A DNA stretch of 64,000 bases from Thermoanaerobaculia bacterium (GTDB lineage Bacteria; Acidobacteriota; Thermoanaerobaculia; Multivoradales; SZUA-115), in assembly GCA_044869955.1 (NCBI GenBank), contig JBIOYC010000074.1, positions 9,114 to 73,113 on the forward strand. Reading direction: 5' to 3'. Of this stretch, positions 1 to 64,000 are shown piece by piece (positions within the stretch are counted from its first letter, which is position 1; each line of letters starts with the position of its first letter). The notes below the pieces were generated by a model. That model did not search any database. It saw nothing but the letters and a program-made list of their open reading frames with translations, and had not been told where the DNA came from. The position numbers and the translations under genes are program-made.

Positions 1-969
1 CGGCAGGACGGCGGCGATCCGCGGGAGCTCAGCCGTGTGCTCTCCAACCTCGCGGGCGTCAGGATCAGCCAGGGTGCCTACCAGGACGCGGCGGCGCTGG
101 CTCGCGAGAGCCTCGCCCTCGAGCGCCGGCTCTACGGCGAGCAGCACGAGGAGACCGCAACCACGCTGCGCCGCCTGGGCCTGGCGCTCAAGGAGATGGG
201 AGAGCTCACGGAGGCCGAAGGATTCGTGCGGGAGTCGGTCGCGATGCGGCGTCGCCTGTTCCGGGAGCCGGATGCCGCCCTGGTGGAGAGCGTCAATCAA
301 CTCGCGACACTGCTCCACGAGCGCGGGGAGTACGACGCAGCCGAGGCGCTCTTTCGCGAGAACCTGGAGATCGCACGAGCGCTCCCCGGCGATCGCTACC
401 CTGGCCTGCCGTCGGCGATGGCCAGCCTGGCGGCGGTGCTGGGCACGAAAGGCGATCTGACGGCCGCCGAGTCACTGCTCCGCGAGGCGCTCGGTCTGTG
501 GCGGGAGAGGCTGGGCAACGACCATCCGGACCTCGCCCTCTACCTGCGCAGCCTGGCGACGACGGTGCGCCGCAGGGGAAGGCACGAGGAGGCCGCGGCG
601 CTCTACCACGAGGTGTTGCGCATCCAGCGTCTTGCCCACGGCACCGAGCACCACGAAGTGGCGAAGACCACCTACGACCTCGCGGCGCTGCTCCACGAGG
701 AGGGCCATCTGGCCGCGGCCGAACCCCTCTACCGCCAGTGCGTCGCCATGCTGGAGAAGCTGGTGGGGCCGCAGCATCCTCACTACGCGCGGGCGCTCGC
801 CGGCCTGGCGCGGCTCGAGCTCGACTCCGGGCGAAGCGCCGAGGCCGAGCGGCTCTTCCGTCAGGCCCTCACGGTCCTCGAGAGCAAGCTGCCGCCTGCC
901 CACCCCTTCACCGTCACGGCCCGGAAAGGACTGGACCGCGCCATCGCCGCCCGGCAGCAGGAGCTGTGA
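1..969 (+). CDS. TPR-repeat protein (tandem TPR_12-like repeats), 5'-truncated by the window edge
   Basis: The frame is open from base 1. Repeated LxxLxxxGxYxxAExLxRExL motifs are typical of TPR. Its stop overlaps the next start (TGATG at 967-971). Confidence 0.75.
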   Translation, partial: RQDGGDPRELSRVLSNLAGVRISQGAYQDAAALARESLALERRLYGEQHEETATTLRRLGLALKEMGELTEAEGFVRESVAMRRRLFREPDAALVESVNQLATLLHERGEYDAAEALFRENLEIARALPGDRYPGLPSAMASLAAVLGTKGDLTAAESLLREALGLWRERLGNDHPDLALYLRSLATTVRRRGRHEEAAALYHEVLRIQRLAHGTEHHEVAKTTYDLAALLHEEGHLAAAEPLYRQCVAMLEKLVGPQHPHYARALAGLARLELDSGRSAEAERLFRQALTVLESKLPPAHPFTVTARKGLDRAIAARQQEL

Positions 970-1541
970 TGGCCGCGACCGAGGTCAACGAGCTGCTCCG
1001 CGCCCACCGCCGGGGCGACGCCGAGGCTTTCTCAAAGCTCGTCCGCCTGGTCTACCCCGACCTCAAGCGCCTCGCCCACCGCCAGCTCTCCCGTCTCAAG
1101 CCCGGCGACACCTTTGCCACCACCGGCCTGGTGCACGAGGCCTACCTGAAGCTGGTCGACCAGACACGGGCCGACTGGCAGGACCACGGCCACTTCCTGG
1201 CGGTGTCCGCGCGGGCGATGCGACAGGTGCTGATCGACTACGCCCGGGGCCGCTCACGCGACAAGCGGGGCGGCGGCGAGCGGCCGGGAACCCTCGACGG
1301 CCGCGAGGTCGCGGTGGCCGCCGAGGTCGAGCACCTGCTCGCCCTGGAGCAGGCGCTCGAGCGGCTGGCCGCCGTCGAGCCGCGGTTGGCTCAGGTCGTC
1401 GAGTGTCGTTACTTCGGCGGCTACACCGAGGAGGAAACCGCCGCGGCGCTTGGAGTCTCCACCCGCACCGTGGAGCGCGACTGGATCAGGGCCAGGGCAT
1501 TGCTGCGGGAGGCGATCGGCGGAGGCTCAGCGCCGGTCTGA
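969..1541 (+). CDS. ECF-type RNA polymerase sigma factor (Sig-70_X6 / TIGR02999-like)
   Basis: Motifs TTGLVHEAYLKL and ECRYFGGYTEEETAAALGVSTRTVERDW match sigma region 2 and the region 4 HTH. The start overlaps the TPR gene stop. Confidence 0.8.
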   Translation: MAATEVNELLRAHRRGDAEAFSKLVRLVYPDLKRLAHRQLSRLKPGDTFATTGLVHEAYLKLVDQTRADWQDHGHFLAVSARAMRQVLIDYARGRSRDKRGGGERPGTLDGREVAVAAEVEHLLALEQALERLAAVEPRLAQVVECRYFGGYTEEETAAALGVSTRTVERDWIRARALLREAIGGGSAPV

Positions 1542-1696
1542 GGATCTGAGCGTCTCCACTGTGCAAAACGAGCTGCTGGAGGGGCTGTTGCCGTTTGGGA
1601 GAACACACTTCTGCAGACCTCGAGAACCATCCCGTGATGGGCCTGGTACATCCCTGTGACAGAGGGGGTTGGGGGGTTGGCGAGCAGGCAGGCAGC

Positions 1697-1714
1697 GGGG
1701 GGCCTAAGCCCCCC
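1697..1714. terminator. GC-rich hairpin (GGGGGGC-CTAA-GCCCCCC) between the convergent sigma and HU genes; no U-tract
   Basis: A perfect 7-bp stem with a 4-nt loop read directly. It lies 8 nt 3' of the HU stop on the minus strand. Confidence 0.4.
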
Positions 1715-1721
1715 AGCCTTC

Positions 1722-2150
1722 CTAGTCCGAGATTTCCTTCAGGCTCTTCAGGGGGCGGATGCGCACGGCTTTGCGGGCGGGCTTGGCCGGGATGAGCATC
1801 TCCTTGCCGGTGAAGGGGTTGACGCCCTTCTTGGCCTTGGTCGCGGCGCGCTTGACGACGCGGACCTTGAGCAGGCCCGGCAGGGTGAAGGTGCCGGCGC
1901 CGCGGCTCTTGAGATGACGGTGGACGACGTCGGTGAGGCAGTCGAAGACCTTGGTGACGTCCTTCTTGGCGATGCCGGTGTCCTCGGCGATCGCGGCGAA
2001 GAGCTGGGCCTTGGTGTAGGCGTCCTTGATCGCCGCGCCGGCGCGCTTGGCAGCCGGGGCCGCCTTCGGCGCCGCCTTGGGGGCGGCCTTGGCCGTCTTG
2101 GCGGCCTTCGCAGGAGCCTTGGCCGCTGCCTTGGTGGTCTTGCCAGCCAT
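1722..2150 (-). CDS. hup: HU/IHF-family nucleoid protein with an Ala/Lys/Pro-rich histone H1-like N-terminal tail
   Basis: The C-terminal 90 aa match the HU fold (FTLPGLLKVRVVKR, NPFTGKEMLIPAKP). The N-terminus is AKAAPKAAPK repeats. A strong SD GAGGAGAGAGA lies upstream of the ATG. Confidence 0.85.
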   Translation of the reverse strand: MAGKTTKAAAKAPAKAAKTAKAAPKAAPKAAPAAKRAGAAIKDAYTKAQLFAAIAEDTGIAKKDVTKVFDCLTDVVHRHLKSRGAGTFTLPGLLKVRVVKRAATKAKKGVNPFTGKEMLIPAKPARKAVRIRPLKSLKEISD

Positions 2151-2281
2151 TCTCTCTCTCCTCTTTGTGGATGGTGCCCCTGTCGATTGGGGCGGTAAAT
2201 GCCGCCATTCTAGACCAGGGACGAGAGAAACTTCAAGAAAAAGCGCCCTTCGCGCGTCAGTCGACGTGTTTGGCAGGGCTT

Positions 2282-3859
2282 CTACCGAGGAAGCGCAGTG
2301 GCTGGAGCGAAAGAGGCTCGTTCTCCGCCCTTTTCCCACCAGAGGAAGCGAACTCCCAGGAGCTCTCCGGCCGGGTAGTTGCGGAAGCCGGCGAGCCTCG
2401 CGTCCATCACGGCGACGTTGTGCTTGGTGAAGAGGCTGAGGTAGGGCAGGTCGCGGGCGAGGATCTCCTGCACCTCGAGGTAGAGGGGGCGGCGTGCGAC
2501 GCGCTCGGGCAGCGAGGCGCCGAGGTCGAGACGCCGGTCGACCTCGGGGTTCCGGTAGCGCCCGCGGTTCTGTCCCCGGGGCGGGATGCTGTCCGAATGC
2601 AGGACCAGGCGGTAGAGGTTGGGATCGTGGATCGCCGTGCGGACCAGGCTGAAGAGCTGGAAGTTGCCGCGGGAGATGTCGCTGTAGAAGGTCGCGAACT
2701 CGTGGCTGCGCACCTCGAGGGCGATGCCCGCCTCGGCGGCCATCTGCTGGATCACCTGGGCCTGCAGGACGTACATCTCCGCGGTGGAGGTCTTGAAGGT
2801 GAGGGTGAGCCGGGGTCGGGGCCCGGGGCCGTCGGGGTCCGGGTAGCCGGCCTCGTCGAGCAGCCGCGCGGCGGCCGTGGGGTCGTGGGGGATCCGCGGC
2901 AACGCTCCGTGCCGTGCCCAGGAATCGGGCGGCATCATGGTCTCGGTGACCACCCCCAGCCCGCGCCAGAGGGTCGCGACCAGCGCCTCCCGATCGATTG
3001 CCAGGGCGAGGGCCCGCCGAACCCGCACGTCCGAGAGGATCGGATCCTCGAGGTTGAAGCCCAGATAGGCGTAGTTGCCGCCCGGGTCGGCGGCGACTCG
3101 GAAGCGGGGATCGGCCTGGAAGCGGGGCACCAGGTCCGGCGGCAGGTCGTTGATCACCAGATGGACCGAGCCCTTGAGCAGCTCGAGGGCGCGCACGGTG
3201 GAGTCCGGCACCACCTTGAGCTCGACCGAGCGGATCGCCGGTGGCGGGCGGTGGCCCCCGTCGAAGGCCTCGAGCAGCACCCGCTCCGGGCTCGTCGCCA
3301 CCACCCGGTAGGACCCGCAGCCGACCGGGCTCGCGTTCATCTCGGCGGGGGTGGTCCCCTTCGGCAGGATGCCGATCGCCGGGGTGAGCTCGATGGCGAA
3401 GGCGCCGGAGGGACGGGAGAGCACCACGTCCACGACCCCGGGCGCCGGGCTCTCGACCCGCTCGAGCTCGGTGAAGGCACCCCGCTTGGCGGTGACGATG
3501 CGACCGTCGACGATGCTCATGAGGGTGTCGATGACGTCGTCGGGAGAAAGGGCTCGGCCGTCGTGGAAGCGCACGTCGGGACGCAGGTGGAAGCGGTAGC
3601 GCCGGCCGCCTTCGAGGATCTCCCAGGAAGCGGCGGCATCGGGCTCGAGCTCGCCGGTGGGGGTCTTGATCAGGAGGCCGCACATCGAGAGGTCGAAGAG
3701 GCGGTCGGCGGCCTGATCGAGGGCCACCCGGGGGTCGAGGTGGCTGGGGGCGCTCTCGATGGCGATCACCAGCCGCTCGGGCAGGTCCCGGACCTGCGTC
3801 GGCCGATCGCAGCCGGCGAGCACGCAGGCGGCGAGTGACCAGGGGAACCAGCGGGGCAT
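2282..3859 (-). CDS. ABC transporter substrate-binding lipoprotein, family 5 (peptide/nickel, DppA/OppA-like)
   Basis: Signal peptide with an LAGC lipobox. Extended similarity to SBP_bac_5 (GGNYAYLGFN, IDREALV). The upstream part of the 1412-aa track ORF is rejected as a GC artefact. Confidence 0.8.
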   Translation of the reverse strand: MPRWFPWSLAACVLAGCDRPTQVRDLPERLVIAIESAPSHLDPRVALDQAADRLFDLSMCGLLIKTPTGELEPDAAASWEILEGGRRYRFHLRPDVRFHDGRALSPDDVIDTLMSIVDGRIVTAKRGAFTELERVESPAPGVVDVVLSRPSGAFAIELTPAIGILPKGTTPAEMNASPVGCGSYRVVATSPERVLLEAFDGGHRPPPAIRSVELKVVPDSTVRALELLKGSVHLVINDLPPDLVPRFQADPRFRVAADPGGNYAYLGFNLEDPILSDVRVRRALALAIDREALVATLWRGLGVVTETMMPPDSWARHGALPRIPHDPTAAARLLDEAGYPDPDGPGPRPRLTLTFKTSTAEMYVLQAQVIQQMAAEAGIALEVRSHEFATFYSDISRGNFQLFSLVRTAIHDPNLYRLVLHSDSIPPRGQNRGRYRNPEVDRRLDLGASLPERVARRPLYLEVQEILARDLPYLSLFTKHNVAVMDARLAGFRNYPAGELLGVRFLWWEKGGERASFAPATALPR

Positions 3860-3877
3860 CGCACGTAGAATCGTTTC

Positions 3878-5008
3878 ATGTTTCGCTGGCGACGGATCGG
3901 TGCCTTGCTGGCCCTCTCGGCCGCGGGTGCCATGTCCCCTGGAGCCCAGCCCCCGGCTTCGCCGGTAGCGGAGGGGGAGGGTCGGCTGGCGGCGATCCAG
4001 GGTGAGATCCGCGGCCTCGAGGCCCAGCTCTCCAGCCTGGGCCAGACGGCCGAGTCGATCGAGGGAGAGATCGGCCGGTTGAGTCTCGCCACCCGCCTGC
4101 AGGAGCGGCGCGTGGCCGAGGCCGGCGCCGCGGTGTCTCTCGCCCAGGCCCGCGCGCAGGAGGCCGAGCAGCGGCTGGGCGAGCTCGAGGCCCGGCTCGA
4201 GGCCACCCGCGAGACCCTGCGCCGCAATTTGCGCAGCCTCTACCGGCTGGGCCGCTACGGCTACCTGCGCTTGCTGCTCTCGGCTCAGGCGGGCTCGGAC
4301 CCACTGGCCGCCGTGCGGTTGGCCCGCTATCTCGCGCGTCGCGATGGCGCGGAGATCGGGCGCTACGAGAGCCTGCGCTCCGGTGTCGTGGCCGAGCGGG
4401 ACCGCCTGCGCCGCGAGCGCGACGAGCGGGCGGCGTGGCGCAAGCTCGAGGAGGAGCGCCGCACGGCCCTGGCCAAGCTCCAGGGTGAGCAGGCCCGCCT
4501 CCTCGCCCGGGCCGAGCGCGAGCGTCTCACCCTGGCGTCGCGGGCGGTCGAGCTGGCCGCCGAGGCGGCCCGTCTCAGCCAGCTCTTCGCCGATCTCTCC
4601 GGCCAGGCGGCACCCCTCGCCGGCATGCCGATGCAGAGCTTCCGCGGCACCCTGGAGAGGCCGGCGGGCGGCGAGGTGGCCATCCGCTTCGGACCACGGC
4701 CGGATCCGCGCTACGGCACGCGGGTGCCCCACAACGGCATCGAGATCGCCACCCACCCCGGGTCCGCGGTGCGGGTGGTCTATCCCGGCAAGGTGCTCTA
4801 CGCCGCGCCCTTCCGCGGCCTCGGCCCGACGGTGATCGTGCTCCATCCGGGCAAGATGTTCTCGCTCTACGCCGGCCTCGAAGGGGTGCGCGTGAGCAAG
4901 GGTGATATGGTCCCGATCGGCCAGGCGCTCGGGGCGGCCACGGATCGCCTGTACTTCGAGATCCGCCTCGACAACCGTCCCGTCGATCCCCTCGGCTGGC
5001 TCCGTTAG
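3878..5008 (+). CDS. M23 peptidase-family protein with an N-terminal coiled coil (EnvC-like murein hydrolase activator)
   Basis: Signal peptide, long coiled coil, and a C-terminal LytM/M23 domain (GIEIATHPGSAVRVVYPGKV, LYFEIRLDNRPVDP). Confidence 0.8.
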   Translation: MFRWRRIGALLALSAAGAMSPGAQPPASPVAEGEGRLAAIQGEIRGLEAQLSSLGQTAESIEGEIGRLSLATRLQERRVAEAGAAVSLAQARAQEAEQRLGELEARLEATRETLRRNLRSLYRLGRYGYLRLLLSAQAGSDPLAAVRLARYLARRDGAEIGRYESLRSGVVAERDRLRRERDERAAWRKLEEERRTALAKLQGEQARLLARAERERLTLASRAVELAAEAARLSQLFADLSGQAAPLAGMPMQSFRGTLERPAGGEVAIRFGPRPDPRYGTRVPHNGIEIATHPGSAVRVVYPGKVLYAAPFRGLGPTVIVLHPGKMFSLYAGLEGVRVSKGDMVPIGQALGAATDRLYFEIRLDNRPVDPLGWLR

Positions 5009-5017
5009 AGGAAGACC

Positions 5018-6196
5018 ATGAATCGCAGCCGCACGGCGCTCCTCGTCGTCTCTCTGGCTCTGGTGGTGCCCATCCTCGCCGGCACCCTCCTCGCCGCCTC
5101 CTCCCGCGAAGACGACTCGACCGACTCTCTCTACAAGTACCTCGCCGTTTTCACCGAGACGCTCACTCGCGTCCGCGAGAACTACGTCGATCCGCCCGAC
5201 GTCGATCAGCTGCTGGTCGGTGCCCTCGACGGCGCCACCGACGCCCTCGATCCCTTCTCCCTCTACGTCCCTCCCGAAGCGGTCGACCGCTTCGTCGCCA
5301 GTCGCGGGGGGGGTCTGCCCGGCGGGCTCTTGCTGCTCAAGGAGCACGGCGTGATGTACGTCGCCGGGGCGCCGCCCGAGAGCGCCGCCGGCCGCGCCGG
5401 CCTGCGCATCGGCGACGTGGTCGCCGAGATCGGCGGCAAGTCGACGCGGGTGATGCCCCTGTGGCAGGCCCACCAGCTGCTCGCCGATGGCGGCACGCCG
5501 AGTGTCGATCTCAAGGTGATCCGCTACGGAGAGATGCGGTCGGTGTCGCTGGCCCTGGCCCGGTACGAGCCGCCGGCCCCGACCCTGCGCGAGGTCCGTG
5601 GCGTGCCGGTGCTGCGCGTCGCCGGCTTCGCGGGCGGCACGGCGACGGCGGTGGAGCGGGCCCTGGCCGAGCTCGCCCGCCAGGGGCAGGCGCGGCTGCT
5701 GGTCGACCTGCGCGGCACCCTTTCGGGCGACGCCGAGGTCGCCTACCGGGTGGCCGGGCTGTTCACCCGTGGGGAGCTCGGATCCCTGATCCGACGGGGT
5801 GAGAAGGCCGACACCTTCACCGGCAAGTCTGCCCCGGCCTGGCAGGGGAAGATCGGGCTGCTGGTCGACCGCGGCACCCTCGGCGCTGCCGAGGTGCTGG
5901 CGGCGGCGCTCAAGCAGAGGGCCTCGGCGAAGCTGATCGGCGAGCGAACCTTCGGCTACGCCGGCCACCAGGAGATGGTCGAGCTGTCGACCGGCGGCCG
6001 CTTGCTCTACACCGACTCGTTCTACACCGGGCCGGACGGCAAGGTGCTGCGCGGCAGCCAGATCCCCGACGTGAGGGTGGAGGACTTCTCCTTCGGCGAA
6101 CCGGAGGGCGAAGCCCCGTCGGACAAGGATCCGATCCTCGACCGCGGCATCGAGGTGCTGCTCGCCGAGGAGCCGGCCGCCGCCCAGGCCGCCTGA
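5018..6196 (+). CDS. ctpA: C-terminal processing peptidase (S41, Ctp/Prc) with PDZ domain
   Basis: N-terminal TM/signal, PDZ (GLRIGDVVAEIGG) and an S41 catalytic region (GERTFGYAG). The envC-ctp arrangement is conserved. Confidence 0.75.
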   Translation: MNRSRTALLVVSLALVVPILAGTLLAASSREDDSTDSLYKYLAVFTETLTRVRENYVDPPDVDQLLVGALDGATDALDPFSLYVPPEAVDRFVASRGGGLPGGLLLLKEHGVMYVAGAPPESAAGRAGLRIGDVVAEIGGKSTRVMPLWQAHQLLADGGTPSVDLKVIRYGEMRSVSLALARYEPPAPTLREVRGVPVLRVAGFAGGTATAVERALAELARQGQARLLVDLRGTLSGDAEVAYRVAGLFTRGELGSLIRRGEKADTFTGKSAPAWQGKIGLLVDRGTLGAAEVLAAALKQRASAKLIGERTFGYAGHQEMVELSTGGRLLYTDSFYTGPDGKVLRGSQIPDVRVEDFSFGEPEGEAPSDKDPILDRGIEVLLAEEPAAAQAA

Positions 6197-6227
6197 GCCC
6201 GGCCCGGCGCCTTCTCCCCCACGATCC

Positions 6228-7187
6228 TTGGCCAGACGTCCCCTTCCCCCTCGTCCCCGCTCGAAGGCGAGCCGCCCGCCTCGCGGGTTGCCCATCTTCT
6301 TGGTCGTCTGTGCCCTGGCGGCCGTCGGCTTCGCCTTTTGGATGTACCGCGGAGGCCGTCTCGGCGGCCCGCCCCGGCCGGAGCCCACCGAGGTGGAAAC
6401 ACCCAAGCCTGCCCGGCCTGTGCCGCCGGCGAAGAAACCCGACCACAAGCCCCGCGCCGAGAAGCCGGCGCCGCCCGCTCCGGTCCCCGAAGCCGCTGCG
6501 CCGAAGAAGGGGGGGCGCATCGCCCTGGTGATCGACGACCTCGGCCGCAGTGTCGAGGACGTGCGCCGCCTGGGGCGGCTGGCGGTGCCCTTGAGCTATG
6601 CGGTGCTGCCCTTCGAGCGGGCGACCGCGGAGGTGGTGGCGGCGTTGGCCGAGGAGAGGCGAGAGATCCTCTGCCACCTGCCGATGTCGCCGGACGGCGG
6701 CGCCAACCCCGGGCCGGGCGCCCTGACCGAGGATATGGGGCCGGCCGAGCTGGCCCGGGCCACCCGGGCCGCGCTCGACGCCGTACCCGGGGCGGTGGGG
6801 GTGAACAACCACATGGGCTCGAGGCTCTCGGCCGATCGCCGGGCCCTCGAGCCGATCCTGGCGGTGGTCGCCGAGCGAGGGCTGTTCTTCCTCGACTCCC
6901 GGACCAGCCCCGAGAGCGTGGCCTATCGGACGGCCCGTCAGCTGGGGATCCCGGCCGCCGAGCGGCAGGTCTTCCTCGACCCGGACCAGAGCCCCGAGGC
7001 CGTGCGCTTCCAGTTCGAGCGCTTGGTGGACCTCGCCCGCGAGCGCGGAGCGGCGATCGGCATCGGCCATCCGCACCCGGTCACCCTGGAGGTGCTGGCG
7101 GCCGAAATCCCCAAGGCCCGCGCCGCCGGCCTGGAGTTCGTGCCCGTCTCGTACCTGGTCGACGATCCCGGCGGGCCGCCGGAGTAG
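6228..7187 (+). CDS. Divergent polysaccharide deacetylase family protein (YibQ-like)
   Basis: TM segment plus Pro/Lys-rich linker, then a conserved block (IALVIDDLG, VPLSYAVLP, GVNNHMGS). The family typically follows envC-ctp. The start may be later than 6228. Confidence 0.65.
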   Translation: MARRPLPPRPRSKASRPPRGLPIFLVVCALAAVGFAFWMYRGGRLGGPPRPEPTEVETPKPARPVPPAKKPDHKPRAEKPAPPAPVPEAAAPKKGGRIALVIDDLGRSVEDVRRLGRLAVPLSYAVLPFERATAEVVAALAEERREILCHLPMSPDGGANPGPGALTEDMGPAELARATRAALDAVPGAVGVNNHMGSRLSADRRALEPILAVVAERGLFFLDSRTSPESVAYRTARQLGIPAAERQVFLDPDQSPEAVRFQFERLVDLARERGAAIGIGHPHPVTLEVLAAEIPKARAAGLEFVPVSYLVDDPGGPPE

Positions 7188-7188
7188 A

Positions 7189-9722
7189 TCACCCCTCCCC
7201 TCGCAGCACCTCGATCGGGCGCTCCGCGAGGGCGCGTAGCGAGGCCGCCAGGCCCGCCACGGTGGCCAGGGCGATGGTGAGGCCGAGGGCGGCCAGGAAG
7301 GGCCAGGGCGAGCTCTCCCAGGGCACCTCCATGCGGCGAGTGAGCACCACCCAGGCGAGGGCTCCGGCCCCCGCGGCGCCGATACCCCCCGCCACCAGCC
7401 CGGTCAGGGCGTACTCCACGGCGAAGGAGCCGGCGACGCCCCAGCGCGTCATGCCCAGGGTCTTGAGCAGGGCCACCTCCCGGCCCCGGCGGGCTGCCGA
7501 GGCGGAGACCGCCCCGGCCAGGATGGCGATGCCGGCGAGGGTGGTGAAGCTGCCCAGCAAGCGCACGCCCAGGCTGATGCGGCGCAGCACCTCCGCCACC
7601 TTGGTGAGGATCTCGCGCACGTTGATCAGCGTGACGTTGGGGTAGAGGAAGGCCAGCTCGTCCTGGAAGGCCTGCTCGCGGTCGTCGGGCAGGCGCACCG
7701 CGGCCACCCGTTGCTGCGGGGCGTCGGCGAGGGCGGCGGGCTCGGCGATCAGGTAGAAGTTGAGGCCGAAGCCTTCCCAGTTCACCGTACGCAGGCTGGT
7801 GACGGCGAGGTCGAGGGTCACGCCCTGGATGTCGAAGGTCAAGAGGGAGCCGAGCGACAGCCCCAGCTCGCGGGCGTACTCCTGCTCGACGCTGACCTCC
7901 AGCTGGCGGGCGTCGTCGAAGAGCTTGCCCTCCACGACCTCGTTGTCGGCGGGCAGCTGGTCGAGGTAGGTCAGGCGTTGCTCGCGGGTGAGGGCCCAGC
8001 GCTGGCCGCCCCGGCGGGTCCTGGCGAGCTCTTCGGTGGAGGCCCCGTCGATCGCCGCGAGGCGGGCGGTGATCACCGGCACGGAGTCTTGGCGCAACGA
8101 GCCGTGGGCCGCCAGCAGCGCGGCGACGCCCTGCCACTGCTGGGGTTGGATGTCGATCAAGAAGAGGTTGGGGGCGTCCTTCGGCAGCTCGGCTTCGAGC
8201 CGGCCGGCGAGGCGATCCTCGACCAGAAAGGTCGCCAACACCACCAGCACCCCGAGGCCCAGGGCGACGATCGCGCCCAAGGTTCCGGATCCTGGCCGGG
8301 TCAGGGCGGCGAGGCCCTGGGTGAGCTGGATGGACCCGCTCGGGAGCCGGTCTCGCAGGCGGCGGGCGAGGCGGATCAACCCCCAGGCGGCGAGGGTCAG
8401 CAGCCCCCCGGCGACGGCGATGCCGGCGGTGAAGCCCAGGCCGGCCAGGACTGACTGGGCCTGGAAGCTGGCGAGGCCGAAGATGCCCGCCCCGAGCACC
8501 GAGGGGATTGCCCACCGCGTGACCCGATTCGACGGCAGGCGCTCGGCGTTGCGGCGCAGCACACGGGCGGGCGGCACCTGGAGCAGGGCGGTGAGGGGGC
8601 CGAGGCAGAAGATCGCCGCCACCAGGGTGCCCAGGCCGAGGCCGCGGAGGATCGCGGCCGGCTGCCAGGGCTGGACGACCCCGGCGGGCACCAGCGGACC
8701 GAGGGCCGCGGGCAGGGCGAGCTGCACGAGGACCCCCAACAGGGCCCCCACCAGGCTGCCGAAGAGGCCCAGGGCGACCGTTTGGCCGACGTAGAGCCAC
8801 AGCACCTCGCGGGGTCGGACCCCCAGACACTTGAGCACGGCGATGGCGTCCAGCCTTCCTTCGAGCCAGGCGCGTACGGTCTGGGCGACGCCGATGCCGC
8901 CGGCCAGCAAGGAGAGTAGGGCCACCAGACCGAGGAAGCTCTCGGCTCGGCGGATCCCCCGGCGCAGCTCCGGCTGGGCCTCGGTGTAGGTCTCGACGCG
9001 GTAGCTCGCCCCGGCCTGGTCCTTGAGCCGCTTGGCCAGGGGCGACAGCTCGTCCGCCCGCCAGGTCGCGGGGGCCTTCCACAGCAGCTTGTTCTCGACC
9101 CGGCTGCCGCGGGCCACCAGACCGGTGCGGGCCAGACCCTCGCGCGAGAGGAAGAGCCGCGGCCCCAGGGAGAAGGCGCCGCCGATGCGATCGGGCTCCG
9201 AGATCACCTCGGCGCGCACGACGAAACGGGCGCCACCCACGGCCAGCGGGTCGCCCACGCCGACGCCGAGGGCCCGCAGCAGGTCCGGCTGGGCCACGGC
9301 GCCTTCGGCATCGAGGACCTCCGTGAGGCGACCCGGGGGCTCCAGGGCTACCTCGCCGTAGAACGGATAGCCCGGCTCGACCGCCTTGAGCTCGACCAGC
9401 CGGGAGGGGCCCGGGCGGCCATCCTCACGGGGTGGACCGGCCACCAGGGTGACGGTCTCCTCGATGCGGGAGAGGGCGCTACCCGGAATCGCCGCCAGCG
9501 TGGTCTCCACCTCCGGCGGGATCGGCCGCCAGCTCTCGATGGCCAGGTCGGCGCCCAGCAGCTGGCGGGCCTCGCCGCGCAACGAGCGGTCGAAGCCCGT
9601 GGCCAGGCTCGCCACCGCCACCACCGCTGCCACTCCCACCGCCAGGCAGGCGACGAAGAAGACCACGCGCCAGCGCTGGCCGCGCGCCTCCCTCGCGAGG
9701 TGGGAGAAGAAGAAGGAGGCCC

Positions 9723-9726
<4 letters not shown>
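7189..9726 (-). CDS. ybbP: ABC transporter permease with two FtsX domains (YbbP-like)
   Basis: 845 aa with roughly ten TM helices in two FtsX-type clusters. Its start overlaps the upstream ATPase stop by 4 bp. Confidence 0.8.
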
Positions 9727-10466
<740 letters not shown>

Positions 10467-10468
10467 CC

Positions 10469-11269
10469 GTGCGGACCGGAGCTCGGCCGCTTAGAATCGA
10501 GTACGTGAGCACTCTGCGTTTGTTACCCGCGATCTTGACCTCCCTCGCTCTCCTCGGCGCCTGCGGCCAGGGGGGCTCCTCCTCGAGCTCCGCGGCTTCG
10601 AGCTCCCGGCACGCTCCAGGCGGCGTCTCGGGAGCCCTCGCCGCGGGGGAGGAAGCTGCCGCAGCGGCCAGCGCCGCGGCGCCGGCCCGCACCGGCGCGC
10701 CCGTGGTGCTCTTCCTCGGGGATAGCCTCACGGCCGGCTATGGGCTCTCCGGCGATGACGCCTACCCGGCGGTCGTCGCCCGCCGCCTCGACGAGGAGGG
10801 CATCGCCGCCAAGGTGGTGAACGCCGGCATCTCCGGCGACACCACGGCCGGCGGCCTCGCCCGGCTCGACTGGCTGCTGCGCCAGCAGCCGGCGGTCGTG
10901 GTGGTGGCCCTCGGGGCCAACGACGGGCTGCGCGCCGTCCCCCTCGAAGAAACCGAGCGCAACCTGCGCGAGATCGTCCGCAGGAGCCGCGAGACCGGCG
11001 CCCGTGTGGTGATCGCCGGCATGATGCTGCCGCCCAACTACGGCCCGGCCTACACTCTGGGCTTCCAGGCGATCTTCCCCAAGCTCGCCCGAGAGCTCGA
11101 GGTGGCCCTGATCCCCTTCCTGCTCGAGAAGGTAGCCGCCGAGCCCCAGCTCAACCTCGCCGACGGCATCCACCCCAACGTCGAGGGGCAGAAGCTCGTC
11201 GGCGAGACGGTGCTGCCGTTCGTGGTGCGCGAGCTAGGGAAGGGGTCCGATGTAGGTGGTGCGCCGTGA
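10469..11269 (+). CDS. tesA: SGNH/GDSL arylesterase-thioesterase (TesA-like) lipoprotein
   Basis: [14 protein letters not shown] and DGIHPN blocks of SGNH hydrolases. LLGAC lipobox. It is divergent from ybbA-ybbP as in E. coli. An alternative GTG start lies near 10505. Confidence 0.8.
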
Positions 11270-14215
11270 CACGAAGGCGTCGAAGACCAGGGCGCCGAAG
11301 GTCCCGGGATCGAGACCGTTGACCATTCCCATCAGGGCGGCCTCCACGCTCTGGGCGTCGTTGTCGATCGCCGAAAGGTGGGCGACCAGGCCGCCATCGA
11401 TCCACATCTTGGCGTAGCCGTCCGCAGCACCAGGGGCCGTGGCGGCCCGCCACTCGATCTCGACCGACGTGTCGTCTTCGAAGTTGTTCCAGCCGGAGCT
11501 GAGCCAGGTTCCGGCGTCGTCCATGGCGCGCAGCTGCAACCGGAACGATCCAGGGGTCGAGGCGGGCTCGATCGCCACCCGCGAGATCGCGGCGGCGGCG
11601 GAACGGACGATGAAGAGGTAGAACTGATCGCCGGCCGTCATCGACAGGTAGCCGGGGTCGAGGTAGAAGCGGGCACGATAGCGGGGCTCGGCGACCGGTG
11701 TGTTGTCGCGCACGAAGACGGTGTCGCCGCTTCCTCCGGCTCCTGTGTAGAGAGCCCAAGGTCCTGAAAGGTCGTTTTGGTCTTTCACCGACAGTTGGCC
11801 GGTGCCGGTGACCACGGTCATCGACCAAGCCGAGGTGTCGCCGGAGTCGAGCTCGTCCGAGAAGATGTGGTCGTTGCCACACGTGCCGTCGAGGGGATCG
11901 GTCCTCGGGTAGGCGAGGATCTCAGCGCCGTCTTGAGTGCCGTCGCAGTCGCTGTCGGCGGCCTGGGGATCGGTGCCGATCAGGGTCTCAAAGCCGTCAA
12001 CCACGGTGTCAGCGTCGGCATCGGAGTTGGCATAAACCCAGCCCAGGCAGGCGCGACTGCTGACGACTTCGGTGTAGCCGGCGTACTGGCTCGAGCCCAG
12101 CTCGGAGGCGGGGAAGACCGCCTGGTCGTCCACCGCGGGGTTGCGTCGGCGCAGCAGCGGCACTGTGCCTGCCGGCTGGCAGCTGGTCACCGAGCAGGAG
12201 GTGTCGGCGCCGCAGGTCGGGAAGACGTAGCCCTCGACGCCATCCAGGTAGTAGCCGGCGTTGAAGGCCGCGAGCACCTCCGCGTCGTCGATCGCATAGC
12301 GGTGGTCCCGATGGTTGGGGTTGCCGCCGAAGGGGGCGAACTTGCTCAGCCGGTAGAGCGGGAACAACGCCCCGCCCTCGGGGATCGGGTTCACCTCGGT
12401 CGAGAGCACCCAAGCCGAAGCCTTGGGCGTGCCGTTGGGGCAGGAGCCGGTGGTGCAGCCTGGGAAGCTGCCGTAGCCCGGCACGGCGGGGCCAGCCGAG
12501 GAGTAGGTCACACCGGTGGTGTCCTGGATGGCCGCCACGGCCATCTGGGGAACGGTGGTGTAGAAGAAGTCACCGGCCGTGGAGCTGTAGAGGCTGAAGA
12601 GGGGGGTGGCCCGGTTGGCGAGCACCTGACCGTCCACGGTTCCGAGCAGGGACTCGACAGAGGCATCGGCGTCCGGGATGCCGTAGCCCAGGAACTGGTC
12701 CCAGCTGGCGGCCTGGCTTGCGTGGGTGCGCAGGTCCAGCCGGACCTCTTCGGAGCTGAGCATCGGGTCGATCGAGCGCAGTATAGACGCCAGTCCGGTC
12801 ACGTGCGGCGCCGCCATCGAGGTGCCGGTGCAGCCACCGTAGCCGGTGGGGTTGCTCGGGTAGCCGGCGTCCTGACAGGCGGAGGCTGGGTTCCAGCGTT
12901 GCCCCGTGTAGAAGGTGGAGACCACGTCCTTGGCGGGAGCCGCCAGCTCCTGCTGGGCGCCGAAGTTCGACCCGACGCCGACGCCGTCGTCCCAGAACAC
13001 CCCGGGAAACTCGAGCCCGCCGACCGCGATCACCCGCGAGTCACGTGCCGGGAAGGCGACGCTCGAAGCGTTGTTGCCGGAGGCCGCAGCCATCAGCACC
13101 TGACGGTTGGCGCCGTGGGCTAGAGCGGCGCACACCGGCGCCCACGAGGCGGGCGGGCTGGCGCAGCTCGGATGGTTGCCTAAGCTACCGAAGCTCATGT
13201 TGATCACCTGAGTGCCGTGGTCGATCAGCCAGGTGATGCCCTCGGCGACATCGCTCAGATCCTGGCTCTGGCTGACGTCCGCGCCATACTGCTGGCAGAC
13301 AACGTTGGTGCAGGGAATCAGGTGGGAGATCCGGGCGAACATCAGGCTGGTCCGCCAGGCGGTGCCGGCGACTCCGATCCCGTTGTCGGTGGTAGCCGCC
13401 ACGATTCCCGAGACGTGGGAGCCATGGCCGGCGAAGTCGGTGACACCGAACTGCCCCCCTCCTCCCACGATCTCCTCGAGCTGGAGCTCGTCGACGCAGC
13501 GATCGGGCTGGTTGGGGTTGCCGACGTCGACCGAGAGCCGCCGGCGGAAGTTGCCGTGCTCGAAGAGGTTGGTGCTGCCGGAGCGGTGAAAGGCACGCAG
13601 GTCGGGATGGCCGGTCTCGAAAGTGACCCCGGGGCAGTCCGGAGACTTGGCCTCGATGCCGCTGTCGGGGATTCCGGCGTATCCGTGCCCCCGCGTGTGC
13701 TCCCAGGCCGCCGGGAGGTTCATTAGGTGGAGCCCCCACTGCGGCCCCTGGCTTCCCGGAGACTGGGGGAACAGGGGGTCGTTGGGATCGAGGAAGGGCT
13801 CCACAGAGCCGTCCTCGTCAGCGACGAGCACGTTCGAGTCGGCGGCCAGGGCGTTCTTGGCCGTTTCGAGGTCCGTCGTCGAGGCGTACTCGATGACCAC
13901 GTAGCGCTCGAGCAGGGCGCGCGGGTCCTCGGGATTGGCCAGGAGCCAGGCCAGAAAGTCGCCCTGCGCCCGCTCGGCGAGCAGGGGCTCGGCAGCGACC
14001 GGCGATCCGCTGCCAAGCGCGCCAGGCAGGGGAGTGCGGTTGTTGACGCCGTCGACGACTTGCTGTGGGCTCGGGGCTGCCGGCTCTGGAGCCAGCAGGA
14101 CGACCAGTTCGGGGACTCCGTCGGCCTCGGAGCCGAAGGTGGGTTGAACGAAGCTGCCGAAGGTCAGCAGCGAGGCCAGGGCGAAGCCGAGGCCTTGGGA
14201 TGGCTGGGCTGTCAC
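11234..14215 (-). CDS. Secreted subtilisin-like serine protease (S8) with C-terminal accessory domains
   Basis: Catalytic triad motifs IPDSGIE (Asp), GHGSHVSG (His) and GTSMAAPHVTG (Ser). A GTG start at 14215 is preferred: AAGGAGG sits 5 nt upstream and the encoded N-terminus is a signal peptide. Confidence 0.8.
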   Translation of the reverse strand: MTAQPSQGLGFALASLLTFGSFVQPTFGSEADGVPELVVLLAPEPAAPSPQQVVDGVNNRTPLPGALGSGSPVAAEPLLAERAQGDFLAWLLANPEDPRALLERYVVIEYASTTDLETAKNALAADSNVLVADEDGSVEPFLDPNDPLFPQSPGSQGPQWGLHLMNLPAAWEHTRGHGYAGIPDSGIEAKSPDCPGVTFETGHPDLRAFHRSGSTNLFEHGNFRRRLSVDVGNPNQPDRCVDELQLEEIVGGGGQFGVTDFAGHGSHVSGIVAATTDNGIGVAGTAWRTSLMFARISHLIPCTNVVCQQYGADVSQSQDLSDVAEGITWLIDHGTQVINMSFGSLGNHPSCASPPASWAPVCAALAHGANRQVLMAAASGNNASSVAFPARDSRVIAVGGLEFPGVFWDDGVGVGSNFGAQQELAAPAKDVVSTFYTGQRWNPASACQDAGYPSNPTGYGGCTGTSMAAPHVTGLASILRSIDPMLSSEEVRLDLRTHASQAASWDQFLGYGIPDADASVESLLGTVDGQVLANRATPLFSLYSSTAGDFFYTTVPQMAVAAIQDTTGVTYSSAGPAVPGYGSFPGCTTGSCPNGTPKASAWVLSTEVNPIPEGGALFPLYRLSKFAPFGGNPNHRDHRYAIDDAEVLAAFNAGYYLDGVEGYVFPTCGADTSCSVTSCQPAGTVPLLRRRNPAVDDQAVFPASELGSSQYAGYTEVVSSRACLGWVYANSDADADTVVDGFETLIGTDPQAADSDCDGTQDGAEILAYPRTDPLDGTCGNDHIFSDELDSGDTSAWSMTVVTGTGQLSVKDQNDLSGPWALYTGAGGSGDTVFVRDNTPVAEPRYRARFYLDPGYLSMTAGDQFYLFIVRSAAAAISRVAIEPASTPGSFRLQLRAMDDAGTWLSSGWNNFEDDTSVEIEWRAATAPGAADGYAKMWIDGGLVAHLSAIDNDAQSVEAALMGMVNGLDPGTFGALVFDAFVSRRTTYIGPLP

Positions 14216-14471
14216 GATTCCTCCTTCGCGGGCTACCGGGCCCGCTCTCATCCGGTATGGCGGGAGGTCTTCGCCAGAGCTCTCAACCGAAGCGTTCCCG
14301 TTGGGCAGCGACGGCACGATTGAGTTGGGGCGGATCGATAATCAGGAACTACATTCTGACGAGATAAGACATCCCCGGGTGTCACGGTTCACTCTTCGGC
14401 CTCACTCTCTTGTGCAGAGCAACCGCTCGAACAGCATTCGCGTCCCCCAGTGGAACGGAAAGGAGCCAGGC

Positions 14472-15032
14472 ATGAAGAAGTTCCTCGCTGGCGGCTTTGC
14501 GCTCGCGGCCCTCCTGGCCGCTCCGGCGCTGGCCTCGACCTTCGCCGCCATGGACCAGAAGGCTCTGGTCCGCGCGGCCGACGTCGTGATCGAAGGCGAA
14601 GTCCTCCAGGTGAGCTCGTTCTGGACCCCGGGCGGAGAGGTCATCATCTCCGAGGCCTTGATCCTGGTCCGCGAGAACGTGGTGGGTGGCGCCGACGGCG
14701 TGATCGTCGTGCGCACCTTCGGCGGCACCGTCAACGGCTACACCGTGGAGGCGCACGGCTTTCCCACCTTCGAGAAGGGTGAGCGCCAGCTGCTTTTCCT
14801 CGAGGCGGAGGAGGACGGGGTCCGGCGGGTTGCCGGCTACCAGCAGGGCCAGTTCCGGATCGTTCCCGACCTGGAAGGCAGGCCGGTCGCGGTATCGGCC
14901 CTCGAGGCCGATACTCACCTGGTCAAACCGAATGGTCGCGTCGTCACCCTGCCGCGGGAGCTGCCTCTCGAGCAGCTGAAGGGGCTCGTCCGGAACGAGG
15001 CACGGCGCCAGGGCCGCGCGCTCGAGAACTAG
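14472..15032 (+). CDS. Small secreted hypothetical protein (P1), partner of the downstream metzincin
   Basis: SD AAGGAG, signal peptide MKKFLAGGFALAALLAAPALA. High GC3 is consistent with coding. It lies 22 nt upstream of the metzincin gene. Confidence 0.6.
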   Translation: MKKFLAGGFALAALLAAPALASTFAAMDQKALVRAADVVIEGEVLQVSSFWTPGGEVIISEALILVRENVVGGADGVIVVRTFGGTVNGYTVEAHGFPTFEKGERQLLFLEAEEDGVRRVAGYQQGQFRIVPDLEGRPVAVSALEADTHLVKPNGRVVTLPRELPLEQLKGLVRNEARRQGRALEN

Positions 15033-15054
15033 GCCAAGGAAAAGGAACCGAACC

Positions 15055-15681
15055 ATGAAGAAGACTCGCCTCTTCACCCTCGCCGCCTTCGCCCTGGTCT
15101 GCCTCCTGGTGGCCGGCAGCCTCTTCGCCTACGTCCTTCTCTCGCCGCGCCGCACCTGGGACGCGGACCCCAACGTCATCGTCGACAGCCGCGGCAACAC
15201 CTCGGTCACCGACGGGGCCGGCGGTCGCAACTACGTGCGCAGCGCGATCGTCTCGACGGCGGCCTGGAACGGTGCGGGCTCGGGCACCGTGGTCAACGCC
15301 ACGATCGGCTCGGTCTCGGCCTTCTCGTTGGGCGACGGCACGCCGATGCTCAACCTGCGTGACCCCACCGGGGCCTGCAACGGCTCTTGCCTGGCGGCCA
15401 CCTTCACCGGCTATTACAGCCGGCGTTCGAACGGCACCTACCGCATCTACGACGCCGACATCGTCACCAACCCGTCGCTCAACTTCGCCTCCGCGGGCGA
15501 GGCCTGCTCCGGCAGCGAGTACCGCATCGAGGGAGTGATGGTGCACGAGGTGGGGCACCTGCTGGGCCTGGGTCACACCAGCGTCTCCGGCGCCACCATG
15601 TTCCCTTCCGTCTCCGCCTGCAACAACAACCCGGCCTCGACCGAGGCCGACGACGAAGCAGGTATCAACGACCTGTATTGA
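15055..15681 (+). CDS. Small secreted zinc metalloprotease, metzincin (HEVGHLLGLGH plus ATMFP Met-turn; M10/M7-like)
   Basis: The HExxHxxGxxH zinc motif and Met-turn are read directly. Signal/TM N-terminus. SD AAGGAA. Confidence 0.75.
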   Translation: MKKTRLFTLAAFALVCLLVAGSLFAYVLLSPRRTWDADPNVIVDSRGNTSVTDGAGGRNYVRSAIVSTAAWNGAGSGTVVNATIGSVSAFSLGDGTPMLNLRDPTGACNGSCLAATFTGYYSRRSNGTYRIYDADIVTNPSLNFASAGEACSGSEYRIEGVMVHEVGHLLGLGHTSVSGATMFPSVSACNNNPASTEADDEAGINDLY

Positions 15682-15786
15682 TCGATCCTGCAGACTGATC
15701 GAACCCCGCGCCGTGGAGCGATCCACGGCGCGGTTTCCTTCAGCTTGGTGTGGGCTGGTCTCGCGGCATGGCCAGAACGATCGCGC

Positions 15787-16083
15787 TCAAGGCAAGTGCC
15801 GTTCAAGGTCCAGCTTGCCGTGGTAGATGCCGAGGACCTCGATGGACTGCTCGGGGCCGATGAGGTAAGCGATGCGGTAGTGGCCGTAGAGGAGGGTGCG
15901 GATCGGCCCTCCGGGGGTGTCGCGGTAGCGATGGCCCAGCTCGGGGAATCGCCTCAGGCTCTGGATTTTGTCGTAGATCCCGCGAACGGTGCGGCGAGCG
16001 GCGGTGGGGTTGTCCAGGGCGATGAAGTCGTGGATCTCCCGCAGCCAGCTCTCAGCCTCGGGTGTCCACCTTATTCTCCCCAT
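15787..16083 (-). CDS. parE: Type II toxin, ParE/RelE family
   Basis: 98 aa. The C-terminal RIAYLIGPEQSIEVLGIYHG region is typical of ParE/RelE. It overlaps the upstream antitoxin by 13 bp. Confidence 0.7.
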   Translation of the reverse strand: MGRIRWTPEAESWLREIHDFIALDNPTAARRTVRGIYDKIQSLRRFPELGHRYRDTPGGPIRTLLYGHYRIAYLIGPEQSIEVLGIYHGKLDLERHLP

Positions 16084-16268
16084 GCCGCGATCCGCCGCTC
16101 CATCTCTTCGTCGCTGATCAGGCGCCCGGCTCTCACGTCCTCGAGCCCGCGTTCGACCATCCGGGCGAAGGCCAGCTCGTGGAGGAGCTCGTCGAAGCTG
16201 CTGTCCTCGGGTTGATCGTCGAGGATCTCGCGGATTCGCTCCTTGGCGGTCAGCGTGGCAGTGCTCAT
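16071..16268 (-). CDS. Putative addiction-module antitoxin (65 aa, TIGR02574-like)
   Basis: A small acidic protein immediately upstream of, and overlapping, the ParE-like toxin. It is the C-terminal part of a 149-aa track ORF; the N-terminal part is rejected as low-complexity. Confidence 0.55.
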   Translation of the reverse strand: MSTATLTAKERIREILDDQPEDSSFDELLHELAFARMVERGLEDVRAGRLISDEEMERRIAAWGE

Positions 16269-16290
16269 GGTCTCGAACCTCCGCGTGATT

Positions 16291-17076
16291 CTACCGCCCC
16301 TTCGCCTCCTCCCACAGCCGGTCCATCTCTTCGAGGGTGGCGTCGTTGACGCTCCGGCCGTCGGCGGCGAGGGCAGTTTCGATGTAGGCGAAGCGCTGGC
16401 GGAACTTGCGGTTGGTGGCGGCGAGCGCGGCTTCGGGGTCGACCTCGAGCTTCCTCGCCAGGTTGACGGCGGTGAACAGGAGGTCGCCGATCTCCTCGGC
16501 CACGGCCTCGCGCCCCCCATCCTCGGTGACCGCCTGGCGCAGCTCGGCGACTTCCTCGTCGACCTTGACCAGCACGTCCCCCGGCTCGGGCCAGTCGAAG
16601 CCGACGCCGGCGGCCTTCTGGGTCATGCGATAGGCGGCGGTGAGCGCGGGCAGGGAGCGGGGCACCCCGGCGAGGAGCGAACGCGCGCCGCCCTCCTGGG
16701 CCACCTTGCGCCGCTCCCAGGCCTCGCGCACGGCCGCGGCGTCGGCCAGCTTCTCCTCCCCGAAGACGTGGGGGTGGCGCTCGATCATCTTGCGCAGGAC
16801 GTGAGCGATCGAGTCGCCCAGGTGGAGGGTGCCGGCCTCCTCACCCAGCCGTCCGACGAAGGCGATCTGGAAGAGCAGGTCTCCCAGCTCCTCGGTGAGG
16901 CCGGCCCAATCGCCGTCGTCGATCGCCGCTGCGGCCTCGTGCGCCTCCTCGAGCAGATAGGCGCGGAGGTCGGACAGGCCCTGGCGGCGGTCCCAGGGGC
17001 AGCCGTCCGGTGCGCGCAGCCGGGCGACCAGCTCGAGCAAGGGGGCGAGGTCGGTCGGCGGCCCCGGCCGGCTCAT
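16291..17076 (-). CDS. mazG: Nucleoside triphosphate pyrophosphohydrolase MazG
   Basis: Two tandem MazG domains (EEAHEAAAAID, EEVAELRQAV, EEIGDLLF). Confidence 0.85.
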   Translation of the reverse strand: MSRPGPPTDLAPLLELVARLRAPDGCPWDRRQGLSDLRAYLLEEAHEAAAAIDDGDWAGLTEELGDLLFQIAFVGRLGEEAGTLHLGDSIAHVLRKMIERHPHVFGEEKLADAAAVREAWERRKVAQEGGARSLLAGVPRSLPALTAAYRMTQKAAGVGFDWPEPGDVLVKVDEEVAELRQAVTEDGGREAVAEEIGDLLFTAVNLARKLEVDPEAALAATNRKFRQRFAYIETALAADGRSVNDATLEEMDRLWEEAKGR

Positions 17077-17172
17077 GGTGGCGCCGCATCTCCTTGCCTC
17101 GCAGTTTCTCGCCTTGCTACGATCGCCGAAAGTTCCACCACCTCGGCCTTGGGCCGGTGCGGGCGCTGAGCC

Positions 17173-17637
17173 ATGAGCGAGCCAGAGATCAAGGTCGTCG
17201 ACAAGCGAATCTTCCTAGCGGACGGGAGTCTACGGGAAGAGTACCGGTTCCTCGAAGAGGAGGCGTCCGCGCGAGCCGCGTCGGCGCCCGCGGAGCCGCC
17301 GTCCACCCCGGCGGCGCCTGCGGCGACCTCGCTCCCGCCGCCGGCCGCGCCTCTAGCCGAGCCTTCGCCGGAGCTCGATCCTTTCGGGCCGGACCCGGGA
17401 GGCCCCGGCTTCTTCCACCTGCTCGAGATGATCGCCGGCCCGATCTCGATCTACCTGGGGGACGCCCCCCTCCCCGGTGGGCAGGACGGAGAGGACCTGG
17501 AGATGGCCCGGCTCCACATCGACCTGCTGTCGGTGCTGAAGCAGAAGACCGCGGGCAACCTCTCCGCCCGCGAGGCGGCCGTGCTCGAGGACCTGATCTA
17601 CCGCTTCCGCATGCGATACGTCCAGAAGCAGGGGTAG
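17173..17637 (+). CDS. DUF1844 domain protein
   Basis: N-terminal VVDKRIF, an acidic/Pro linker, and a C-terminal LHIDLLSVLKQKTAGNL...LIYRFRMRYV pattern characteristic of DUF1844. Confidence 0.6.
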   Translation: MSEPEIKVVDKRIFLADGSLREEYRFLEEEASARAASAPAEPPSTPAAPAATSLPPPAAPLAEPSPELDPFGPDPGGPGFFHLLEMIAGPISIYLGDAPLPGGQDGEDLEMARLHIDLLSVLKQKTAGNLSAREAAVLEDLIYRFRMRYVQKQG

Positions 17638-17656
17638 GCGCGCTCGCCTTTCCACG

Positions 17657-19441
17657 TTGCCGATGCTGCCAGCCAGGCCACGCCGGTTCCGAGCCGGGCT
17701 CTTGCGGCTCGCGCTGTTGGCCGTGGTGGTCCAGACGCCCGCCGCCGGAGCCGCGGGCGGAGTGGTCGGCTTCGAGCTGACCCCCGAGGCGAAGCGGGCC
17801 CTGGTCCGCCTCGAGGAGCAGTGGGACCAGTGGACGGCGGCGCTCGAGGGGCAGGAGTACAAGCGGGCGAGCACGGTTTTCGAAGGGCTTTCGGGCAGCA
17901 TCCGGGACCTCGGCATGTCGGCCGTGCCAGACCTGGCCGTCGCCGCGGAGGCCCTGGCCATCCGTGCCGCCCGCCAGGGTCAGCTCGACAAGGCGACGGC
18001 CGCCCTCGCCGCCGCCGAGCGGCTCGATCCCGGGCGCCCCGAGCACCTCTTCGCCTCGGCCCGGATCGCGCGTCTCGAGGGTCGCCCGTTCGGGGCGGCC
18101 CTGCTCCACGTCCGCGGCTGGCTGCGCCTGCTCAGCTGGCGAGCCGAACGGCGGATCGCCCTGACCAACGTCTCGCTCTGGTTGATGGCCTCGGCGCTGA
18201 CCGCCTGTGCCCTCTTCGTGGTGCTCCAGCTGGCGGTCAAAGGGGGAGGGCTGCTGCAGGACGCGCGGCGCCTGTTCGCCCGCCTTGGAGCACCGGGCTT
18301 GGGCCTCGCCGCCGGCCTCCTGGTGCTGGTGCTGCCGGCGCTGCTGCCGCCGCAGCCGATCTGGGCGATCCTGGTCGGCTCCGTGCTGATCTGGGGCTAC
18401 TGCACTCCGAGCGAACGCCTCGTCCTGGCCTCCCTCTGGCTGCTCTGGGGCGCCGCCCCCTTCGTCCTCGACCACGGCCGGCAGGTGGTCCAAGAAGAGC
18501 TCTCGCCGCCCCTGCGTGCGGTCGAGGACCTGCGACGAGGGCGCCTCCATGGCGAGTTCTTCTCCGACATCGGCACCTTGACCGGCCTGCTCCCGGATCG
18601 CGTCGAGGTGATCCACCTGCTCGCCGATCTCCACCGCACCCTCGGCCAGTGGGACGCGGCGAGAGCCCACTACGGCCAGGTGCTGACCTCCGAGCCGAGC
18701 AACACCGCCGCCCTGCTCAACATCGGCAGCTACTACTTCCTGCGTGGCGACTACGGCTCCGCGGTGTCGTATTTCAAGCGTGCCACCCAGGCGGCTCCCG
18801 ACTCGCCGGCGGCCTGGTTCGACCTGAGCCAGGCCTACTATCAGCAATACCTCTTCCCGGAGGCCCAGCAGGCCCTCGACCGGGCGAGCGCTCTCGACCT
18901 CGCCCGGGTGACCGTGTGGTCGAACGCCTCGGCCGGGGAGAGGCTGCGGACGGACAGCAGCGGTCTCGCTCGTGGCGACGCCATCCGGGACGATCTCGCG
19001 AGCCTGCTGCGCGGCGAGGATCACGGCCCGGGAGACTGGCGGCGCCGCGGCCGGTGGATCTCCCTGGCGGCCACCTTGGTGCTGCTCGCGCTGGCCCTGA
19101 CCCTCCACGTGGCTCGCCGGCCTCACGGTTACTCCGAGCCCGGCCTTGAGGAGCTGTTGTCGCGCTCGACCGGCGAGCGGGCGCTGCGGCAGCTGCTGCC
19201 CGGCCTGGCCGCCGCCGAGGCGGGGGAGGGAGTGCTCGCCTGGCTGGACCTGTGGGTGCCGACCGCCCTGCTGATGGTCCCCCTGGGCCCGGCCCTGGCG
19301 TTCGACCTGCCCCTCGGTTTCGACCCCGGCGGCGGCTTGCTGTGGACGGTGGGTCTCGGTGGTCTGGCGATCTTCCTGCTGCCGCGGCTGATCCGGCTGC
19401 TCCTGCGCCTGCGCGGGGGCCGGCTGCTGGAGGCGAGCTGA
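17657..19441 (+). CDS. Membrane-embedded TPR-repeat protein
   Basis: Signal/TM segments plus TPR repeats (AALLNIGSYYFLRGDYGSAVSYFKRA). Its stop overlaps the next start (TGATG). Confidence 0.7.
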   Translation: MPMLPARPRRFRAGLLRLALLAVVVQTPAAGAAGGVVGFELTPEAKRALVRLEEQWDQWTAALEGQEYKRASTVFEGLSGSIRDLGMSAVPDLAVAAEALAIRAARQGQLDKATAALAAAERLDPGRPEHLFASARIARLEGRPFGAALLHVRGWLRLLSWRAERRIALTNVSLWLMASALTACALFVVLQLAVKGGGLLQDARRLFARLGAPGLGLAAGLLVLVLPALLPPQPIWAILVGSVLIWGYCTPSERLVLASLWLLWGAAPFVLDHGRQVVQEELSPPLRAVEDLRRGRLHGEFFSDIGTLTGLLPDRVEVIHLLADLHRTLGQWDAARAHYGQVLTSEPSNTAALLNIGSYYFLRGDYGSAVSYFKRATQAAPDSPAAWFDLSQAYYQQYLFPEAQQALDRASALDLARVTVWSNASAGERLRTDSSGLARGDAIRDDLASLLRGEDHGPGDWRRRGRWISLAATLVLLALALTLHVARRPHGYSEPGLEELLSRSTGERALRQLLPGLAAAEAGEGVLAWLDLWVPTALLMVPLGPALAFDLPLGFDPGGGLLWTVGLGGLAIFLLPRLIRLLLRLRGGRLLEAS

Positions 19442-20775
19442 TGTCGATCGAAGGCTCGCTCGAGTACTTTCAGCTGCCGGACATCCTGCAGGTGGTCGCC
19501 CAACAGGGCAAAACCGGCATCCTCACCGTCCAGGGCGAAGCGGACATCATCGCCATCTCCTTCGAGCACGGCAAGATCGTCGGTGCCGATGCCCTGAACC
19601 AGACCCTCGAGGAGGCGCTGGGAGAGGTGCTCGCCAGCCAGGGCCTGGTGGCGCCCTCCGCCTTCGCCGCCGTGGCTGCCGAGCAACGGACCCGCGAGGG
19701 CCGCCTGATCGACCTGCTGGTCCAGCGGGGCGTGATCCAGCGGGACCAGCTCCTCGGTGCCCTGCGCCGCCACACCATGCGCCTGCTCTCCGAGCTGCTC
19801 CACTGGCGCAAGGGCGAGTTCAAGTTCTACAGCGGGGAGGAGGTCTCCTACGAGGAGGGCTTCCAGCCGATCTCGGTGGACGAGCTGCTGTTGAGATCCG
19901 TCGAGGAGGCGGCGGGGGAGGGCCATCCCACCATTCCAGACTCCCGCTCGATCTACGAGAGCGTGCCCCCGGACCGGCCGATTCGCCTGCGCCGGGAGGA
20001 GGAGGGACCGGCCCTGCCGGACAGCCGGGCGTTCTGGCTGACCGAGGGGGAGAAGTCCGTCTACGACCACCTGGCGGTGGGCCACAACGTCGCGGCTCTG
20101 GTGCGCAAGAGCGGGCTCGACGAGTACAAGGTGCGCTACAACTTGCACCGGCTGCTCGAGCTGGGCCTGGCGCGTCGGCGGATGGGGTTGCCCGGAGCCT
20201 CCGCCACGAGTCGCACCGCGCCGGCCGCCGAACAGGCTCCTGCCCCGGCCCGGCTGGCACCGCCCGCCGCCCAGCCGGCGCCCGTCCTGACCCTGCCGCG
20301 ACTGCCGGAGACGCCGGCGGCGGTGCGGCCCCGCTACGGGCTGCTCGCCGCCGCGCTGGGAGTGGCGGCGGGCTTGGCCCTCCTGGTTTTGCTGGCCCGC
20401 AACCCGCTCCGGATGGGGCTGCCGTTTCCCTGGCAGGCGACTGAGCGGGAAGCCCTCTTCGACCAGGTCGCCGCCGCGTCCTCGGCGAAGATCGACGATG
20501 CGGTCAAGGCTTACCACCTGCTGGAGGGTCGCTTCCCGGACCGCCTCGAGAACCTGATCAGCCTCGGGCTCCTGCACCGTCAGGACCTCGAGGATCCCCT
20601 GGGCCGTCCCTTCGTCTGGGAGGTCGAGGGCGACGCCTACCAGCTCTCGACCGCCGAGGGCTCTCCCTACTCCTTCACCGTCCGCGAGGCGGTGACCGGC
20701 CATTTCCTGCTCGACCCCGAGCTGGCGAGCGGCCCCGGAGCCAGCGAAGCCCAGCCCCTGATCCTGCTCGATTGA
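19441..20775 (+). CDS. DUF4388 (PATAN-like) domain protein with a C-terminal TM segment
   Basis: The N-terminal LEYFQLPDILQVVAQQGKTGILTV is the DUF4388 signature. The ATG at 19441 is preferred over the track's upstream in-frame start because of the translational coupling. Confidence 0.7.
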   Translation: MSIEGSLEYFQLPDILQVVAQQGKTGILTVQGEADIIAISFEHGKIVGADALNQTLEEALGEVLASQGLVAPSAFAAVAAEQRTREGRLIDLLVQRGVIQRDQLLGALRRHTMRLLSELLHWRKGEFKFYSGEEVSYEEGFQPISVDELLLRSVEEAAGEGHPTIPDSRSIYESVPPDRPIRLRREEEGPALPDSRAFWLTEGEKSVYDHLAVGHNVAALVRKSGLDEYKVRYNLHRLLELGLARRRMGLPGASATSRTAPAAEQAPAPARLAPPAAQPAPVLTLPRLPETPAAVRPRYGLLAAALGVAAGLALLVLLARNPLRMGLPFPWQATEREALFDQVAAASSAKIDDAVKAYHLLEGRFPDRLENLISLGLLHRQDLEDPLGRPFVWEVEGDAYQLSTAEGSPYSFTVREAVTGHFLLDPELASGPGASEAQPLILLD

Positions 20776-20827
20776 AGCCGCTGGAATAAATCTTAGCGTC
20801 TCGTTGTCATATCTCCTGAGGGCGAAC

Positions 20828-20858
20828 CTTGACAGGGATCGACTAAGGTTCGTACACT
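20828..20858 (+). promoter_or_regulatory. Candidate dnaK promoter (TTGACA-N18-TACACT) overlapping a weak HAIR-like dyad (CTTGACA-N7-ACTAAGG)
   Basis: Hexamers read directly about 35 nt upstream of the dnaK GTG. The HAIR resemblance is imperfect. Confidence 0.3.
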
Positions 20859-20891
20859 TCGGGACCTAACGGGAAGAAATGGAGAACAGCG

Positions 20892-22793
<1,902 letters not shown>

Positions 22794-22805
22794 GGGCGAT
22801 CCGCC

Positions 22806-23198
22806 ATGAGCCAGTCCGGGAAGACCGGCCGCAAGCCCGGCAAGAAGTACGTGATGATCAGCGTGGTGGCGGAGCAGCTCGCCATCCACCCGCAGACCAT
22901 CCGTCTCTATGAGCGGGAAGGGCTGATCTCCCCGACCCGCAGCGCGGGCAATACGCGGCTCTACGACGAGGAAGCGATCCGTCGTCTCGAGACCATCCTC
23001 ACCTTGACCCGCGACATGGGGATCAACCTCGCGGGGGTCGAGGTGATCCTCGGCCTCAAGGACCGTATCGAGGAGCTGCGCGCCGAGGTCGAGCGCCTGC
23101 GCGAGGATCTGCGCCAGTTCACCAACGACGAGCGTGCAGGCGTCGACCGTCGTTTCGCCCTGGTCCAGATCAAGAGCGGCCTGCCGGTGAAAAGGTAG
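22806..23198 (+). CDS. hspR: MerR-family heat-shock repressor HspR
   Basis: MerR HTH (MISVVAEQLAIHPQTIRLYEREGL) followed by a coiled coil. It sits directly downstream of dnaK. Confidence 0.8.
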   Translation: MSQSGKTGRKPGKKYVMISVVAEQLAIHPQTIRLYEREGLISPTRSAGNTRLYDEEAIRRLETILTLTRDMGINLAGVEVILGLKDRIEELRAEVERLREDLRQFTNDERAGVDRRFALVQIKSGLPVKR

Positions 23199-23256
23199 CC
23201 AAGAGGGCCGGCCAACGTGTCGGCCCTCCCCGTCGCCATTTGCTACCATCGCCCGG

Positions 23257-24042
23257 ATGGTGGAACCCCTCCCAGAAGAGTGCCCGCGTTGCCACGGCCG
23301 GGGTTGGGTGATCGTGGCCGACGGCGGCGCCGGCACCGCCCGGCCCTGTGAGTGCCGCCTCCAGGCGATGGGGCCGCGTCTGCTCGACGCATCCGGCATC
23401 CCGGCCCAGTACCGAGCCTGCTCCCTCGACGGCTTCCGGGCCAGCCATCCCGACGCTGCCGCCCGCGACCAGCTGGCCCGCGCCCTCGCCGAGAGTCGGG
23501 CCTACGTCGATGGCTTCTTGCGCGCGAACGGGCGCTTCGCGGAGGCCGGTTTGATCTACGTGGGGCCCACCGGTACCGGCAAGACCCACCTGGCAGCGGC
23601 CGTGGCCACGGCCCTGATCGAGCGCTATCGGGTGGGCTGCCGCTTCGTCGAGTTCACGGCCCTGGTGCACGAGATCCAGTCGACCTTCTCGCCCAACGCC
23701 GGAGGATCGAAGGGGGAGATCCTCGAGCCGGTCATGGAGGCCGAGCTGCTGGTGCTCGACGAGCTGGGGGCCCAGCGGCCCACGCCCTGGGTGCAGGATC
23801 TGCTCTACCTGATCATCAACACCCGCTACACCGAGCGCCGGCCGACGATCTTCACCACCAACTATCGCCTGGCCGAAGCGACGGCCCGCTCCGGTGCCGC
23901 CGAGGCCGTGGACACCCTGACCCATCGCCTGCCGGCCACCCTGGTCAGCCGCCTCTTCGAGATGGCCAAGCCGGTGCAGCTCGACGCCGTCTCCGACTAC
24001 CGGCGCGAAGTGCGCAACGTCTCCTTCCGCAGCGATCGATGA
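23257..24042 (+). CDS. DnaC/DnaI/IstB-like AAA+ ATPase with an N-terminal Cys-rich zinc-binding segment
   Basis: CPRCHGRG...CEC, Walker A GPTGTGKTHLA, Walker B LLVLDELG, sensor TTNY. There is no transposase partner or terminal IRs nearby. Confidence 0.7.
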   Translation: MVEPLPEECPRCHGRGWVIVADGGAGTARPCECRLQAMGPRLLDASGIPAQYRACSLDGFRASHPDAAARDQLARALAESRAYVDGFLRANGRFAEAGLIYVGPTGTGKTHLAAAVATALIERYRVGCRFVEFTALVHEIQSTFSPNAGGSKGEILEPVMEAELLVLDELGAQRPTPWVQDLLYLIINTRYTERRPTIFTTNYRLAEATARSGAAEAVDTLTHRLPATLVSRLFEMAKPVQLDAVSDYRREVRNVSFRSDR

Positions 24043-25946
24043 AGGGCGCCTGCCGCGGCTGCTGGGGCCGAGCCGGGACCAGCCTGCCCCTCATCCTGGC
24101 CCTCGCCGGCTGCACCACGGAGAGGTCTCCGCCGGAGCCGGCGGTGGTGGTGGTCGAGCCGGTCCTGCCTTCGGTCGTCGAGCCCCGGCTCACCAGCCCG
24201 GCGCTCGACGAGATCGTCCTCCCCAGGCTGCCGAAGCCGGAGGCGGCCTCGATCCCGGGTCAGCCTCCCGAGCCGATCGCCGTGCGCATCGGCCTCGCCG
24301 GGGACCTCCCGGTCGTCGCCTGGCCCTGCTGCACTCCGGGGCTGGTGGTCGAGCTGCCGGCCGAGCGGCTGGTGATGGACGGGGCTTTCGAGGTCCTGCC
24401 GGAGAGCCCGGGCCGGGGCGGCTTCTTCCACCGGCTGCAGGTCGCGGCCCTGCGCGACGAGCCAGCGGCCACCGAGCTGGCGCGGCGGCTCGCCGCGGCG
24501 ACCGGCCAGCCCGCGGATGCCCACTACGACCCGAGCGTGGACCTCTATCGCGTGCGCGTCGGGCGCTTCGCCAGCCGTGCCGAGGCCGAGGCGCTCAAGA
24601 AGAGGTCGATCCCCGGCCTCGCTGCCGGCTTCCCGGTCGCCGAGCCGGCCCCCGGACAGGAGGCGGTCGGTCTGATCCTGCGCAACGGCTCCGAGTCCCG
24701 CCGAGTGGCGGGCCGGAGATTGGTGCTGGTGCCCCCCGAGGGCCAATCGATCGGCTGGCAAGGAGGGCGCTACCGGGGTCGCCTCGCCGTCCACCTCAAC
24801 CCTCGTGGCAGCCTCAACGTGGTCAACGAGCTGCCCCTCGAGGGCTATCTGCGCGGGGTGGTGCCCAAGGAGCTGGGGCCGGAGGCCTATCCCCGGCTCG
24901 AGGCCCTGAAAGCCCAGGCGGTGGCGGCCCGCACCTACACGCTGCGCAATTTGGGCCTGTTCGAGCTCGAGGGCTATGACCTCTGCGCCACCCCCCGCTG
25001 CCAGGTCTACGGCGGCCTCGAGACCGAGCACCCTCTGTCCGACCGCGCCGTGGCCGAGACCGCCGACCAGGTGCTGATCTTCGACGGGCAGCCGATCGAG
25101 TCTTTCTACACGGCCAGCTGCGGGGGGCACACCGAGGACGTGCGGGTGGTCTTTCCGAACAAGCAGGCGGCCTACCTGCGGGCGGTGCCCTGCGTCGAGG
25201 CGGGCGAGGTGCGCCTCGGCGGCTCCCAGCGCCGGGGCGCTCCCTTCCCCGGAGGGCTGGCGAAGGCCCTCGAGACGGCGGAGAGCCGAGGCCAGCTGGA
25301 ACGCCGGGAGCTGGTCTATCTCGCCCGCCGGACCGGTGGAGTGATGGTGCTCGATCAAGGGATCGAGACCCGCCTGGCCTTGCCGGCCAAGCTCGCGACC
25401 TTCCGCCAGGACAGCGGCCGCCTGGTCGCCGGCGAGCTCCGTGTCGCCGCCGGCGACCGCCTCACCGCCTTGCGCTCCGGCGGCCAGCTGCTGGCCCTGC
25501 TGCAGGAACAGGAAGCGGCGACCTTCCCCCGCGACCGTGCCGCGTCGCTGCGCTTGTGGACCCGGACCAAGACCGAGGGGGAGCTGGCGGCGCGAGTTTC
25601 CGATCGCTTCCCTGGCTTCCCCTTCCGTGGCTTCGAGGTCCTGGAGCGTGGTGTCTCGGGCCGGGTGGGGAAGCTGCGCCTGCTCGGCTTCGGCGGCAAG
25701 TCGGAGGTCGTGGCCGGGCTCGAGGTGCGCTTCCTCCTCGACTTGCCGGAGACCCTCTTCACCGTCGAGCGCGGCAAAGGGAGCCGCGGCCGGCACAGCT
25801 GGGTGTTCAAGGGGCAGGGCTGGGGGCACGGGGTCGGCCTGTGCCAGACCGGGGCCTTCTCCATGGCTGGTCGAGGGGCGAGCTACCGCGAGATCCTCGC
25901 GCACTACTACCGCGGGACGCAGCTCGCGCGGGTACGACGGCCCTAG
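24039..25946 (+). CDS. SpoIID/LytB-domain lipoprotein with a SPOR-like segment
   Basis: Lipobox LALAGC. The SpoIID signature is YTASCGGHTED plus HGVGLCQTGA. The start overlaps the upstream stop (ATGA). Confidence 0.75.
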   Translation: MKGACRGCWGRAGTSLPLILALAGCTTERSPPEPAVVVVEPVLPSVVEPRLTSPALDEIVLPRLPKPEAASIPGQPPEPIAVRIGLAGDLPVVAWPCCTPGLVVELPAERLVMDGAFEVLPESPGRGGFFHRLQVAALRDEPAATELARRLAAATGQPADAHYDPSVDLYRVRVGRFASRAEAEALKKRSIPGLAAGFPVAEPAPGQEAVGLILRNGSESRRVAGRRLVLVPPEGQSIGWQGGRYRGRLAVHLNPRGSLNVVNELPLEGYLRGVVPKELGPEAYPRLEALKAQAVAARTYTLRNLGLFELEGYDLCATPRCQVYGGLETEHPLSDRAVAETADQVLIFDGQPIESFYTASCGGHTEDVRVVFPNKQAAYLRAVPCVEAGEVRLGGSQRRGAPFPGGLAKALETAESRGQLERRELVYLARRTGGVMVLDQGIETRLALPAKLATFRQDSGRLVAGELRVAAGDRLTALRSGGQLLALLQEQEAATFPRDRAASLRLWTRTKTEGELAARVSDRFPGFPFRGFEVLERGVSGRVGKLRLLGFGGKSEVVAGLEVRFLLDLPETLFTVERGKGSRGRHSWVFKGQGWGHGVGLCQTGAFSMAGRGASYREILAHYYRGTQLARVRRP

Positions 25947-26054
25947 CCGGGAACGGCACGGCGCCGAGAAGCACTTATACTGTAGGAGCTTGAGACAACC
26001 ACGAATCGGCGATCGGGGCCCGCGCCCGGGCACCCGCTGAAGGAGACTCCTACT

Positions 26055-27851
26055 ATGAGAGCCACCATCCTGGTCCGTGCCTCGCTGGCCCTGACGACCT
26101 TCTTGATCCCGACCCTGGCTCTTGCCCAGGAGGCGCCCTTGCGGGTGGGACCCCCTGCCGCCGAGAGCGTCGCGATTCCCCCACCCCTGCGCCTCGCGGA
26201 ACGTGCCGACGCCGTCCCCCTCGCCTCCCTGGCGCCGGCGATCGAGCGCGAGTCGGCCCGTCTCGGCGCCCTCGCCCTCCACAACCGCCAGCGTCAGCTG
26301 CCGGTGCAGAACGGCTTCGCACGTGACGTGCCGCGCCTCGAGCGCCTGCGCATCCAGCCCGGAAGCGCCCAGCTCTCGCAGCGGGCCGCGGGCGGCCTGC
26401 TGGAGCGCACCGCCGAGGGCCGGTTGGTGTGGGGGACCGAGGTGCGGGTCGCGGACGCCTGGCGCCTACGGCTCCATCTCTCCGGGGTGGCGTTGCCACC
26501 CGGCTCGCGACTGTGGGTCTACGGTGAGAGGGAGACGGTGGGCCCCTTCGGGCTCGAGCTCAAGGGACCCGACGGCGACCTTTGGACGCCCTCGGTGGGC
26601 GGGAACGCGATCCGCCTGGAGGTCGAGATGCCGGCCTCGGGTGGAGAAGCCGGCTTCCTGGTCGATCGGGTGCTCGAGCTCTTCGAGCTGGACACCCAGG
26701 GCGCCGCGGTGACCGCCCAGTCCACCGCGGGCGATCCGCCCTGTCTGGTCGACGTCCAGTGCGTCAACAGCTCGGTCTTCGACGTCGTCGACCTCGCCCA
26801 GGCGGCCATCGCCCACATCCAGTTCATCGACGGCGGCCTGGGCTTCATCTGCTCGGGCGGGCTGCTGAATGACCAGGGCTCCACGGGGACGCCGTGGTTC
26901 CTCACCGCCAACCACTGCTTCGACAACCAGTCCGCGGCCTCGACCCTCGAGGCCTACTTCGACTACTTCTCTGCCACTTGTGGCGGGGCGGCGCCGAGCC
27001 TCGGCTCCCTGCCGCGGGCCACCGGCTCGACCCTGGTGGCCACCGGCTCGCTGGATCTCGGGATGTCGGACTTCACCTTCCTGCAGCTCTCCAGTGCGCC
27101 CGGCAACCGGGTGTTCCTGGGTTGGAACGCCAATACCTCGGCTACCGCCAACGGCACCACTCTGCACCGCATCTCCCATCCCCTGGGCCTCAAGCAGCAC
27201 TATTCGCAGAACCACGTCGACACCGCCGCCATCACCTGCGCGGGAGCGCCCCGACCGACCTTCCTCTACTCGACCTACAACGCCGGCGTGGGCAACCAGG
27301 GCGGCACCTTCGGCGGCAGCTCGGGCTCGCCGACCATCCGTTCCGGCGGCCAGGTGGTCGGGCAGCTGACCGGCGGCTGCGGCCCCAACCCCAGCGATGG
27401 CTGCGACTACGACAACGCGGACGTGGATGGCGCCTTCGCGTCGACCTTTCCCTTCATCGCGGATTCACTGAACCCTCCGGACGGGGCCTGTGTCGCCGGG
27501 CCGACCACCATGTGCCTGGTCGGCGGCCGGTTCAAGGTGGAGGTCGACTACGACACTGGGTCACCGCAGAACCTCTCCGGTCCTGGCTCGGTGGTGCCCC
27601 TCGGCTCGGACAACTCCGGCATGTTCTACTTCTTCAACGCGGACAACTGGGAGATGCTGATCAAGGTCCTCGACGCCTGCGCTCTGCCCTCCAATCCGCG
27701 TTACTGGGTGTTCTTCGCGGCCACGACGAACGTCGGTTTCACGGTCACGGTCACGGACACGGACAACGGCAGCTTCAAGACCTACACCAACCCGATCGGC
27801 ACGGCCGCAGCGCCGGTGCAGGACACCAACTCCTTCGCCACCTGCCCGTAG
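26055..27851 (+). CDS. Secreted trypsin-fold serine protease (S1; lysyl/glutamyl-endopeptidase-like) with a C-terminal beta-rich domain
   Basis: Signal peptide. TANHC (His), GGSSGSP (Ser). SD AAGGAGA. Confidence 0.75.
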   Translation: MRATILVRASLALTTFLIPTLALAQEAPLRVGPPAAESVAIPPPLRLAERADAVPLASLAPAIERESARLGALALHNRQRQLPVQNGFARDVPRLERLRIQPGSAQLSQRAAGGLLERTAEGRLVWGTEVRVADAWRLRLHLSGVALPPGSRLWVYGERETVGPFGLELKGPDGDLWTPSVGGNAIRLEVEMPASGGEAGFLVDRVLELFELDTQGAAVTAQSTAGDPPCLVDVQCVNSSVFDVVDLAQAAIAHIQFIDGGLGFICSGGLLNDQGSTGTPWFLTANHCFDNQSAASTLEAYFDYFSATCGGAAPSLGSLPRATGSTLVATGSLDLGMSDFTFLQLSSAPGNRVFLGWNANTSATANGTTLHRISHPLGLKQHYSQNHVDTAAITCAGAPRPTFLYSTYNAGVGNQGGTFGGSSGSPTIRSGGQVVGQLTGGCGPNPSDGCDYDNADVDGAFASTFPFIADSLNPPDGACVAGPTTMCLVGGRFKVEVDYDTGSPQNLSGPGSVVPLGSDNSGMFYFFNADNWEMLIKVLDACALPSNPRYWVFFAATTNVGFTVTVTDTDNGSFKTYTNPIGTAAAPVQDTNSFATCP

Positions 27852-27867
27852 CGGCCTGGCCCAGCAC

Positions 27868-27895
27868 CCCGGTGCGAGGACTCCCTCGCGCCGGG
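27868..27895. terminator. 12-bp stem hairpin (CCCGGTGCGAGG-ACTC-CCTCGCGCCGGG) between the convergent S1 protease and nitrilase genes
   Basis: Read directly. It includes one G-U pair and has no U-tract. Confidence 0.45.
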
Positions 27896-27900
27896 CCGCC

Positions 27901-28659
27901 CTACCGCCGATCCTTCAGGAAGGGCAGTCTCGCCCGGGTCTCGGCCACCAAGGTCGGGTCGATCTCGGCGAGCAGCAGGGTCTCGCCCCGGGAGGCCGAG
28001 GCCAGCGTCTCGCCCATCGGGTCGACGATCCGGCTGTCCCCGACGTAGACCAGCCGCCCTCCCTCGCCGACCCTGTTGACCGCCACCACGTAGGCCTGAT
28101 TCTCGATCGCCCGCGCGGTGGCGAGGCCCACCCAGTGGTGGCGCCGGGTCTCCGGCCAGTTGGCCACCACCAGGTAGGCGTCGGTCCCCGGGGCCACGGC
28201 CCAGAATTCATCGGCGAAGCGCAGGTCGTAGCAGACGAAGAGGGAGAAGCGCACGCCTTCGATCGTCACCGTCACCCGCTCGCGGCCGGCCTCGAAGTGC
28301 TCCTGCTCGCCGGCGTAGGTGAAGGGATGGATCTTGGCGTAGCGGTGGAGCTCCCCGCCTGGCCCCGCAACCAGCAGGGTGTTGGCCGGCCGCTCGGCGC
28401 CGGGTGAGCGCTCGGGGAGGGAGCCGGCGAGCCAGCAGCCCAGGCGCCTGGCCTCGCGGACCAGGAACTCGGTGGAGGGTCCCCCGGGAGGCTCGGCGGT
28501 GCGCTCGGTCGCCATCGAGAAGCCGCAGGCGAACATCTCGGGCAGGGCGATCAGGCGGGCCCCGGTCGCGGCGGCGCGCTCGAGCCAGGGAACGAGCCGT
28601 GCGAAGTTGCCCGGCGGGTCTTCCCAAAGGATATCGGTCTGGAGGGCGGCGACGCGCAT
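27901..28659 (-). CDS. Carbon-nitrogen hydrolase (nitrilase superfamily, omega-amidase-like)
   Basis: The E-K-C triad context is ALPEMF, YAKIHPF and FVCYDLRF. Confidence 0.8.
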   Translation of the reverse strand: MRVAALQTDILWEDPPGNFARLVPWLERAAATGARLIALPEMFACGFSMATERTAEPPGGPSTEFLVREARRLGCWLAGSLPERSPGAERPANTLLVAGPGGELHRYAKIHPFTYAGEQEHFEAGRERVTVTIEGVRFSLFVCYDLRFADEFWAVAPGTDAYLVVANWPETRRHHWVGLATARAIENQAYVVAVNRVGEGGRLVYVGDSRIVDPMGETLASASRGETLLLAEIDPTLVAETRARLPFLKDRR

Positions 28660-28791
28660 GGCGGGAGGATGGCCGATCGGTGGGCCGGAAGCAAGACTGC
28701 GGGACCTCGTCTCGCAAATTGGCGACTTCGCCGTCTTGACTACAAGGTTCGAGAGAACTTAAAATCGCGCATCACTAGAGATGGTATACCC

Positions 28792-29559
28792 ATGAACGAG
28801 AGACACTGCTTGCGGCCCATGAGTTGGATCCTGGTCGGATTTCTGACGGGCAGCGCTGTGCTCGCCGAGGTTCCCGACCGAATCGATTCCCCTCTCAAAT
28901 CACCCTCCAACGTCCTTTGGCTTTCAGAGGAGCTTGCCTTCAGTCCTTCCGGTGAGCTTCGCAGCGAGCTGTTCTCGAGTTCCGAGCTTTCCATGCTCCG
29001 CAACGAGGTTGAGGGCCTTCGTCGCGCCAGAGCACGCGCAGTGGACGGCAGTGCCGAGACCGCGTGTCCTCTGATCCAAGTGGGCGATCGCGACTTTGCG
29101 GCCGATCGGCCCACCCTGGCGCAAGTGTTCGAGGAAGCTAAGCTCGTGGTCCTGGGGGAGCTAGCCGCGGTCGAGCAAGGTGTGTTCTACGGCCAGTTCG
29201 TGACCCTCTACGAGCTCCGGATCGAGACCGTCGCCAAGGCCCCGGCCAGTTGGAGCGCGCCCGAAACTCTCCTGTTCGTGGGTGTCCGCTTCGACCGAGT
29301 GGTCGATGGTACGCGCGTCTGTCTGGCCGGATCGCGCTTCCCTCATGAGCCGACACTAGGTCGTCGGGTCCTGATTCTCGCTCGAGCGATCCCGGTCGAG
29401 AGCCCGGTCGTTTTGAACCCGCTCGAGGACGAGCTCTACTTCGAGATCGAGGGCGGAGTCGCCTCCTTGCCATGGGCCAAGGCGACGGGCCTGCCGGCTG
29501 GGGTGTCCTGGGCCGAAGTAGAGAGGCAGCTGTTCGCTGTACAGGACAAGCGGCCATGA
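28792..29559 (+). CDS. Secreted hypothetical protein (P2), partner of the downstream snapalysin-like metzincin
   Basis: Signal peptide. Its stop overlaps the next start (ATGA at 29556-29559). It shows faint similarity to P1 (AKLVVLGELAAV against ADVVIEGEVLQV). Confidence 0.55.
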   Translation: MNERHCLRPMSWILVGFLTGSAVLAEVPDRIDSPLKSPSNVLWLSEELAFSPSGELRSELFSSSELSMLRNEVEGLRRARARAVDGSAETACPLIQVGDRDFAADRPTLAQVFEEAKLVVLGELAAVEQGVFYGQFVTLYELRIETVAKAPASWSAPETLLFVGVRFDRVVDGTRVCLAGSRFPHEPTLGRRVLILARAIPVESPVVLNPLEDELYFEIEGGVASLPWAKATGLPAGVSWAEVERQLFAVQDKRP

Positions 29560-30203
29560 AGACTACCCGTCCCGGCGGGCTGGGCCGGTCGAGGTGGGCT
29601 GCTCTGTTGCTTTGCTTCTTGGCAGCAGCGACCGGGACGGATGCCAGAGGAGACAGCTGTGCCAACAGCTATTCGGAAATCTCGGCCAGTTCTGCCATCG
29701 ATACCATCCGACTCAACGGAATCTACGGCGACCGAGCCCCCTGCATCAGCTGTCTGTCGACCGCGGCGAGCGCGTGGTCCAGTGCCTGTGGGAGCAGCAG
29801 TCTCCCCAACCTGACCACCAGCGGGGCTGCCGACATGGTCGTCCCGGTCTATTTCCTGCTTGGTCAGAATCCAGGAACGGTCCCGGGCTGCAGCGGCACC
29901 AAGTGCGCGTGTACGCGGCTGACTTTCTCCGGGGGTCAGATTGCCACCGCACAGATCTACATCTGGGAAGCCACCGGTGGTGGGCAGAACTGCACCGCGC
30001 AACAGACGGCAGTTCTCACTCACGAGATCGGGCATCTTCTCGGTCTGGAGGACCCCTCGCCGGGGACCTGCACGACGAGGATCATGGGCAACGTCACTGG
30101 TGCCATCGCTGCCGCCGACTGCAACGAAGTGGATGGCAACTTCTACATGAGCTGGGAGGGAGGAGTGCCGAATGACCACGACTGCGTCTGGCGCGAATAC
30201 TGA
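29556..30203 (+). CDS. Small secreted Cys-rich zinc metalloprotease, snapalysin-like metzincin (HEIGHLLGLED plus RIMGN Met-turn)
   Basis: HExxHxxGxxD with Asp as the third ligand, as in the M7 snapalysin family. Signal peptide. Eleven Cys. Confidence 0.65.
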   Translation: MKTTRPGGLGRSRWAALLLCFLAAATGTDARGDSCANSYSEISASSAIDTIRLNGIYGDRAPCISCLSTAASAWSSACGSSSLPNLTTSGAADMVVPVYFLLGQNPGTVPGCSGTKCACTRLTFSGGQIATAQIYIWEATGGGQNCTAQQTAVLTHEIGHLLGLEDPSPGTCTTRIMGNVTGAIAAADCNEVDGNFYMSWEGGVPNDHDCVWREY

Positions 30204-30873
30204 GCAACTCCTGCGCCGAGCCCGCACCCGCGTCAGCTGGTGCTTGCTCCTGGTGGTCCCCGGCTTCGTCGTCCCCGCGATGGCCGATCACGCCTGCACC
30301 AGCCCTTTGATTCTCAATCTGGACGATAACGGGCGGATCGACACGACGGGCGAAGAGCACTGGGTCGACTTCGACATCGATGGCGATGGCGAGCTCGATC
30401 GCATCGCTTGGACCAGCTTCGAAGCCGAAGATGCTCTCCTTTGGCTGGACCTCAACGACAACCGCCTGGCGGATCACGGCGGCGAGCTCTTCGGCGACTC
30501 CACCCGCCTTCCATCGGGTGAGTTGGCCCGCAATGGCTTTGAGGCGTTGGCGGTTTACGATCGGCCGGAGCAGGGCGGCGATGGGGATGGGCGGATCACC
30601 GCCCTCGACCGGATCTGGCCCCGCCTGCGCCTGTGGGCCGACTTCAACCACGATGCCGTCTCGCAGCCGGAAGAGATCCACCGTCTCACGCCTTCGGCAG
30701 TTCTAGCCATCGACCTAGCCTACGAGAAGGCGCAGGTGCTCGACGGTCACGGCAACCTCCACGCCCTGCGGGGGACCTTCGTGAGACGCGTAAGAGAGGC
30801 AGGCTTCGAGAGGATCCAGCAGGAGCTGGTCGAGGACGTTTCCTTCCTCTCGGAGGAGTTGCACCAACCTTGA
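30172..30873 (+). CDS. Secreted hypothetical protein with EF-hand/dockerin-like DxDxDG calcium-binding motifs
   Basis: DFDIDGDGELD, DLNDNRLAD, GGDGDGRITALD. Signal peptide. The start is uncertain; the ATG at 30172 overlaps the upstream gene by 32 bp. Confidence 0.5.
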   Translation: MTTTASGANTEQLLRRARTRVSWCLLLVVPGFVVPAMADHACTSPLILNLDDNGRIDTTGEEHWVDFDIDGDGELDRIAWTSFEAEDALLWLDLNDNRLADHGGELFGDSTRLPSGELARNGFEALAVYDRPEQGGDGDGRITALDRIWPRLRLWADFNHDAVSQPEEIHRLTPSAVLAIDLAYEKAQVLDGHGNLHALRGTFVRRVREAGFERIQQELVEDVSFLSEELHQP

Positions 30874-30894
30874 CCGTTGGCGAGCCCGTGCTCC

Positions 30895-32412
30895 TCAGTC
30901 GTCGGCCGCCGAGGCGTCCTTGATCACGAAGCGGGCCGAGAGGCGCGCCACCTCGGTGGCGAGCCCGGCGAGCTCCACCGAGCGCAGCACTTCGGCGAAG
31001 TCCTTGTAGGCGGCGGGGGCCTCGTCCCGGGGATAGTTGCGGCCGTTGAAGAGGATGTCGCGCTCCTCGAAGGAACGGTCGATCTCCCCTTGGTCGAGCT
31101 CACGGATCGCCCGCTTGCGGCCCAAGGCCCTCCCGGCGCCGTGGTTGACGCTAAAGCAGGAGAGCGCGGCCCCGGGCTCGGCCACCATCACCGAGGAGCC
31201 GGCCTGGGGGTTGCCCGGCAGCAGGATCGGGTGGCCGGTCTGCGCGAACGGAGTGCCGGCGAGCTCGTGGTGCCCGGCTGGGAAGGCGCGGGTGGCGCCC
31301 TTGCGGTGGACCCACATCCGTCGCCCCTCGACCACCTCGAGCCGGGCGATGTTGTGGCTGATGAAGTAGACCAAGGAGGCCTGGACGCCCGGCACGACCT
31401 CCTGGAAGGCCTCGAGCACCAGCGCATTGATCAAGAGGTGGTTGAGCGTGGCGAAGTTGGCGCCGAGAGCCATGTCGTCGAGGTAGTCATCGGCCTCGGC
31501 CGTGCCCAGCGGCGCATAGACCAGCTCGCGATCCCCGCCCGGCAGGGGGATGCTCCAGGTGGCGAACTTCTGCTGCAGAGTCTTGAACTGGCGCGAGGCG
31601 AGCAGGTGCCCGAAGCCCCGCGAGCCGCAGTGGGAGAGGAAGGCCGCCCGACCGTCGGCGAGCCCGAAGGACTCCGCCACCCAGCGGGCGCGGTCGCTGC
31701 CGGCCACCTCGACTACCTCACACTCGCCGAAGTGGTTGCCACCGCCGTAGGAGCCGAGCTGCTGGACCTTCTCGCCGAACTTGCCGAAGGCTGGGTCAGT
31801 ACCCAGCAGGCGCTCGAGACGCACCGCCAGGGCCTCCTGGGTGCCATCGTGGCCGCGGTGGAAGGCGTCCTCGCAGCGCTCGGCCCATTCGGGTGGGATG
31901 CCGAGAGCCTCGCAGACCGCGTCCGAGGCTCCCTCCACCACCAGCCGGCGGCCGAGATCCTCCGCCACCCGCCGTGCCTTCCTCACCGAGCGCTGGCCCT
32001 TGCCGGCGCCGGTGGGCACCCGCTCGCCGATGGCCTCGATCAAGGCCCGACGTACCTTGCGGTCCACCACCGCCTCGGCGGGCAGGTCGAGCTGAAGCAG
32101 GCTCATCGAGCACTTGATGTCGACGCCGACCGGACCGGGGTAGATGTGGCTGGGCGAGGCGACCACGCAGCCGACCGGCGCCCCGTAGCCGACGTGAGCG
32201 TCCGGGTTGAGCACGACCCGGGCGACGCCCGGGGACATCCGGGTGTTCATAGCCTGCTGAAGGCAGCCGGCGTCGAAAGTTCGGCGGATGGCCTCGGTGC
32301 CGATCACGGTGATCGGCGGCAGCGAGCCGCCGGCGACCGGCAAGAGGGCGGTAGCCTCGCCGGTCGGCACCAGCTCAAAGCCGGTGGCTTCAGAAGGGTT
32401 GGCAGAGGTCAT
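30895..32412 (-). CDS. rtcB: RNA-splicing ligase RtcB
   Basis: Collinear with the RtcB family (GVDIKCSM, GGGNHF, HNIA, VNHGAGR metal/GMP-His blocks). The upstream part of the 964-aa track ORF is rejected. Confidence 0.85.
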   Translation of the reverse strand: MTSANPSEATGFELVPTGEATALLPVAGGSLPPITVIGTEAIRRTFDAGCLQQAMNTRMSPGVARVVLNPDAHVGYGAPVGCVVASPSHIYPGPVGVDIKCSMSLLQLDLPAEAVVDRKVRRALIEAIGERVPTGAGKGQRSVRKARRVAEDLGRRLVVEGASDAVCEALGIPPEWAERCEDAFHRGHDGTQEALAVRLERLLGTDPAFGKFGEKVQQLGSYGGGNHFGECEVVEVAGSDRARWVAESFGLADGRAAFLSHCGSRGFGHLLASRQFKTLQQKFATWSIPLPGGDRELVYAPLGTAEADDYLDDMALGANFATLNHLLINALVLEAFQEVVPGVQASLVYFISHNIARLEVVEGRRMWVHRKGATRAFPAGHHELAGTPFAQTGHPILLPGNPQAGSSVMVAEPGAALSCFSVNHGAGRALGRKRAIRELDQGEIDRSFEERDILFNGRNYPRDEAPAAYKDFAEVLRSVELAGLATEVARLSARFVIKDASAADD

Positions 32413-32426
32413 GGGCGGGCGGGAGG

Positions 32427-33596
32427 TTACCCGAAAGCTCGCCTCGCCCGCCAGGCGAGCAGCCGTTCCACCGCCTGGTCGATCGTGTCCTCGTCCTTGC
32501 AAAAGGCGAAGCGCAGCCAGGGGCGGCCGTGCTCTTTGTTGAGGTAGAAGGGGCTCGCCGGGATCGCCGCCACGCCGGCTTCCTCGGGCAGGAGGCGCGA
32601 CAGCTCGAGGTCGTCGTCGAAGCCCAGGGGGCGGATGTCGGCGAGCACGAAGTAGGTGCCTTCCGGTGCCTGGACCCCGAAGCCGGACTCGGCGAGGCCG
32701 CGGCAGAGACGGTCGCGCCGGCTCCGGTAGCGGGCCAGGTAGTCCTCGAAGTAGTCGTCGCCGGCCGCGAGGGCCCTGGCCATGGCCACCTGGAACGGCG
32801 TGGCCTGGCAGAAGGTCACGAACTGGTGGGCTGCTCGCAGGGCCTGCGTCAGCTCTGGGGGGGCGCAGCTCCAGCCGATCTTCCAGCCGGTCAGGCTGAA
32901 GGTCTTGCCCGCCGAGGAGATGGTCACCGTGCGCTCGCGCATCCCGGGCAGGGAGGCGAGGGGCAGGTGCTCCCCCTCGAAGACCAGATGCTCGTAGACC
33001 TCGTCCGAGACGGCGATCAGGTCGTGCCGGCGGCATAGGTCTGCTACCGCTTCCAGCTCGGCGCGGGTGTGCACCCGACCGGTGGGGTTCTGCGGTGTGT
33101 TGAGCAGGATCAGCCGGGTGCGGGGCGTGATCGTCGCCGCCAGCTCGGCGGGGTCGAAGCGGAAGCCCGGCTCGCGGAGGGTGACGGCGCGCACGGTGGC
33201 GCCGGCCATCTCGGCGCCGGCAAGGTAGGAGTCGTAGAAGGGCTCGAAGAGCACCACCTCGTCCCCGGGATCGCAGAAGGCCTGGAAGACGCAGAAGAGG
33301 GCCTCGGTGGCGCCGGCGTAGACGGTGATCTCCCCCTCGGGGTCGAGGTCCTGGCCATAGAAGCGCCTGCGCTGCGCGGAGACCGCCTCGACCAGCTCGG
33401 GCAGCCCGAAGCTGCGGCTGTACTGGTTCCGCCCCGCCCGGATGGCTTCGACGGCGGCTTCCTTGACGAAGTCCGGGCCATCGAAGTTGGGGGCCCCCTG
33501 GCCGAGGTTGATGGCGCCGAAGCGTGTGGCCAGCTGGTTGACGGCGGAGAAGATCGAGGTGCCGAAGCCGGAGACGCGTCGGGCGGCTCGCCTCAC
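32427..33596 (-). CDS. PLP-dependent aminotransferase, class I/II (YbdL/methionine aminotransferase-like)
   Basis: FGTSIFS, INLGQGAPNFDGP, and the PLP-Lys context SSAGKTFSLTGWKIGW. A GTG start at 33596 gives 389 aa. Confidence 0.8.
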   Translation of the reverse strand: MRRAARRVSGFGTSIFSAVNQLATRFGAINLGQGAPNFDGPDFVKEAAVEAIRAGRNQYSRSFGLPELVEAVSAQRRRFYGQDLDPEGEITVYAGATEALFCVFQAFCDPGDEVVLFEPFYDSYLAGAEMAGATVRAVTLREPGFRFDPAELAATITPRTRLILLNTPQNPTGRVHTRAELEAVADLCRRHDLIAVSDEVYEHLVFEGEHLPLASLPGMRERTVTISSAGKTFSLTGWKIGWSCAPPELTQALRAAHQFVTFCQATPFQVAMARALAAGDDYFEDYLARYRSRRDRLCRGLAESGFGVQAPEGTYFVLADIRPLGFDDDLELSRLLPEEAGVAAIPASPFYLNKEHGRPWLRFAFCKDEDTIDQAVERLLAWRARRAFG

Positions 33597-34054
33597 GGGT
33601 AGTCGTCCAGGTCCTGGAAGGGCAGGCCGCAAGGATAGAACAGGTTGAAAACCGGCTGTTCGATCGCCTCGGCGAATCCCAGGAAGAGGGGGCCGTACTT
33701 CTCGATCGGGGAACCGCCGGCCTCGACGGTCTGGTACTCCTCGACGCTGATGCCCATGGCTTCGGCGATCTGTTGGGGGGTCTTGCCACGGCGCTCGCGG
33801 TGCTGGGCGATCAACCGGCCAGCCTGACCGGCCTGGCAGTCGGCGAAGCGCCCACTGTCGGCCAGCAGGCGGGAGGTCGGCGTCTCGAGCGAGATGGCGA
33901 TCTGTGCCAGGCGATAGCCCCAATCCTCGGCCGGCGTGCTGCCGGCTTCGATGTCCTGGTATTCGGCGGCCGGGATGCCCAGCCGGGAAGCGGTCTGGTC
34001 GACTGTCAGACCCTTCTTCTCACGCTCTTTTCTGAGGACTTCGCCCTGTTTCAT
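33593..34054 (-). CDS. Transcriptional regulator with two tandem XRE-type HTH domains
   Basis: Two copies of G(L/K)T..Q.A..(L/M)GI...Y...E.G. GGGAGA SD. Its end overlaps the aminotransferase start by 4 bp. Confidence 0.65.
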   Translation of the reverse strand: MKQGEVLRKEREKKGLTVDQTASRLGIPAAEYQDIEAGSTPAEDWGYRLAQIAISLETPTSRLLADSGRFADCQAGQAGRLIAQHRERRGKTPQQIAEAMGISVEEYQTVEAGGSPIEKYGPLFLGFAEAIEQPVFNLFYPCGLPFQDLDDYP

Positions 34055-34469
34055 TCGTCTAGTCTCCCATGAGAGTGGTCTGGCCAACTGCGGTCGGCGC
34101 CGGGCTCGACCCGGTCGCCGGGCGGACACTTCCTAAGGATGCGTTGCCACGCTCTGCCGTGACAGGGCACTATAGGAGAGACCGCTTTGCATGCGCCTTG
34201 CTAGTCAGGGTCGTCACTCTGACTCTCGCTGCGTTCCCTGGGCTGCCAGGAAGGCTCCGCCCGGTCGGTGCATGCACAAGGAACTATGTATTATGGGGTG
34301 TTGCTGAGCACCAGAGTGTGGGCCGACTGGATCAGTCGGTGATCAAAGTGACCAGGAGTCTGGAGCAAACCGGGCCGGAGGGGCCGACCCGGTTCGGGGT
34401 GAACCGTGCTCTAGACCTCGAAGAACCAAACCGACGTCTCGCGAACGTCAAACCCAGGAGGTTCCTCTC

Positions 34470-36179
34470 ATGTCCGAGTCCGAAGTCCAGCACCGCATCC
34501 AAGATACGACTGAGGAGACCCAGGCGGATTCATCGGGTCTCTCTCGACGGCATCTGCTGGGGGGCATCGGCGCCCTGGCTGCCGCCGCCACCGCCGGCTC
34601 GCTGCCGGTGGTGCTCACGCCGACGACGGCCGAGGCCGAGCTCGGCCCGGAACTGGGCAGCAACCGCACCGCCGCCGCCGTGGCCAAGCGGCAACAGCTG
34701 ACGGCCCTGATGCAGGCCGCTGGCTCGCCTGCGCATCCCGACAACGGCGACGAGGCGCTCTACGCCAACCTCATCGGCAACTACTCCAAGGGCCTGCCCC
34801 ACAACGCCATCGGTGAGGTGCGCCCGGCGGCTTACTCGAAGTGGCTGACGGCCCTCAACTCGGGGCTCAACGCGGATTTCGAGGCGATCCCCCTGGGCGG
34901 CGTCACGAAGCTGACCAGCCCACAGTCCGGCCTGGCCTACGACCCCGAGGGCAACGACGGACACCAATACGTCATCCCGCCGGCGCCGGCCTTCGCCAGC
35001 GCCGAAGAGGCGGGCGAGATCGTCGAGAACTACTGGATGGCCCTGCTGCGCGACACCCGCTTCACGGACTACGCGAACAGCGACCTCGCCCAGGCGGCGG
35101 CGGACGAGCTCTCCGGGCTCACTGACTTCCGGGGTCCGACGGAAGGCGGCGTGGTCACCCCGCAGAGCCTCTTCCGCGACGTCCTCCCCGGTTGCACCAC
35201 CGGCCCCTACGTCTCGCAGTTCATGCTCCTGGGCACTCCGTTCGGCGTCGAGTACGTCGAGCGCCGGATGCGCACCCTGGCCCAGGGGAGCGACCACATG
35301 ACCAGCTTCGCCGACTGGCTGGCGGTGCAGAACGGCAACGTCCCGGGCGCTGCGAGGTTCGACTCCACCCGGCGCTACGTCCGTAACGGCCGCGACCTCT
35401 CCGAGTGGGTGCACATCGACGTGCTCTTCCAGGCCTACTTCAACGCCTGCCTGATCCTCGGCACTCCGCCCGACCCGAACAACAAGCCCACCGGCGGCGG
35501 CATCGGCTGCCCGCTCAACTCGGGCAACCCCTACAACGGGTACCAGAAGCAGGCTGCCTTCGCTACTTGGGGGCCCCCGTTCATCAAGGCCACTCTTTGC
35601 GAGGTCGCGTCCCGAGCCCTGAAGGCCCAGTGGTACCAGAAGTGGTTCGTGCACCGCCGCCTGCGTCCCGAGGCGTTCGCCGGATGCGTCCACGTGCACG
35701 TGAGCGGCCTGGCCGACTACCCGATCCACTCGGACGCGCTGGACTCCGAGGCCGCCAGCCGGGTGGCCAGCAAGTATGGCACTTACCTCCTGCCCATGGC
35801 CTTCCCAGAGGGCAGTCCCACCCATCCCGCCTACGGCGCCGGACACGCCACCGTCGCGGGCGCTTGCGTAACCGTCCTCAAGGCCTTTTTCGACGAGAGC
35901 TACGTCATCCCCAACCCGGTGGTCCCCAACGGCAACGGCACCCAACTGCGCCGCTGGGAGGGTGAGCCGCTGACCGTCGGTGGCGAGCTCAACAAGATCG
36001 CCTCCAACGTCGGCACCGGCCGTAACATCGCCGGCGTGCACTGGCGCTCGGACGCCCTCGAATCCTTCCGTCTCGGTGAGGCGGTGGCGATCGCCCTCCT
36101 GCGCGACCACAAGGCCTGCCTCCACGAGGAGGGCAGCTTCACCTTCACCAAGTTCGACGGCACCAGCATCACCATCTAG
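34470..36179 (+). CDS. Tat-exported vanadium-dependent haloperoxidase / PAP2-superfamily enzyme
   Basis: Twin-arginine motif [19 protein letters not shown]. The vanadate-site motifs are [10 protein letters not shown] and GVHWRSD. Confidence 0.7.
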
Positions 36180-36188
36180 CTCTCAGCG

Positions 36189-36221
36189 CCGGAGCCCTCT
36201 CCTCCATGGAGGGCTCCGGCG
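36189..36221 (+). terminator. Perfect 12-bp inverted repeat (GCCGGAGCCCTC-N9-GAGGGCTCCGGC) 10 nt after the haloperoxidase stop
   Basis: Read directly. There is no U-tract. Confidence 0.45.
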
Positions 36222-36301
36222 GCTTCCCCGCCTCGCGATCGGCGCGATACGATCTCCCTCCGTGCCGGCGTTCCGCCCCGCGTCCCCGAGAGGGCTTCCT
36301 C

Positions 36302-37492
36302 ATGCCAGCGACCGTCTCAGCGAGCCTTGAAGCAGGAGTGGACTTCTCTCTCTCCGAGGAGCAACGGGCCATCCAGGAGCTGGCCCGCGACTTCGCGGCG
36401 CGGGAGATCGACCCCATCGTCGACGAGATCGACGAGGCCCAGCGCTTCCCCCGCGAGGTGATGGCCAAGGCCGGCGAGCTGGGTTTCCTCGGCGTGCTCT
36501 TTCCCGAAGAGCTGGGCGGCGCCGGGCTCGGCTACGTCGAGTACGTGCTGGTGGTCACCGAGCTATCGAAGGTCGACCCTTCGGTGGGGATCAGCGTCGC
36601 CGCCCACAACTCCCTGTGCACCAATCACATCTACAAATTCGGCAACGCCGAACAGCGCCGCCGCTGGGTGACTCCGCTCGCCAGCGGCCAGAAGATCGGC
36701 GCCTGGGGCTTGACCGAGGCCGGCTCCGGCTCGGACGCCGCCGCCGCCCGCACCAGCGCCCGCAAGGCGGAGGGCGGCTGGGTGCTGAACGGCGCCAAGG
36801 CCTTCTGCACCCACGGCTCGGTGGGGGACGTCTGCGTGGTGATGGCGGTCACCGAGCCCGGGGCGCCGAAGGGCAAGAACCTCTCGGCCTTCGTGGTCGA
36901 GAAGGGAATGGCCGGCTTGCGGGCGGGCAAGAAGGAGAACAAGCTCGGCATCCGCGCCTCGGACACCGCCGAGGTGGTCCTCGAGGACTGCTTCGTGCCC
37001 GACGGCCACCTCCTGGGCGAGCGGGGGGCCGGCTTCCCCCAGGCCCTGGCAGTACTCGACGGCGGCCGCATCTCGATCGCCGCCCTCGGTCTGGGCACCG
37101 CCATCGGCGCCTTCGATGCCGCCCGCCGCTACGCCAAGGAGCGCGAGCAGTTCGACCAGCCGATCGCGAGTTTCCAGGCGATCCAGTTCGCCCTCGCCGA
37201 CATGGCCACCCGCATCGCCGCCGCCGAGGCCCTGACCCTGGCCGCCGCGGCCGAGATGGACCGCACCGGCGAGGTGACCTTGAAGGCCTCCGAGGCCAAG
37301 CTGATGGCCGGCGAGACCGCGGTGTTCTGCGCCGAGCGCGGGGTGCAGATCCACGGCGGCTACGGCTTCATCAAGGACTACCGCGCCGAGAAGTACTACC
37401 GCGACGCCAAGATTTGCACCATCGGCGAGGGCACCAGCGAGATCCAGCGCATGGTGATCGCTCGCCAGATGCTGAAGGGCGCCTCGGCATGA
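36302..37492 (+). CDS. Acyl-CoA dehydrogenase (short/branched-chain type)
   Basis: A full ACAD fold with C-terminal motifs QIHGGYGF and [17 protein letters not shown]. Confidence 0.85.
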
Positions 37493-38469
37493 GCGCAGCC
37501 GCCGGGCGCGGGGTCTCCTTCGAGGCCCTGCTGGAAGGCGTGCGGGCTCGTCGCTCGCGCGCCCTCGGTCGAGCCATCTCGCTGGTCGAGGACGGCCAGG
37601 AGGACGCGGCCCGGCTGATCGCCGCCGTCTACGGCGAGGTCGGCCGAGCCCGGGTGGTGGGCATCACCGGCCCACCCGGGGCGGGCAAGAGCACCCTGGT
37701 CGACCGCCTCGCCCGCTTCGTCCGGGGGCGGGGGGAGACGGTAGGCATCCTCGCTGTAGATCCCACCAGCCCGTTCTCGGGCGGCGCCATCCTGGGCGAC
37801 CGCATCCGCATGCAGGGCCTGGCCACCGACCCCGGGGTGTTCATCCGCTCGATGGCGACCCGGGGGGCCATGGGCGGCCTGTCGCGGGCCACGCCGGACG
37901 CCGTCGACCTGCTGGACGCGGCCGGCTTCGACTGGGTCCTGGTCGAGACGGTGGGCGTCGGCCAGGACGAGGTGGACGTGGTGCGCAGCGTCGAGACCGT
38001 GGTGCTGGTCACCGTGCCGGGCCTGGGCGACGACATCCAGGCGATCAAGGCCGGGGTGATGGAGATCGCCGACCTCTTCGTGGTCAACAAGGCCGACCGC
38101 GAGGGGGTGGAGCGCACCTGTCGCGACCTGGAGATGTTGCTCTCCCTGGCGCCGGGATCGGGTTGGCAGCCGCCGATCCTGCGCACCGTCGCCAGCCGGG
38201 GCGAGGGCATCGAGGAGCTGGTACAGGGCATCGAGAGCCATCGCACCCACCTGATCGCGAGCGGCGAGCTCGCGGCGCGGCGCCGCGCTCAGCTGCGGCT
38301 GCGGGTGGAGACCATCCTGAAGCAGCGGGTCCTGACCGCCGCGGACCGTGGCGACCGCTTGGTGCGCGAGATCGAGCAGGCCTTCGCGGCCGGCCAGGAT
38401 CCGTACCGGACCGCCGATCACCTCTTCGCCGAGGTGGTCGAGGAAGAGGTCGCCGGGAGGCAAGCATGA
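37489..38469 (+). CDS. meaB: Methylmalonyl-CoA mutase-associated GTPase MeaB/ArgK
   Basis: P-loop [24 protein letters not shown]. The ATGA overlap couples it to the upstream gene. Confidence 0.85.
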
Positions 38470-38879
38470 TCCAGGGCCTGGACCACATCGGCATCGCCGT
38501 GGCCTCGATCGCCGAGGCGAGGAAGTTCTACGAGAGTCTGGGCCTGAGCGTGGCCCACGTCGAGGAGGTGGCCGCGGAAGGAGTGCGAGTGGCGGTGATC
38601 CCCTGCGGTGCCACCCGCATCGAGCTGCTCGAGCCGCTTACTCCAGACTCGACGGTCGGCCGCTTCCTCGCCCGCCGCGGCGCCGGCGTCCACCACCTCT
38701 GCTTCGCCACCGGCGACGTCGACGGGGATTCGGCGCGCCTGCGCGCTGAGGGCCTCGAGGTGCTGCGTGAGCAGCCCGGCGAGGGCGCCGAAGGCTGCCG
38801 GGTACAGTTCGTTCACCCGCGCAGCACGGGCGGCGTGCTGGTCGAGCTCTCCGAGCGCCCGCCTCAGAACTGTACGTAG
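38466..38879 (+). CDS. mce: Methylmalonyl-CoA epimerase (VOC/glyoxalase family)
   Basis: GLDHIGIAV and the GVHHLCF metal-ligand blocks. Translationally coupled to meaB. Confidence 0.75.
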   Translation: MIQGLDHIGIAVASIAEARKFYESLGLSVAHVEEVAAEGVRVAVIPCGATRIELLEPLTPDSTVGRFLARRGAGVHHLCFATGDVDGDSARLRAEGLEVLREQPGEGAEGCRVQFVHPRSTGGVLVELSERPPQNCT

Positions 38880-39685
38880 GCCAGAAAGTACTCGGCGGGA
38901 TCGATTTTCTTGTAGGCCAGGTCCTCGGCCTTGTCGATGGTCAGCTCGAACTGGCCAGCGCGGTCGCGCCCATTCGAGAGCATCAGCACGTCGAGGCTGT
39001 TGAGCTTGCCGGCGTGGCGGCTCTTGACGTCGACCAGGGCCGCAGCGACCGAGCGCAGCCCGTCGAGGACCGCAGCTTCGGAGTCGGTCTTCAGCTCGAC
39101 CAGGGCGCGATTCGTCTTGGTGCCCTGGAAGACCCGGGTACCGGGGAATCCGTCGCGCAGCAGCATGCGCTCGAGCTCACGGGCGACGTCCTCGGCGGGG
39201 AAGGGGCGGCGAGTCATGGTCAGCAGGTCGGGGTAGCCGGCGCGCGTGCGGCCCACGGTCGGCGGACCGGTTTCGGAGAGGGGGCGCTCGCCGCGTCGTG
39301 CCTCCGGCAGGTTCTCGGGGGAGGGTTGCCGGTCGCGCATCAAGGCGCCCATCTCCCGGCGCTCCTGCTCCTCCTTCTCGCGCTGGCGCTGGCGAGCACT
39401 CTCGGCCTGCGGTCGGATCTGCTCCGACTTCCCCTGCTCGATCAGCACCGCCTTGCCGAGGTTGTCCTGGTTCGCCTGCTCGGTCTTCTCGACGTCGATC
39501 TCGGAGAGCTTGAGGAAGGTCTGGGTACCGTTGGCCAGGGTGATGATGGCCCGATCTCCCTCCACCCGGTACTTGGTCTTGGCAGCGAGCTTACTGCCGT
39601 CTTTGAGGTAGATCGTGTAGGCGAGGGCCGGGCCGGCGAGGGCCAGGAGGGCGAGGCAGAAGGCGGCGAGGACGTTGCGGCGCAT
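38864..39685 (-). CDS. Secreted hypothetical protein
   Basis: Start chosen at MRRNVLAAFCLALLALAGPALA (signal peptide). The middle of the protein is charged and coiled-coil-like. Confidence 0.5.
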   Translation of the reverse strand: MRRNVLAAFCLALLALAGPALAYTIYLKDGSKLAAKTKYRVEGDRAIITLANGTQTFLKLSEIDVEKTEQANQDNLGKAVLIEQGKSEQIRPQAESARQRQREKEEQERREMGALMRDRQPSPENLPEARRGERPLSETGPPTVGRTRAGYPDLLTMTRRPFPAEDVARELERMLLRDGFPGTRVFQGTKTNRALVELKTDSEAAVLDGLRSVAAALVDVKSRHAGKLNSLDVLMLSNGRDRAGQFELTIDKAEDLAYKKIDPAEYFLAYVQF

Positions 39686-39720
39686 CGGGGGGCCTCCAGG
39701 GTCGTGCGCTATCATACGCG

Positions 39721-40829
<1,109 letters not shown>

Positions 40830-40833
<4 letters not shown>

Positions 40834-42047
40834 AGCCGCGCCTGCCGCTCGAGATCGAGCTGGCATGGCGCTTCGCCCGCGGCCGGCGCAGCGGCCTGCT
40901 CGCCGGGACGGCGCGGGCTGCCCTGGTGGGAGCGGGGCTGGGAGTGGCGTCCCTGGTGATCGCCATGGCCCTGATGACCGGCTACAGCGAGGACCTGCGC
41001 ACCAAGCTGCTGGGGGGCAACGCGACGGTGGGCATCTTCCCCCTGGACGACCCCCAGGCGGGCCTCTCCCCGGCCGAGCTCGAGCAGTTGGCGGCCTTGC
41101 CGGGGGTGACCGGCCTGGGTCACGTCCTCTACCGCCAGGGGCTGCTGGGCCGCGGGCTCTCCGCAGCGGGAGCGGTGGACGTGACGCTGCGCGGGGTCGA
41201 TCCGGGCGCCGACCGCCGGGCGACTCCCGACCAGCTCGCGAGCGGACCGGACGGCGTTCCCGGCGCCGTGCTGGGTGCGGACCTGGCTCGCCGGCTCGGT
41301 GTGACAGCGGGGGAGAGGGTGGTGCTGACGGCTTTCGAGGCTCCGGCCGGCGGGCGGCCCCGCTTCCGTTTCCAGAGCCTGCGCGTGGCGGGGACCTTCG
41401 AGAGCGGCTTCGCGGAGTTCGACCAGTCCTGGGCCTTGATCGACCGCCAGGCCCTCTGGCGCATCGCCAGCGCCGGGCCCCGGGCGTTCTACGAGCTGGC
41501 CCTGCGCGATCCGGCCTCGGCGCCGGGGATCACCGACACGGTGCGCGGCCTGCTCGGCGAGCGTTTCGGGGTCTCGGACTGGCGGGACCTCAACCGAGAG
41601 CTCTTCGCGGCCCTGGCCCTGCAGAAGCGGCTGCTCTTCCTGGTGCTCGGGCTGATCGTCCTGGTGTCGACCTTCAACGTCGCCTCGACCCTGGTGGTCC
41701 TGGTGCGCGAGCGGATGCGGGACCTCGGGGCCCTGGCCGCCCTGGGCCTCGGGCCGCGGTCCTTCGCCGCGGTATTCCTGCTCTGCGGCGGCTTCCTGGG
41801 GCTCGTGGGCACGGCTGCCGGCATCCTGGGCGGCAGCCTGGTGTGCTGGGTGCTGACCCGCTGGGAGCTGATCCGTTTCGATTCGGACGTCGCGGCGGTC
41901 TATTTCTTGAGCTCGGTGCCTTTCCGCGTCGACCTCGGGGACCTGGCGGCGATCAGTGGCCTGGCTCTTGCTCTGACGCTCGCGGTCTGCCTACTACCGG
42001 CCATTCGGGCTGCCCGGATCGAACCGGGAGATGCCCTTCGGGCGTAA
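40830..42047 (+). CDS. lolE: FtsX-family ABC permease (LolC/LolE-like)
   Basis: Four TM helices with a large periplasmic loop in MacB/LolCE topology. The start overlaps the carA stop. Confidence 0.75.
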
Positions 42048-42077
42048 CGGAACGAGCCCCTCGAGCGTATTGTTTTC

Positions 42078-42299
42078 GTGAACGGAACCTGGGTGATGTC
42101 AGCACCGCTCCCCGACCTCACCGTCGCGCTCTCGAGCTCCAACCCTTGGGCTTGGGTGGCGGCGATCCGGCTGGCCTTGCGCCGGGCCGGCCGTCCCCAG
42201 ACCGAGATCGAAGAGTTCAGCGACGAGGCGCTGGAGGACCCTCGCCCCGACGCCGTGCGCAAGGTCTGCGAGCGCTGGGCCAGGGTCGAGCACGCGTAG
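42078..42299 (+). CDS. Possible small hypothetical protein (73 aa)
   Basis: The only support is high GC3 and that it fills a gap. It is followed by hairpin CCCCGATC-N12-GATCGGG. Confidence 0.25.
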   Translation: MNGTWVMSAPLPDLTVALSSSNPWAWVAAIRLALRRAGRPQTEIEEFSDEALEDPRPDAVRKVCERWARVEHA

Positions 42300-42347
42300 G
42301 CTCCCCGATCGCTGAGCACGGAGATCGGGTTCTCCCCCCCTCGCCGT

Positions 42348-43994
42348 TCACCGGCCCAATCTCCTCACCTTCTCCTGCGCCGCCTCGTAGTTGGCCGACC
42401 CGGCCGGCACCTTGGCGTAGGCCTGCTTGGCGCGGGTCTCGTCCTTGACCCGCCGCTCGTAGAGGCTGCCGGCGCGGTACCAGGCATCGAAACGGGTGTT
42501 CGGGAAGCGGCTGCCGAGGTCGGTGAGGGTCCTGGCCGCCAGCTCCCAGCGCTTGGCTTCTTCATAGAAGCCGGCGATCTTCCACAGCGCCTGCTCGGCG
42601 GCCGGGTCCTCGGGGTAGCGCTGCACCAGGGTGCGGAGGGTGACCAAGGTGGCGGGAGAGGAGCCGCCCAGCTCTGGATCTCGCTGCCAGATCTTCTTGC
42701 GCTCCTCGATGTCGGCCTTGAGCAGCAGGGCGGGCAGCTCGCTCGGGCTGCCCGGATAGCGCTCCAGCAGCTCGACCAGGCGGCGCCGGGCGCCTTCGGG
42801 GTCGGCCGGTCGACCTTCGAGGAGGGCACGGGCTTGCTGGAGGAGAGCCTCGGCCTCCCCCGCTGGGGTCGAGGCGCCGGTGCCCTGAGCTTCCCGCCTC
42901 GCCGGCAGGCTCGGAGCCGGTGCGGTCGTCTCTGCGGCGGGCTCCGGGCTCGGCGGTGGGGCTGCCGGAGCCTCCTCGGTGACCCGTGGCGCGGTGGCCA
43001 CGGCCGGTGGAGCGGGGGCCGGTCGCTGGACCGCCCGTACCAGGAAGTAGCCGCCGAAGAGCAGGGCCAGCGCGGCGACCAGCGAGCCCACCACCAGCAC
43101 CACGCCCGGCCCCCGCCCGTTGGGCGAGAAGCCAAACAGGCGCCGGGTGGTGCGCGAGATGCCCTGGATCTCACCCAGCAGGCGCAGGTTCAGGTCCGAC
43201 TCCAGCTGCTCGAGGTCGGCGCGGAGCTCGCGCACCGTGCCGTAGCGGTGGCGGGGGTCGGCGGCGATGGTGCGCAGGATCACCGGGTCGAGGTCCGACG
43301 GCAGGTCGGCCACCAGCTGGCTGGGCAGGCTGATTCGGCCGCTCGGCAGCCGCCCGGTGAGCAGCTCGTAGAAGATCGAGCCCAAGGCGTAGAGGTCCGA
43401 GCGGGCGTCCGGCCTGGCGCCGTTGGCGAGCTCCGGGGCGAGATAGCGGATCGCACCGACGTTGACCTGGCCGGTGGTGAGGGTGACGCCCTCCGGGCGC
43501 GTGGGCAGCATGCGGGCGGTGCCGAAGTCCGCCACCTTGACCTCGGTGAGGTCTCGGCTGAGCAGAACGTTGCGGGGCTTGAGGTGGCCGTGGACGAGGC
43601 CCAGTCCGTGAGCGTGCTCGAGGGCCGCAGCCACCGCCCGGACGATGTGGAAGACCCGGTGGAGAGGCTGGCGGCCCTGCCTCATCAGGGCCTCGAGCGA
43701 AGGTCCGTCGACCAGCTCGGTCGCCACCCAGACCTCGTCGCCGGCGGCCTTGTAGTCGAGGATGCGAACCACGTTGGGGTGCTGGAGACGTGCGACGGCG
43801 GCGAGGTCCTTGGCCAGCTCGGCCACGGCGGCGGCGTCCTGGCGGAAGCGCGTGCCGGGCAACTTGACGGCGACCAGGCGCTGGTCGCGACGATCGATCG
43901 CTTTGAGGACGGCGGCGGAACCAGTCTTCGAGAGGGTCGCCGAGACCTCGTAAGGTCCGATCTCGAGCGGCGCGTTAGTTGGCATCGTGCTCAA
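42348..43994 (-). CDS. Membrane-anchored Ser/Thr protein kinase homolog, predicted pseudokinase (HGH replaces HRD), with an extracytoplasmic TPR-like domain
   Basis: A kinase fold with VAVK Lys, DFG and APE present, but the catalytic loop reads VHGHLKPRN with no catalytic Asp. One TM (GVVLVVGSLVAALALLFGGYFLV) and a C-terminal TPR-like region. Confidence 0.7.
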   Translation of the reverse strand: MSTMPTNAPLEIGPYEVSATLSKTGSAAVLKAIDRRDQRLVAVKLPGTRFRQDAAAVAELAKDLAAVARLQHPNVVRILDYKAAGDEVWVATELVDGPSLEALMRQGRQPLHRVFHIVRAVAAALEHAHGLGLVHGHLKPRNVLLSRDLTEVKVADFGTARMLPTRPEGVTLTTGQVNVGAIRYLAPELANGARPDARSDLYALGSIFYELLTGRLPSGRISLPSQLVADLPSDLDPVILRTIAADPRHRYGTVRELRADLEQLESDLNLRLLGEIQGISRTTRRLFGFSPNGRGPGVVLVVGSLVAALALLFGGYFLVRAVQRPAPAPPAVATAPRVTEEAPAAPPPSPEPAAETTAPAPSLPARREAQGTGASTPAGEAEALLQQARALLEGRPADPEGARRRLVELLERYPGSPSELPALLLKADIEERKKIWQRDPELGGSSPATLVTLRTLVQRYPEDPAAEQALWKIAGFYEEAKRWELAARTLTDLGSRFPNTRFDAWYRAGSLYERRVKDETRAKQAYAKVPAGSANYEAAQEKVRRLGR

Positions 43995-45264
43995 AAACTA
44001 TCACGCTGTCTCCGACCTGGATCCGGTCGAGATCCCTCAGCCGAGTCTCGGTCGCCGGCTCGCCGTTCACCCTCGTGCCGAAGCTCGAGCCGAGGTCGCG
44101 CAGCAGGAAAGAGCCGTCCGCGTGGGCCTCGACGGCCAGGTGCTCCTTGCTCGCCTGGCTGTCCGAGAGAGTCAAGGTGCAGGAGCGGGAGCGGCCAACG
44201 ACCGTCGTGCCCTCGCCCAGCAGGACGCTGGCGCCGCGCTCCGGCCCCTCGAGCACGTAGAGCCGCGCCGGGCCCGCGCCTCGCGCGGCTGGCTGGCGGC
44301 CGGTGCGGTCGGTGAGCTCGACAGTGCGCATGGGAAAGGGGATGGTGATGCCGGCGCGCTGGAACGTCTCCCAGATCCGTCCGCGGATCTCACTCCCGAC
44401 CCGTGGCGCGCTCGAGTAGTCCTCGATCCAGACCCGCAGCTCGTATTCGATGGCGCTCTCGGCGAAAGAGAGGTTGAAGACCTCGGGCGTGGGGGTCTCG
44501 AGCACGCCGTCCACCCCCTTGACCGCGTCCAGCAAGGCCCGCCGCACGCGGTAGGGAGGCGTGCGGTAGTGGGCCCCGACCACGATGCGCTCCATGTGCA
44601 GCCGGTGGGGCAAGGCGAAGTTGAGCACCCGCTCGTCGGCGATCTTGGCGTTCGGGATGATGACGTGGTCGTTGTCGCGGGTGCGCAGGTGGGTGGTGCG
44701 CCAGGTGATGGCCACCACCCGCCCCTCCTGGTCGCCGACGCGGATCCAGTCGTTGATGCCGAAGCTGCGTTCCAGGCTGACCACCAGGCCGGCGAAGAAG
44801 TTGGTCAGGATCGGCTGGAGGGCCAGGCCGAGCACCAGAGAGGTCACGGCGCTGGTGGCGAGGATGCCCTTGAAGTCCGCCTTCTCGAAGGCCAGGGGCA
44901 GGGTGACCAGCGCGGCCAGCAGATAGCCCGCCCCGATCGCCACGGCGGGTAACAGAGTGGGAATCGCCACCCCGCGCCGGACCCTGAGGTGAACCTCGAA
45001 GAGGTAAAGGGTGGCCAGGCGGAGGGCCAGCGCGATCGGCACGAAGAGCAGGCACCAGAAGAGCAGCTCGGCGAGGACCGGCTTCTTGGGTGCGCCCTCG
45101 AAGAGCTGGTAGACCTCGAGGGCCACGGCCAGGAAGGCCACGTTCAAGGGCAGGGCGAATTGCCGAACCAGGAGGAAGCGGCGCGAGAGGAGGGCGACCA
45201 GGAGGAAGCCGACGAACAGGGCGCCGAGGCTCGCGGCGAGTGCGGGCAGCAGGGAGGCGAGCAT
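43975..45264 (-). CDS. MscS-family mechanosensitive channel with a C-terminal FHA domain
   Basis: Five TM helices plus the MscS beta-domain, then an FHA domain (VVGRS..C...L.D...S..H, GS.NGT.VNG). Its 3' end overlaps the pseudokinase start by 20 bp. Confidence 0.75.
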   Translation of the reverse strand: MLASLLPALAASLGALFVGFLLVALLSRRFLLVRQFALPLNVAFLAVALEVYQLFEGAPKKPVLAELLFWCLLFVPIALALRLATLYLFEVHLRVRRGVAIPTLLPAVAIGAGYLLAALVTLPLAFEKADFKGILATSAVTSLVLGLALQPILTNFFAGLVVSLERSFGINDWIRVGDQEGRVVAITWRTTHLRTRDNDHVIIPNAKIADERVLNFALPHRLHMERIVVGAHYRTPPYRVRRALLDAVKGVDGVLETPTPEVFNLSFAESAIEYELRVWIEDYSSAPRVGSEIRGRIWETFQRAGITIPFPMRTVELTDRTGRQPAARGAGPARLYVLEGPERGASVLLGEGTTVVGRSRSCTLTLSDSQASKEHLAVEAHADGSFLLRDLGSSFGTRVNGEPATETRLRDLDRIQVGDSVIVFEHDAN

Positions 45265-45347
45265 GGGAGGAGACTGGCTCAGAGGGCGGCCGAGAGCAGG
45301 GCTCGTGGCCGAGCGTCCATGGCCGTGCCCGGCAGTCTAGCAGCAAG

Positions 45348-48038
45348 CTACTCCCGCACCACCCGGAAACCCCGGTAGGCCGGCGCGGCGTCGCCCGAGC
45401 CCTTGGGAGCGCGCGGCTGGTCGGCGCTGGGGCCCAGGAGCTTGGCGCTGCCATCCTCGGCGAGGACCCACTCGGCGGCGTTGCCACCGAGGTCGAAGAG
45501 GGGCTCGGTGGTGCCCAGGGCGTCGAAGCGGCCGACCTCGGCGAGCAGGGGACCCTCGCCACCGAGGGCCGCGGCGGCGTTGCGGAGAGCCTCGGCCTCC
45601 TCGGGGTTGGGAGCGAACCCAGCCCAGTGGTCGAGGGTGTTCCCCAAGGTGCCAGCCGACTTGCGCAAGGCGGCCACCTCGGCCTCGCGGGGCAGCCGGT
45701 AGCGCTCGCCCGTCCTCATCGAGAGCCACTCGCAGTAGGCCCGGGCCTGCTCGAAGAGGATGCCTGTGGCCGGGTAGTTCGCCCTCGCGGCTGGCACCGG
45801 GTAGGTTGGATCGAACGTGGCGTACTGCGCGCGGGTGACCTCGAAGCGGCCGAGGGTCAACCCCTCGTGGGCCACCACCTCGGGGACCAGGACTCCCGCC
45901 ACCAGTCGCCCCAGCCGGCCATCGCTGGCGACGGAGCGGGCCCGCTCGAGGGCCCGGCCGAGGGGGGAAGTCGGCGCGAGCGCCGCTGGTTCCGGCGGGA
46001 CCTTGGTGAAGAGGTAGCGGTCGAGCCAGGCGAGCTCTTCCTCGACCTTGCGCCGCTGGTGGACGTAGCGGCCGAGACCGTGAGGCTCGCCGGGAAAGAG
46101 CACCAGCCGCACGGTGCGTCCGGCTTGCTGCAGGGCCCGGTAGAGGGACCAGCTCTGGCTGGGGGGGACGTTGCGGTCCTCGGTGCCGGTAAAGACGATC
46201 GTCGGCGTGGTCACCTCGGGCAAGCGGAAGAAGGGGCTCTTGTCGACATAGCGCTGGGGGTCCTCGAGCGGCGAGGCTCCGAAGTAGAGCTGGTCGAAGG
46301 CGGCGCCGAAGTCGACGTTGCCCCAGTCGCTGATCCACTCCACGTCCGCGGCGCCGATCGAGGCTGCCTTGTAGCGGTGGGTGCGGGTGATCAACTCGGC
46401 CGAGAGAATGCCGCCGTTCGACCAGCCGGTGGTGGCCAGGCGCTCGGGGTCGACCAGGCCACGGGCGATCAGAGCGTTCACCCCGGCTTCGAGGTCGGGG
46501 ATCTCGAGCTCGTAGTACTTGCCGCCTGTGATCGACTCCACCCACTCGAGACCGTAGTTGCTGCTGCCGTGGTAGTTGACCTCGAGCACGAAGGCGCCCC
46601 GGGAGAGCCACAGGGGCAGGGGCTTACTGACCCGGAAGGTCCACTGGTCGAGGTCGGCCCCGGCCGGGCCGCCATGGATGGCGAGGATGAGCGGCCGGCG
46701 CTCGCCCTCGCGCCAGTCGAAGGGGTAGCGCAGGATCCCCTCTACCTCGTCGCCTCGGGCGCCGCGGAAGCGCATCACCGCGCTCTTGGGCCGCGGCTTG
46801 CCGGCCCAGCCGGGGTTGGGGTGGATCGTCGGCTCCGAGGCCACGAGACGCGTCCCCTCGAGCCGAGCGCGCATCCAGACCGGAGGGTCCGAGGGCGTTG
46901 AGTGCTCGTAGAGGATGCGCTGGCCGTCGCGGCTCGCGACCCAATGGAAGACGTGGCCGGCGTGCTCGCCTTCGAGAGCGGAGCGCCGGTGGCTCGACCC
47001 GTTTCGCACGAAGCGGGCAGGGCGGTGGCGGACGCCGTCGGCGAGGAGGGCCAGGAAGCCGTCCGGAGTGGCGGTGAGGGAGCCGACCTCGCCCAGCCCA
47101 CGCGCCCAGCCAAGATCGACCTTCTGCTGGCGCCCGCTCACCACGTCGTAGTGGTAGACCTCGCTGATCGTGGCCTGGAGGTAGACGGGGTGGCTCGCAC
47201 GCTCGGCGGCGAAGTAGAAGCCCTGGCTGGCCGGTTGCCAGGCGACGTGGGAGGGGAACAGTCGGCTGCCCTCGAGGAGCCGTCGGGACTCGCCGGTCCC
47301 GAGGTCGGTCAACCAGGTGGAAGGTGCCAGCCGATTGTCGTAGCCGAAGGCGAGGCTCTGCTGGCGGCGGGTCACGGCCCAACGGCCGTTGGGCGAGACG
47401 GCGAGCAGGTCGATCCAGTCCCGGTTGTCGGTCAGCCGGGTGATCTCTCCCGACTCCAGGGCCAGGCGGAAGAGGCGGGTGGGAGGGGTGAGCGGATCCT
47501 CGACGACGATCGAGGTGTCCTTGGCCTTCTCGGTCTCGAGCTCCAGGCGCGTTGGCTCCTCCGGAGCCACGAGGACGACGTGCCCATCGTCCTGCCAGGC
47601 GAAGGTGGCCAGGGGCCGGGCCAGCGAGGTCACCGGCCAGGGCTCGCCGCCACCGAGGTCGAGCAGGAAGAGCTGGCTCGGCGCGAGCTTCTCGTCAGCT
47701 GCCTTCTCGCCGCGCCGGGGCCGATCCGAGAGGAAAGCTAGGCGGCGGCCGTCGGGAGAGAAGCGGGGGGAGCCGTGGTGGTCGGCGCCGCGGGTCAGGG
47801 CGAGCTCGCGGCCGTCGTCGAGCGAGGTCAGGAAGAGGTTGGAGGCGACGGTTCCCTTCTCCTTGTCCATCACCCGCTTGACCCACACTGCGCTACGTCC
47901 GTCCGGGGCGATCTCGACCTCCTGCACCGTCTCCTGGAGCAGCAGGTCGTCGACCGTCCACTCGCTGCTGCCGGCGACGGCGGGCTGGTTGACGCAGAGG
48001 GCGAGGAGAAGAGTCAAGGCCGAGACTGGCGAGCGCAT
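45348..48038 (-). CDS. Secreted tri-domain protein: TolB-like beta-propeller, S9 prolyl-oligopeptidase-family alpha/beta hydrolase, and a C-terminal FGE-sulfatase (SUMF1-like) domain
   Basis: Signal peptide. PD40-like repeats (SPRFSPDGRRLAFLSDR). S9 nucleophile GWSNGG. C-terminal GNAAEWV and YRGFRVVRE are typical of formylglycine-generating-enzyme domains. Confidence 0.7.
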   Translation of the reverse strand: MRSPVSALTLLLALCVNQPAVAGSSEWTVDDLLLQETVQEVEIAPDGRSAVWVKRVMDKEKGTVASNLFLTSLDDGRELALTRGADHHGSPRFSPDGRRLAFLSDRPRRGEKAADEKLAPSQLFLLDLGGGEPWPVTSLARPLATFAWQDDGHVVLVAPEEPTRLELETEKAKDTSIVVEDPLTPPTRLFRLALESGEITRLTDNRDWIDLLAVSPNGRWAVTRRQQSLAFGYDNRLAPSTWLTDLGTGESRRLLEGSRLFPSHVAWQPASQGFYFAAERASHPVYLQATISEVYHYDVVSGRQQKVDLGWARGLGEVGSLTATPDGFLALLADGVRHRPARFVRNGSSHRRSALEGEHAGHVFHWVASRDGQRILYEHSTPSDPPVWMRARLEGTRLVASEPTIHPNPGWAGKPRPKSAVMRFRGARGDEVEGILRYPFDWREGERRPLILAIHGGPAGADLDQWTFRVSKPLPLWLSRGAFVLEVNYHGSSNYGLEWVESITGGKYYELEIPDLEAGVNALIARGLVDPERLATTGWSNGGILSAELITRTHRYKAASIGAADVEWISDWGNVDFGAAFDQLYFGASPLEDPQRYVDKSPFFRLPEVTTPTIVFTGTEDRNVPPSQSWSLYRALQQAGRTVRLVLFPGEPHGLGRYVHQRRKVEEELAWLDRYLFTKVPPEPAALAPTSPLGRALERARSVASDGRLGRLVAGVLVPEVVAHEGLTLGRFEVTRAQYATFDPTYPVPAARANYPATGILFEQARAYCEWLSMRTGERYRLPREAEVAALRKSAGTLGNTLDHWAGFAPNPEEAEALRNAAAALGGEGPLLAEVGRFDALGTTEPLFDLGGNAAEWVLAEDGSAKLLGPSADQPRAPKGSGDAAPAYRGFRVVRE

Positions 48039-48109
48039 GGGATCCTCCGTTGGGGAGCTGATTGTACTGGTCTGTCCCGAGTCGCCTCGCAGGTGCCACT
48101 TGAGGACAT

Positions 48110-49477
48110 GTGCCCAACAGAAGGGGGAGAATGAGCGAGATCACGAGCAGTGAGGGTGCCCGCCCCGAGAGCGAGCGGGCCGGCTGGTCCAGCTTCGGCC
48201 TGATGTGGATCGGCCAGTTCGTGTCCCTGGTCGGCTCGCGCATTACCGCCTTCGCCTTCGGCGTCTTCGTCTTCGAGCAGACCAACTCGGCCTCGGCCTA
48301 CACGGTGATCCTGCTGCTCGCCGGCCTGCCGGGCCTGCTGCTGGCGCCCTTCGCCGGCGCCCTGGTGGACCGCTTCGACCGCCGGCTGGTGATGCTCGTC
48401 TCGGATGTCGCCTCGGCGGTGGCCAGCCTGCTGATGGTCCTGGTGCTGGCGTGGTCCGGGGGGCAGCTGTCGACCGGCTACGTGTACGCCTACGTGGCCT
48501 TCGGCGCCCTGCTCCAGGCGTTCCTCTGGCCGGCCTACATGTCTTCGACCACCCTGCTGATGCCCAAGCGCCACCTCGCCCGGGCGAGCGGCCTGATGCA
48601 GCTCGGCATGGCTTCGGCCGCGGTGCTCGCGCCTCTTCCTGCCCCCTGGCTCCTTTCCTCGGTGGGGGTGATGGGCATCATCTGGATCGACTTCGTGTCC
48701 TTCCTGCTCGCGGCCCTTTCGCTGCTGCGGGTGCGCATCCCGCGGCCCACGGCCAAGACGCCGCCGGCCGGGGGAGGCGGGCGAGCCAGCCTGACGCAGG
48801 ACATCGCCCTCGGTTGGCGCTTCATCCGGGAGCGACCGGGGCTGATGATCCTGCTCTGGTACTTCGCCATGATCAACCTGGTCTTCACCATGGGCTCGGC
48901 CCTGGTGACGCCGATGGTGCTCTCCTTCGCTTCCCGCGAGACCCTCAGCATGGTTTCCGCCACGGGCTCGGCCGGTTTTCTGGTGGGCAGCCTGGTGGCC
49001 GCCGCGACCGGCGGCCCCAGGCGGCGTGTGATGACCGTGCTCTCGTTCGGGTTGCTGCTCGGCGTCGCCTTCCTGCTGGCGGGCATCAAACCCTGGCCGG
49101 GGCTGATCGCGGCGGCTCTTTTCCTCGGGCTCTTCGGCGTGCCCCTGGTCAATACCTCGAGCCAGGCGGTGTGGCAGGTAAAGGTGCCAGCCGAGTTGCA
49201 GGGGCGGATCTTCGCCGTGCGGCGGATGATCGCCCAGTTCACCATCCCGATCGGCCAGCTCTCGGCGGGACCTCTCGCGGACTACGTGTTCCGGCCCCTC
49301 TTGGTCGAGGGAGGGCCCCTCGCCGGCACGGTCGGCAAGGTGGTCGGGGTCGGGCCGGGGCGAGGCATCGCCCTGATCTACCTGGCGCTTGCGGTCTTCC
49401 CCGTCGCGATCTCGGTCTGGGGCTTCTTCCATCCCCGCCTGCGCACTTTGGAGGAGGAGCTGCCAGACGCGGTCTGA
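48110..49477 (+). CDS. MFS transporter (EntS/macrolide-efflux-like)
   Basis: 12 TM helices, a DRFDRR-type loop after TM2, and a C-terminal QGRIFAVRRM motif. Confidence 0.8.
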   Translation: MPNRRGRMSEITSSEGARPESERAGWSSFGLMWIGQFVSLVGSRITAFAFGVFVFEQTNSASAYTVILLLAGLPGLLLAPFAGALVDRFDRRLVMLVSDVASAVASLLMVLVLAWSGGQLSTGYVYAYVAFGALLQAFLWPAYMSSTTLLMPKRHLARASGLMQLGMASAAVLAPLPAPWLLSSVGVMGIIWIDFVSFLLAALSLLRVRIPRPTAKTPPAGGGGRASLTQDIALGWRFIRERPGLMILLWYFAMINLVFTMGSALVTPMVLSFASRETLSMVSATGSAGFLVGSLVAAATGGPRRRVMTVLSFGLLLGVAFLLAGIKPWPGLIAAALFLGLFGVPLVNTSSQAVWQVKVPAELQGRIFAVRRMIAQFTIPIGQLSAGPLADYVFRPLLVEGGPLAGTVGKVVGVGPGRGIALIYLALAVFPVAISVWGFFHPRLRTLEEELPDAV

Positions 49478-49580
49478 GATCTCGCCGTCCGTTCTGTCTC
49501 GATTTAGAGGTCTTTGCGCACTTTCTGAGCACGACCTTGGCGCGGAAGGTGAAGCTCTCCGCGCGGGATTCGAAGTGCCC

Positions 49581-50837
49581 ATGGGCGCAGCTGCCAAGCC
49601 TCCGCTACCGTTCTCGGCCGACCGTCCGATCGCACCCGCCCGCACCATGGAGGGTCTGGTTCGACCGGGGCTGCGCGACCTGCTCGCCCTCGCCACGCGG
49701 CCCGAGGTCCTGTCCTTCTCGATCGGGCTGCCTGCGGGGGACCTGCTGCCCTGCGAGGTGATCGCCGAGGCCGCCGCCGAGCTGCTGGGCGAAGGCCCAA
49801 GGCCGGTGCAGTACGGCCTTCCCAGCAGTGAGCTCAAGGCACGCATCGTCGAGCTCATGGCCCTCCGCGGGGTGGTGTGCACGCCCGAGGAAGTGCTGCT
49901 GACCACCGGCGCCCAGCAGGGCACGGACCTGCTGGCTCGCGTGCTCATCGAGCCTGGCTCGACGGCCCTGGTCGAGGAGGTGGTCTACGACGGCGTCCAG
50001 ATGGTGCTCTGGCCGCTCAAACCCAAGGTGGTGGCCCTGCCTACCGACCCCGGCACGGGCCTCGACCTCGACGCCCTCGAACGGAGCCTCACCCGCGCCG
50101 AGCGGCCCAGCTTCCTCTACGTGGTGCCGGAGGGGCACAACCCCCTCGGCGTGTCGCTCTCCCTACCGGCGCGGATTCGGCTGGTCGAGATCGCTGCCCG
50201 GTTCGGGGTGCCGGTGATCGAGGACGATGCCTATGGCCACTTGACCTACGACGCCCCGCCGGCGCCGGCGCTCGCCAGCCTGGACCGCCGGCGGGTGATC
50301 TACCTCGGCTCCTTCTCGAAGGTGCTCGCCCCCGGGCTCCGAGTGGGCTGGATCGTCGCCCCCCGCGAGCTGATGCCCACCCTGGCTGCCCTGAAGCACG
50401 CGAGCGACATCGACACCACCTCCCTCGGCCAGCGGATCGTCGAGCGGGTGCTCGAGCGCGGTGACTTCCAGGACCACTTGGCGCGTCTTCGCAAGGAGTA
50501 CGCCCGCCGCCGCGACGCCATGGTCTCCAGCTTGATCCGGTCGATGCCTGCGGGGGTGCGCTGGTGGCGGCCCACCGCGGGCTTTTTCGTCTGGGCCGAG
50601 CTGCCGCCCGGATTGGACAGCGCTGAGCTGCTCCAGCGTGCCGTGGCGACCGAGCAGGTGGCGTTCAGCCCTGGCCGCGTCTTCGCCGTGGGAGATTGCC
50701 GTCGGGGCCGTTCGGGGATGCGGCTGTGCTTCGCCCCGCAGAGCCCGGAGCGGATCCACGAGGGCATCGCCCGTCTATCCCGGGTGATCGCCCGCGAGCT
50801 CGAGCCGATGGCCGAGCCGGCTCTCTCAGCGGGCTAG
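49581..50837 (+). CDS. PLP-dependent aminotransferase (MocR/2-aminoadipate transaminase-like catalytic domain, no HTH)
   Basis: GLPAGDLLP, VPEGHNPLG, and the Lys in SFSKVLAPGLRVGW. The start may instead be the ATG at 49650. Confidence 0.7.
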   Translation: MGAAAKPPLPFSADRPIAPARTMEGLVRPGLRDLLALATRPEVLSFSIGLPAGDLLPCEVIAEAAAELLGEGPRPVQYGLPSSELKARIVELMALRGVVCTPEEVLLTTGAQQGTDLLARVLIEPGSTALVEEVVYDGVQMVLWPLKPKVVALPTDPGTGLDLDALERSLTRAERPSFLYVVPEGHNPLGVSLSLPARIRLVEIAARFGVPVIEDDAYGHLTYDAPPAPALASLDRRRVIYLGSFSKVLAPGLRVGWIVAPRELMPTLAALKHASDIDTTSLGQRIVERVLERGDFQDHLARLRKEYARRRDAMVSSLIRSMPAGVRWWRPTAGFFVWAELPPGLDSAELLQRAVATEQVAFSPGRVFAVGDCRRGRSGMRLCFAPQSPERIHEGIARLSRVIARELEPMAEPALSAG

Positions 50838-50891
50838 GAGGCTCCCGACCTTCGGGTATCATCCGCCGTCCCATCGACGAAAGGACGGCCC

Positions 50892-51794
50892 ATGGGTCTG
50901 CTCTCCGGTTCGCTCAGCGTCGCCCGCTTCACCGTCGCCCATCGCGAGGCCCCGGACTTCGACGTCGCGGCCTTTCGGGAGATCGCCCCCGGCTCGGAGG
51001 TGCGGGAGTCGATCGGCTTCGTGCCGTTCGAGATCGGGGCGCCCTGGGAGGTCGGGGCGCAGCGCTGGGCCTTCCGGGTGCGGGTCGACCGCATCCGCCC
51101 GGACGCCACCGCCGTGCGCGAGCGCTGGAAGCAGCTGCTGACGACCGAGCTGGAGATCTCGGGGGCGCGCTTTCTCGGTGCCAGGAAGCGACGGGAGCTC
51201 AAGATCCTCGCCCAGGAGGAGCTCGCCTTCGCCACCTCCCCCCGCAGCAAGATCCTCGAGGCCGTGATCGACCAGGACGTGCTCTTCATCGGCTCGTCGG
51301 CCCGCTCGCAGCTGGGGCTGGTGACCACGCTGCTGCGGCGGATCGGCGTCGAATCCGCCTTCAAGGCGCCCTGGGTGGATCGCGGGTTTCCGGACCGGGC
51401 GGGCGAGCTCCTCGCTTCCCGGGAGCCTTCGGACTCCCCGTGGGGAACCGAGTTTCTGAAGGCCCTGGTGGGCGATGCGGAGGTGGCCGTCGAGCCGGAG
51501 GCCGGGCGGGCGAAGCTGGCCTTCGCCGGCACGCGCATCGCCCTCGCCGGGGAGATCCTGCCCGACCTCGTGGCCTACCTCGAGCGTGGTGCGGAGCCGG
51601 TCGCACTGCGGCTGGCGACGGGCGACAGCTCCTTCACCCTGGACGGCCCCTCCTTCCGCCTCAGCGGGGCGAAGCTGCTGCCGGTTCAGGGCGGGCATTG
51701 GACCGAGTTGCTCGACGCTCGCCTGGAGCAAGTCATGGAGCTCTACGACCTGCTGGAGCGGAAGTTCGGCGAGCTGGTGAAGGGTGCCGATTGA
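50892..51794 (+). CDS. rdgC: RdgC-like recombination-associated protein
   Basis: About 300 aa, with an N-terminal pattern resembling RdgC (GFVPFEIG against GWVPPMG). The assignment rests on recalled similarity. Confidence 0.45.
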   Translation: MGLLSGSLSVARFTVAHREAPDFDVAAFREIAPGSEVRESIGFVPFEIGAPWEVGAQRWAFRVRVDRIRPDATAVRERWKQLLTTELEISGARFLGARKRRELKILAQEELAFATSPRSKILEAVIDQDVLFIGSSARSQLGLVTTLLRRIGVESAFKAPWVDRGFPDRAGELLASREPSDSPWGTEFLKALVGDAEVAVEPEAGRAKLAFAGTRIALAGEILPDLVAYLERGAEPVALRLATGDSSFTLDGPSFRLSGAKLLPVQGGHWTELLDARLEQVMELYDLLERKFGELVKGAD

Positions 51795-51856
51795 CAGACT
51801 CGGCCAGCTCTGTAAGCTCTGAGCGATCCCAGGGTCGACCCGGAAGGGAGGCCGCG

Positions 51857-52561
51857 GTGGCCGAGCAGCCCGAGCTGGACAGGTCCTTCGAGCAGGTTCC
51901 TCTCACCCGCAACGAGTACATCACGGCGATCGTCCACTACTACCGTGGCGAACGCAGCCGTGCCGACGCCTGGCGAGCCCGGCTCGATCCCACCACCAAC
52001 TGGGCGGTGGCCACCACCGGAGCGATGCTCTCCTTCGCCTTCTCGAGCCCCGAGCACTCGCACGTGGCGCTGCTGCTCGCCTTCTTCTTGGTGTCGATCT
52101 TCCTCGGTTTCGAGGCCCGGCGGTTCCGCTACTTCGACGTCTGGCGGGCGCGGGTGCGGATGATCGAGGAGAATTTCTTCATCCCGATCATCCGGCGCAA
52201 GCTTGAGAGCCCGCGGCATGACTGGCGCGAGTCGATGGCCCGGGACCTCGATCACCCGACCTTCAAGATCAGCACCCTCGAGGCGGTGGCGATCCGGCTG
52301 CGCTTCAACTACATCTGGATCTTCCTGGCAATCCTGGTCTCATGGCTCGCCAAGCTGTCCGTGCATCCGACCAAGGCCACCGCGACCGGCGAGATGGTCG
52401 AGCGCATGGCGGTCGGGCCTCTGCCTGGCTGGCTGGTGCTGGTGATCGTCAGCGCCTTCTGGCTCGGACTCAGCGGGCTCGCGCTGTGGGGGCGGGGCCG
52501 GGGGCGCGGCGGTGACGAGGTGCACGGTCTCGAGAAGGAGATGGATCACTGGAAGACGTGA
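51857..52561 (+). CDS. DUF2270 family membrane protein
   Basis: GTG start with GGGAGG 6 nt upstream. Three TM helices. The upstream 380 aa of the track ORF are rejected. Confidence 0.55.
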   Translation: MAEQPELDRSFEQVPLTRNEYITAIVHYYRGERSRADAWRARLDPTTNWAVATTGAMLSFAFSSPEHSHVALLLAFFLVSIFLGFEARRFRYFDVWRARVRMIEENFFIPIIRRKLESPRHDWRESMARDLDHPTFKISTLEAVAIRLRFNYIWIFLAILVSWLAKLSVHPTKATATGEMVERMAVGPLPGWLVLVIVSAFWLGLSGLALWGRGRGRGGDEVHGLEKEMDHWKT

Positions 52562-52574
52562 ACGCGAGCTCTGC

Positions 52575-52596
52575 CAAGGTGCCAGCCGAATTGCGG
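52575..52596 (+). repeat. Exact 22-nt repeat CAAGGTGCCAGCCGAATTGCGG, copy 1
   Basis: Identical to 57273-57294 in the same orientation. A 2-mismatch copy lies inside the MFS CDS at 49181-49202. Confidence 0.6.
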
Positions 52597-52658
52597 TTCA
52601 CGGCCGACGAGTGGCGAGGTCCAGGGCATCGGCGGCGGTTTTACGTCTACATCTAGTG

Positions 52659-53576
52659 ATGGGTCGTCCACTTCGCTTCATTCCACCGGGCTCGCTGGTC
52701 GCGGTCACGACGCGGACTCTCCAGGGAAGGCGTCTGCTTCGACCGTCCGAGCAGCTCAACGACATCATCAGAGGGTGTCTCGGGCGAGCTCAGCGGCGGT
52801 ACAGCATGCGTGTGCACGGCTGCACGTTCTTGTCCAACCACTTCCACCTCCTGCTCAGCCCGGACGACCCTTACCAGCTCGCCGCCTTCATGAACTATTT
52901 CAATTCCAAGCTGGCGAGGGAGGTCTCCCGGCTCCATGGGTGGACCGAGCGTATCTGGGGGCACCGATATCACGCCATTCCGGTCAGCGACGAAGAGTCT
53001 GCGCAGCTGGAGCAACTGGAGTACCTGCTGGCCCAGGGTTGCAAGGAGGATCTGGTCGAACGGCCCGAGGAGTGGCCGGGAGTGCACAGCGCTGAGGCTC
53101 TATGTGAGGGCACCGCAATGCGCGGCCACTGGCACGACCGCACCGCCGAGGCCCTTGCGCGCCATCGCGGCAAGCGGTGTGAGGGCTTGAGCCTTGTTCA
53201 CCCTGAGCAGGTCGTGTTCTCCCCTCTACCTTGCTGGGCGCACCTGCCACCGGACCAATACCGCCAGCGCATTCGAGGGATCCTGCAGGAGATCACTTCG
53301 CGGTATGCGGCTGAGAGGGCTCGGCGAGGGGTCAAGTGTCTGGGTGCCGAGCGAGTCCGGAGCCAGGACCCTCATACCCGCCCGGTTTCCATGGCAAGGC
53401 GGCCGCCGCCGTGGATCCACGCCGCAAGCGTTGCGATCAGGATCGCTTTCCGCCAGGCGTATCGCGCCTTCGTCATAGCCTTCCGGGAAGCCGCCGAGCG
53501 CCTGAGAACTGGGCGGCTGCCCGTCTGCTTTCCGCCCTGGAGCTTTCCTCCTCCCTGGCCCCGGCCCACGGGGTAG
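52659..53576 (+). mobile_element. IS200/IS605-like HUH (Y1) transposase-family protein with an extended C-terminus (RAYT-like)
   Basis: The HUH motif SNHFHLLL and a Tyr region (HRYHAIPV). No terminal inverted repeats were seen, and it appears single-copy in the window. Confidence 0.6.
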
Positions 53577-53868
53577 CACACTCGCCGAACCACCGTTCGT
53601 GATGTCTAGGACGACCTTGAGCCCGGGCGAGGTGGGTCTTTCGACGCGTCTGGACGACCTCCGGGCGTTCCCCGCTTGCACTCGCCGCTTGCTCCTGACG
53701 GGTTGACGGTCTGCATCGAGGTGTTGGAAGGAGCCTCGAGAGGCAATTCTCTGTGCAGAGACCAACTGCTCTCCGCCGAGTGCTCCCTCGTCGGAAAGAC
53801 GGCTGGCACCTTTTTCTCCGCCCTGGAGGAGCCGGGGGCTGGCGAGACCCCCGGGCCGAGGGTGTCTT

Positions 53869-56800
53869 CTACTTCAAGCGCAGGCGCTGCCAGCCCCCAT
53901 CCCCGCGCTGGCCGTTGGGGTTTTCGACGCGCACGTAATGCCAGTTCCAGTTGGCGGCGTCGAAGGCGAGGGCCGGGTCGAGAGGGACTTCCTGGAAGAG
54001 GAAGCCGTTGTCGGTGAAGGCGGCTGACACTGAAGGAGCGAAGGGACCCCCCAGGATCAGCCGCAGGTACTCGCGGGGGTCGAGCTCGGCGGCGGTCTCC
54101 CAGATCGGCCGGCCGGTGACAGGGTCGACGTCCCCGGTGGGATGGATCGGCAACGACATCGAGCGCAGTAGCACCTGCCCCGGCTGATTGGGCCGCTTGG
54201 TCAGGTCCGGTGGCGTGACGGCGGCGGGGTCGTCGTGGCTGAAGAGCACCAGCCTCGCCCCCGGTAAGATGCCGTTCGCGGCCACCCGTAAACGTCGCGG
54301 CGCCTCCCAACGAACCGCCGTGCCGAAAGCGCTCTCACCCGCCGGGGCGCTCGCTACCACGCCGGCCTGGAACAGGCGGACGGTGTGGGAGAAGAAGCCG
54401 CCGTGCTGGTTGTCGGCCGGATCCTGCCAGTTGAGGGTCATCTTCGGCACGGTGGCGTAGGCCGTGTTCGTGGCGATGGGCTGGAGCACCACGCCACTCG
54501 GGGCGCCCGGAGCGCTGGGTGAGGGTTGCCCGCTTGGCGCTGCCACTCGGCGCTCGCTGCCAAGCGGCGTCACCACCAACACCAGCCGATCGTTGGTCGA
54601 GCCCAGCAAGCTGGTCAGCTGGACGCGGGTCAGGCTCGCTCCCGGGGGCTCTTCGACAAAGAGGCTGGCACCTGGGTCGAACCAGAAGCCGCGGTCGGTG
54701 GCGCCCAGGTGGGCCTGCACGGCCAGCCCGTTGTTGGCCTTGCGCGTCTGGTCCTCGGCGAGGCCGAAGGCCGTGGTCGTCAGGGGATCGGCCAGGTTCG
54801 CCAGGTCCACGGTGTAGGCGATCCCCACCAGCGGGCCGACACCCCAGTCGAGCTCGTGGATGAACTGGTTGAGCTGTTGGAGGGTCGGGCAGAAGGGCAG
54901 GCCGGGCGGACAGAGAACGCCGCCGAAGAAATGACGGTCGAAGGCGTTGATCGTCGAGGTGCGGTTGAAGTCGGTGTTGGTCTGGAGGGGGTCCTTCAGG
55001 ATGAAGCCGGTGTGGAAGAGGCCCTCGAGCCCGGTGATCGGCGCGCCGTCCGGATCGACGGTGCCGGCGCGGGTCAGGCGAGCCTCCTTCTGGAACAGGC
55101 CGCGCAGGGCGGCCGTCTCGATCGGCTGGGTGGCGAGCTCCTCGGCATGATCGGCGGGATTGGTGCCGCCCACACGCTCGGTGATCTTGTTGTTGCTTCC
55201 CTCCGGCAAGGCATGACAGTGCGCGCAGGACATCAGCAGGTCGGACTGGATCAGGTGGTAGATGGTGAGGCCGGCCTGGGCGCCGGTGGGCAGGGGCGGC
55301 GGGAAGGTCTCGTCGACGAAGGGCTCGCCCGAGAACACCCGGCCCAGGGGCTGGCGGGGGTTGGGCGGATAGTTGACCGAGTTGATGAACTCCCGGAAGC
55401 CCTCCATCTCGTCGTCGGTGATCCCGGTTCCGGCGAGCAGGCTGACGAAGGCAGGCTTGAACTGGGTGAAGTCCTCGCGGTCGCCCCGCCAGTGGTAGGG
55501 GGCGTTGGTGAACAGGTCTTGGATCTCCGGCCCCACGTCGAAGTTGAGCAGTCCCTGGAGGGACTGCGTAACCATGTGCTCCTTGTCGGCCGGCCAGAAG
55601 CTCGGCATCAGCAGGCTGTCCTTGAGCTGGGGATCGATCGGCACCTGCACGCCGTCGCCCAGGTCCCAGGCGAGGCCGTCGGTGCGGCCGTCGATGTGGC
55701 AGCTCGAGCAGGAGTTGAAGCCGTTGCCGTGCTCGGCCGAGTAGAGGAAGGTGCGGCCAGCCTTGATGTGATCGGGAGTGGGGTCGTGCCGGAGGGCGAA
55801 CTGGCCGACCGAGGTCTCGGTCACCGGGTTGAGGATGGTCACCGAATTGTCGAGGCGATTGAGCACGTAGAGCCGCGGCCCGGGGTCGTTGGGGTTGCCG
55901 GCATCGGGCCCCTTGATCACCAGGCCGCGGGGCCCGGCGACCGGGCTCACGGAACCAGGGACCGGGGCCATGGCGATCCGCCGGAGGAGCCAGGAGTCGG
56001 CGGAGGAGGACCAGTCGGGCTCGATCACTCCGACCCGGTCGCTGCTCAGGGCGGTGAAGAACACCTTGAGCGGCCCGCTGGAGCCCCGGTAGGTGGCCAC
56101 TCCGGTGAGCTGGGCGAGGGCCTTGGTCTTGGGTACCGGCTGCATCGCCGGCAGCAGCGCCGCCTTGTGGGCCACGAAGCTGCCGAAGACCTCGGTGCCC
56201 GGCGCCACCAGAGGCTGGAGGGCGGGCTCGAGGTTGACGTCCCGGACCTTGAACGTGGGCGTGCCGGAGCACAGCCCACGCACCATCGTGAAGGTGCTCT
56301 TGACGAAGCCGGTCGGCGCGGCGGCCACCACCGCCTCGTCGCGCAAGGTGGTGTTCAAAGCCTCACCGCCGACGATGAAGAGGTCGTCTCCGGGCCCCCA
56401 GGTCATGTGGAAGTTGGCCGAATTGGGCAGGGCGAGGTCGGCGGCTGCACCGCCGGCCGTGGGCAGACTGTAGAGATCGAAGTCGAAGTGCTGCGTGTTG
56501 CCGCCCTTCTCGCCGAGCAGGAAGAGCTTGCCGCAGTGAACGTCGACGTCGCGGGGAGACTTGAGGGCGATGAGGTCGTTCTGCCCGTCCTGGTCGATGT
56601 CTCCCTTGGGCACGGTGGCATCGAAGAGGAACGCGCCCGGGATGATCGGCTGCAAGGTCAAGGCATCCCGCCAGCCGAGGGCGTCCTGGTCGCGATGCGC
56701 CAGGAAGAGGGAGTGACGCAGCACCGTGCCGCCAGCGCCGTCGTCCTCCTCGAAGGGATGGTAGGCGAGGGAGACCGGCTCGTCGCCCACCCAGTCGGTG

Positions 56801-57171
56801 CGCTCGACCGTCGCCACAACACCGGCCGTGTCGCCCGGGTCCAGGCGGATGATGGTCACCGAGTCTGACAGCGCGTTGGTGACGTAGAGCCGCGACAGCT
56901 GGGGCACCCAAAGCAGGGAGTTGGGCTCCAGGCCGGTGCGTACGCGAGCGATGAAGCGGGAGCCGATCGGTAGGGTCTCCTCGGTGTGGTAGAGCTCGAC
57001 CGAGTTGTCCGGGGTGTTGACCACCGCCAGGAACTGCCTGCCTCCGACCGAGACGATCGCCAGGGGATCGACCTGTACGGTCTCGGTGTTGAAGTAGTCG
57101 GTCCGGCCCTGGGCCAGCAAGGCCGGGGCCCAGAGCAGGGCGAAGAACCACAGCCAGCGCTTTGCTCTCAT
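53869..57171 (-). CDS. Large secreted protein: YVTN-type beta-propeller repeats fused to a di-heme cytochrome c peroxidase (CCP/MauG-like) domain
   Basis: Signal peptide. LYVTNALSDSVTI and LYVLNRLDNSVTIL are YVTN repeats. Two CxxCH heme sites (CSSCH, CAHCH). GGAGG SD. Confidence 0.7.
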   Translation of the reverse strand: MRAKRWLWFFALLWAPALLAQGRTDYFNTETVQVDPLAIVSVGGRQFLAVVNTPDNSVELYHTEETLPIGSRFIARVRTGLEPNSLLWVPQLSRLYVTNALSDSVTIIRLDPGDTAGVVATVERTDWVGDEPVSLAYHPFEEDDGAGGTVLRHSLFLAHRDQDALGWRDALTLQPIIPGAFLFDATVPKGDIDQDGQNDLIALKSPRDVDVHCGKLFLLGEKGGNTQHFDFDLYSLPTAGGAAADLALPNSANFHMTWGPGDDLFIVGGEALNTTLRDEAVVAAAPTGFVKSTFTMVRGLCSGTPTFKVRDVNLEPALQPLVAPGTEVFGSFVAHKAALLPAMQPVPKTKALAQLTGVATYRGSSGPLKVFFTALSSDRVGVIEPDWSSSADSWLLRRIAMAPVPGSVSPVAGPRGLVIKGPDAGNPNDPGPRLYVLNRLDNSVTILNPVTETSVGQFALRHDPTPDHIKAGRTFLYSAEHGNGFNSCSSCHIDGRTDGLAWDLGDGVQVPIDPQLKDSLLMPSFWPADKEHMVTQSLQGLLNFDVGPEIQDLFTNAPYHWRGDREDFTQFKPAFVSLLAGTGITDDEMEGFREFINSVNYPPNPRQPLGRVFSGEPFVDETFPPPLPTGAQAGLTIYHLIQSDLLMSCAHCHALPEGSNNKITERVGGTNPADHAEELATQPIETAALRGLFQKEARLTRAGTVDPDGAPITGLEGLFHTGFILKDPLQTNTDFNRTSTINAFDRHFFGGVLCPPGLPFCPTLQQLNQFIHELDWGVGPLVGIAYTVDLANLADPLTTTAFGLAEDQTRKANNGLAVQAHLGATDRGFWFDPGASLFVEEPPGASLTRVQLTSLLGSTNDRLVLVVTPLGSERRVAAPSGQPSPSAPGAPSGVVLQPIATNTAYATVPKMTLNWQDPADNQHGGFFSHTVRLFQAGVVASAPAGESAFGTAVRWEAPRRLRVAANGILPGARLVLFSHDDPAAVTPPDLTKRPNQPGQVLLRSMSLPIHPTGDVDPVTGRPIWETAAELDPREYLRLILGGPFAPSVSAAFTDNGFLFQEVPLDPALAFDAANWNWHYVRVENPNGQRGDGGWQRLRLK

Positions 57172-57272
57172 ACCTCCTCCTCACGGAGACCTCGGCTCGA
57201 AGGGGCGCCGGTCTCTCGTATCGAAGAAAGCGGATCTCTTGGAGTCGGGAGATAACGCCCTTCCCGGGCGCG

Positions 57273-57294
57273 CAAGGTGCCAGCCGAATTGCGG
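57273..57294 (+). repeat. Exact 22-nt repeat CAAGGTGCCAGCCGAATTGCGG, copy 2
   Basis: Identical to 52575-52596. It lies about 100 nt upstream of the cytochrome c peroxidase fusion gene start. Confidence 0.6.
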
Positions 57295-57304
57295 GACGAG
57301 GAGG

Positions 57305-57763
57305 TCAGCTGGGTGGAGAGGCCGCCTTCGTGGCGCCGGGCGGGCCGCCGTAGGTGGCGCGGACCCGCTCGGACGTGGCCAGGTAGGCGAGCCACACTCC
57401 ACAGAGGGCCATCGAGCCGAGGGCCAGGGGTCGCGGCTGCCCCGCCACCTGCCAGGCGTAGAGGGAGTTGGCGACCAAGACCGCCAGGCTGAGCGCCCAC
57501 CAGGTCCAGGCATGGGTCGGGGCATTCCGGTTCCTCGCCACCAGCAGAAGGCAGGCGACGGCGCCGTAGAGGCCCAGAGCGCCGCCGCCGAGGGCGAAGG
57601 CCCTCACCGCCGCGGGTTGACCGCCGTCGAAAGCGACCGGCGTGCCCATGACCGAGATGAACGACGTGATGGCCATCATCACGGTCATCAGGGCGAGCAG
57701 GCCCCGCACTCCGACGTAGGCGTTGTGGGGGCGGGAAGCCTCGGTCATGGGTGGGATCTCCAA
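57305..57763 (-). CDS. Small integral membrane protein (four predicted TM helices), hypothetical
   Basis: Hydrophobic segments and high GC3. It lies immediately downstream of the PrdB/GrdB-family gene on the same strand. Confidence 0.45.
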   Translation of the reverse strand: MEIPPMTEASRPHNAYVGVRGLLALMTVMMAITSFISVMGTPVAFDGGQPAAVRAFALGGGALGLYGAVACLLLVARNRNAPTHAWTWWALSLAVLVANSLYAWQVAGQPRPLALGSMALCGVWLAYLATSERVRATYGGPPGATKAASPPS

Positions 57764-57773
57764 GCGATCGGGA

Positions 57774-58517
57774 TCAGTCGAGGGTGTAGTCGGCGAGCAC
57801 CGGACCAGGGCCGGCGGCCGTCTCGAGCAGGGTGAGGGCGGCCTCGAGCACCCGGTGCTGGACGGCGGCGTCGCCGGGTGCGCCGAGGGCGTAGCCGTGT
57901 GGGAAGGGTACGGCCAGCGCCCGGGGCGGACGGGTCTTCTCGGCGATCATGCGCAGCAAGATGAGGGTCACGGTGGCGATGCCCCGGCGTTCCAGCTCGG
58001 CTGCGACCAGACTCACGGTCTGGTTGCACGTCGGTCACACGGGCACCAGCAGGGCGACGTCCACGCCGTCGGCGACGAAGCCCGCTGCGGCCTCCGGCGC
58101 CGACTCACCGATCAGGCGGCCGGGGGCGGTGATCGAGCCCATGAAGGAGAGGTGGCGGCTGTTGAGCTCGCCCAGCCGCCCGCTCGCCACCAGCTCGCGG
58201 GCGCGGTCGAGGGGCAGGGCGAGGTTGCGGTCGGCCGCCAGCCCGCTGTGATCGAAGGCGTCGCTCCTGTGGTTCTCGACCAGGCTTTGGAGAACGGCGT
58301 CGTGGGGGATCCAGCGATAGCTCCAGTCGCCGCCTTTGATCGTTTCGTCGAATCGAGGTTGGTCGGGCAGGGACAGCCCTCCCGAGGTCACCAGCCCGAG
58401 GCGGCCTTCGGCCAGGGGTCGGGGCAGGGGAGCCCAGGCTGGGGGGTCGATCCGTCGCCACGGGTAGGTCGTCAGGAAAACTCGGTACTTCCAGGGCATC
58501 TCGTCGAGGCGCGCCAT
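57774..58517 (-). CDS. PrdB/GrdB-family (glycine/sarcosine/betaine/D-proline reductase protein B) protein; candidate selenoprotein with an in-frame TGA (Sec) near 58036
   Basis: The track gives two same-frame ORFs (58035..58517 and 57774..58016) separated only by one TGA and six sense codons (PTCNQT). The readthrough product ...GVDVALLVPV-U-PTCNQTVSLVAAELERRGIATV... resembles the Sec motif region of PrdB/GrdB as I recall it. A hairpin lies 11 nt 3' of the TGA. Confidence 0.55.
58011..58028 (-). promoter_or_regulatory. SECIS-like stem-loop (CCAG(G)AC-CGUGA-GUCUGG) 11 nt downstream of the in-frame UGA
   Basis: A 6-bp stem with a 5-nt loop, possibly with one bulged G, read directly. Its position matches the bacterial SECIS spacing rule. 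Exact coordinates are ±1. Confidence 0.4.
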
Positions 58518-58843
58518 GGCGCGATACTACCGTCGCGCCCCCGCCTTCACGTCGCCCCTCGAGGCTGGCCCAGCCGTGTTCGACGCCCCCCGACCTCGCC
58601 TCGCCTCCCTGCCTGCTCTCTCGGCTCGGGCGGTCAGCAGCCTCCCGTGGCGACCGGATCATCGGAAAAACAGAATGCAATTTATGCTAGACATAGGCAA
58701 GATTGACATTTGATGCTCTCATGGCTATCATCACGCCAAGCTCAAGGTACTTTCCGGATCTTGCGGGGAGCACACCGCCCCAGACGCACCATCGCTCGCT
58801 CCGGGAGACTGGTCTCCCGAGACATCGCCAGGAGGTTGAAGCC

Positions 58844-59626
58844 ATGCTTCGTCGCTCGCTGCTCCTACTCCTCGGTCTCGTCTTGCTCGCCCCTTCACTT
58901 CTCGCCGCGGACCCGGTCGTCTTCAGTGGGGTCGACGCCTTCCGCACCGTGGCCAGCCGGACCTTCACGGACTTGGCCAACGACCCCATCCCGGCCGGCT
59001 TCTTCTGCCCGGGCTCGGCCCCGTTCGCAGGCAAGATCCAGCTCAAGGGCGTGCCGCTCGCGGTCGAGCCCGCCAACGCGCTCCGAGGGGCGGACACCCT
59101 CTTCCTCCGCCTGGATGATGCCGCCTTCAACGAAGAGGGCATCGCCCAGACCCGCCTCCAGATGCAGGCTCTCTCGCTCGCCAGCGTCAAGCCCATCCGC
59201 ACCAGCTGCGGTGCTTACCGGGTGCGCGTCACTCTGGCGGAAGGTGACCAGCCCATCTCGCCCAAGCACCACATGACGATCGTGCGGGAGAGCGAGCGCG
59301 GTGGCTACTTCCTCTCCGAGTTCCAGATTCGCTACAAGCTGACCTTCGTGCCAGTGGCTGGTGGCCCGAACCTGGAGCTGGAGCGGACCTCCCGCTTCTC
59401 CGGCGGCGCCGACCACAAGTGGGCGTTCCTCAACGAGGATCAAGGCGCCTTCGCCGGCACCGTGAAGGTGGACACCAACGGCGATGGCAAGCCCGACACC
59501 AGCCTTGCCGGAGTCTCCAACTTTGCAGCGGGGCGCCAGGCCAGGCAGCTGCTTGGCGGTACCGGCACCAGCAGCTCCTTCCAAGAGCTCTCGACCGGCG
59601 ACTGTGCCACTCACGGCATCGAGTAG
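58844..59626 (+). CDS. Secreted hypothetical protein
   Basis: GGAGG SD 8 nt upstream. Signal peptide MLRRSLLLLLGLVLLAPSLLAA. The upstream 47 codons of the track ORF are rejected. Confidence 0.55.
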   Translation: MLRRSLLLLLGLVLLAPSLLAADPVVFSGVDAFRTVASRTFTDLANDPIPAGFFCPGSAPFAGKIQLKGVPLAVEPANALRGADTLFLRLDDAAFNEEGIAQTRLQMQALSLASVKPIRTSCGAYRVRVTLAEGDQPISPKHHMTIVRESERGGYFLSEFQIRYKLTFVPVAGGPNLELERTSRFSGGADHKWAFLNEDQGAFAGTVKVDTNGDGKPDTSLAGVSNFAAGRQARQLLGGTGTSSSFQELSTGDCATHGIE

Positions 59627-59683
59627 ATAGCTAGCTGCTGAAGGCCGCCTCCCCCGGAGCTGGCCTCCGGCGAGGCGGCCTCG

Positions 59684-62068
59684 CTAGCGGGCGAGGCGGC
59701 GCAGGGCCTCGTCCGCGTTGCGCCGGTAGGTCAGAGCGATCTCCTCCGCGCCGAGCCGTTGGGCTCGCTCGGAAGCTGCCAATGCGTAGTCGGCGGCTTG
59801 TCGGTGCTGCCCGGCGAGGCGGAAGTGATGGGCGAGCAGCTCGACGGGGCCCTCGACACCGCCGCCGCACCGGCTCTCGAGCGAATCGGCGACCTTCTTG
59901 TGCAGGAAGCGGACCCGCTCTTTCGGTAAGGACCGGTAGACCAGCGCGCGCAGGCTCGGGTGGGTGAATTCGAAGAGGGCGGTACGGGCTCCCTCGCCCG
60001 CCAGCGCCTTGAAGCGCTCCCGGCGGCTGTCCGCCCAGTAGCGAGGGAAAGGACGCACGAACCAGCGATCGGTCAGGATCTCGAGGGCGATCTCGACGAC
60101 CTCGCCGTGCTCTCCCTCGACCTCCTGGAGCACCTCCGGGGCGAAGACCTGCCCGACCACCGCCGCGAGCGAGAGCAGGCGACGAGAGGTGGGTGGGAGG
60201 CTCCGGAGGCGTTCACGGACGACCTCGTCGAGCGACAGCCCGGCGTAACGGTCGAGGTCCTTGGGATCGCCGGCGACCGACCATCTTCGATCAGCCAGCG
60301 GAGTCAGGAGCTGCTCGTCGGCGAGCAGGTTGACCAGCTCCGCGGCCTTGTGCGGGTGCCCTCCCGAGCCTTGGTGGAGCGCCGTCGCGAAGGCCGGGTG
60401 CCGTTCCCCCAGGAGGGTCTCGGCCACGTGCTCGAGGGACTCTCGGTCGAGGGCCCCGAGCTCGATCGACGAGACGCGCTGGCGCCCGACCTGGGCGCTG
60501 AGGCGGCGCAGGGGATGGCCCCGCGGTAGGGGCTCGGCCCGGTAGGTGCCGACGATCCAACAGGGCAGCTCGGCCACGGTCCGCGGCAGCAGCTCGAGCA
60601 GCTGGAGGGTGGCGGAGTCTGCGGCTTGGAGGTCGTCCAGGAAGAGGATCACGGGGCGCACCGGCCGGTCCTTGCCACCCCGCTGGCCCAGGGAGCCGAG
60701 CACCCGGGAGAGCGCCAGGGCCAACGTTTCGGGAAGGGCTTCGGGCCGTTCGCGCTCGAGGCGGGTCTGGAGCCGAGGGTCGACCGCCGCCAGCTCGGTG
60801 ACCAGCGGCGCCAGGATCTGCAAGGCCTTCTGTCCCGAGGCGACGAGGATCTGGTCGGCGGTGTCGGGATCCGTGGCGACGGCGTTTCCGAGGGCCTCGG
60901 CCAGGGGGCGATAGGGCACTGGCGGATCTCCCTCGAAGCCGGCGCCGAGCAGCACCGTGGCCGGAGTGCCGGAGGTGGCGCCATCGAGGAAGGTGCGCAC
61001 CAGACGAGTCTTGCCGATACCCGACGGGCCCTCGACCAAGGTCAGACGCCCGGCTCCCCGTTGCACGGCGCTCCAGGCTGCAGCGAGCTGCGCCATCGCC
61101 GCCTCGCGGCCGACGAAAGGCACCACGGGCCCCCTCGATTGCCCATCCCGGGCGGCGACCTGGGCGGGCAGCTCCTCGCTCTCGATCTGGCGGGCGAGGG
61201 CCTGGGTCTCCTCGGCAGGGTCCACGCCGAGGTCTCGTCGCAGGTGGCGCTGCAGCTCCTGGTAGTGGCCGAGAGCCCGGCTACGCCGGCCCGACAGGGC
61301 GTAGAGCTGCATCAGGTTCCGATGGGCTTCCTCCGCGAAGGAGTCGATCCTCAACAGCTGCCTCGCGCACTGCATGCCGACGGCATAGCTGCCGGTCTCC
61401 AGGTGATGGCCGACGAGTCGCCTCAGGGCGGCGAGAGCGTCCTCTTTGAGCCTCTCCTGCTCGGCCATCAGCCATTCCTCGAAGTCGGGGCTCTCGCGCA
61501 GATAGAAGCCGGCCAAGAGGTCGCCGCGATAGAGCTGCGCCGCGCGGGAGAGCTGGGCCGGCTCGATCGAGCCGTCTTCCCGCTGCCCTCGCGAGACCGC
61601 CTCGCCGAAGGCCCTGACGTCCACCCAGATGGTGCTGCCAGAAGCGAGGCCGAGGGTGCTGCGGGTCGCCTCGATGGGGATATCTCCGGCGTCCGCCAGG
61701 GCGAAGGCCCGACGCAGGCCGTAGAGGGCCTGCCGGAGATTGTGGCGGGCGGTGGTCTCCGTCACTTCGGGCCAGAGCAGGCTCGCCACCATCTCACGAT
61801 CGAGGACTCGATCCGGGTGGCAGGCGAGGTAGGCGATCAGCGCCCGAGCGATGGTCGAGTCGAGCGCCTCCATCACCGCCCCGCGGCAACGCAGCTCGAA
61901 GCCGCCGAGCAGGCGGATCTCGATCGACGCCGACCCGCCGGCCAGGAGAGGGGCGGAGCTCTGAGTGGAGGGCCGGTTCTTCAAGCGTTGTTTATATGGA
62001 CATGGATGGTGGCCTGGATGACGGACGATTGACGCTCGATGTCGAGAATACTCCCATCGAGCTGACAA
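59684..62068 (-). CDS. SARP/AfsR-family regulator (OmpR-type wHTH, BTAD, NB-ARC-like P-loop ATPase, C-terminal TPR)
   Basis: IEIRLLGGFELR wHTH, a BTAD block (LYRGDLLAGFYL), the P-loop GPSGIGKTRLV, and C-terminal helical repeats. The exact start is uncertain. Confidence 0.75.
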   Translation of the reverse strand: MSARWEYSRHRASIVRHPGHHPCPYKQRLKNRPSTQSSAPLLAGGSASIEIRLLGGFELRCRGAVMEALDSTIARALIAYLACHPDRVLDREMVASLLWPEVTETTARHNLRQALYGLRRAFALADAGDIPIEATRSTLGLASGSTIWVDVRAFGEAVSRGQREDGSIEPAQLSRAAQLYRGDLLAGFYLRESPDFEEWLMAEQERLKEDALAALRRLVGHHLETGSYAVGMQCARQLLRIDSFAEEAHRNLMQLYALSGRRSRALGHYQELQRHLRRDLGVDPAEETQALARQIESEELPAQVAARDGQSRGPVVPFVGREAAMAQLAAAWSAVQRGAGRLTLVEGPSGIGKTRLVRTFLDGATSGTPATVLLGAGFEGDPPVPYRPLAEALGNAVATDPDTADQILVASGQKALQILAPLVTELAAVDPRLQTRLERERPEALPETLALALSRVLGSLGQRGGKDRPVRPVILFLDDLQAADSATLQLLELLPRTVAELPCWIVGTYRAEPLPRGHPLRRLSAQVGRQRVSSIELGALDRESLEHVAETLLGERHPAFATALHQGSGGHPHKAAELVNLLADEQLLTPLADRRWSVAGDPKDLDRYAGLSLDEVVRERLRSLPPTSRRLLSLAAVVGQVFAPEVLQEVEGEHGEVVEIALEILTDRWFVRPFPRYWADSRRERFKALAGEGARTALFEFTHPSLRALVYRSLPKERVRFLHKKVADSLESRCGGGVEGPVELLAHHFRLAGQHRQAADYALAASERAQRLGAEEIALTYRRNADEALRRLAR

Positions 62069-62124
62069 TCCGGAGCGGGGGGAGGGGGTTTGGATCGGAT
62101 GAAACCGATGGAAGGATCGAACTC

Positions 62125-63129
62125 ATGATGCGAAAGACCATCCTGGCGCTGGCTCTGTCCTCTGCTCTCGGAGTCGCGACGACCCAGTTGCTCGCCGTGG
62201 ACAAGGCGGTGGAGCCCGGCCTGTCCTACCACACCTTCATCGAGACCAACGGCACCCTCAGCGGACGCATCTGGTTCGCCATCTGCTGCGATTGCTCCGG
62301 CACGGGTGACGAAACGTCTCCGTTTTCGATCGGCGACGACGATGACGATGGCGGCTGCGGTGGGAGCTGCTGCAACTGCCCGCCGGTGGAAGACGAGACG
62401 TCCCCGATCCGGATGGACGAGCGTACCGGTGGCCAGCACGGCGATGATGATGACGACGACGATGATGATGACGATGGCGGTGCTTGCGACGGCAGCGGCT
62501 CGCTGGACGTCGGCGGCGTGACCGTGGACCTGTTCGACGGGGATGGCAACCTCGTCGACTCCCAGGTGAGCGCTCAGGACGGCAGCTACTCCTTCTCGGA
62601 CCTGGCCGAGGGCAGCTATCGAGTGCAGGTGGCCGATCTGACCTTGCCGTCCGGCGTGCGCCCGGTCTTCGACGTCGACGGCACGACGACGCAGCACCGG
62701 GCGGTGGTCCAGCTCGACAGCGGCGAGAATCGCTCGGGAGTGGATTTCGGCTACGGCGGGTGCGCGCCGGGCACCGGCACTCTCGGCTACTGGAAGAACC
62801 ACCCGGACGCCTGGCCGGAGGAGCAGATCACCGTCGGCGGGGTGACCTACGGCAAGGACGAGGCGATCGCCATCCTGCGCACCCCGAGCCGGGGCGACAA
62901 GACCTACGACCTGTTCAAGCAGCTGGTGGCGGCGCAGCTCAACGTGCAGATCGGCAACCCGAGCAGCTGCGTCACGGTCACGATCGCCGAGGCGGACGCC
63001 TGGCTCGTCACCTACCCGCTGGGCAGCCGGGTCCGGAGCTCGAGCTCGGCCTGGGCCACCGGTGCCCCCCTGCACGCGACCCTGGACGACTACAACAACG
63101 GCGAGCTCTGCGCGCCGCATCGCGGCTGA
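62125..63129 (+). CDS. Secreted Cys- and Asp-rich protein with a poly-Asp tract and a C-terminal SdrD-B/Cna-B-like beta-sandwich domain
   Basis: GAAGGA SD. Signal peptide. The sequences CCDCSGTGDE, GGCGGSCCNC and an 11-residue poly-Asp run. The C-terminal domain contains VTVDLFDGDGNLVDSQVSAQDGSYSFSDLAEGSYRVQV. Confidence 0.65.
   Translation: MMRKTILALALSSALGVATTQLLAVDKAVEPGLSYHTFIETNGTLSGRIWFAICCDCSGTGDETSPFSIGDDDDDGGCGGSCCNCPPVEDETSPIRMDERTGGQHGDDDDDDDDDDDGGACDGSGSLDVGGVTVDLFDGDGNLVDSQVSAQDGSYSFSDLAEGSYRVQVADLTLPSGVRPVFDVDGTTTQHRAVVQLDSGENRSGVDFGYGGCAPGTGTLGYWKNHPDAWPEEQITVGGVTYGKDEAIAILRTPSRGDKTYDLFKQLVAAQLNVQIGNPSSCVTVTIAEADAWLVTYPLGSRVRSSSSAWATGAPLHATLDDYNNGELCAPHRG
62310..62480 (+). repeat. 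Low-complexity GAC/GAT (poly-Asp/Gly) coding tract
   Basis: Runs of gacgacgatgatgatgacgat read directly. It is part of the CDS above. Confidence 0.6.
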
Positions 63130-63199
63130 GGTTTGCGCTAACCTGTGGAGGAGTCGGCCCCGGCGCCGGCTCCTCCCTCGCTCTTGGGGGAGGCGCGAA

Positions 63200-63481
63200 A
63201 GGCGGGTCCTCCTGAACGAGATCGAGATTGCCCCCGGCGTCCTGTACCGCGACCTCGGGGGCGAGGCGGTCCTGCTCGAGCCCAGGAGCGGTCGCTACTT
63301 CGGCCTCGACGAGGTGGGAACGCGGATCTGGTCCCTGATCGTCGAGCACCTTCGGATCGAGCCGGTGGTCGACGCCCTGATCGCCGAGTACGAGGCTCCA
63401 CCGGATCGACTGCGACAGGACGTCCTCGCGTTCGTCGAGACTCTCCGTGAGCACGGCCTGCTCGAGAACCCGCGTGCCTGA
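63200..63481 (+). CDS. PqqD-like RiPP recognition element protein (lasso-peptide B1-like); start codon not resolved
   Basis: The 91 aa from VLLNEIEIAPGVLYRDLGGEAVLLEPRSGRYFGLDEVGTRIW...LAFVETLREHGLL have the PqqD/RRE pattern. No canonical start was found; the N-terminal 45 aa of the track ORF overlap the upstream gene and are rejected. Confidence 0.55.
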   Translation, partial: RRVLLNEIEIAPGVLYRDLGGEAVLLEPRSGRYFGLDEVGTRIWSLIVEHLRIEPVVDALIAEYEAPPDRLRQDVLAFVETLREHGLLENPRA

Positions 63482-63926
63482 GCTACCCCGGCTGGTCCGG
63501 TGGTCCGGTCTGCTGCTGCGCCGAGGACTGACGCTAGCCCGCCTCTGGCGGCTCCTGGGAGCCGCTTCCGAGCGCCTCGCCCGTCTGCCTCTCGACCAGG
63601 CCGAAGCCGAGCTGGCGGCCGGCTCTGCCGTCCGCCTCGGCGAGGTCTCACCCGACGAGCTGGCGCGGCTGCTGCGGGTCGCGGGGAGGCTCCGGCGCCA
63701 AGCCGGAACCTGTCTGCCACGAGCCCTCTGCTTGAAGCTGCTGCTCGAGCGGCAGGGGAGGCGGCCCGAGCTGCGGCTCGGGGTGCGCCGGGCCTCCGAC
63801 CGGCTCGAGGCGCACGCCTGGGTAGAGCTCGGGGGGCGGCCGGTCGGCGAGGCTGCCGACCTGCTCGAGCGGTTCAGCCCCCTGGAGAGCCCCGCTGCCT
63901 GGGCGGCAGCCCTGAGCGCGAAGTAG
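63447..63926 (+). CDS. Transglutaminase-like cysteine protease (lasso-peptide leader peptidase B2-like)
   Basis: Cys in CLPRALCLKLLL, and the region ELRLGVR...LEAHAWVE is typical of the Transglut_core3/McjB C-terminal domain. GTG start overlaps B1 by 35 nt. Confidence 0.6.
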   Translation: MSTACSRTRVPELPRLVRWSGLLLRRGLTLARLWRLLGAASERLARLPLDQAEAELAAGSAVRLGEVSPDELARLLRVAGRLRRQAGTCLPRALCLKLLLERQGRRPELRLGVRRASDRLEAHAWVELGGRPVGEAADLLERFSPLESPAAWAAALSAK

Positions 63927-63942
63927 CGAGGCCCTTTCAGGC

Positions 63943-63971
63943 TTGACAGGCCTGGCGAGCCCGGCTATCTT
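63943..63971 (+). promoter_or_regulatory. Sigma70-like promoter TTGACA-N17-TATCTT
   Basis: Hexamers read directly. They lie immediately upstream of the CIRCE element. Confidence 0.5.
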
Positions 63972-63972
63972 G

Positions 63973-63999
63973 TTAGCACTCGTCGGTCATGAGTGCTAA
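63973..63999 (+). promoter_or_regulatory. CIRCE operator (HrcA binding site), a perfect TTAGCACTC-N9-GAGTGCTAA
   Basis: An exact match to the CIRCE consensus. The regulated heat-shock gene (groES/groEL or hrcA-grpE type) lies beyond the window end. Confidence 0.85.
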
Positions 64000-64000
64000 C

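Follow-up and report, generated by a model that had tools for sequence, protein, structure and literature searches.

Two of the closest described systems pair a membrane-bound pseudokinase with an FHA domain. The MviN pseudokinase, once phosphorylated by PknB, recruits the FHA domain of FhaA (PMC12599244), and YukC/EssB of the T7SSb binds FHA domains built into a neighbouring membrane machine, YukB/EssC (PMC9600267). Bacterial pseudokinases are otherwise largely unexplored; the families defined so far number seven, none from Acidobacteria (PMC12599244, 10.1101/2025.01.12.632604), and neither Acidobacteria nor mechanosensitive channels are mentioned in these two papers. The seven families of the bSTK atlas are CP1, DYD, ActPs1-3, DLHK and GLW, and the VAIK Lys is substituted in all of them, in 34-100% of members (10.1101/2025.01.12.632604). 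Bacterial MscS-like channels, for their part, are usually treated as tension-gated safety valves. The 2026 MscS review presents the bCNG channels, which are poorly understood, as the only special C-terminal fusion, and FHA domains, kinases and phosphorylation are unmentioned in it (PMC13591265).

Here we describe a gene for an MscS-type channel with a C-terminal FHA domain and, directly after it, a gene for a membrane-anchored kinase-like protein, both located in the 64,000-nucleotide stretch of DNA that was analysed (the window). Such a pair was found to be undescribed in kinome surveys, in the 2026 MscS review and in full-text literature searches, and searches of the literature on MscS with FHA, on MscS with Hanks-type phosphorylation and on pseudokinases in Acidobacteria returned nothing relevant. 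Recurrence of the pair in about 80 Acidobacteriota genomes suggests a hitherto undescribed route by which phosphorylation may control an ion channel in bacteria.

Layout of the locus and the two encoded proteins

The features of the locus, with the evidence for each in brackets, were as follows.

43975..45264, minus strand: MscS-FHA gene, 429 aa (open reading frame; Pfam; PDB sequence matches; identical to P0121)
44770..44874, minus strand: predicted TM3-like pore-lining helix, residues 131-165 of the channel protein (hydrophobic segment)
43978..44268, minus strand: FHA domain, residues 333-429 of the channel protein (translation; alignment to FhaA (Rv0020c), OdhI and GarA)
43975..43985, minus strand: gene overlap of 11 nt, channel stop codon and ATG of the kinase-like gene, ATGCCAACTAA (sequence)
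42348..43985, minus strand: kinase-like (predicted pseudokinase) gene, 545 aa from ATG (open reading frame, Pfam, PknB alignment, AlphaFold2)
43569..43595, minus strand: catalytic loop VHGHLKPRN, residues 131-139, HRD changed to HGH (translation; PknB alignment)
43431..43529, minus strand: activation segment, residues 153-185, bounded by DFG and APE; Thr168 and Thr171 lie in T-L-x-T-G-x-[IVL] (translation)
43038..43106, minus strand: single TM helix, residues 294-316 (hydropathy; translation; model helix 295-320)
42354..42866, minus strand: extracytoplasmic TPR-like domain, residues 374-544 (Pfam, Foldseek, model)

Both genes are on the minus strand; the channel gene is the upstream one, and the 5' end of the kinase-like gene overlaps its 3' end. 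An earlier note on this DNA had placed the overlap at the start of the MscS gene and given it 20 bp. It is the channel stop codon that is overlapped, and the length of 20 nt holds only with a TTG start at 43994. The 548-aa open reading frame of that note does exist from this TTG (42348..43994, minus strand), but the ATG at 43985, which gives 545 aa and an overlap of 11 nt, is the more likely start, and its product is identical to the public gene call P0001. The same 11-nt overlap was present in the gene calls of loci L001, L002, L003 and L088. Across the 77 loci for which a start was chosen heuristically, the junction never exceeded a gap of 29 nt or an overlap of 26 nt. Judged from this layout, the kinase-like gene is translationally coupled to the channel gene. 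A promoter and terminator scan of positions 41900-45700 gave no matches and was uninformative at 70% G+C.

In the channel protein, a membrane domain of five segments is followed by the beta and alpha-beta cytoplasmic domains of MscS and, at the C-terminus, by an FHA domain. Matches to the Pfam models MS_channel_2nd (E = 2e-20) and MS_channel_3rd (E = 3e-12), both scoring above cut-off, and to FHA (E = 3e-14) on the 429-aa protein bear out the earlier proposal of an MscS channel with a C-terminal FHA domain in the gene next to the kinase, and sequence matches in the PDB were to MscK, MscS and YnaI (E from 1e-23 to 1e-15). Alignment over the GLALQ motif equated L143 and L147 with the constriction residues L105 and L109 of E. 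coli MscS, and these pore leucines were found in 82/83 and 83/83 family members, respectively. The protein thus has the features of the MscS family and is predicted to be active as a channel.

Canonical phosphothreonine-binding FHA domains carry five hallmark residues, which are Gly69, Arg70, Ser85, His88 and Asn107 in the numbering of Rad53 FHA1. Four of the five are present in the channel protein, as Gly357, Arg358, Ser372 and His375. The equivalent of Asn107, the Asn of 'STNGT', is Phe395 ('dlgssFgt' versus 'dlnstNgt' in FhaA of M. tuberculosis, the best solved-structure match to the domain). Within the family the Gly-Arg pair was kept in 82/82 sequences, Ser in 80/82 and His in 82/82; position 395 was occupied by Phe in 39, His in 22 and Lys in 7, with Asn in 7 of the 82 only. 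Since the conserved Asn that contacts the peptide backbone is missing, the mode of binding may be atypical or phosphate-independent.

The kinase-like protein is composed of a cytoplasmic kinase fold, a long helix, one TM helix, a Pro/Ala-rich linker and a periplasmic TPR-like domain. Residues 18-219 matched the Pfam Pkinase model (PF00069) above its gathering score (E = 5.6e-33), and the alignment to PknB of M. tuberculosis had E = 3e-33. The AlphaFold2 model (mean pLDDT 85.9) has a kinase fold, for which Foldseek returned the kinase domains of PknB, PknA and PknI at TM-scores of 0.75-0.84; residues 161-173 of the activation loop were modelled as disordered (pLDDT < 50). Retained are K41 (the VAIK Lys, within VAVK), D153 of DFG and E185 of APE, as had been read from the letters before, and also K136 and the magnesium-binding N139. 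The substitution noticed earlier was seen again in the PknB alignment, where 'glvHGHlkprN' stands against 'giiHRDvkpaN', with His in place of the catalytic Asp and Gly in place of the preceding Arg. The glycine loop, which the earlier note had singled out for checking, proved to be degenerate: LSKTGSAAV is aligned to LGFGGMSEV of PknB, and SKTGSA opposite GFGGMS retains one Gly of GxGxxG. The alpha-C Glu is changed to Asp and the Thr of the P+1 loop to Ala. By its fold, the loss of one residue of the triad VAIK Lys, HRD Asp and DFG Asp and the selection described below, the protein is classed as a predicted pseudokinase. All matches to NCBIfam were far under the curated cut-offs and gave no named family. 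A reading as a defence system was rejected; in PADLOC the kinase-like protein matched generic kinase-domain models only (PD-T4-6, mad6) and the channel matched none.

The C-terminal domain was modelled separately, because Foldseek searches with the full-length model gave kinases only. Its 170 residues were modelled as a TPR-like solenoid with a pLDDT of 95.5, and residues 468-500 matched Pfam TPR_6 (E = 3e-13). The Foldseek matches were then to generic TPR proteins only, among them BamD, YfgM, YbgF, MamA, PilF and LbcA, with E values near 1e-4 and TM-scores of roughly 0.5-0.6. Assignment of the domain to YbgF/CpoB or to BamD was discarded, since the scores were 35.6 bits for TIGR02795 (curated cut-off 90.1) and 20.9 bits for TIGR03302 (curated cut-off 81.4). 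The TM helix and extracytoplasmic TPR-like domain of the earlier description are thus borne out. The envelope sensing suggested there would apply to the long forms only; the periplasmic TPR domain has been lost from most of the family.

Conservation of the pair and loss of catalytic residues

The kinase-like gene was found directly after the MscS-FHA gene in 81 of the 82 Acidobacteriota loci with room for one, drawn from 80 species-level genomes. The pair was seen in Thermoanaerobaculia, Holophagales and Ca. Multivoradales and persisted at channel identities down to 46%, with variable flanking genes. A conserved third gene, either an active Hanks kinase or a PP2C phosphatase, was sought across 80 loci and none was found; there were also no other kinases in the window. 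Genes that recur near the pair (for acyl-CoA dehydrogenases, a GGDEF-EAL protein and an aldo-keto reductase) look like local synteny inside the crown clade, and several neighbour 'clusters' were dismissed as antisense shadow open reading frames with no Pfam match. On one contig a HAMP-SpoIIE gene was located upstream of the pair.

The two proteins might share no more than their expression, the FHA domain reading other phosphoproteins or the channel linker and the kinase-like protein having an unrelated, TPR-based role in the envelope. FHA domains are promiscuous phosphothreonine readers, there is an MscS-FHA lineage without a neighbouring kinase gene (L089), and in another locus (L023) a further gene is inserted between the two. 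However, direct adjacency is maintained while the flanks change, the pairing is kept in most members despite loss of the TPR domain, and the FHA Asn position and the catalytic state of the kinase change together, as described below. Co-expression alone is therefore considered very unlikely.

Residues were counted in 78 unique informative sequences of the kinase-like partners. The HRD Asp was kept in 13 and absent from 65, the catalytic-loop Lys was kept in 9 and absent from 69, the P+1 Thr was kept in 4, and the full canonical set was present in none. The Asp position held His in 25, Ser in 17, Asp in 13, Asn in 11, Arg in 3 and Gly in 3, besides others, and varied even between close relatives (S, N, H, G, A). 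T168 was kept in 74/78 (95%) and T171 in 73/78 (94%), the remaining activation loop being variable; position 174 (T171+3) was I, V, L, M or Y in 72/78, and the APE Glu was present in 77/77. Conservation of the activation-loop Thr residues, which are also common in active kinases, could in part be inherited structure.

Basal family members retain HRD, and at one locus (L090) a 40%-identical MscS-FHA protein is paired with a fully canonical kinase bearing a TM helix and a TPR domain. Since the distant pairs have near-canonical or fully canonical kinases, it appears that the partner decayed and the pairing persisted. In six of the seven loci with the canonical FHA Asn the partner keeps HRD, and crown members are without both (Fisher p = 4e-5, not corrected for phylogeny). 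The earlier note had allowed that orthologues might carry canonical HRD and that the window copy might be a lineage-specific degenerate. HRD was found in distant orthologues only and the Asp was missing from 65/78 partners, a distribution indicating that catalytic loss is ancient and clade-wide and not particular to the window copy.

In a comparison with an 81%-identical orthologue, the kinase domain had a dN/dS of 0.18 and the channel one of 0.17; values for the kinase-like gene ranged over 0.18-0.22. The kinase-like gene is under purifying selection. Lost catalytic residues and the unusual TTG start of the earlier note would fit a decaying pseudogene or an annotation artefact; this reading is scarcely credible, being refuted by the intact open reading frames in 78 genomes, the dN/dS values, the high-confidence AlphaFold model and the ATG start shared with the public gene calls.

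Because the VAIK Lys, the catalytic-loop Lys, the Asn and DFG are kept in the window protein, residual or unusual catalysis is conceivable. His134 or another residue might replace the catalytic base, and the protein would then phosphorylate itself and/or the channel, the FHA domain reading the autophosphorylation of its partner. Several proteins at first taken for pseudokinases, CASK and HER3 among them, retain activity, and VAVK Lys, Lys136, Asn139 and DFG are kept in the window's clade, as HRD is in basal family members. Within that same clade, however, the Asp position is variable (HGH, HRH, HRR, HGN, HAN, HLN) and no acidic residue has become newly conserved in the catalytic loop. In addition to the degenerate glycine loop, Ala replaces the P+1 Thr, and crown relatives are also without the catalytic Lys, Asn, VAIK Lys or DFG Asp. 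An atypical active kinase thus appears quite unlikely.

Proposed mechanism

In our best reading, to which we give roughly even chances, the FHA domains of the channel dock on the phosphothreonine activation loop of a trans-phosphorylated membrane pseudokinase adaptor and so tune gating; we infer the phosphorylation in trans, the binding of FHA to the activation loop and the effect on gating. The two genes would form a conserved membrane module of Acidobacteriota, whose pseudokinase, a bitopic protein, would combine a PknB-like fold no longer capable of phosphotransfer with two retained activation-loop Thr residues. An active Hanks kinase encoded elsewhere in the genome would phosphorylate Thr168 and/or Thr171, and a PP2C phosphatase would reverse this. 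The FHA domains below the heptameric channel would bind the phosphorylated loop, as in GarA-PknB and FhaA-MviN, and the cytoplasmic cage tethered in this way may alter the gating threshold or the localisation of the channel. In the window's clade, the periplasmic TPR domain of the pseudokinase could add an input from the envelope. The earlier note's picture of a probably dead kinase coupled to a phosphothreonine-reading channel, as a scaffold or under regulation by another kinase, is supported, since the pair is conserved in 81/82 loci, the catalytic residues are lost, and the fold, the Thr residues and the FHA residues are kept under purifying selection.

The FHA domain might instead bind the pseudokinase constitutively and without phosphate, the latter serving the channel as a structural subunit or as a chaperone instead of acting as a phospho-switch. 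In E. coli, where there is no typical Hanks kinase, the expressed pseudokinase domain of YukC co-purifies with the FHA region of YukB (PMC9600267). Loss of the hallmark FHA Asn, the lack of a partner kinase or phosphatase conserved in the neighbourhood and the apparent translational coupling of the two genes would also be in line with such a scaffold. In contrast to YukB/EssC, whose phosphate-binding residues are not conserved, Arg358, Ser372 and His375 are kept here in 80-82 of 82 sequences, both activation-loop Thr residues are about 95% conserved amid a variable loop, and the distant pairs contain canonical, presumably autophosphorylating, kinases. Constitutive binding is on balance unlikely.

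Phospho-dependent docking can be taken one step further, tentatively and with the chances somewhat against it: the pair may be a phospho-gated mechanosensitive channel, the first bacterial ion-channel family with gating controlled by Ser/Thr phosphorylation, through a built-in FHA reader and a dedicated, dead kinase adaptor descended from an active receptor kinase that once served the channel. If true, the graded series would preserve in nature the steps by which a canonical kinase became a pseudokinase and pure phospho-scaffold, with canonical, near-canonical, dead with sensor domain and dead without sensor domain as its grades for study. The module would link the fields of MscS channels and pseudokinases and is a candidate mechanism for control of osmolyte release by Hanks kinases.

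Comparison with known systems

The MviN (MurJ)-FhaA (Rv0020c) system is alike in that a membrane-anchored cytoplasmic pseudokinase is the phospho-dependent docking site of an FHA domain, and MviN is phosphorylated in trans by the active Hanks kinase PknB (PMC12599244), the same arrangement as is proposed here. MviN belongs to ActPs3, a family in which all three of VAIK Lys, HRD Asp and DFG Asp are missing and in many cases the activation loop too (10.1101/2025.01.12.632604), whereas in the window protein the Lys and DFG are present and the activation loop is complete; the machine regulated by MviN is a lipid II flippase and here it would be a channel. Loss of the HRD Asp only, with VAIK Lys and DFG Asp kept, is undescribed for the seven pseudokinase families, which were compared by description only. 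The kinase-like proteins may represent an eighth bacterial pseudokinase lineage, readily recognisable by its fixed partner.

YukC/EssB has the same topology, in which a single TM helix joins an N-terminal cytoplasmic pseudokinase to a C-terminal domain outside the cell (PMC9600267). Binding of YukC to YukB appears to be phosphate-independent, through FHA domains without phosphothreonine-binding residues (PMC9600267), whereas those residues are essentially invariant here. Most Hanks motifs are missing from YukC, which does not bind ATP, while the window protein is a close relative of PknB; the partner of YukC is a secretion ATPase and not a channel.

PknB-GarA shares the kinase fold with the window protein, and the Thr168/Thr171 pair corresponds to Thr171 and Thr173 of PknB. 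The FHA domain of GarA reportedly docks on the phosphorylated activation loop of PknB, and a PknB-GarA complex has been solved (6i2p). PknB is, however, active and autophosphorylating, and in the window protein the catalytic Asp and the P+1 Thr are missing and the glycine loop is not intact.

The bCNG channels are most closely related to the MscS module, with which they share 31-43% identity over residues 5-330. At the C-terminal position where the FHA domain sits here, they have a regulatory cNMP_binding domain; this domain was found in the relatives P0262, P0263, P0267, P0271 and P0305, and the window channel had no cNMP_binding match. A regulatory domain at the C-terminus of bCNG fits the idea that a C-terminal domain can modulate an MscS-type pore. 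With FHA in place of cNMP_binding, the channel would take its input from a phosphoprotein instead of a small molecule, and unlike bCNG the MscS-FHA channel comes with a dedicated partner gene.

Gene pair and active site of the kinase-like protein

Two overlapping genes were analyzed.

43975..45264, (-): MscS-FHA channel gene, ORF of 429 aa, upstream member of the pair
42348..43985, (-): kinase-like gene, ORF from ATG, 545 aa, downstream member of the pair

The channel protein matched MS_channel_2nd (2e-20), MS_channel_3rd (3e-12) and a C-terminal FHA domain (3e-14) in Pfam, in agreement with the earlier note, which had described an MscS channel ending in FHA. Its residues 62-322 gave sequence matches to solved structures of MscK, MscS and YnaI, and residues 316-424 to those of OdhI, GarA and FhaA; hydropathy indicated five hydrophobic segments, the number as in YnaI. 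The kinase-like protein, publicly annotated as 'protein kinase' or 'TolA-binding protein', matched Pkinase (5.6e-33, residues 18-219) and TPR_6 (residues 468-500). Its ORF was originally listed from a TTG at 43994; the ATG at 43985 gives the 545 aa of the public gene call (P0001). With this start the two genes share 11 nt (ATGCCAACTAA), and the overlap, previously placed at the start of the channel gene, is in fact at its end. Upstream of the channel gene by 83 bp, on the same strand, lies a gene (45348-48038, (-)) for an 896-aa protein with PD40/Peptidase_S9 (prolyl oligopeptidase) and a C-terminal FGE-sulfatase-like domain; it is present in the 81%-identical relative (locus L001) and absent from more distant loci.

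When the protein was aligned to M. tuberculosis PknB with HMMER (E 3e-33), the catalytic loop stretch was unambiguous, reading 'giiHRDvkpaN' in PknB versus 'glvHGHlkprN' in the query. The catalytic Asp is replaced by His134 and the neighboring Arg by Gly133, and 43569-43595 translates to VHGHLKPRN, as had been read from the sequence at first. The VAVK Lys, DFG and APE reported in the same reading were also found: Lys41, catalytic-loop Lys136, Asn139, DFG and APE are retained. The glycine loop is degenerate in this alignment, and two further positions differ.

Active-site differences between PknB and the window protein
Glycine loop: PknB LGFGGMSEV; window protein LSKTGSAAV
Alpha-C Glu: PknB Glu59; window protein Asp
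P+1 loop: PknB GT; window protein GA

Activation-loop residues Thr168, Thr170 and Thr171 align with Thr171 and Thr173 of PknB, which are sites of autophosphorylation.

A single TM helix was found by hydropathy at residues 294-316. AlphaFold2 (40-sequence alignment, mean pLDDT 85.9) gave a confident kinase domain with a disordered activation loop (residues 161-173), followed by one long helix at 251-283, the TM helix, a Pro/Ala-rich disordered linker (321-368) and a helical C-terminal domain, also confident, which reached pLDDT 95.5 when modeled separately. Foldseek neighbors of the kinase domain were PknB, PknA and PknI (TM-score 0.75-0.84); those of the C-terminal domain were generic TPR proteins only, including periplasmic BamD, YfgM, YbgF, PilF and LbcA (E about 1e-4), and it scored far below cut-off with the NCBIfam YbgF and BamD models. 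Together with the TPR_6 match, these results uphold the proposed TM helix and extracytoplasmic TPR-like domain. Since the C-terminal cage of MscS is cytoplasmic in all solved structures, the FHA domain and the kinase-like domain face the same compartment, both membrane-anchored.

The helix F-helix H region (window 43200-43964, residues 212-232) lacks about 14 residues relative to PknB, as judged from alignment gaps, and the model has only a 4-residue helix (221-224) at the helix G position. An L-P-S-Q motif in this region is ~95-100% conserved in the family and occurs also in some canonical relatives, for example P0022.

Conservation in partners and channels

A protein search placed the source organism in the class Thermoanaerobaculia of the Acidobacteriota. 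Among the relatives from this search the catalytic loop reads HGH in the one at 81% identity, HRH at 54%, HRR at 49%, HRN at 46%, HAN at 41% and HHA at 34%; a group of short forms (~320-360 aa) has HGHLSPRH. Loss of the Asp extends to most partners, but HGH itself is variable, and the catalytic loss is a family trait rather than the decay of one copy.

Residues in 78 unique, informative kinase-like partners
HRD-Asp position: H 25, S 17, D 13, N 11, R 3, G 3, others
HRD His: kept in 75/78
Catalytic-loop Lys: kept in 9/78
Mg-binding Asn: kept in 45/78
VAIK Lys: kept in 58/78
DFG Asp: kept in 62/78
P+1 Thr: kept in 4/78
APE Glu: kept in 77/77
Thr168: kept in 74/78
Thr171: kept in 73/78
Thr171+3 position: I/V/L/M/Y in 72/78

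The full canonical residue set was found in none of the 78. The former Asp position drifts even inside tight subclades (HRS, HRG, HRA, HRN), which is a signature of lost constraint. Retention of Lys, Asn and DFG would suit a residual, atypical catalysis in the window's clade; however, residue 134 is unconserved, the glycine loop is degenerate and the P+1 Thr is lost, and we regard this second-ranked alternative as improbable.

The kinase-like gene itself is maintained by selection, judging from dN/dS (NG86, window versus the 81%-identical orthologue) of 0.18 for the kinase-like domain, 0.22 for the TPR domain, 0.17 for the channel and 0.23 for the neighboring S9 peptidase gene. Many FHA domains prefer pT-x-x-(I/L/V), and the partner motif T-[LIV]-x-T-G-x-[IVL] fits this preference. 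In the channels, the FHA Gly-Arg (82/82), Ser372 (80/82) and His375 (82/82) are conserved, and the two pore leucines corresponding to L105 and L109 of E. coli MscS are essentially invariant. Only the Asn of the 'S-T-N-G-T' loop deviates in the FHA domain; it is Phe in the window ('dlgssFgt' versus 'dlnstNgt' in FhaA) and F 39, H 22, K 7 and N 7 across the family. Loss of this Asn favors a scaffold that works independently of phosphate, the first-ranked of the rival explanations, whereas the invariant FHA Arg/Ser/His and the conserved activation-loop Thr residues argue against it; we consider it unlikely, though less so than residual catalysis.

Pairing and its evolutionary series

On the contigs of five relatives (P0002, P0005, P0014, P0007 and P0006) the upstream neighbor was in each case directly an MscS-FHA gene, with unrelated flanking genes, while P0019, a relative that has canonical HRD and shares the TPR_6 tail, had no MscS-FHA neighbor on its contig. 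A survey by MscS-FHA alignment against one genome per species (GTDB set) gave 80 loci, all in Acidobacteriota MAGs (Thermoanaerobaculia, Holophagales, Ca. Multivoradales). A kinase-like ORF directly followed the MscS-FHA gene in 81/82 loci with enough downstream sequence; in the sole exception, L023 (a Holophagales MAG), an alpha/beta-hydrolase gene (Abhydrolase_1/Abhydrolase_4, 6297-7943) lies between the two. Overlaps of 11 nt (23 loci), 8 nt (12), 20 nt (11) and 14 nt (5) were found, and every junction fell in the range from a gap of 29 nt to an overlap of 26 nt, the start being taken heuristically as the in-frame ATG nearest the channel stop codon, which biases to short distances. Co-expression of the two genes without any interaction of their products ranks third among the rivals and is improbable.

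In a rough channel tree (NJ, midpoint-rooted) the basal grade has long partners of 640-700 aa. In these, HRD, DFG, Asn, the VAIK Lys and the alpha-C Glu remain, but the catalytic-loop Lys is replaced by Asn, Ser or His; they carry TPR_6/YfiO-like periplasmic domains and score best with Pkinase (E 1e-39 to 1e-48). Of the seven channels whose FHA Asn is canonical, six have an HRD-retaining long partner of this kind (Fisher p = 4e-5, a rough value uncorrected for phylogeny), though a single event or a few may account for the association. Intermediate between this grade and the crown is the window's clade, which has lost the Asp and retains DFG, Asn, Lys and the sensor domain; the crown consists of ~320-aa forms with no periplasmic domain and further losses. 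Outside the 80 loci, L090 (5001-8044, P0391) has an MscS-FHA gene (40% identity) and, 5 nt downstream, a gene for a fully canonical kinase (GRGGMAVV, VAIK, HRDLKPSN, DFG, GT), which also has a TM helix and, in the periplasm, a TPR domain; this state is likely ancestral for the module. Because basal and distant pairs keep HRD or a fully canonical kinase, the pairing is older than the catalytic loss; together with the Thr residues and the phosphate-binding pocket, it outlasted the partner's change into a pseudokinase.

At the distant locus L089 (2028-3756) a short MscS-FHA gene has no kinase neighbor; it is flanked by two gene pairs, DarT-Macro (DarTG-like toxin-antitoxin) and YoeB/Phd. About 27-30 crown-clade loci (L086 9259-11124, L087 10932-12983, L066 from 7278) have a GGDEF-EAL gene downstream of the pair, which may be inherited synteny or a functional tie to c-di-GMP signaling. 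The P0007 contig (JGI 3300043331), with a HAMP-SpoIIE (PP2C-type phosphatase) gene directly upstream of the pair, was the only locus seen with a phospho-signaling enzyme beside it. Proteins P0010, P0021 and P0026 (about 570-600 aa) have two kinase-like domains in tandem, the N-terminal one degenerate ('IIVRSISPPS' in the catalytic loop, 'LTDLRH' for DFG) and the C-terminal one with canonical HRD, a JAK-like pseudokinase-kinase tandem in bacteria.

A putative adaptor module and known systems

Architectures, pairing, conservation pattern and evolutionary series are direct observations. Of the explanations considered, a phospho-dependent adaptor module of pseudokinase and FHA channel has the most support, at about even odds: Thr168 and/or Thr171 of the pseudokinase would be phosphorylated in trans, the FHA domains beneath the heptameric channel would bind the phospho-Thr, and this binding would alter gating or placement of the channel. 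One precedent is the docking of GarA on the activation loop of PknB, and the solved PknB-GarA complex (6i2p) was among the structure matches of the kinase-like protein. Other precedents are the MviN pseudokinase with FhaA (PMC12599244) and the YukC pseudokinase with the FHA domains of YukB, an interaction that is phosphate-independent (PMC9600267).

Seven pseudokinase families (CP1, DYD, ActPs1-3, DLHK, GLW), all with VAIK-Lys substitutions in 34-100% of members, are defined in the bacterial kinome atlas and the review that accompanies it, with no mention of Acidobacteria or mechanosensitive channels in either paper (10.1101/2025.01.12.632604, PMC12599244). In a review of bacterial MscS-like channels from September 2026, bCNG is named as the special C-terminal fusion and the words FHA, kinase and phosphorylation do not occur (PMC13591265), and full-text literature searches returned nothing on MscS-FHA fusions or kinase partners. 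The components and the way they work together, pseudokinase plus FHA domain and MscS core plus C-terminal regulator, are already known; neither the MscS-FHA/pseudokinase combination nor this pseudokinase lineage appears to have been described in the literature searched.

An exhaustive search of 1.84 billion cluster representatives gave only about a dozen 50%-identity clusters matching through the FHA domain. The next-ranking matches were a large set of ~500-aa proteins aligned over channel residues 5-330 only, and those scanned carry a C-terminal cNMP_binding domain, as in bCNG-type channels. The closest non-FHA relatives (P0262, P0263, P0267, P0271, P0293 and P0305) are of this type, with an MscS core plus cNMP_binding at 31-43% identity. 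The FHA domain thus sits where a known regulatory domain sits on the MscS scaffold, and the two look interchangeable at one C-terminal position: bCNG-type channels share the MscS core but end in cNMP_binding, whereas the window channel ends in FHA.

Follow-up and report, generated by a model that had tools for sequence, protein, structure and literature searches.

The closest solved relatives of the peptidase described here are the bacterial S9 carboxypeptidases and S9C enzymes (8WT1, 7EP9 and the 5YZM series), the acylaminoacyl peptidase (AAP) of Pyrococcus horikoshii (4HXE/4HXG) and the mammalian AAP (7PX8/9GNE). These enzymes combine a 7-bladed propeller with an alpha/beta-hydrolase carrying a Ser-Asp-His triad whose serine lies in GxSxGG, are 600-690 aa long and stop directly after the hydrolase domain. 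S9 carboxypeptidases and S9C enzymes are reported to be oligomers in which multimerisation selects the substrate (PMC9214879; Yadav et al. 2019).

The second system relevant to this locus is the formylglycine-generating enzyme (FGE), which requires copper bound by its two active-site cysteines, human Cys336 and Cys341 (PMC4505483, PMC6676471). The FGE-sulfatase fold superfamily also includes proteins that are not FGEs, i.e., ToxD (7SPQ), PvdO (5HHA), CalU17 (7MSY), CarF (5AOH), PorK/GldK (9MZU) and TvpA (2Y3C), with 260-320 aa each. The first-pass annotation of this DNA stated that FGE domains are usually stand-alone or fused to kinases. Kinase families do carry FGE-sulfatase fusions (bioRxiv 10.1101/2025.01.12.632604), with the Ser/Thr-kinase-FGE-sulfatase protein P0224 as an example, but this picture is too narrow, as 33 bacterial metacaspases (PMC3501461) join such a domain to a caspase-type peptidase. 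Like the protein described here, the metacaspase/orthocaspase and Ser/Thr-kinase fusions have the FGE-sulfatase-fold domain C-terminal to the catalytic domain of another class. However, there the partner is a clan CD cysteine peptidase or a kinase, here a clan SC serine peptidase of family S9, and most of the known fusions are signalling proteins of the cytoplasm or the membrane, whereas the present protein is probably exported. In the literature no description of a PF03781-type domain fused to an S9 peptidase was found, and two domain-architecture surveys of S9 or serine proteases do not mention FGE.

A gene encoding such a fusion lies within the 64-kb window, i.e., the whole stretch of DNA that was analysed. 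Its features are as follows:

45348..48038, minus strand: coding sequence of the S9 peptidase with C-terminal FGE-like domain, 896 aa plus stop, a single open reading frame
47970..48038, minus strand: putative signal peptide, residues 1-23 (MRSPVSALTLLLALCVNQPAVA, followed by G), read from the sequence by eye
46794..47960, minus strand: seven-bladed beta-propeller with PD40-type repeats, residues about 27-415, from PF07676, the model and superposition
45999..46793, minus strand: S9 alpha/beta-hydrolase catalytic domain, residues about 416-680, from PF00326 and phmmer
46419..46421, minus strand: codon of the nucleophile Ser540 (GWS540NGG), codon verified, Ser in 120/120 homologs
46176..46178, minus strand: codon of the catalytic Asp621 (GTED621RNVP), codon verified, invariant in 120/120
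46080..46082, minus strand: codon of the catalytic His653 (PGEPH653GL), codon verified, invariant in 120/120
45894..45998, minus strand: linker with a conserved short helix (S691-P-L ... A-L), residues 681-715, from conservation and the model
45351..45893, minus strand: minimal FGE-sulfatase-fold (C-type-lectin-like) domain without the Cys pair, residues about 716-896

The reading frame starts with ATG, preceded at a distance of 4 nt by the Shine-Dalgarno sequence GGAGGA, and its GC3 of 0.91 is usual for coding sequence here. An internal stop, which would have pointed to a mis-joined pair of reading frames, was looked for and is absent, so that the single uninterrupted 896-aa protein proposed earlier holds. 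An identical protein (P0001) is present in the public databases, and P0002, from a Thermoanaerobaculia MAG, is a syntenic ortholog with 85% identity. Scanning for promoter and terminator consensus sequences gave no match, a scan that is uninformative in a genome of 70% GC, and neither Rfam nor tRNA scans had a hit in the window.

Judged by eye, the N-terminus (MRSPVSALTLLLALCVNQPAVA followed by GS) resembles a signal peptide, with a probable signal-peptidase-I site after AVA that would remove residues 1-23. All homologs examined likewise have a signal-peptide-like N-terminus, in which a basic n-region precedes a hydrophobic h-region, and the mature homologs begin close to a conserved (E)WTVDD motif. 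The same segment is the least confident part of the AlphaFold model (pLDDT 50-61). The family has no conserved lipobox and no other conserved anchor sequence. These family-wide N-termini support the earlier description of the protein as secreted, and it is probably either periplasmic or secreted.

The three domain types that had been proposed were all recovered above their Pfam gathering scores. Peptidase_S9 (PF00326) covers residues 475-676 with an E-value of 1.8e-39 (135.9 bits, cut-off 22.6), PD40 (PF07676) matches at residues 87-110, and PF03781 is located at the C-terminus. The quoted motifs are also present, GWSNGG with the nucleophile at residues 538-543, GNAAEWV at 852-858 and YRGFRVV at 888-894. 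With the triad in the order Ser-Asp-His and the serine in GxSxGG, the protein belongs to peptidase family S9 (clan SC). In phmmer alignments Ser540 falls on the serine of the GxSxGG motif in 8WT1 and 7EP9, Asp621 on the region of the acid residue of 8WT1 and His653 on its 'anHdl' segment.

AlphaFold predicts the full-length protein with confidence (pLDDT 89.4, pTM 0.76). In this model the propeller is built from 28 strands, four to each of its 7 blades, pLDDT values here are mostly above 90, and it superposes on the propellers of 8WT1, 5YZM and 4HXG. Propeller and hydrolase together superpose on solved S9 enzymes with TM-scores of 0.79-0.86 normalised to the target. The best of these is 8WT1, an S9 carboxypeptidase from Geobacillus (TM 0.86 normalised to the target, about 690 columns), and other acylaminoacyl-type S9 enzymes superpose on the full-length model as well. 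8WT1 is also the best sequence match in the PDB (phmmer E-value 1.4e-46), whereby residues 30-318 align to its propeller and residues 422-676 to its hydrolase domain (1e-32). The structural ranking runs from 8WT1 over 7EP9 (Fusobacterium) and the 5YZM series (Deinococcus) to archaeal and mammalian acylaminoacyl peptidases, and the PDB matches by sequence follow the same order. With 8WT1, 7EP9, 5YZM, 4HXE and 7PX8 as top matches in both sequence and structure, the nearest relatives of the protein belong to the S9C/S9 carboxypeptidase subgroup, and the predicted enzyme appears closest to the acylaminoacyl-peptidase/S9-carboxypeptidase group. All curated NCBIfam models scored below their cut-offs (Dpp5 77 versus 900, lasso isopeptidase 89 versus 400).

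The catalytic domain has the highest mean identity to the query in the family (66.8%), compared with 46.8% for the propeller. Identity to the solved S9C enzymes and S9 carboxypeptidases is only 25-26%, and these lack the C-terminal extension of about 215 aa, comprising linker and FGE-like domain, that is present here; the protein described here in addition carries the putative signal peptide. The first-pass annotation had called the protein a tri-domain fusion with a TolB-like propeller. Neither term can be kept. Propeller and hydrolase together are the standard S9 body, as the superposition on 8WT1 makes clear, and the novelty is one domain added to it. The TolB model TIGR02800 reached 21.8 bits (cut-off 343), and what the propeller has in common with TolB is the generic PD40 repeat alone.

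Behind the hydrolase domain follows a linker with a mean identity of 37%, in which Ser691 and Gly710 are nevertheless invariant and P692 and L693 are at least 90% conserved; the model places a helix at about residues 692-700. The domain behind it matches PF03781 FGE-sulfatase at residues 736-863 with 37.6 bits (cut-off 23.3). This match is partial and covers profile positions 72-194 of 255. In three dimensions the domain adopts the fold of the FGE-sulfatase superfamily. The nearest relatives are ToxD, TvpA, PvdO and PorK/GldK, and the family profile gave 1.7e-10 against ToxD, 4e-9 against PvdO and about 1e-9 against PorK/GldK. True FGEs are far more distant, with E-values of about 0.6 for T. 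curvata FGE (5NXL, 6S07) and 0.026 for pFGE.

Aligning the family profile with human FGE by hhalign yields 26 core columns (residues 833-860 to FGE 279-304), which pair D849 with N293, G852 with G296, A854 with A298 and E856 with E300. The FGE segment bearing Cys336 and Cys341 finds no counterpart in the family profile. The entire protein contains two cysteines, C15 and C769, and no cysteine is found downstream of the DLGGNxAEW motif in 104 of 113 homologs. Compared directly with FGE (1Y1E), the segment after GNxxEW is 18 residues shorter and the segment from GGS to GFR 11 residues shorter; the tail mapping of GGSAD versus GGSYMC was done by inspection of the sequences, with no significant alignment behind it. 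The equivalents of Cys336/Cys341 that distinguish FGE (SUMF1) and pFGE (SUMF2) from this family are therefore absent, the active-site loop is shortened, and without a Cu(I)-binding Cys pair the domain is incapable of FGE chemistry. Of the earlier assignment as an FGE (SUMF1) domain the fold superfamily stands and the enzyme identity does not, as the Cys pair is missing and ToxD, PorK and PvdO are much closer. A degenerate domain had already been considered then, and checking the catalytic cysteines bears this out. The C-terminal domain is a member of the FGE fold superfamily but not an FGE, and a PF03781 match of this kind should not be annotated as formylglycine-generating enzyme activity.

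Although reduced in size, at about 180 aa versus 260-320 aa in the non-FGE members of the fold, the domain is well conserved. Its mean identity of 54.7% is above that of the propeller, the family motifs are RFEVTRAQ, NTLDxWAGY-PNPED, DLGGNxAEW, GGSAD and YRGFRVV, and the invariant polar residues are E733, D803, D849, N853, E856, S871 and D873. The DxxGNxxEW core (D849, G852, A854, E856) corresponds to what we take to be a structural Ca2+ site in FGE. From ToxD, PvdO, CalU17, CarF, PorK/GldK and TvpA the domain also differs in two invariant motifs of its own, NTLDxWAGY-PNPED and GGSAD, and in being fused C-terminally to an S9 peptidase. The identity above that of the propeller, together with family-specific invariant motifs, argues for a fixed function and against both a domain in decay and use as a variable binding surface; judged from this conservation, the domain is under purifying selection.

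To what extent the architecture is unusual depends on the measure. No member has been characterised, and in this sense the earlier wording is justified, but the architecture itself is frequent and common in soil Acidobacteriota. The best 120 database matches are all full length, with about 900 aa and the same domains, and for most of them a PF03781 match is precomputed. In species-representative genomes at least 452 loci encode relatives, and every one of the best 80 is full length. Most of these 120 matches and 80 loci belong to Acidobacteriota, some to Gemmatimonadota and a few to other phyla.

As noted before, an MFS_1 gene (48110..49477, plus strand) is transcribed divergently at a distance of 71 bp. 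This neighbour is retained in close Thermoanaerobaculia relatives and missing in other relatives. When the flanking reading frames of 85 loci were clustered, the commonest neighbour family occurred in 17 of them, which speaks against a conserved operon with an MFS exporter or any other partner, and sulfatase genes were absent from the six annotated gene contexts. The gene is a stand-alone gene without a conserved partner.

Taken together, the protein is probably an exported S9C-like exo- or oligopeptidase in which the conserved FGE-fold module serves a non-redox function, either binding or structural. The propeller should limit entry, as it does in other S9 enzymes, so that peptides or unfolded chain ends alone would reach Ser540-Asp621-His653. 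With access restricted in this way an exo- or oligopeptidase is most likely, and we infer an exopeptidase-type specificity. The peptidase would most likely serve the scavenging or turnover of peptides outside the cytoplasm. The trimmed FGE-fold domain of about 180 aa is permanently joined to the C-terminus of the standard S9 body and most likely acts as a non-redox accessory, be it as a binder of some conserved ligand or substrate feature or as a structural or gating element of the peptidase. The analysis establishes the domains, the triad, the fold, the missing Cys pair, the conservation and the distribution, while export, specificity and the role of the C-terminal domain are inferred.

A purely architectural role, in which the domain oligomerises, gates or anchors the enzyme to the envelope and contacts no substrate-related ligand, is less probable, although it overlaps with the favoured explanation and differs just in what the domain contacts. 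It would either replace the tetramer-based screening of related S9 enzymes or resemble a structural ring subunit of the PorK/GldK kind. The reported selection of substrates by multimerisation in S9C enzymes and S9 carboxypeptidases (PMC9214879; Yadav et al. 2019) would fit, and the invariant short linker helix suggests rigid docking on the body. However, the lack of a conserved lipobox or anchoring signal in the family and of a conserved envelope partner gene nearby argues against it.

Also unlikely, and slightly more so, is that the FGE-fold module is a dedicated recognition or catalytic unit for one substrate class, or a gate replacing oligomerisation. Such substrates could be modified, glycan-linked or cell-wall-derived peptides. 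If this were true, the family would be a functionally new S9 subfamily and would provide the first role for a peptidase-fused FGE-fold domain.

We regard as improbable a bifunctional enzyme, in which the FGE-fold domain is catalytic with a non-classical chemistry of the PvdO or ToxD/CalU17 type and shares its substrate with the peptidase. Loss of the Cys pair is no proof of a non-catalytic domain, because some Cys-less FGE-fold proteins have been reported as enzymes, among them PvdO, which NCBIfam names 'dihydropyoverdine dehydrogenase'. The strong conservation with its invariant polar residues would agree with catalysis, as would the nearest relatives ToxD, PvdO, CalU17 and CarF, which belong to biosynthetic pathways. 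However, several of the conserved acidic residues fall in the DxxGNxxEW fold core, presumably a structural Ca2+ site, the copper-binding Cys pair is absent and the domain is trimmed. A sulfoxide synthase of the EgtB/OvoA type is rejected, as Pfam finds no DinB-like domain with an iron-binding His triad and an S9 hydrolase precedes instead; the ovoA_Nterm model scored 18 bits versus a cut-off of 400. Neither a biosynthetic gene cluster nor a conserved partner surrounds the gene. Peptidase-FGE fusions have been speculated to combine two modifications (PMC3501461).

Two further explanations have a negligible chance. In the first, the C-type-lectin-like domain would be a hypervariable ligand-binding domain that a diversity-generating retroelement alters, as with TvpA or Mtd. 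This is ruled out at this locus, since all family members share the C-terminal motifs unchanged and the C-terminal coding DNA has no template repeat anywhere in the 64-kb window, where it gave only chance matches of at most 28 nt and one match of 59 nt at 76% identity (E-value 0.09). The second, an artefact in which a frameshift or a faulty assembly fuses two genes, one for a peptidase and a separate one of the FGE family, is refuted by the continuous frame of uniform coding composition, the confident model of the whole chain and the same full-length architecture in 120/120 best matches and 80/80 best loci from independent assemblies of several phyla.

In soil, Acidobacteriota rank among the most abundant bacteria, and their biochemistry is poorly characterised. 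An exported peptidase family that is conserved in most of their classes probably aids the uptake of peptide nitrogen or the remodelling of the envelope. FGE-fold domains recur in fusions to peptidases and kinases, and the present family, with its many members, good conservation and confident model, is a tractable system in which to study their role.

The peptidase gene is one unbroken reading frame without internal stop, so that the mis-joining of two ORFs considered in the first-pass annotation does not apply. Its third-position GC (0.91) matches that of the other genes of the ~70% GC window, a Shine-Dalgarno sequence (GGAGGA) precedes the ATG by 4 nt, and public data contain a 100% identical protein (P0001, 896 aa). 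The S9, PD40 and FGE-sulfatase domains named at first reading were all recovered by Pfam above their curated thresholds, with FGE-sulfatase (PF03781) at the C-terminus. The quoted motifs were found, and the putative MFS exporter is encoded on the opposite strand as described. Residue numbers are true numbers throughout; Met1 was left out of the family alignment (A1) and of the full-length model, whose positions equal the true residue minus 1.

Gene and domain features of the peptidase
45348..48038, (-) strand: peptidase CDS, 896 codons from ATG, single unbroken ORF
48110..49477, (+) strand: MFS gene, divergent from the peptidase gene, 71 bp apart
Residues 87-110: PD40, one repeat, above the curated Pfam threshold
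Residues 475-676: Peptidase_S9 domain, Pfam E 1.8e-39, above the curated threshold
Residues 538-543: motif GWSNGG
Residues 736-863: FGE-sulfatase domain, Pfam 37.6 bits (cut-off 23.3)
Residues 852-858: motif GNAAEWV
Residues 888-894: motif YRGFRVV

In the full-length AlphaFold model (63 aligned sequences as input; pLDDT 89.4, pTM 0.76) residues ~35 to ~405 contain 28 strands, which form seven four-stranded blades, and the alpha/beta-hydrolase domain follows. Propeller and hydrolase jointly superpose over ~690 columns on known S9 enzymes (Foldseek against the PDB), and therefore represent the canonical S9 body rather than two fused parts; the "tri-domain fusion" of the first-pass annotation has to be dropped. 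Matches include the S9 carboxypeptidase of Geobacillus stearothermophilus (8WT1, target-normalised TM 0.86), the carboxypeptidase of Fusobacterium nucleatum (7EP9), the S9 peptidase of Deinococcus radiodurans (5YZM series), acylaminoacyl peptidases of Pyrococcus horikoshii and mammals, and lasso-peptide isopeptidases. The sequence ranking agrees with the structural one (8WT1, E 1.4e-46 across residues 30-318 and 422-676). The protein thus belongs to peptidase family S9 and is closest to the S9 carboxypeptidases and the acylaminoacyl peptidases, enzymes that trim peptides from their ends. Its triad is Ser540-Asp621-His653; the codons were verified, and all three residues are invariant in 120/120 family members. 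Signal-peptide-like N-termini in all homologs examined are consistent with the proposed secretion; no conserved lipobox was found among these N-termini, and a conserved (E)WTVDD motif stands near the start of the mature proteins. Taken together, the S9 enzyme is intact and looks exported, with a full triad and a seven-bladed propeller. Of the description "TolB-like" only the presence of PD40-type repeats stands, since with 21.8 bits the protein falls far below the cut-off of the TolB equivalog model (343), and TolB identity was rejected. The family carries no specific name, since all curated NCBIfam equivalogs stay below their cut-offs; sources annotate it as "prolyl oligopeptidase family serine peptidase" or "dipeptidyl aminopeptidase/acylaminoacyl peptidase".

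The C-terminal domain is a member of the FGE-sulfatase fold superfamily, yet it is no FGE. The Pfam match is partial (profile positions 72-194 of 255 only), and with ~180 aa, against 255-320 aa elsewhere in the fold, the domain is a trimmed version. It has invariant motifs of its own: RFEVTRAQ, NTLDxWAGY-PNPED, DLGGNxAEW, GGSAD and YRGFRVV.

C-terminal domain compared with fold relatives (values unlabelled)
ToxD: 16.2
TvpA (DGR variable protein of Treponema): 16.0
OvoA: 15.3
CarF: 14.1
PvdO: 14.0
EgtB-IV: 13.9
PorK: 13.3 (32% identity over 145 residues)
pFGE: 13.1
CalU17: 12.9

In sequence comparisons the family profile gives 1.7e-10 for ToxD, ~1e-9 for PorK/GldK, 4e-9 for PvdO and 2e-7 for CalU17, but 0.026 for pFGE and only ~0.6 for the true FGEs 5NXL and 6S07. 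FGE catalysis requires Cu(I) on two cysteines, Cys336 and Cys341 in the human enzyme (PMC4505483, PMC6676471). The peptidase contains only two cysteines, C15 in the signal peptide and C769 in the AYCEWL helix, the latter not conserved in the family; 104/113 homologs have no cysteine downstream of DLGGNxAEW. Aligned to a human FGE fragment (100% identical to 1Y1E, with Cys336/Cys341 at fragment positions 112/117), the family profile covers only the fold core, residues 833-860 against FGE 279-304, pairing D849-L-G-G-N-A-A-E856-W with N293-I-V-G-N-A-W-E300-W. By direct inspection the peptidase is 18 residues shorter than FGE between GNxxEW and "GGS" and 11 residues shorter between "GGS" and "GFR", where it reads GPSADQPRAPKGSGDAAPAYRGFR and the FGE equivalent holds both cysteines. 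The domain is thus degenerate at the copper site, and with the missing cysteine pair and the weak similarity to true FGEs it was rejected as a formylglycine-generating enzyme proper. FGE N293, G296, A298 and E300 presumably form the structural Ca2+ site of the crystal structure; if so, this site would be kept through the invariant D849, G852, A854 and E856. Pfam found no DinB-type iron domain ahead of the C-terminal domain, which excludes an EgtB/OvoA-type reaction and membership. Neither FGE nor EgtB/OvoA chemistry is thus possible for the FGE-fold domain.

Mean identity of the family to the query is 46.8% in the propeller, 66.8% in the hydrolase domain, 37.0% in the linker and 54.7% in the FGE-like domain; the latter is more strongly constrained than the propeller. 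This points to a fixed function and counts against decay and hypervariability. No template-repeat copy of the DNA coding for the domain lies within the window, so that a DGR is excluded at this locus; with the domain conserved, its reading as a DGR target or variable protein was rejected.

The combination was first described as unusual, but in certain phyla it occurs very frequently. The 120 matches listed in a full-length search are all full-length-like (846-1177 aa, 48-85% identity, 93-100% of the query covered), and nearly all carry precomputed PF00326 and PF03781. Among GTDB representatives (one genome per species) at least 452 loci encode relatives. In the best 80 of these, all from metagenome-assembled genomes, the query is covered from about residue 1-26 through 873-895, thus including the C-terminal domain, which excludes an assembly artefact as origin of the fusion. 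Going by record titles, about 61 of the best 80 are Acidobacteriota (including Thermoanaerobaculia, Blastocatellia, Vicinamibacteria, Terriglobia, Bryobacterales/Solibacter, Acidiferrales and Aminicenantes) and 3 Gemmatimonadota; the remainder is scattered over Planctomycetota (Gemmataceae), Chloroflexota, Dormibacterota, Eremiobacterota, Nitrospirales and doubtfully labelled bins. The taxonomic survey proposed at first reading therefore gives mostly Acidobacteriota, some Gemmatimonadota and a few other phyla.

In a search of 1.84 billion representatives, the profile built from the C-terminal domain matched 166 proteins at E<=1e-30, 2886 at E<=1e-10 and 40795 at E<=1e-3. The top matches are ~900-aa proteins with the domain at the extreme C-terminus, short metagenomic fragments of the peptidase family (P0121 comprises the Peptidase_S9 end plus the domain), and giants with 3-12 tandem full-length FGE-sulfatase domains, some with a kinase or PDZ domain, whose high rank comes solely from summed scores. 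By these matches, the domain subtype is essentially confined to the S9 peptidase family. The giants include P0138 (4448 aa, 12 matched stretches), P0145 (1830 aa, 6 full domains), P0185, P0195, P0224 (with a protein kinase) and P0229 (with a PDZ domain).

No gene context is conserved around the peptidase gene, which behaves as an independent unit. The MFS gene accompanies it in the window, and likewise an 85%-identical ortholog (Thermoanaerobaculia MAG) and one 58% relative, and is missing in the other relatives whose contexts were compared. When the flanking ORFs of 85 loci were clustered, the commonest neighbour family occurred in 17/85: a ~235-aa protein directly downstream (e.g., locus L032, 5704..6411 (+)). 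The second, ~250 aa long and carrying a CxxxCxxC radical-SAM-like motif, occurred in 14/85 (e.g., locus L021, 7910..8665 (+)). Both are absent from the window, whose other genes include the following.

11234..14317, (-) strand: 1027-aa subtilase (Peptidase_S8), putative peptidase
26055..27851, (+) strand: 598-aa trypsin-like protein (Trypsin_2), putative peptidase
30895..33789, (-) strand: 964-aa ORF, RtcB RNA-ligase domain at residues 512-957 only
34470..36179, (+) strand: 569-aa ORF, GC3 0.90, no Pfam match at E<=1e-5
42348..43994, (-) strand: Ser/Thr kinase with TPR repeats, start overlapped 20 nt by the end of the channel gene
43975..45264, (-) strand: MscS-type mechanosensitive channel with C-terminal FHA domain, immediately downstream of the peptidase gene
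53869..57171, (-) strand: 1100-aa ORF, GC3 0.91 and coding-like, no Pfam match at E<=1e-5

Together with the S9 peptidase, the two large putative peptidases listed make this a protease-rich region. Channel and kinase genes are also adjacent in two related genomes (L001, L002), which suggests control of the channel via phospho-threonine recognition. The RtcB ORF may have been extended mechanically too far in its N-terminal part (~500 aa), or this part may be an unusual extension of the protein.

FGE-sulfatase domains are known fused to bacterial metacaspases (n=33; PMC3501461) and to Ser/Thr kinase families (bioRxiv 10.1101/2025.01.12.632604); by the metacaspase precedent, pairing a peptidase with this fold is not new in principle. 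The S9 combination appears in automated annotations. The literature searched does not mention it, nor "FGE-sulfatase" and "prolyl oligopeptidase" together; it is likewise missing from a survey covering ~53,000 bacterial S9 proteins and from an older survey of serine proteases, probably owing to its concentration in uncultured Acidobacteriota. The peptidase is real, widespread and uncharacterised, and in principle unsurprising.

As is known for family S9, the propeller would let only peptides or unfolded termini reach the active site, which makes an extracytoplasmic exo- or oligopeptidase, presumably serving peptide scavenging or turnover, the most likely function. The fold serves ligand binding in TvpA and in the substrate-binding half of EgtB and OvoA and structure building in PorK/GldK, and has a putative accessory role in ToxD, PvdO and CalU17; these relatives favour a non-redox accessory role over catalysis of another kind by the domain, which we consider improbable. 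An extracytoplasmic exo- or oligopeptidase whose FGE-fold domain plays a non-redox accessory part is, as a whole, a fairly probable reading; the domain could recognise a conserved ligand or substrate feature, or have a structural or gating role.

Follow-up and report, generated by a model that had tools for sequence, protein, structure and literature searches.

The window analysed here, a stretch of 64,000 nucleotides from a Thermoanaerobaculia bacterium, carries the same 22-nt word twice, at two sites that enclose a Y1 (HUH) transposase gene and a gene for an 1100-aa YVTN/di-haem protein. This raises the question of whether the two copies are the ends of one 4.7-kb unit, as the initial annotation implied by describing a bracket, or serve the transposase in some other way. 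The 22-mer CAAGGTGCCAGCCGAATTGCGG was confirmed by exact match at 52575-52596 and 57273-57294, both on the + strand and so in the same orientation, and direct reading placed the first copy 62 nt before the transposase ATG and the second 101 nt before the 1100-aa gene, which starts at 57171 on the − strand. In 100 dinucleotide-preserving shuffles, the 22-mer found no match at three or fewer mismatches. The annotation had named a word confined to these two sites as evidence against its reading; further copies were found both in the window and in relatives. A 13-nt core, AAGGTGCCAGCCG, has six exact copies, at 45646, 47321, 49181, 52576 and 57274 on the + strand and at 53800-53812 on the − strand. 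These are confined to 45.6-57.3 kb (0.14 expected at up to one mismatch), and the core is missing from the remaining 52 kb. Counting a variant inside the 1100-aa gene, the family has at least seven copies in the window, with a non-palindromic consensus of about 19 nt, AAGGTGCCAGCCGAnTTGC. The features are as follows.

45645..45666, + strand: copy in the S9 peptidase/FGE gene, FGE-sulfatase domain; reads RKSAGTL, in another reading frame than the 47320 copy
47320..47341, + strand: copy in the S9 peptidase/FGE gene, propeller region; antisense to this − strand gene, reads DNRLAP
49180..49201, + strand: copy in the MFS transporter coding sequence; 18/18 specified consensus bases, encodes KVPAELQG in frame
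52575..52596, + strand: first of the two exact 22-mers and left terminal repeat of the transposase unit; the ATG at 52659 follows 62 nt downstream
52659..53576, + strand: Y1 (HUH) tyrosine transposase gene, 305 aa, RAYT/TIRYT-like
53794..53812, − strand: right terminal repeat, an inverted motif copy reading AAGGTGCCAGCCGTCTTTC on the − strand, 217 nt past the transposase stop
54654..54674, − strand: variant copy CAGGTGCCAGCCTCTTTGTCG in the 1100-aa YVTN/di-haem gene; 11-mer with 1 mismatch, encodes DPGASLFVE
57273..57294, + strand: intergenic solo copy (second exact 22-mer), exact match

Every motif copy recurs unchanged in GCA_044868285.1, a sibling assembly with 99.65% identity over 21 kb, and the copies are therefore not an assembly artefact. 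No longer homology was found around them: only the motif of about 13-19 nt aligns, and the flanks are unrelated, which leaves the suggestion of a segment-duplication footprint without support. The same holds for a shared regulatory site or sRNA seed target, as an Rfam scan of 44-59 kb returned nothing at E ≤ 1 and no conserved structure was found. The earlier description of the repeat as non-palindromic was borne out, since the three intergenic copies, folded on both strands, showed no hairpin or self-complementarity (z −0.8 to +0.95 against shuffles).

The transposase carries the two hallmarks of the Y1 HUH superfamily (TnpA_Y1), namely a HUH metal-binding motif (NHFH, residues 60-63) and a single catalytic Tyr on the C-terminal helix of the HUH fold, for which Y122 is the candidate; H61, H63, and Y122 are invariant among homologues. 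Its C-terminal stretch of about 160 aa is conserved, and the protein showed neither an HTH nor a Bac_DnaA_C domain. Among NCBIfam models, the RAYT model NF047646 scores best, at 53 bits and under its cut-off of 80, and the IS200 model NF033573 reaches 17.7 bits against a cut-off of 55. The class-2 RAYT signature in the Y motif, Y---NP (Quentin et al., 2018; PMC6006769), is absent, with the window protein reading Y122-LLAQG and its homologues Y-[VIL]L[AS]HG. The family comprises 1423 database proteins at E ≤ 1e-5, mostly of about 305 aa and mainly from uncultured Thermoanaerobaculia (Acidobacteriota). Public gene calls shorten the transposase to 256 and 270 aa versus 305; an exact-protein look-up of the transposase was empty because the public gene call begins later, and that of the 1100-aa protein also gave no match. 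The window holds a single transposase copy, and some other genomes hold several paralogues.

The inverted copies at 52575 (+) and 53812 (−) enclose the transposase gene only and delimit a unit of 1.24 kb, in which the 13-nt core of the right repeat (53800-53812) begins 224 nt past the transposase stop. The partner of the first 22-mer is thus the inverted copy at 53794-53812, and the idea that the two exact 22-mers bracket a 4.7-kb unit is not supported. The same arrangement recurs in 80 metagenome loci recruited through the protein alone, independently of the motif: the core lies upstream on the + strand in 48 of the 71 usable loci, most often 40-44 nt from the start, and downstream in inverted orientation on the − strand in 29/56 loci, 207-256 nt after the stop, for a unit length of 1214-1281 bp. 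About a third of the protein-recruited loci are without the core at one mismatch or fewer, and in one lineage (L130, L134, and L155) the motif stands about 295 nt upstream with no obvious right copy. Genome loci were also recruited through the motif, among the matches listed, and then searched by tblastn with the window protein, which gave homologues in five of them (L058, L059, L099, L010, and L092). The four with complete genes (L058, L059, L099, and L010) have the motif 40-80 nt upstream in the same orientation, and an inverted copy follows about 230-290 nt downstream in L058, L099, and L010 together with L013, and about 900 nt downstream in L059. The architecture is therefore conserved across a large protein family of uncultured Acidobacteriota, mainly Thermoanaerobaculia, and the motif itself persists across proteins only 41-54% identical to the window transposase.

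Comparison of closely similar elements located their ends. Loci L149 and L151 are 99.95% identical from AGGTGCC inwards and unrelated outside it, and homology likewise stops at the motif in the pairs L136/L140, L130/L155, and L161/L164. Because near-identical elements lose homology at its outer edge, the motif marks the element termini, and because these breaks come with differing flanks, the unit moves. The proposal that the repeat may be a transposase recognition end thus gains support at the sequence level, as the motif flanks homologues in the five genome loci and in most metagenome loci and homology ends there. Within one element, the two ends differ at 5.55 of 22 positions, as against 7.07 between elements (0/5000 permutations as low), a co-variation that could stem from a genome-specific motif variant rather than from element-specific recognition. 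No target-site duplication, which the initial annotation had suggested seeking at the flanks, was visible in 24 elements. An alignment of the 3′ spacer from 22 loci gave no predicted pairs and little conservation except in the right repeat.

A syntenic relative, L194 (about 85% nucleotide identity), provided a view of the locus over time. Its transposase occupies the corresponding chromosomal site, with 81% amino acid identity, and the comparison with the window gene gives a dN/dS of 0.18 at a dS of 0.64 (dS 0.37-0.53 for the neighbouring genes); the shared site and the purifying selection indicate that the transposase behaves as a long-term resident gene, in line with descriptions of RAYTs. 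The ortholog of the left repeat, at 9813 in L194, matches at 18/19 nt. The 1100-aa gene is reduced in L194 to a 162-nt relic, whose motif copy is identical to CAGGTGCCAGCCTCTTTGTCG and sits 286 nt after the transposase stop, and relic homology stops about 12 nt beyond this copy. Between two motif copies, a 238-aa gene and the 1100-aa gene are swapped between L194 and the window, and homology resumes at window position 57267. The solo copy has a degenerate ortholog at 11893 in L194, with two more copies in tandem ahead of it, at 11840 and 11867. The comparison with relatives thus divides the earlier proposal: the transposase and motif copies are present in L194, and the 52.6-57.3 kb segment as a whole is not. 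Loss of the 1100-aa gene beside a retained transposase in L194 means that the 4.7-kb segment does not form a unit. The 1100-aa protein is one of a widespread family whose full-length, end-to-end members number in the hundreds, and its gene is therefore an ordinary resident gene.

Outside the unit, the motif behaves as a dispersed repeat. In related Thermoanaerobaculia assemblies it is scattered, mostly intergenic and often arranged in tandem direct arrays, with up to 12 copies per 8 kb and an array period of 26-45 nt among the matches listed. Of 44 classifiable exact copies in relatives, 39 lie outside coding sequence (27 in non-coding DNA, 10 at gene edges, and 2 between genes) and 5 within it. 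The 22-mer at 57273, which stands 10 nt from the stop of a 147-aa gene and 101 nt before the start of the 1100-aa gene, is one stray solo member of this family. Copies concentrate around the transposase, within ±7 kb, in the window as well as in L194.

The copies inside genes were compared with homologous proteins and with L194. The in-frame reading of the MFS copy as KVPAELQG, already given in the annotation, was confirmed, with the copy placed at 49180-49201. An alignment with 20 homologues, which read KVPPDVQG or KVPADLQG, is ungapped at the motif, and the MFS copy is therefore not an insertion. The FGE domain differs from ToxD and PvdO by only two 2-residue gaps, both in ToxD beside the SAG residues, with no large insertion, and an in-frame insertion as the origin of the genic copies was rejected on these two alignments. 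In L194 the MFS copy retains a 13-nt core including the CCA codon, the orthologous position of the 47320 copy matches at 19/19 nt, and the ortholog of the 45645 copy bears L194's own motif variant, AAGGTGCCAGCCTCTTTGC. Overall, 3/5 of the 13-nt cores are fully conserved against a background of 19%, a marginal excess (p about 0.05). A partial inverted copy at 45788-45798 was dropped from the family because it matches at only 8/11 in L194 and is not conserved.

Three kinds of known system resemble this one in part. RAYTs (TnpA_REP) reportedly accompany REP/REPIN/BIME repeats as REPtrons, in work by Nunvar in 2010, Bertels and Rainey in 2011, and Ton-Hoang in 2012, with 4er8 as the corresponding structure. 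Like a REPtron, the locus has a transposase gene that is single-copy, passes vertically, and is under purifying selection, and it lies between inverted copies of a short, mostly intergenic repeat with occasional genic copies. In contrast to REPtrons, the repeat has no palindrome, hairpin, or 5′ GT[AG]G foot plus stem, its arrays are direct rather than alternating in orientation, and the protein lacks Y---NP and scores under the NCBIfam cut-off. IS200/IS605 elements (IS608, ISDra2) have subterminal hairpins, no TIRs, a TnpA of about 150 aa, and often tnpB. Like them, the present unit is multi-copy in different contexts in some genomes; unlike them, it has TIRs, lacks hairpins and tnpB, and encodes a protein of twice the length. 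An IS200/IS605 identity was rejected on the 305-aa length, the NF033573 score of 17.7 versus 55 bits, the TIRs, and the single copy in the window.

The closest match is the TIRtron/TIRYT class of Di Nocera et al. (2013; PMC3733652). There, TIRtrons are common in species without classical REPs, an Acidobacteria group is described, and TIR families occur singly, as dimers and in clusters. Our unit matches this class in that a RAYT-like Y1 gene lies between inverted repeats rather than REP hairpins, and in that the repeat belongs to a dispersed family, with at least seven copies in the window; according to that text, only some TIRtrons have a dispersed TIR family. Several differences stand beside these likenesses. 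The Acidobacteria TIRYTs given there (aba1552, aba3477, tsa392, aca645, and gma794) show the motifs HVH and Y..NPV..GLV and, in the published alignment, stop about 25-70 residues past the Tyr motif, whereas the window protein has NHFH, Y-LAHG-KE-LV, a length of 305 aa, and a conserved C-terminal half. The motif AAGGTGCCAGCCGAnTTGC is unrelated to the TIR consensus GGGGWSAS, which in that source fits most published TIRs and not all, and the consulted part reports neither long tandem direct arrays nor conserved genic copies for TIRs. Quentin et al. (2018; PMC6006769) equate TnpA_Y1 subclass 2.1 with TIRYTs and found no REP-like sequences for subclasses 2.1 and 2.3. The window protein resembles these subclasses in its length, its extra conserved C-terminal domain, its NH[YF]H-type HUH motif, and the lack of REP hairpins near the gene; it differs in its sharply defined repeat and in having no HTH, Bac_DnaA_C, or Y---NP (PMC6006769). 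In the literature searched, this protein subfamily and motif were not found described, and the only hits to the motif string there were primer sequences without relation to it. The transposase unit thus belongs to a kind that is known but little studied, and its protein subfamily and motif are apparently undescribed.

Taken together, the 22-mer is most likely an end repeat whose cognate enzyme is the resident RAYT-like Y1 (HUH) transposase, and the 4.7-kb interval is not a unit. We infer that the transposase recognises and cleaves the motif: the protein would bind it, and the HUH/Tyr centre would nick and rejoin adjacent single-stranded DNA. In some genomes, such nicking and rejoining would mobilise the unit as a whole; in others it would give rise to solo copies and arrays or alter their size. 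Sequence recognition may be provided by the conserved C-terminal half, as the motif has no hairpin. A simple cut-and-paste model does not predict tandem direct arrays or genic copies that did not arise by insertion, and the genic copies present in both the window and L194 remain unexplained by this account.

Other explanations were weighed against the end-repeat reading. That the 22-mers are direct-repeat ends of a 4.7-kb segment carrying both genes, whether att-like, a target duplication, or a duplication footprint, would fit their 22/22 match, their shared orientation, and the exactly two genes enclosed, but is very improbable given at least seven copies rather than two, one of them inverted between the two genes. 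L194 moreover retains the transposase and its flanking copies with the 1100-aa gene only as a relic, the 1100-aa protein has its hundreds of full-length homologues, the transposase is an old resident of the site, and sequence beyond the copies is not duplicated. Also very improbable is a genome-wide signal word that has nothing to do with the transposase; a DNA uptake sequence, a Chi-like/polar motif, and a sigma-54-type promoter were considered. The motif's non-palindromic form and its presence in genes (in several reading frames) as well as between them would suit such a word, and TGCCAG-N5-TTGC resembles TGGCAC-N5-TTGC, with a hexamer-tetramer spacing equal to the sigma-54 consensus. Yet the invariant GG is missing at −24, the available GG being 13 nt from GC and so 3 nt too far, and on the reverse strand TGGCAC stands without a correctly spaced TTGC in every copy. 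An uptake or polar word was rejected on the six exact cores within 12 kb, which are not an even kilobase-scale spread, and on the non-genic position of 39/44 copies in relatives. The absence of the core from the other 52 kb, the strong enrichment in non-coding DNA and tight tandem arrays, and the constant placement at either end of the transposase unit all speak against any signal word of this kind.

A more serious competitor, although we consider it unlikely, is that the motif is mainly a selected protein-binding site (an operator or nucleoid-organising site of a domesticated Y1 protein or a host factor), with autoregulatory flanking copies and little transposition today. It is not mutually exclusive with the end-repeat reading. 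It accommodates a transposase that is single-copy here, syntenic, and under purifying selection, the shared clustering of copies around the gene, within ±7 kb, in the window and in L194, and the left copy 40-62 nt before the start codon, a possible operator position. Genic copies at orthologous positions in two genomes about 15% apart, with 3/5 cores conserved, would also be expected, but the excess conservation is weak at p about 0.05. Against it, homology breaks at the motif edges and differing flanks show that the unit moves, some genomes have several paralogues, and the variable tandem arrays resemble repeat dynamics rather than fixed sites. It is, finally, rather doubtful that the motif copies, including genic ones that leave the protein undisturbed, are kept by selection as sites where a domesticated Y1 enzyme binds or nicks the chromosome locally, for site-specific rearrangement or cassette exchange, or else for organising or regulating a neighbourhood of about 12 kb. 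If true, the swap of the 1100-aa and 238-aa genes between motif copies would be an example of cassette exchange, and a RAYT-like protein would have a host function through a non-hairpin DNA word.

Under the end-repeat reading, the YVTN/di-haem gene is no longer suggested as mobile-element cargo, and for annotation the motif accounts for a class of intergenic arrays in these assemblies. Nearly all work on the role of RAYT-like single-copy transposases and on the spread of their short repeats concerns the hairpin REPs of Proteobacteria. A short, non-palindromic cognate word would offer a clean substrate for testing hairpin-free DNA recognition by a Y1 HUH enzyme.

The 22-mer CAAGGTGCCAGCCGAATTGCGG occurs in two exact + strand copies, at 52575-52596 and 57273-57294; 100 shuffled controls gave zero matches, even when three mismatches were allowed. 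In agreement with the initial annotation, the first copy lies 62 nt upstream of the ATG of a Y1 transposase gene (52659), and the second lies 101 nt upstream of the start (57171, - strand) of a gene for an 1100-aa protein. The exact pair thus stood, but the repeat count was incomplete: a 13-nt core, AAGGTGCCAGCCG, is present in six exact copies, none outside 45.6-57.3 kb of the window (0.14 matches expected at up to 1 mismatch), and a search for a 19-nt consensus, AAGGTGCCAGCCGAnTTGC, allowing up to 3 mismatches, gave six matches versus 0.09 expected. One copy (53794-53812) is inverted and sits between the transposase stop (53576) and the 1100-aa gene stop (53869), and a motif variant lies within the 1100-aa gene (54654-54674). 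Three copies are intergenic (52576, 53812, and 57274) and three are coding (45646, 47321, and 49181), the latter in three different reading frames; codon-position GC content gave the same split for all six. The genes of this region, assigned by using Pfam and NCBIfam, are as follows.

45348-48038, - strand, S9 peptidase with a C-terminal FGE-sulfatase domain
48110-49477, + strand, MFS transporter
after the MFS gene, + strand, in order: aminotransferase, 300-aa ORF, and DUF2270 (ends at 52561)
52659-53576, + strand, Y1 transposase
53869-57171, - strand, 1100-aa YVTN-repeat protein with two CxxCH motifs
57305-57748, - strand, 147-aa membrane protein

No similarity between the surroundings of the copies was found beyond the motif itself, and no copy folded into a hairpin better than shuffled controls. 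All copies are unchanged in a sibling assembly, GCA_044868285.1 (99.65% identical over 21 kb). The 73 differences from this sibling cluster at 47142-47344, 50570-50681, and 58401-58526, a pattern resembling recombination tracts or mixed strains in the assemblies. The 200 nt of the first cluster, 47142-47344, hold 19 of them; the motif copy at 47320-47341 lies within this tract and is free of differences, the last of which (47344) comes just past it. An exact 11-mer, GGTGCCAGCCG, at 45788-45798 (- strand) lies inverted, 140 nt from the 45646 copy, and encodes PVPAAR within the FGE domain; matching at 8 of 11 positions in a syntenic relative, it is not conserved and may be a chance occurrence. 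Elsewhere in the window, a pair of 53-nt direct repeats 120 nt apart (62334-62506), rich in GAC/GAT triplets (CGACGACGATGACGATGG...), probably encodes an Asp-rich low-complexity stretch.

When 185,579 species genomes were scanned for AAGGTGCCAGCCGAnTTG, the matches listed included many multi-copy loci in Acidobacteriota/Thermoanaerobaculia assemblies, as well as scattered single ones in other phyla, attributable to chance. Tandem direct arrays are frequent in the former assemblies (period 26-45 nt, variable spacers), with up to 12 copies per 8 kb, and the 19-nt consensus was derived from 189 motif instances. When the motif-selected loci were searched with the window transposase by tblastn, five contained homologues (44-62% identity); every complete gene had a motif 40-80 nt upstream in the same orientation, and an inverted motif followed ~230-290 nt past the stop in three of these four loci and ~900 nt past it in the other. 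The reverse test used 80 metagenome loci picked by protein alone (homologues 41-54% identical). Of 71 usable loci, 48 had a + strand core (up to 1 mismatch) in the 200 nt ahead of the gene, most commonly at exactly 40-44 nt from the start; of 56 loci, 29 had an inverted copy 207-256 nt past the stop, giving units of 1214-1281 bp (1237 bp in the window). The annotation's tie between repeat and transposase is therefore borne out motif-first and protein-first.

In near-identical element pairs, homology extends up to the motif's outer edge and no further: loci L149 and L151 are 99.95% identical inwards from AGGTGCC and unrelated outside, and L136/L140, L130/L155, and L161/L164 end in the same way. 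Left and right repeats of the same element differ at 5.55 of 22 positions, versus 7.07 between different elements; 5000 permutations yielded no value as low as the former. It follows from the two-way association, the homology ends, and the greater likeness of repeats within an element that the motif forms the terminal repeats of this transposase unit and that, in some lineages, the unit has moved in its entirety.

Some loci depart from this arrangement. In one sub-lineage (L130, L134, L155, and L182; e.g., L155 5708-7056 and 756-1595), the motif lies ~295 nt upstream of the gene, no inverted right copy is obvious, and the 132-kb contig that bears the gene also carries a partial second copy of it, which suggests an insertion-sequence-like duplication. 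A 7.66-Mb genome (L195, contig_3069; 1850-2000 and 2918-3300) contains three or more clusters of transposase paralogues, and a different repeat variant, TGGCACCTAT, occurs several times on both sides of one copy, its upstream copies being opposite in orientation to the usual arrangement.

The transposase residues H61 and H63 (NHFH) and Y122 are invariant among 41 homologues, and the C-terminal half is likewise conserved, with no match for the C-terminal ~160 residues. The nearest NCBIfam model is the REP-associated tyrosine transposase (53 bits, under the cut-off of 80), with IS200 far off (17.7 bits). At E ≤ 1e-5 the family comprises 1423 database proteins. Most are ~305 aa long; they are commonly labelled "REP element-mobilizing transposase RayT" or "transposase" and often come from Thermoanaerobaculia, and some complete genomes carry several paralogues. 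The 305-aa ORF (52659-53576) is conserved over its full length in the family; an exact-protein look-up with it gave no match because public gene calls begin at internal codons (256 aa in the sibling, L192 14472-15242; 270 aa in the syntenic relative, L194 10001-10813).

This relative, L194, comes from Thermoanaerobaculia assembly GCA_036274895.1. At 84-85% nucleotide identity, it is colinear with the window and shares the gene order protein kinase, S9/FGE, MFS, 300-aa ORF, DUF2270, and transposase; colinearity restarts at the 147-aa gene and its neighbours. Its transposase occupies the same position, has 305 aa, and is 81% identical, with a dN/dS of 0.18 and a dS of 0.64 (neighbouring genes, 0.37-0.53), indicating an old resident under selection, as reported for RAYTs (PMC5581495). 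The 1100-aa gene is missing save for a 162-nt relic (window 54520-54683), followed by an unrelated gene for a 238-aa membrane protein. Since the 1100-aa protein has ~1,477 homologues of similar length, many full length, the gene is intact in the window and was deleted in L194. Retention of the transposase without this gene rules out the annotated 4.7-kb segment bracketed by the 22-mers as a unit. Homology resumes at 57267, six nt ahead of the second 22-mer. The corresponding site in L194 holds a degenerate version, ATGGTGCCAGCCTAGTTTC, with two additional tandem copies before it. The second 22-mer is therefore a lone family member, at a site of variable array size, rather than the distal end of a segment.

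The replaced interval is window 53593-57266 versus L194 10830-11885. Two of six rearrangement breakpoints, 54683 and 57267, lie within ~12 nt of motif copies (54672, -; 57274, +), with a roughly estimated chance probability of ~0.003. The aminotransferase gene (Aminotran_1_2; 49478-50852, between MFS and the 300-aa ORF) is also missing from L194, and no motif copy is found at its junction. The 1100-aa protein carries CSSCH and CAHCH haem-binding motifs and weak YVTN/YncE propeller matches; its family is sizeable and has no Pfam or NCBIfam domain assignment above threshold.

The coding copies are not large insertions. The MFS copy encodes KVPAELQG in frame, as annotated; its KVPAELQ aligns ungapped with 20 homologues at a conserved family motif (KVPPDVQG or KVPADLQG), and the coding sequence itself spells the motif, its CCA and TTG codons ending in A and beginning with T, respectively. 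The FGE-domain copy lies in a stretch that can be aligned with ToxD and PvdO; the alignment contains no large insertion and only two gaps, each of 2 residues, in ToxD. Di Nocera et al. (2013) reported REPs within genes, but as insertions (PMC3733652). All three coding copies are at orthologous positions in L194, two with the core intact; the third has three clustered base changes that yield CCTCTTTGC, the variant present in L194's own intergenic copies. Full core conservation (3 of 5 versus a 19% background) is a marginal excess, and the coding copies may stem from selected binding sites, copy-to-copy conversion, or another activity of the enzyme.

The locus lacks the defining features of REPtrons, RAYT genes with REP hairpins (hairpin, GT[AG]G foot, and Y---NP), and of IS200/IS605 elements (short TnpA, subterminal hairpins, and no TIRs). 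Its arrangement fits the TIRtron/TIRYT class of Di Nocera et al. (2013), in which RAYT-like genes are flanked by terminal inverted repeats instead of hairpin REPs, and some of the TIRs constitute families of moderate abundance that occur as single copies, dimers, or clusters (PMC3733652). It differs from the examples given there in that the published Acidobacteria TIRYTs have HVH and Y..NPV..GLV motifs and the published TIR consensus is GGGGWSAS (PMC3733652). Long subclasses with C-terminal domains, for which a REP-like sequence was not found, have also been described (Quentin et al., 2018; PMC6006769), and the motif string is absent from the searchable literature. From family membership and anatomy, we infer that the enzyme would recognise the motif and nick single-stranded DNA beside it. 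Collectively, the locus belongs to a known but little-studied class of which this member is new, noteworthy for a deeply conserved, putative non-hairpin recognition word, its tandem arrays and coding copies, and rearrangement endpoints that adjoin motif copies.

Follow-up and report, generated by a model that had tools for sequence, protein, structure and literature searches.

The closest described relatives of the gene analyzed here are PrdB and GrdB, the B proteins of the D-proline and glycine/sarcosine/betaine reductases, whose chemistry is established and has been summarised (PMC13188914). PrdB, represented by NCBIfam model TIGR04483 and by the prdB products of the Terrisporobacter plasmid pTPDSL1 and of Peptoclostridium acidaminophilum, is a protein of ~240 aa with a selenocysteine (Sec) encoded by UGA, and genuine prdB genes are found in a prdC-prdA-prdB cluster. 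GrdB is grouped with GrdF and GrdH (PF07355; TIGR01917 and TIGR01918) and carries the motif UxxCxxC (PMC13188914).

Metagenome surveys have counted the PrdB family as a selenoprotein family since 2005. In the Sargasso Sea survey of that year 'Proline reductase (PrdB)', which has a UXXC motif, ranked third in abundance among the known selenoprotein families, with 42 Sec genes and 1 Cys homolog (PMC1088965). Five PrdB selenoproteins were reported in the Olavius delta-1 symbiont in 2007 (PMC1976440), and in 2008 the GOS survey listed PrdB, under pfam07355, with 235 Sec and 110 Cys forms (PMC2398784). In the available portions of these three surveys the family is filed under proline reductase and a stand-alone clade lacking PrdA is not separated.

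The gene described here is located on the minus strand of a 64-kb stretch of Thermoanaerobaculia DNA with a G+C content of 70%; the whole stretch is referred to below as the window. When 57774-58517 was translated in one frame, 247 codons with one internal stop were obtained. The upstream piece is a 160-codon ORF that starts at the ATG at 58517 and has the C-terminal end ...GVDVALLVPV. It is followed by TGA as codon 161 (58037-58035), by the six in-frame sense codons PTCNQT (58034-58017) and then by VSLVAAELERRGIATV... up to the true stop, TGA at 57776-57774. The GTG at 58016-58014, taken by the ORF finder as the start of a second ORF (57774..58016), is the codon for Val168 and lies inside the loop of a hairpin. 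This translation confirms the arrangement given in the preliminary description, two ORFs in the same frame parted by one TGA and six codons. A one-base discrepancy near 58036-58080, which had raised the possibility of a frameshift, turned out to be a misreading; no frameshift is needed since a single translation gives the 247 codons with one internal stop. We conclude that the two ORFs are very probably one complete gene (58517..57774) for a PrdB-like selenoprotein of 247 residues, with both a UGA and a recoding hairpin.

TGA is the ordinary stop for 18 of the 42 other genes in the window. A genome-wide recoding of TGA was rejected for this reason, and there is no general reassignment of TGA in the window.

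Relationship to PrdB and GrdB

The product was scored against family profiles with Cys substituted for the stop/Sec. TIGR04483 (PrdB) matched with E = 6.2e-36 and 124 bits, residues 25-234 aligning with model positions 17-221 of 238; the equivalog cutoff of this model, 300 bits, was not reached. The score for Pfam PF07355 was 26.7 bits, above the gathering score of 22 (E = 4e-6, residues 14-158 against model positions 202-345 of 347), and a PF07355 hit is also precomputed on homologs in the databases. The GrdB/GrdF/GrdH models TIGR01917 and TIGR01918 matched over their C-terminal halves only, at 42-49 bits, with TIGR01918 giving 44 bits where its curated cutoff is 65.45. The full-length match to TIGR04483 and the PF07355 score above gathering place the gene in the PrdB/GrdB (PF07355) superfamily, the assignment made in the preliminary description.

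A tblastn search against plasmid records led to annotated prdB genes, one of which belongs to a canonical prdC-prdA-x-prdB cluster carried by a Terrisporobacter plasmid of 21 kb. When the proteins were aligned with MAFFT, the UGA of the window gene coincided exactly with the Sec UGA annotated at residue 151 of the Terrisporobacter and Peptoclostridium PrdB proteins, and the blocks LLTAG-U-GTCHRS...EEAGIPT of PrdB correspond to LLVPV-U-PTCNQT...ERRGIAT of the window protein. This alignment with genuine PrdB shows both of the family marks named in the preliminary description, the U-x-T-C motif and an E..GI[AP]T block. Identity to the two proteins is 72/237 and 77/234 (30-33%).

Like PrdB, the window protein is co-linear throughout its length and has a UGA-encoded Sec in the same column, a U-x-T-C motif after a hydrophobic strand, and then a helix/strand with E-x-x-G-I-[AP]-T. 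The motifs S-[FY]-R, D-x-N-x-x-F-P-[LI]-D-R and P-R are common to both. The two differ at FMGSITAPGR of the window protein, which corresponds to FMGGGG in PrdB, and near the N-terminus, where YPWRRID is inserted in the window protein. To GrdB/GrdF/GrdH the window protein is homologous over the C-terminal half, model positions ~200-425 of 431, which includes the Sec region. In contrast to proteins of the GrdB type it is missing the N-terminal ~200 residues, scores far under the curated cutoffs, at 44-49 bits where these are 65-800, continues with NQ after its UxxC where GrdB has UxxCxxC, and has no GrdA or GrdE encoded nearby. Judged by sequence, the protein is a distant, stand-alone relative of PrdB and of the C-terminal domain of GrdB and not an equivalog of PrdB.

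The surroundings of the gene were compared among homologous loci by clustering of neighbouring ORFs, and no conserved partner gene was found. The only recurrent neighbour, a fusion of an alpha/beta-hydrolase with OsmC, occurs at 17 of 153 loci and is absent at the window locus. Without a conserved neighbour, the gene is therefore a stand-alone unit. The preliminary description had pointed to a small four-TM gene that follows on the same strand. This ORF (57305-57763, minus strand) does exist, with about four hydrophobic segments and a sub-threshold DUF2569 match; as a partner it fails, because the clustering found no DUF2569-like gene beside any homolog, including the closest relative. The DUF2569-like gene starts 25 nt downstream of the selenoprotein gene, and the two are probably co-transcribed. 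A Pfam search of the window genes detected no PrdA/GrdE or other reductase component.

The gene could also be read as a true PrdB subunit of D-proline reductase with its partners, the PrdA proprotein and PrdC/D/E, encoded elsewhere in the genome. PrdB is after all the best family model, matching over the full length of the protein (E = 6e-36); the Sec column, UxxC and the D-x-N-x-x-F-P-[LI]-D-R and S-[FY]-R motifs are those of genuine PrdB, and JGI names the homologs as PrdB. We consider this reading unlikely on several grounds. A score of 124 bits against a cutoff of 300, together with 30-33% identity to genuine PrdB, is low for an equivalog. Clostridial PrdA, PrdC and PrdD and a PrdE-like protein gave no tblastn match, whether in the window or in the 1.23 Mb that surround 163 homologous loci, so that prdA, prdC, prdD and prdE are not linked to this gene, whereas genuine prdB is found in its cluster and the window-type gene has no conserved neighbour at all. 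Furthermore, the hosts are not Stickland fermenters or clostridia but mostly soil and sediment Acidobacteriota, Verrucomicrobiota and members of similar phyla.

Selenocysteine and cysteine forms among homologs

A search of 5.8 billion proteins yielded 3,241 relatives. Among the best 120 of these, most are exactly 160 aa long, being cut at the UGA codon, and the rest are ~247 aa; the product of NCBI entry HEX4953625.1 likewise ends at residue 160. Several 160-aa entries from Thermoanaerobaculia or Limisphaerales are named 'glycine/sarcosine/betaine reductase selenoprotein B family protein', and the JGI annotation of homologs is 'D-proline reductase (dithiol) PrdB'. A profile search of 1.84 billion cluster representatives gave 3,390 relatives, 181 of them at E up to 1e-30, with many 160-aa truncations. 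Some of the representatives, of the Cys type, are 380-420 aa long and have an uncharacterised extension at the C-terminus, in which no Pfam match was found and which offered no functional hint. This protein group has no dedicated NCBIfam model, and its products are systematically cut at 160 aa in the databases for that reason.

The residue in the UGA column is Cys in all 20 full-length homologs that were aligned, in the motif PV-C-PxC-[NH]Q, and these homologs are co-linear to the end. Either Sec or Cys had been predicted at this column, and both occur there, Cys in the homologs and annotated Sec in genuine PrdB. We read the UGA at 58037-58035 as selenocysteine (U161) from the conservation of the TGA, the Cys of the homologs and the alignment to the Sec of PrdB. 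The second redox residue of the U-P-T-C motif is Cys164, encoded by TGC at 58028-58026; it is near-invariant in the family and is kept in true PrdB.

Scanning the GTDB species genomes gave 487 relatives, with TGA in all of the best 80 loci (L002-L081), and a metagenome scan seeded with Cys-type proteins gave 79 TGA forms and 1 Cys form. When these two unbiased scans are combined, TGA is at the Sec column in 159 of 160 loci. The hosts are Thermoanaerobaculia and other Acidobacteriota, Verrucomicrobiota, Desulfobacterota, Myxococcota, Binatia, Gemmatimonadota, Planctomycetota, Nitrospirota and the Olavius delta-1 symbiont; the closest relative comes from a Thermoanaerobaculia MAG (86-88% identity). 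It had been suggested that such a selenoprotein would be unusual in a high-GC lineage. The scans contradict this: the 487 GTDB relatives are mostly from high-GC soil and sediment phyla, and nearly all of those examined have Sec.

These properties agree with the 'proline reductase (PrdB)' of the metagenome surveys, which resembles the window gene in belonging to pfam07355, in having UxxC, in the large excess of Sec over Cys forms and in occurring in non-Stickland organisms. The genome of the Olavius delta-1 symbiont contains an ortholog of the window gene with the same TGA (L077), and the exact ortholog group of the window gene is presumably among the survey counts. Discovery at the family level is thus old; the gene is real but not new.

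The sequence downstream of the UGA was compared with that upstream. After the TGA the frame is open for at least 80 codons in 74/74 loci, while the other two frames contain stops in 63/74 and 38/74. Between the window and its relatives dN/dS is 0.21-0.42 downstream of the UGA and 0.21-0.41 upstream. Variation at codon positions 1, 2 and 3 is also similar, 0.16/0.12/0.44 downstream against 0.18/0.14/0.46 upstream. Purifying selection on the ~86 codons past the UGA equals that on the upstream part, and these codons are translated coding sequence.

We also looked for the Sec machinery. Neither Pfam searches of the window genes nor tblastn with E. coli SelA, SelB and SelD revealed selA, selB or selD in the window, and ARAGORN detected no tRNA there, tRNA-Sec included. 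No match to the three E. coli proteins was obtained by tblastn in 1.23 Mb of flanking sequence around the 163 homologous loci, which were likewise without a tRNA-Sec, and the window contains no convincing second selenoprotein gene. One could suppose from this that the family is a selenoprotein family but that this genome has lost the machinery, leaving here an untranslated relic. We regard such a loss as very unlikely. The gene is fully intact, with 7 of 7 stem pairs and a consensus loop in its hairpin, and its downstream half has a dN/dS of 0.33 relative to the closest relative (86% identity), which indicates purifying selection. Moreover, four unlinked genes are expected to be absent from a genome sample as small as 64 kb, and Acidobacteriota include documented Sec users (PMC12013277). 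We infer that this particular genome probably decodes Sec.

The hairpin downstream of the UGA

Published criteria for a bacterial SECIS (bSECIS) are a loop of 3-9 nt, a stem of 4-16 bp, 16-37 nt from the UGA to the loop and an MFE of -7.5 kcal/mol or lower, with a G among the first two loop positions and, as a rule, a G or U after it (PMC13188914). In the window gene a hairpin is formed by 58024..58006 (minus strand). Its 5' arm, ACCAGAC (58024-58018), and 3' arm, GUCUGGU (58012-58006), make 7 bp around the apical loop CGUGA (58017..58013), in which the G-U at 58016-58015 is contributed by the first two bases of the Val168 GTG. A 10-nt spacer separates it from the UGA. The hairpin CCAGAC-CGUGA-GUCUGG 11 nt 3' of the UGA in the preliminary description is present, at 58023-58007, and is extended here by one pair. 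All of the published values are matched: the loop has 5 nt and begins C-G-U, the stem has 7 bp, the distance from UGA to loop is 17 nt and the energy is -9.8 kcal/mol. As in the bSECISearch model and elements of the E. coli fdhF type, the hairpin is inside the coding region directly 3' of the UGA, and its 7-bp upper stem, G-U at loop positions 2-3 and other dimensions are within the model ranges. It differs in that a lower stem or bulge is not evident in the window-type consensus; SelB binding is predicted. A search of 56500-59500 against Rfam with E up to 10 returned no SECIS family, and the miRNA and snoRNA hits obtained were by chance only.

Folded by itself, the hairpin (-9.8 kcal/mol) has z = -2.8 and is equalled by 3 of 200 shuffles; within a 71-nt stretch the fold does not stand out (z = -1.04). 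Because of the latter value the single-sequence fold is weak evidence, and the argument is carried by comparative data. RNAalifold, applied to 74 unique sequences, independently returned the same helix of 7 bp with a 5-nt loop. The proportion of paired cells in these sequences is 98.6%, and it drops to 17-33% if the partner is shifted by 1-3 columns. Double changes account for 33 cells, distributed over three pairs, and none of 500 shuffles reached the observed score.

Two pairs were followed in 132 unique Sec-type sequences. Pair +18/+26 is A-U in 74, G-C in 48, G-U in 8 and mismatched in 2, and pair +14/+30 is C-G in 115, U-A in 11 and U-G in 2. Since such counts can reflect shared ancestry, a neighbour-joining tree was built from the protein minus the hairpin codons, and Fitch parsimony on it gave at least 21 independent A-U/G-C switches at pair +18/+26, an approximate figure that is inflated by tree error. 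In 10-11 sequences a change of the Asn codon from AAC to AAU is accompanied by a change of Val to Ile (GUC to AUC), so that the RNA pair is kept despite the change in amino acid.

Conserved amino acids and GC-rich codons might by themselves produce such a hairpin as a by-product, with Sec inserted in response to another signal. The CAG (Gln), CUG (Leu) and AAC...GUC codons give five pairs without any selection on the RNA, so that conservation of the Asn-Gln...Leu-Val codons makes five of the seven stem pairs almost a given, and Cys-type genes (n=4) keep 5-7 of the 7 pairs, one of them (L083) all 7. For both reasons the stem alone is weaker evidence than it looks. The by-product explanation is nevertheless highly improbable: covariation is seen in the two pairs that conserved residues leave free, with at least 21 independent switches, the exchange of AAC for AAU with GUC for AUC preserves a pair at the cost of an amino acid, and position and size fit the published bSECIS model. 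The loop, N-G-U-N-N, also speaks against it, as G-U is at positions 2-3 in 131 of 132 unique Sec-type sequences (99%) and in none of the four Cys-type genes.

This small DNA control was supplemented at the protein level with 32 Cys-type proteins. Codon 168 is Val in 130 of 132 Sec-type sequences and in 3 of the 32 Cys-type proteins. The corresponding peptide is NQ[TA]V[SGC]L in Sec forms and NQSSDL, NQTMCL or HQAAGL in Cys forms. Val (GUN) supplies the G-U of the loop, and the G at position 2 of the following Ser (AGY), Gly or Cys codon pairs with the C of the Thr or Ala codon. Sec forms are set apart from Cys forms by the loop G-U and by the peptide. In agreement with the proposal in the preliminary description, the published values and the covariation that supports the helix make it well supported, from comparison of sequences, that the hairpin behaves as a bacterial SECIS, to which SelB would bind.

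The least probable possibility, which we consider negligible, is that the TGA is a real stop, either in a pseudogene, through a sequencing error, or between two genes of which the second starts at a downstream ATG or GTG. The GTG start chosen by the ORF finder, an ATG (Met) two codons past the TGA in many homologs and the public annotation of a 160-aa product only would suit it, but 159 of 160 independent loci from various phyla share this TGA, as does an independent assembly of the same sequence (L001), contiguous Cys-containing homologs exist, the window has ACG and not ATG two codons past the TGA, the GTG is within the hairpin loop, and conservation of the six PTCNQT codons, which separate TGA from GTG, is among the highest in the protein.

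Proposed mechanism and significance

According to the interpretation of the locus as one selenoprotein gene, the hairpin at 58024-58006 would act as a bacterial SECIS during translation of the mRNA and may recruit SelB with Sec-tRNA(Sec), and the UGA at 58037-58035 would be decoded as selenocysteine U161 and not as a stop. A search of the PDB with a sequence profile (E up to 1) gave no match. An AF2 model (pLDDT 95) of a 62%-identical Cys homolog, and not of the window protein itself, places residue 161 between a strand (154-158) and a helix (164-177), with Cys164 at the first turn of that helix. By analogy with PrdB and GrdB, the U161 selenolate, between the beta-strand and the N-terminus of the helix, would most likely attack the bound substrate, Cys164 would resolve the adduct to give a selenenylsulfide, and a thiol system would re-reduce the latter.

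The protein has many invariant polar residues, part of them common with PrdB, which argue for a real substrate site as opposed to a simple redox carrier. The substrate is probably not D-proline, since no pyruvoyl partner (PrdA/GrdE) is linked to the gene. We lean somewhat towards the view that the clade defined by FMGSITAPGR ... PV-U-PxC-NQ[TA]V, with a length of ~247 aa, nearly always Sec and no linked PrdA/GrdE, is a self-contained selenoenzyme with a substrate of its own. If this is true, such an enzyme is widespread in soil and sediment Acidobacteriota, Verrucomicrobiota, Desulfobacterota, Myxococcota, Binatia and Gemmatimonadota, selenoproteome censuses have counted the clade as 'proline reductase', and genome annotation has truncated it.

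Most database entries of the family stop at residue 160, so that a third of the protein is missing from them, together with the Sec of the active site and the resolving Cys. Hundreds of entries would be corrected by a family model of its own in which the Sec column is marked. The SECIS is a clean example of an RNA structure that dictates the choice of amino acids inside a coding region, and the gene is a clean marker of selenocysteine use in Thermoanaerobaculia-like Acidobacteriota and in several other soil and sediment phyla. As an abundant enzyme that almost obligatorily contains Sec and has no linked pyruvoyl partner, the component by which the related reductases are defined, the protein is a reasonable target for biochemistry.

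Annotation of the family and its Cys-type relatives

Public gene calls for the PrdB-like family end at residue 160, that is, at the Sec UGA, in the protein entries P0001 and P0007 (NCBI HEX4953625.1) and in most of the best homologs. In public records the 3′ third of these genes is either called as a separate ORF of ~80-86 aa or left uncalled. The mis-annotation of the family at the Sec UGA is systematic.

At the SECIS position of a Cys-type gene from locus L083 (6001-6744; JGI 3300033402), a perfect hairpin (7/7) was found whose loop, AGCCG, is without the G-U that marks Sec forms. This hairpin could be a fossil SECIS left from a change of Sec to Cys, or it could be a by-product of the codons used. 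Distant Cys-type relatives (P0131, P0133, P0147, P0149, P0152 and P0160) are 380-420 aa long and carry an extra C-terminal region of ~150 residues that has no Pfam match, and one relative (P0183) has an N-terminal HTH domain.

Another TGA-split ORF pair and two further genes of the window

Besides the selenoprotein gene, the only TGA-split ORF pair in the window that passes the GC3 filter lies at 1915-1917 (+). Its GC1 (0.36-0.48) does not fit the pattern of this genome, so the pair probably reflects an antisense or non-coding frame rather than a second selenoprotein. Two motifs for haem-c binding, both CxxCH (..NSCSSCHIDG.., ..LMSCAHCHALP..), occur in a 1100-residue ORF at 53869-57171 (-) that has no Pfam match at 1e-5; its product may be an uncharacterised di-haem protein. 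In the 896-residue protein encoded at 45348-48038 (-), a domain of the prolyl-oligopeptidase type (Peptidase_S9) is found together with one that resembles FGE-sulfatase.

Gene neighbourhood of the family

On the strand of the selenoprotein gene, ~25 nt 3′ of it, lies a small membrane-protein gene (57305-57763, -), which is probably co-transcribed with it in the window. Its product has about four hydrophobic segments and a sub-threshold match to DUF2569 (24.7 bits versus 26.5). No counterpart was found beside ~150 homologs, the closest relative included. A strong sigma-70-like site at 58703-58731 (+), TTGACA-17-TATCAT, matches at 11/12 positions, with 0.1 expected from shuffles; it is located within the divergent intergenic region and points toward the adjacent gene 58703-59626, for which there is no Pfam match.

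Genuine PrdB is found at locus L165 (NZ_CP154617.1, Terrisporobacter petrolearius pTPDSL1). There, and on seven plasmids like it, the D-proline reductase cluster is complete, with prdD, prdC, prdA, a small ORF, prdB and a gene resembling component B. These plasmids are ~21 kb and non-mobilizable.

The sole recurrent neighbour of the selenoprotein family among 153 homologous loci is a fusion of an alpha/beta-hydrolase (Hydrolase_4) with an OsmC-like domain, which is not present in the window. Its gene occurs in 17 of these loci (for example L067:6019-7239), ~130 nt downstream of the selenoprotein-family gene and on the same strand. This neighbour hints at a link of the PrdB-like family to peroxide or redox stress.
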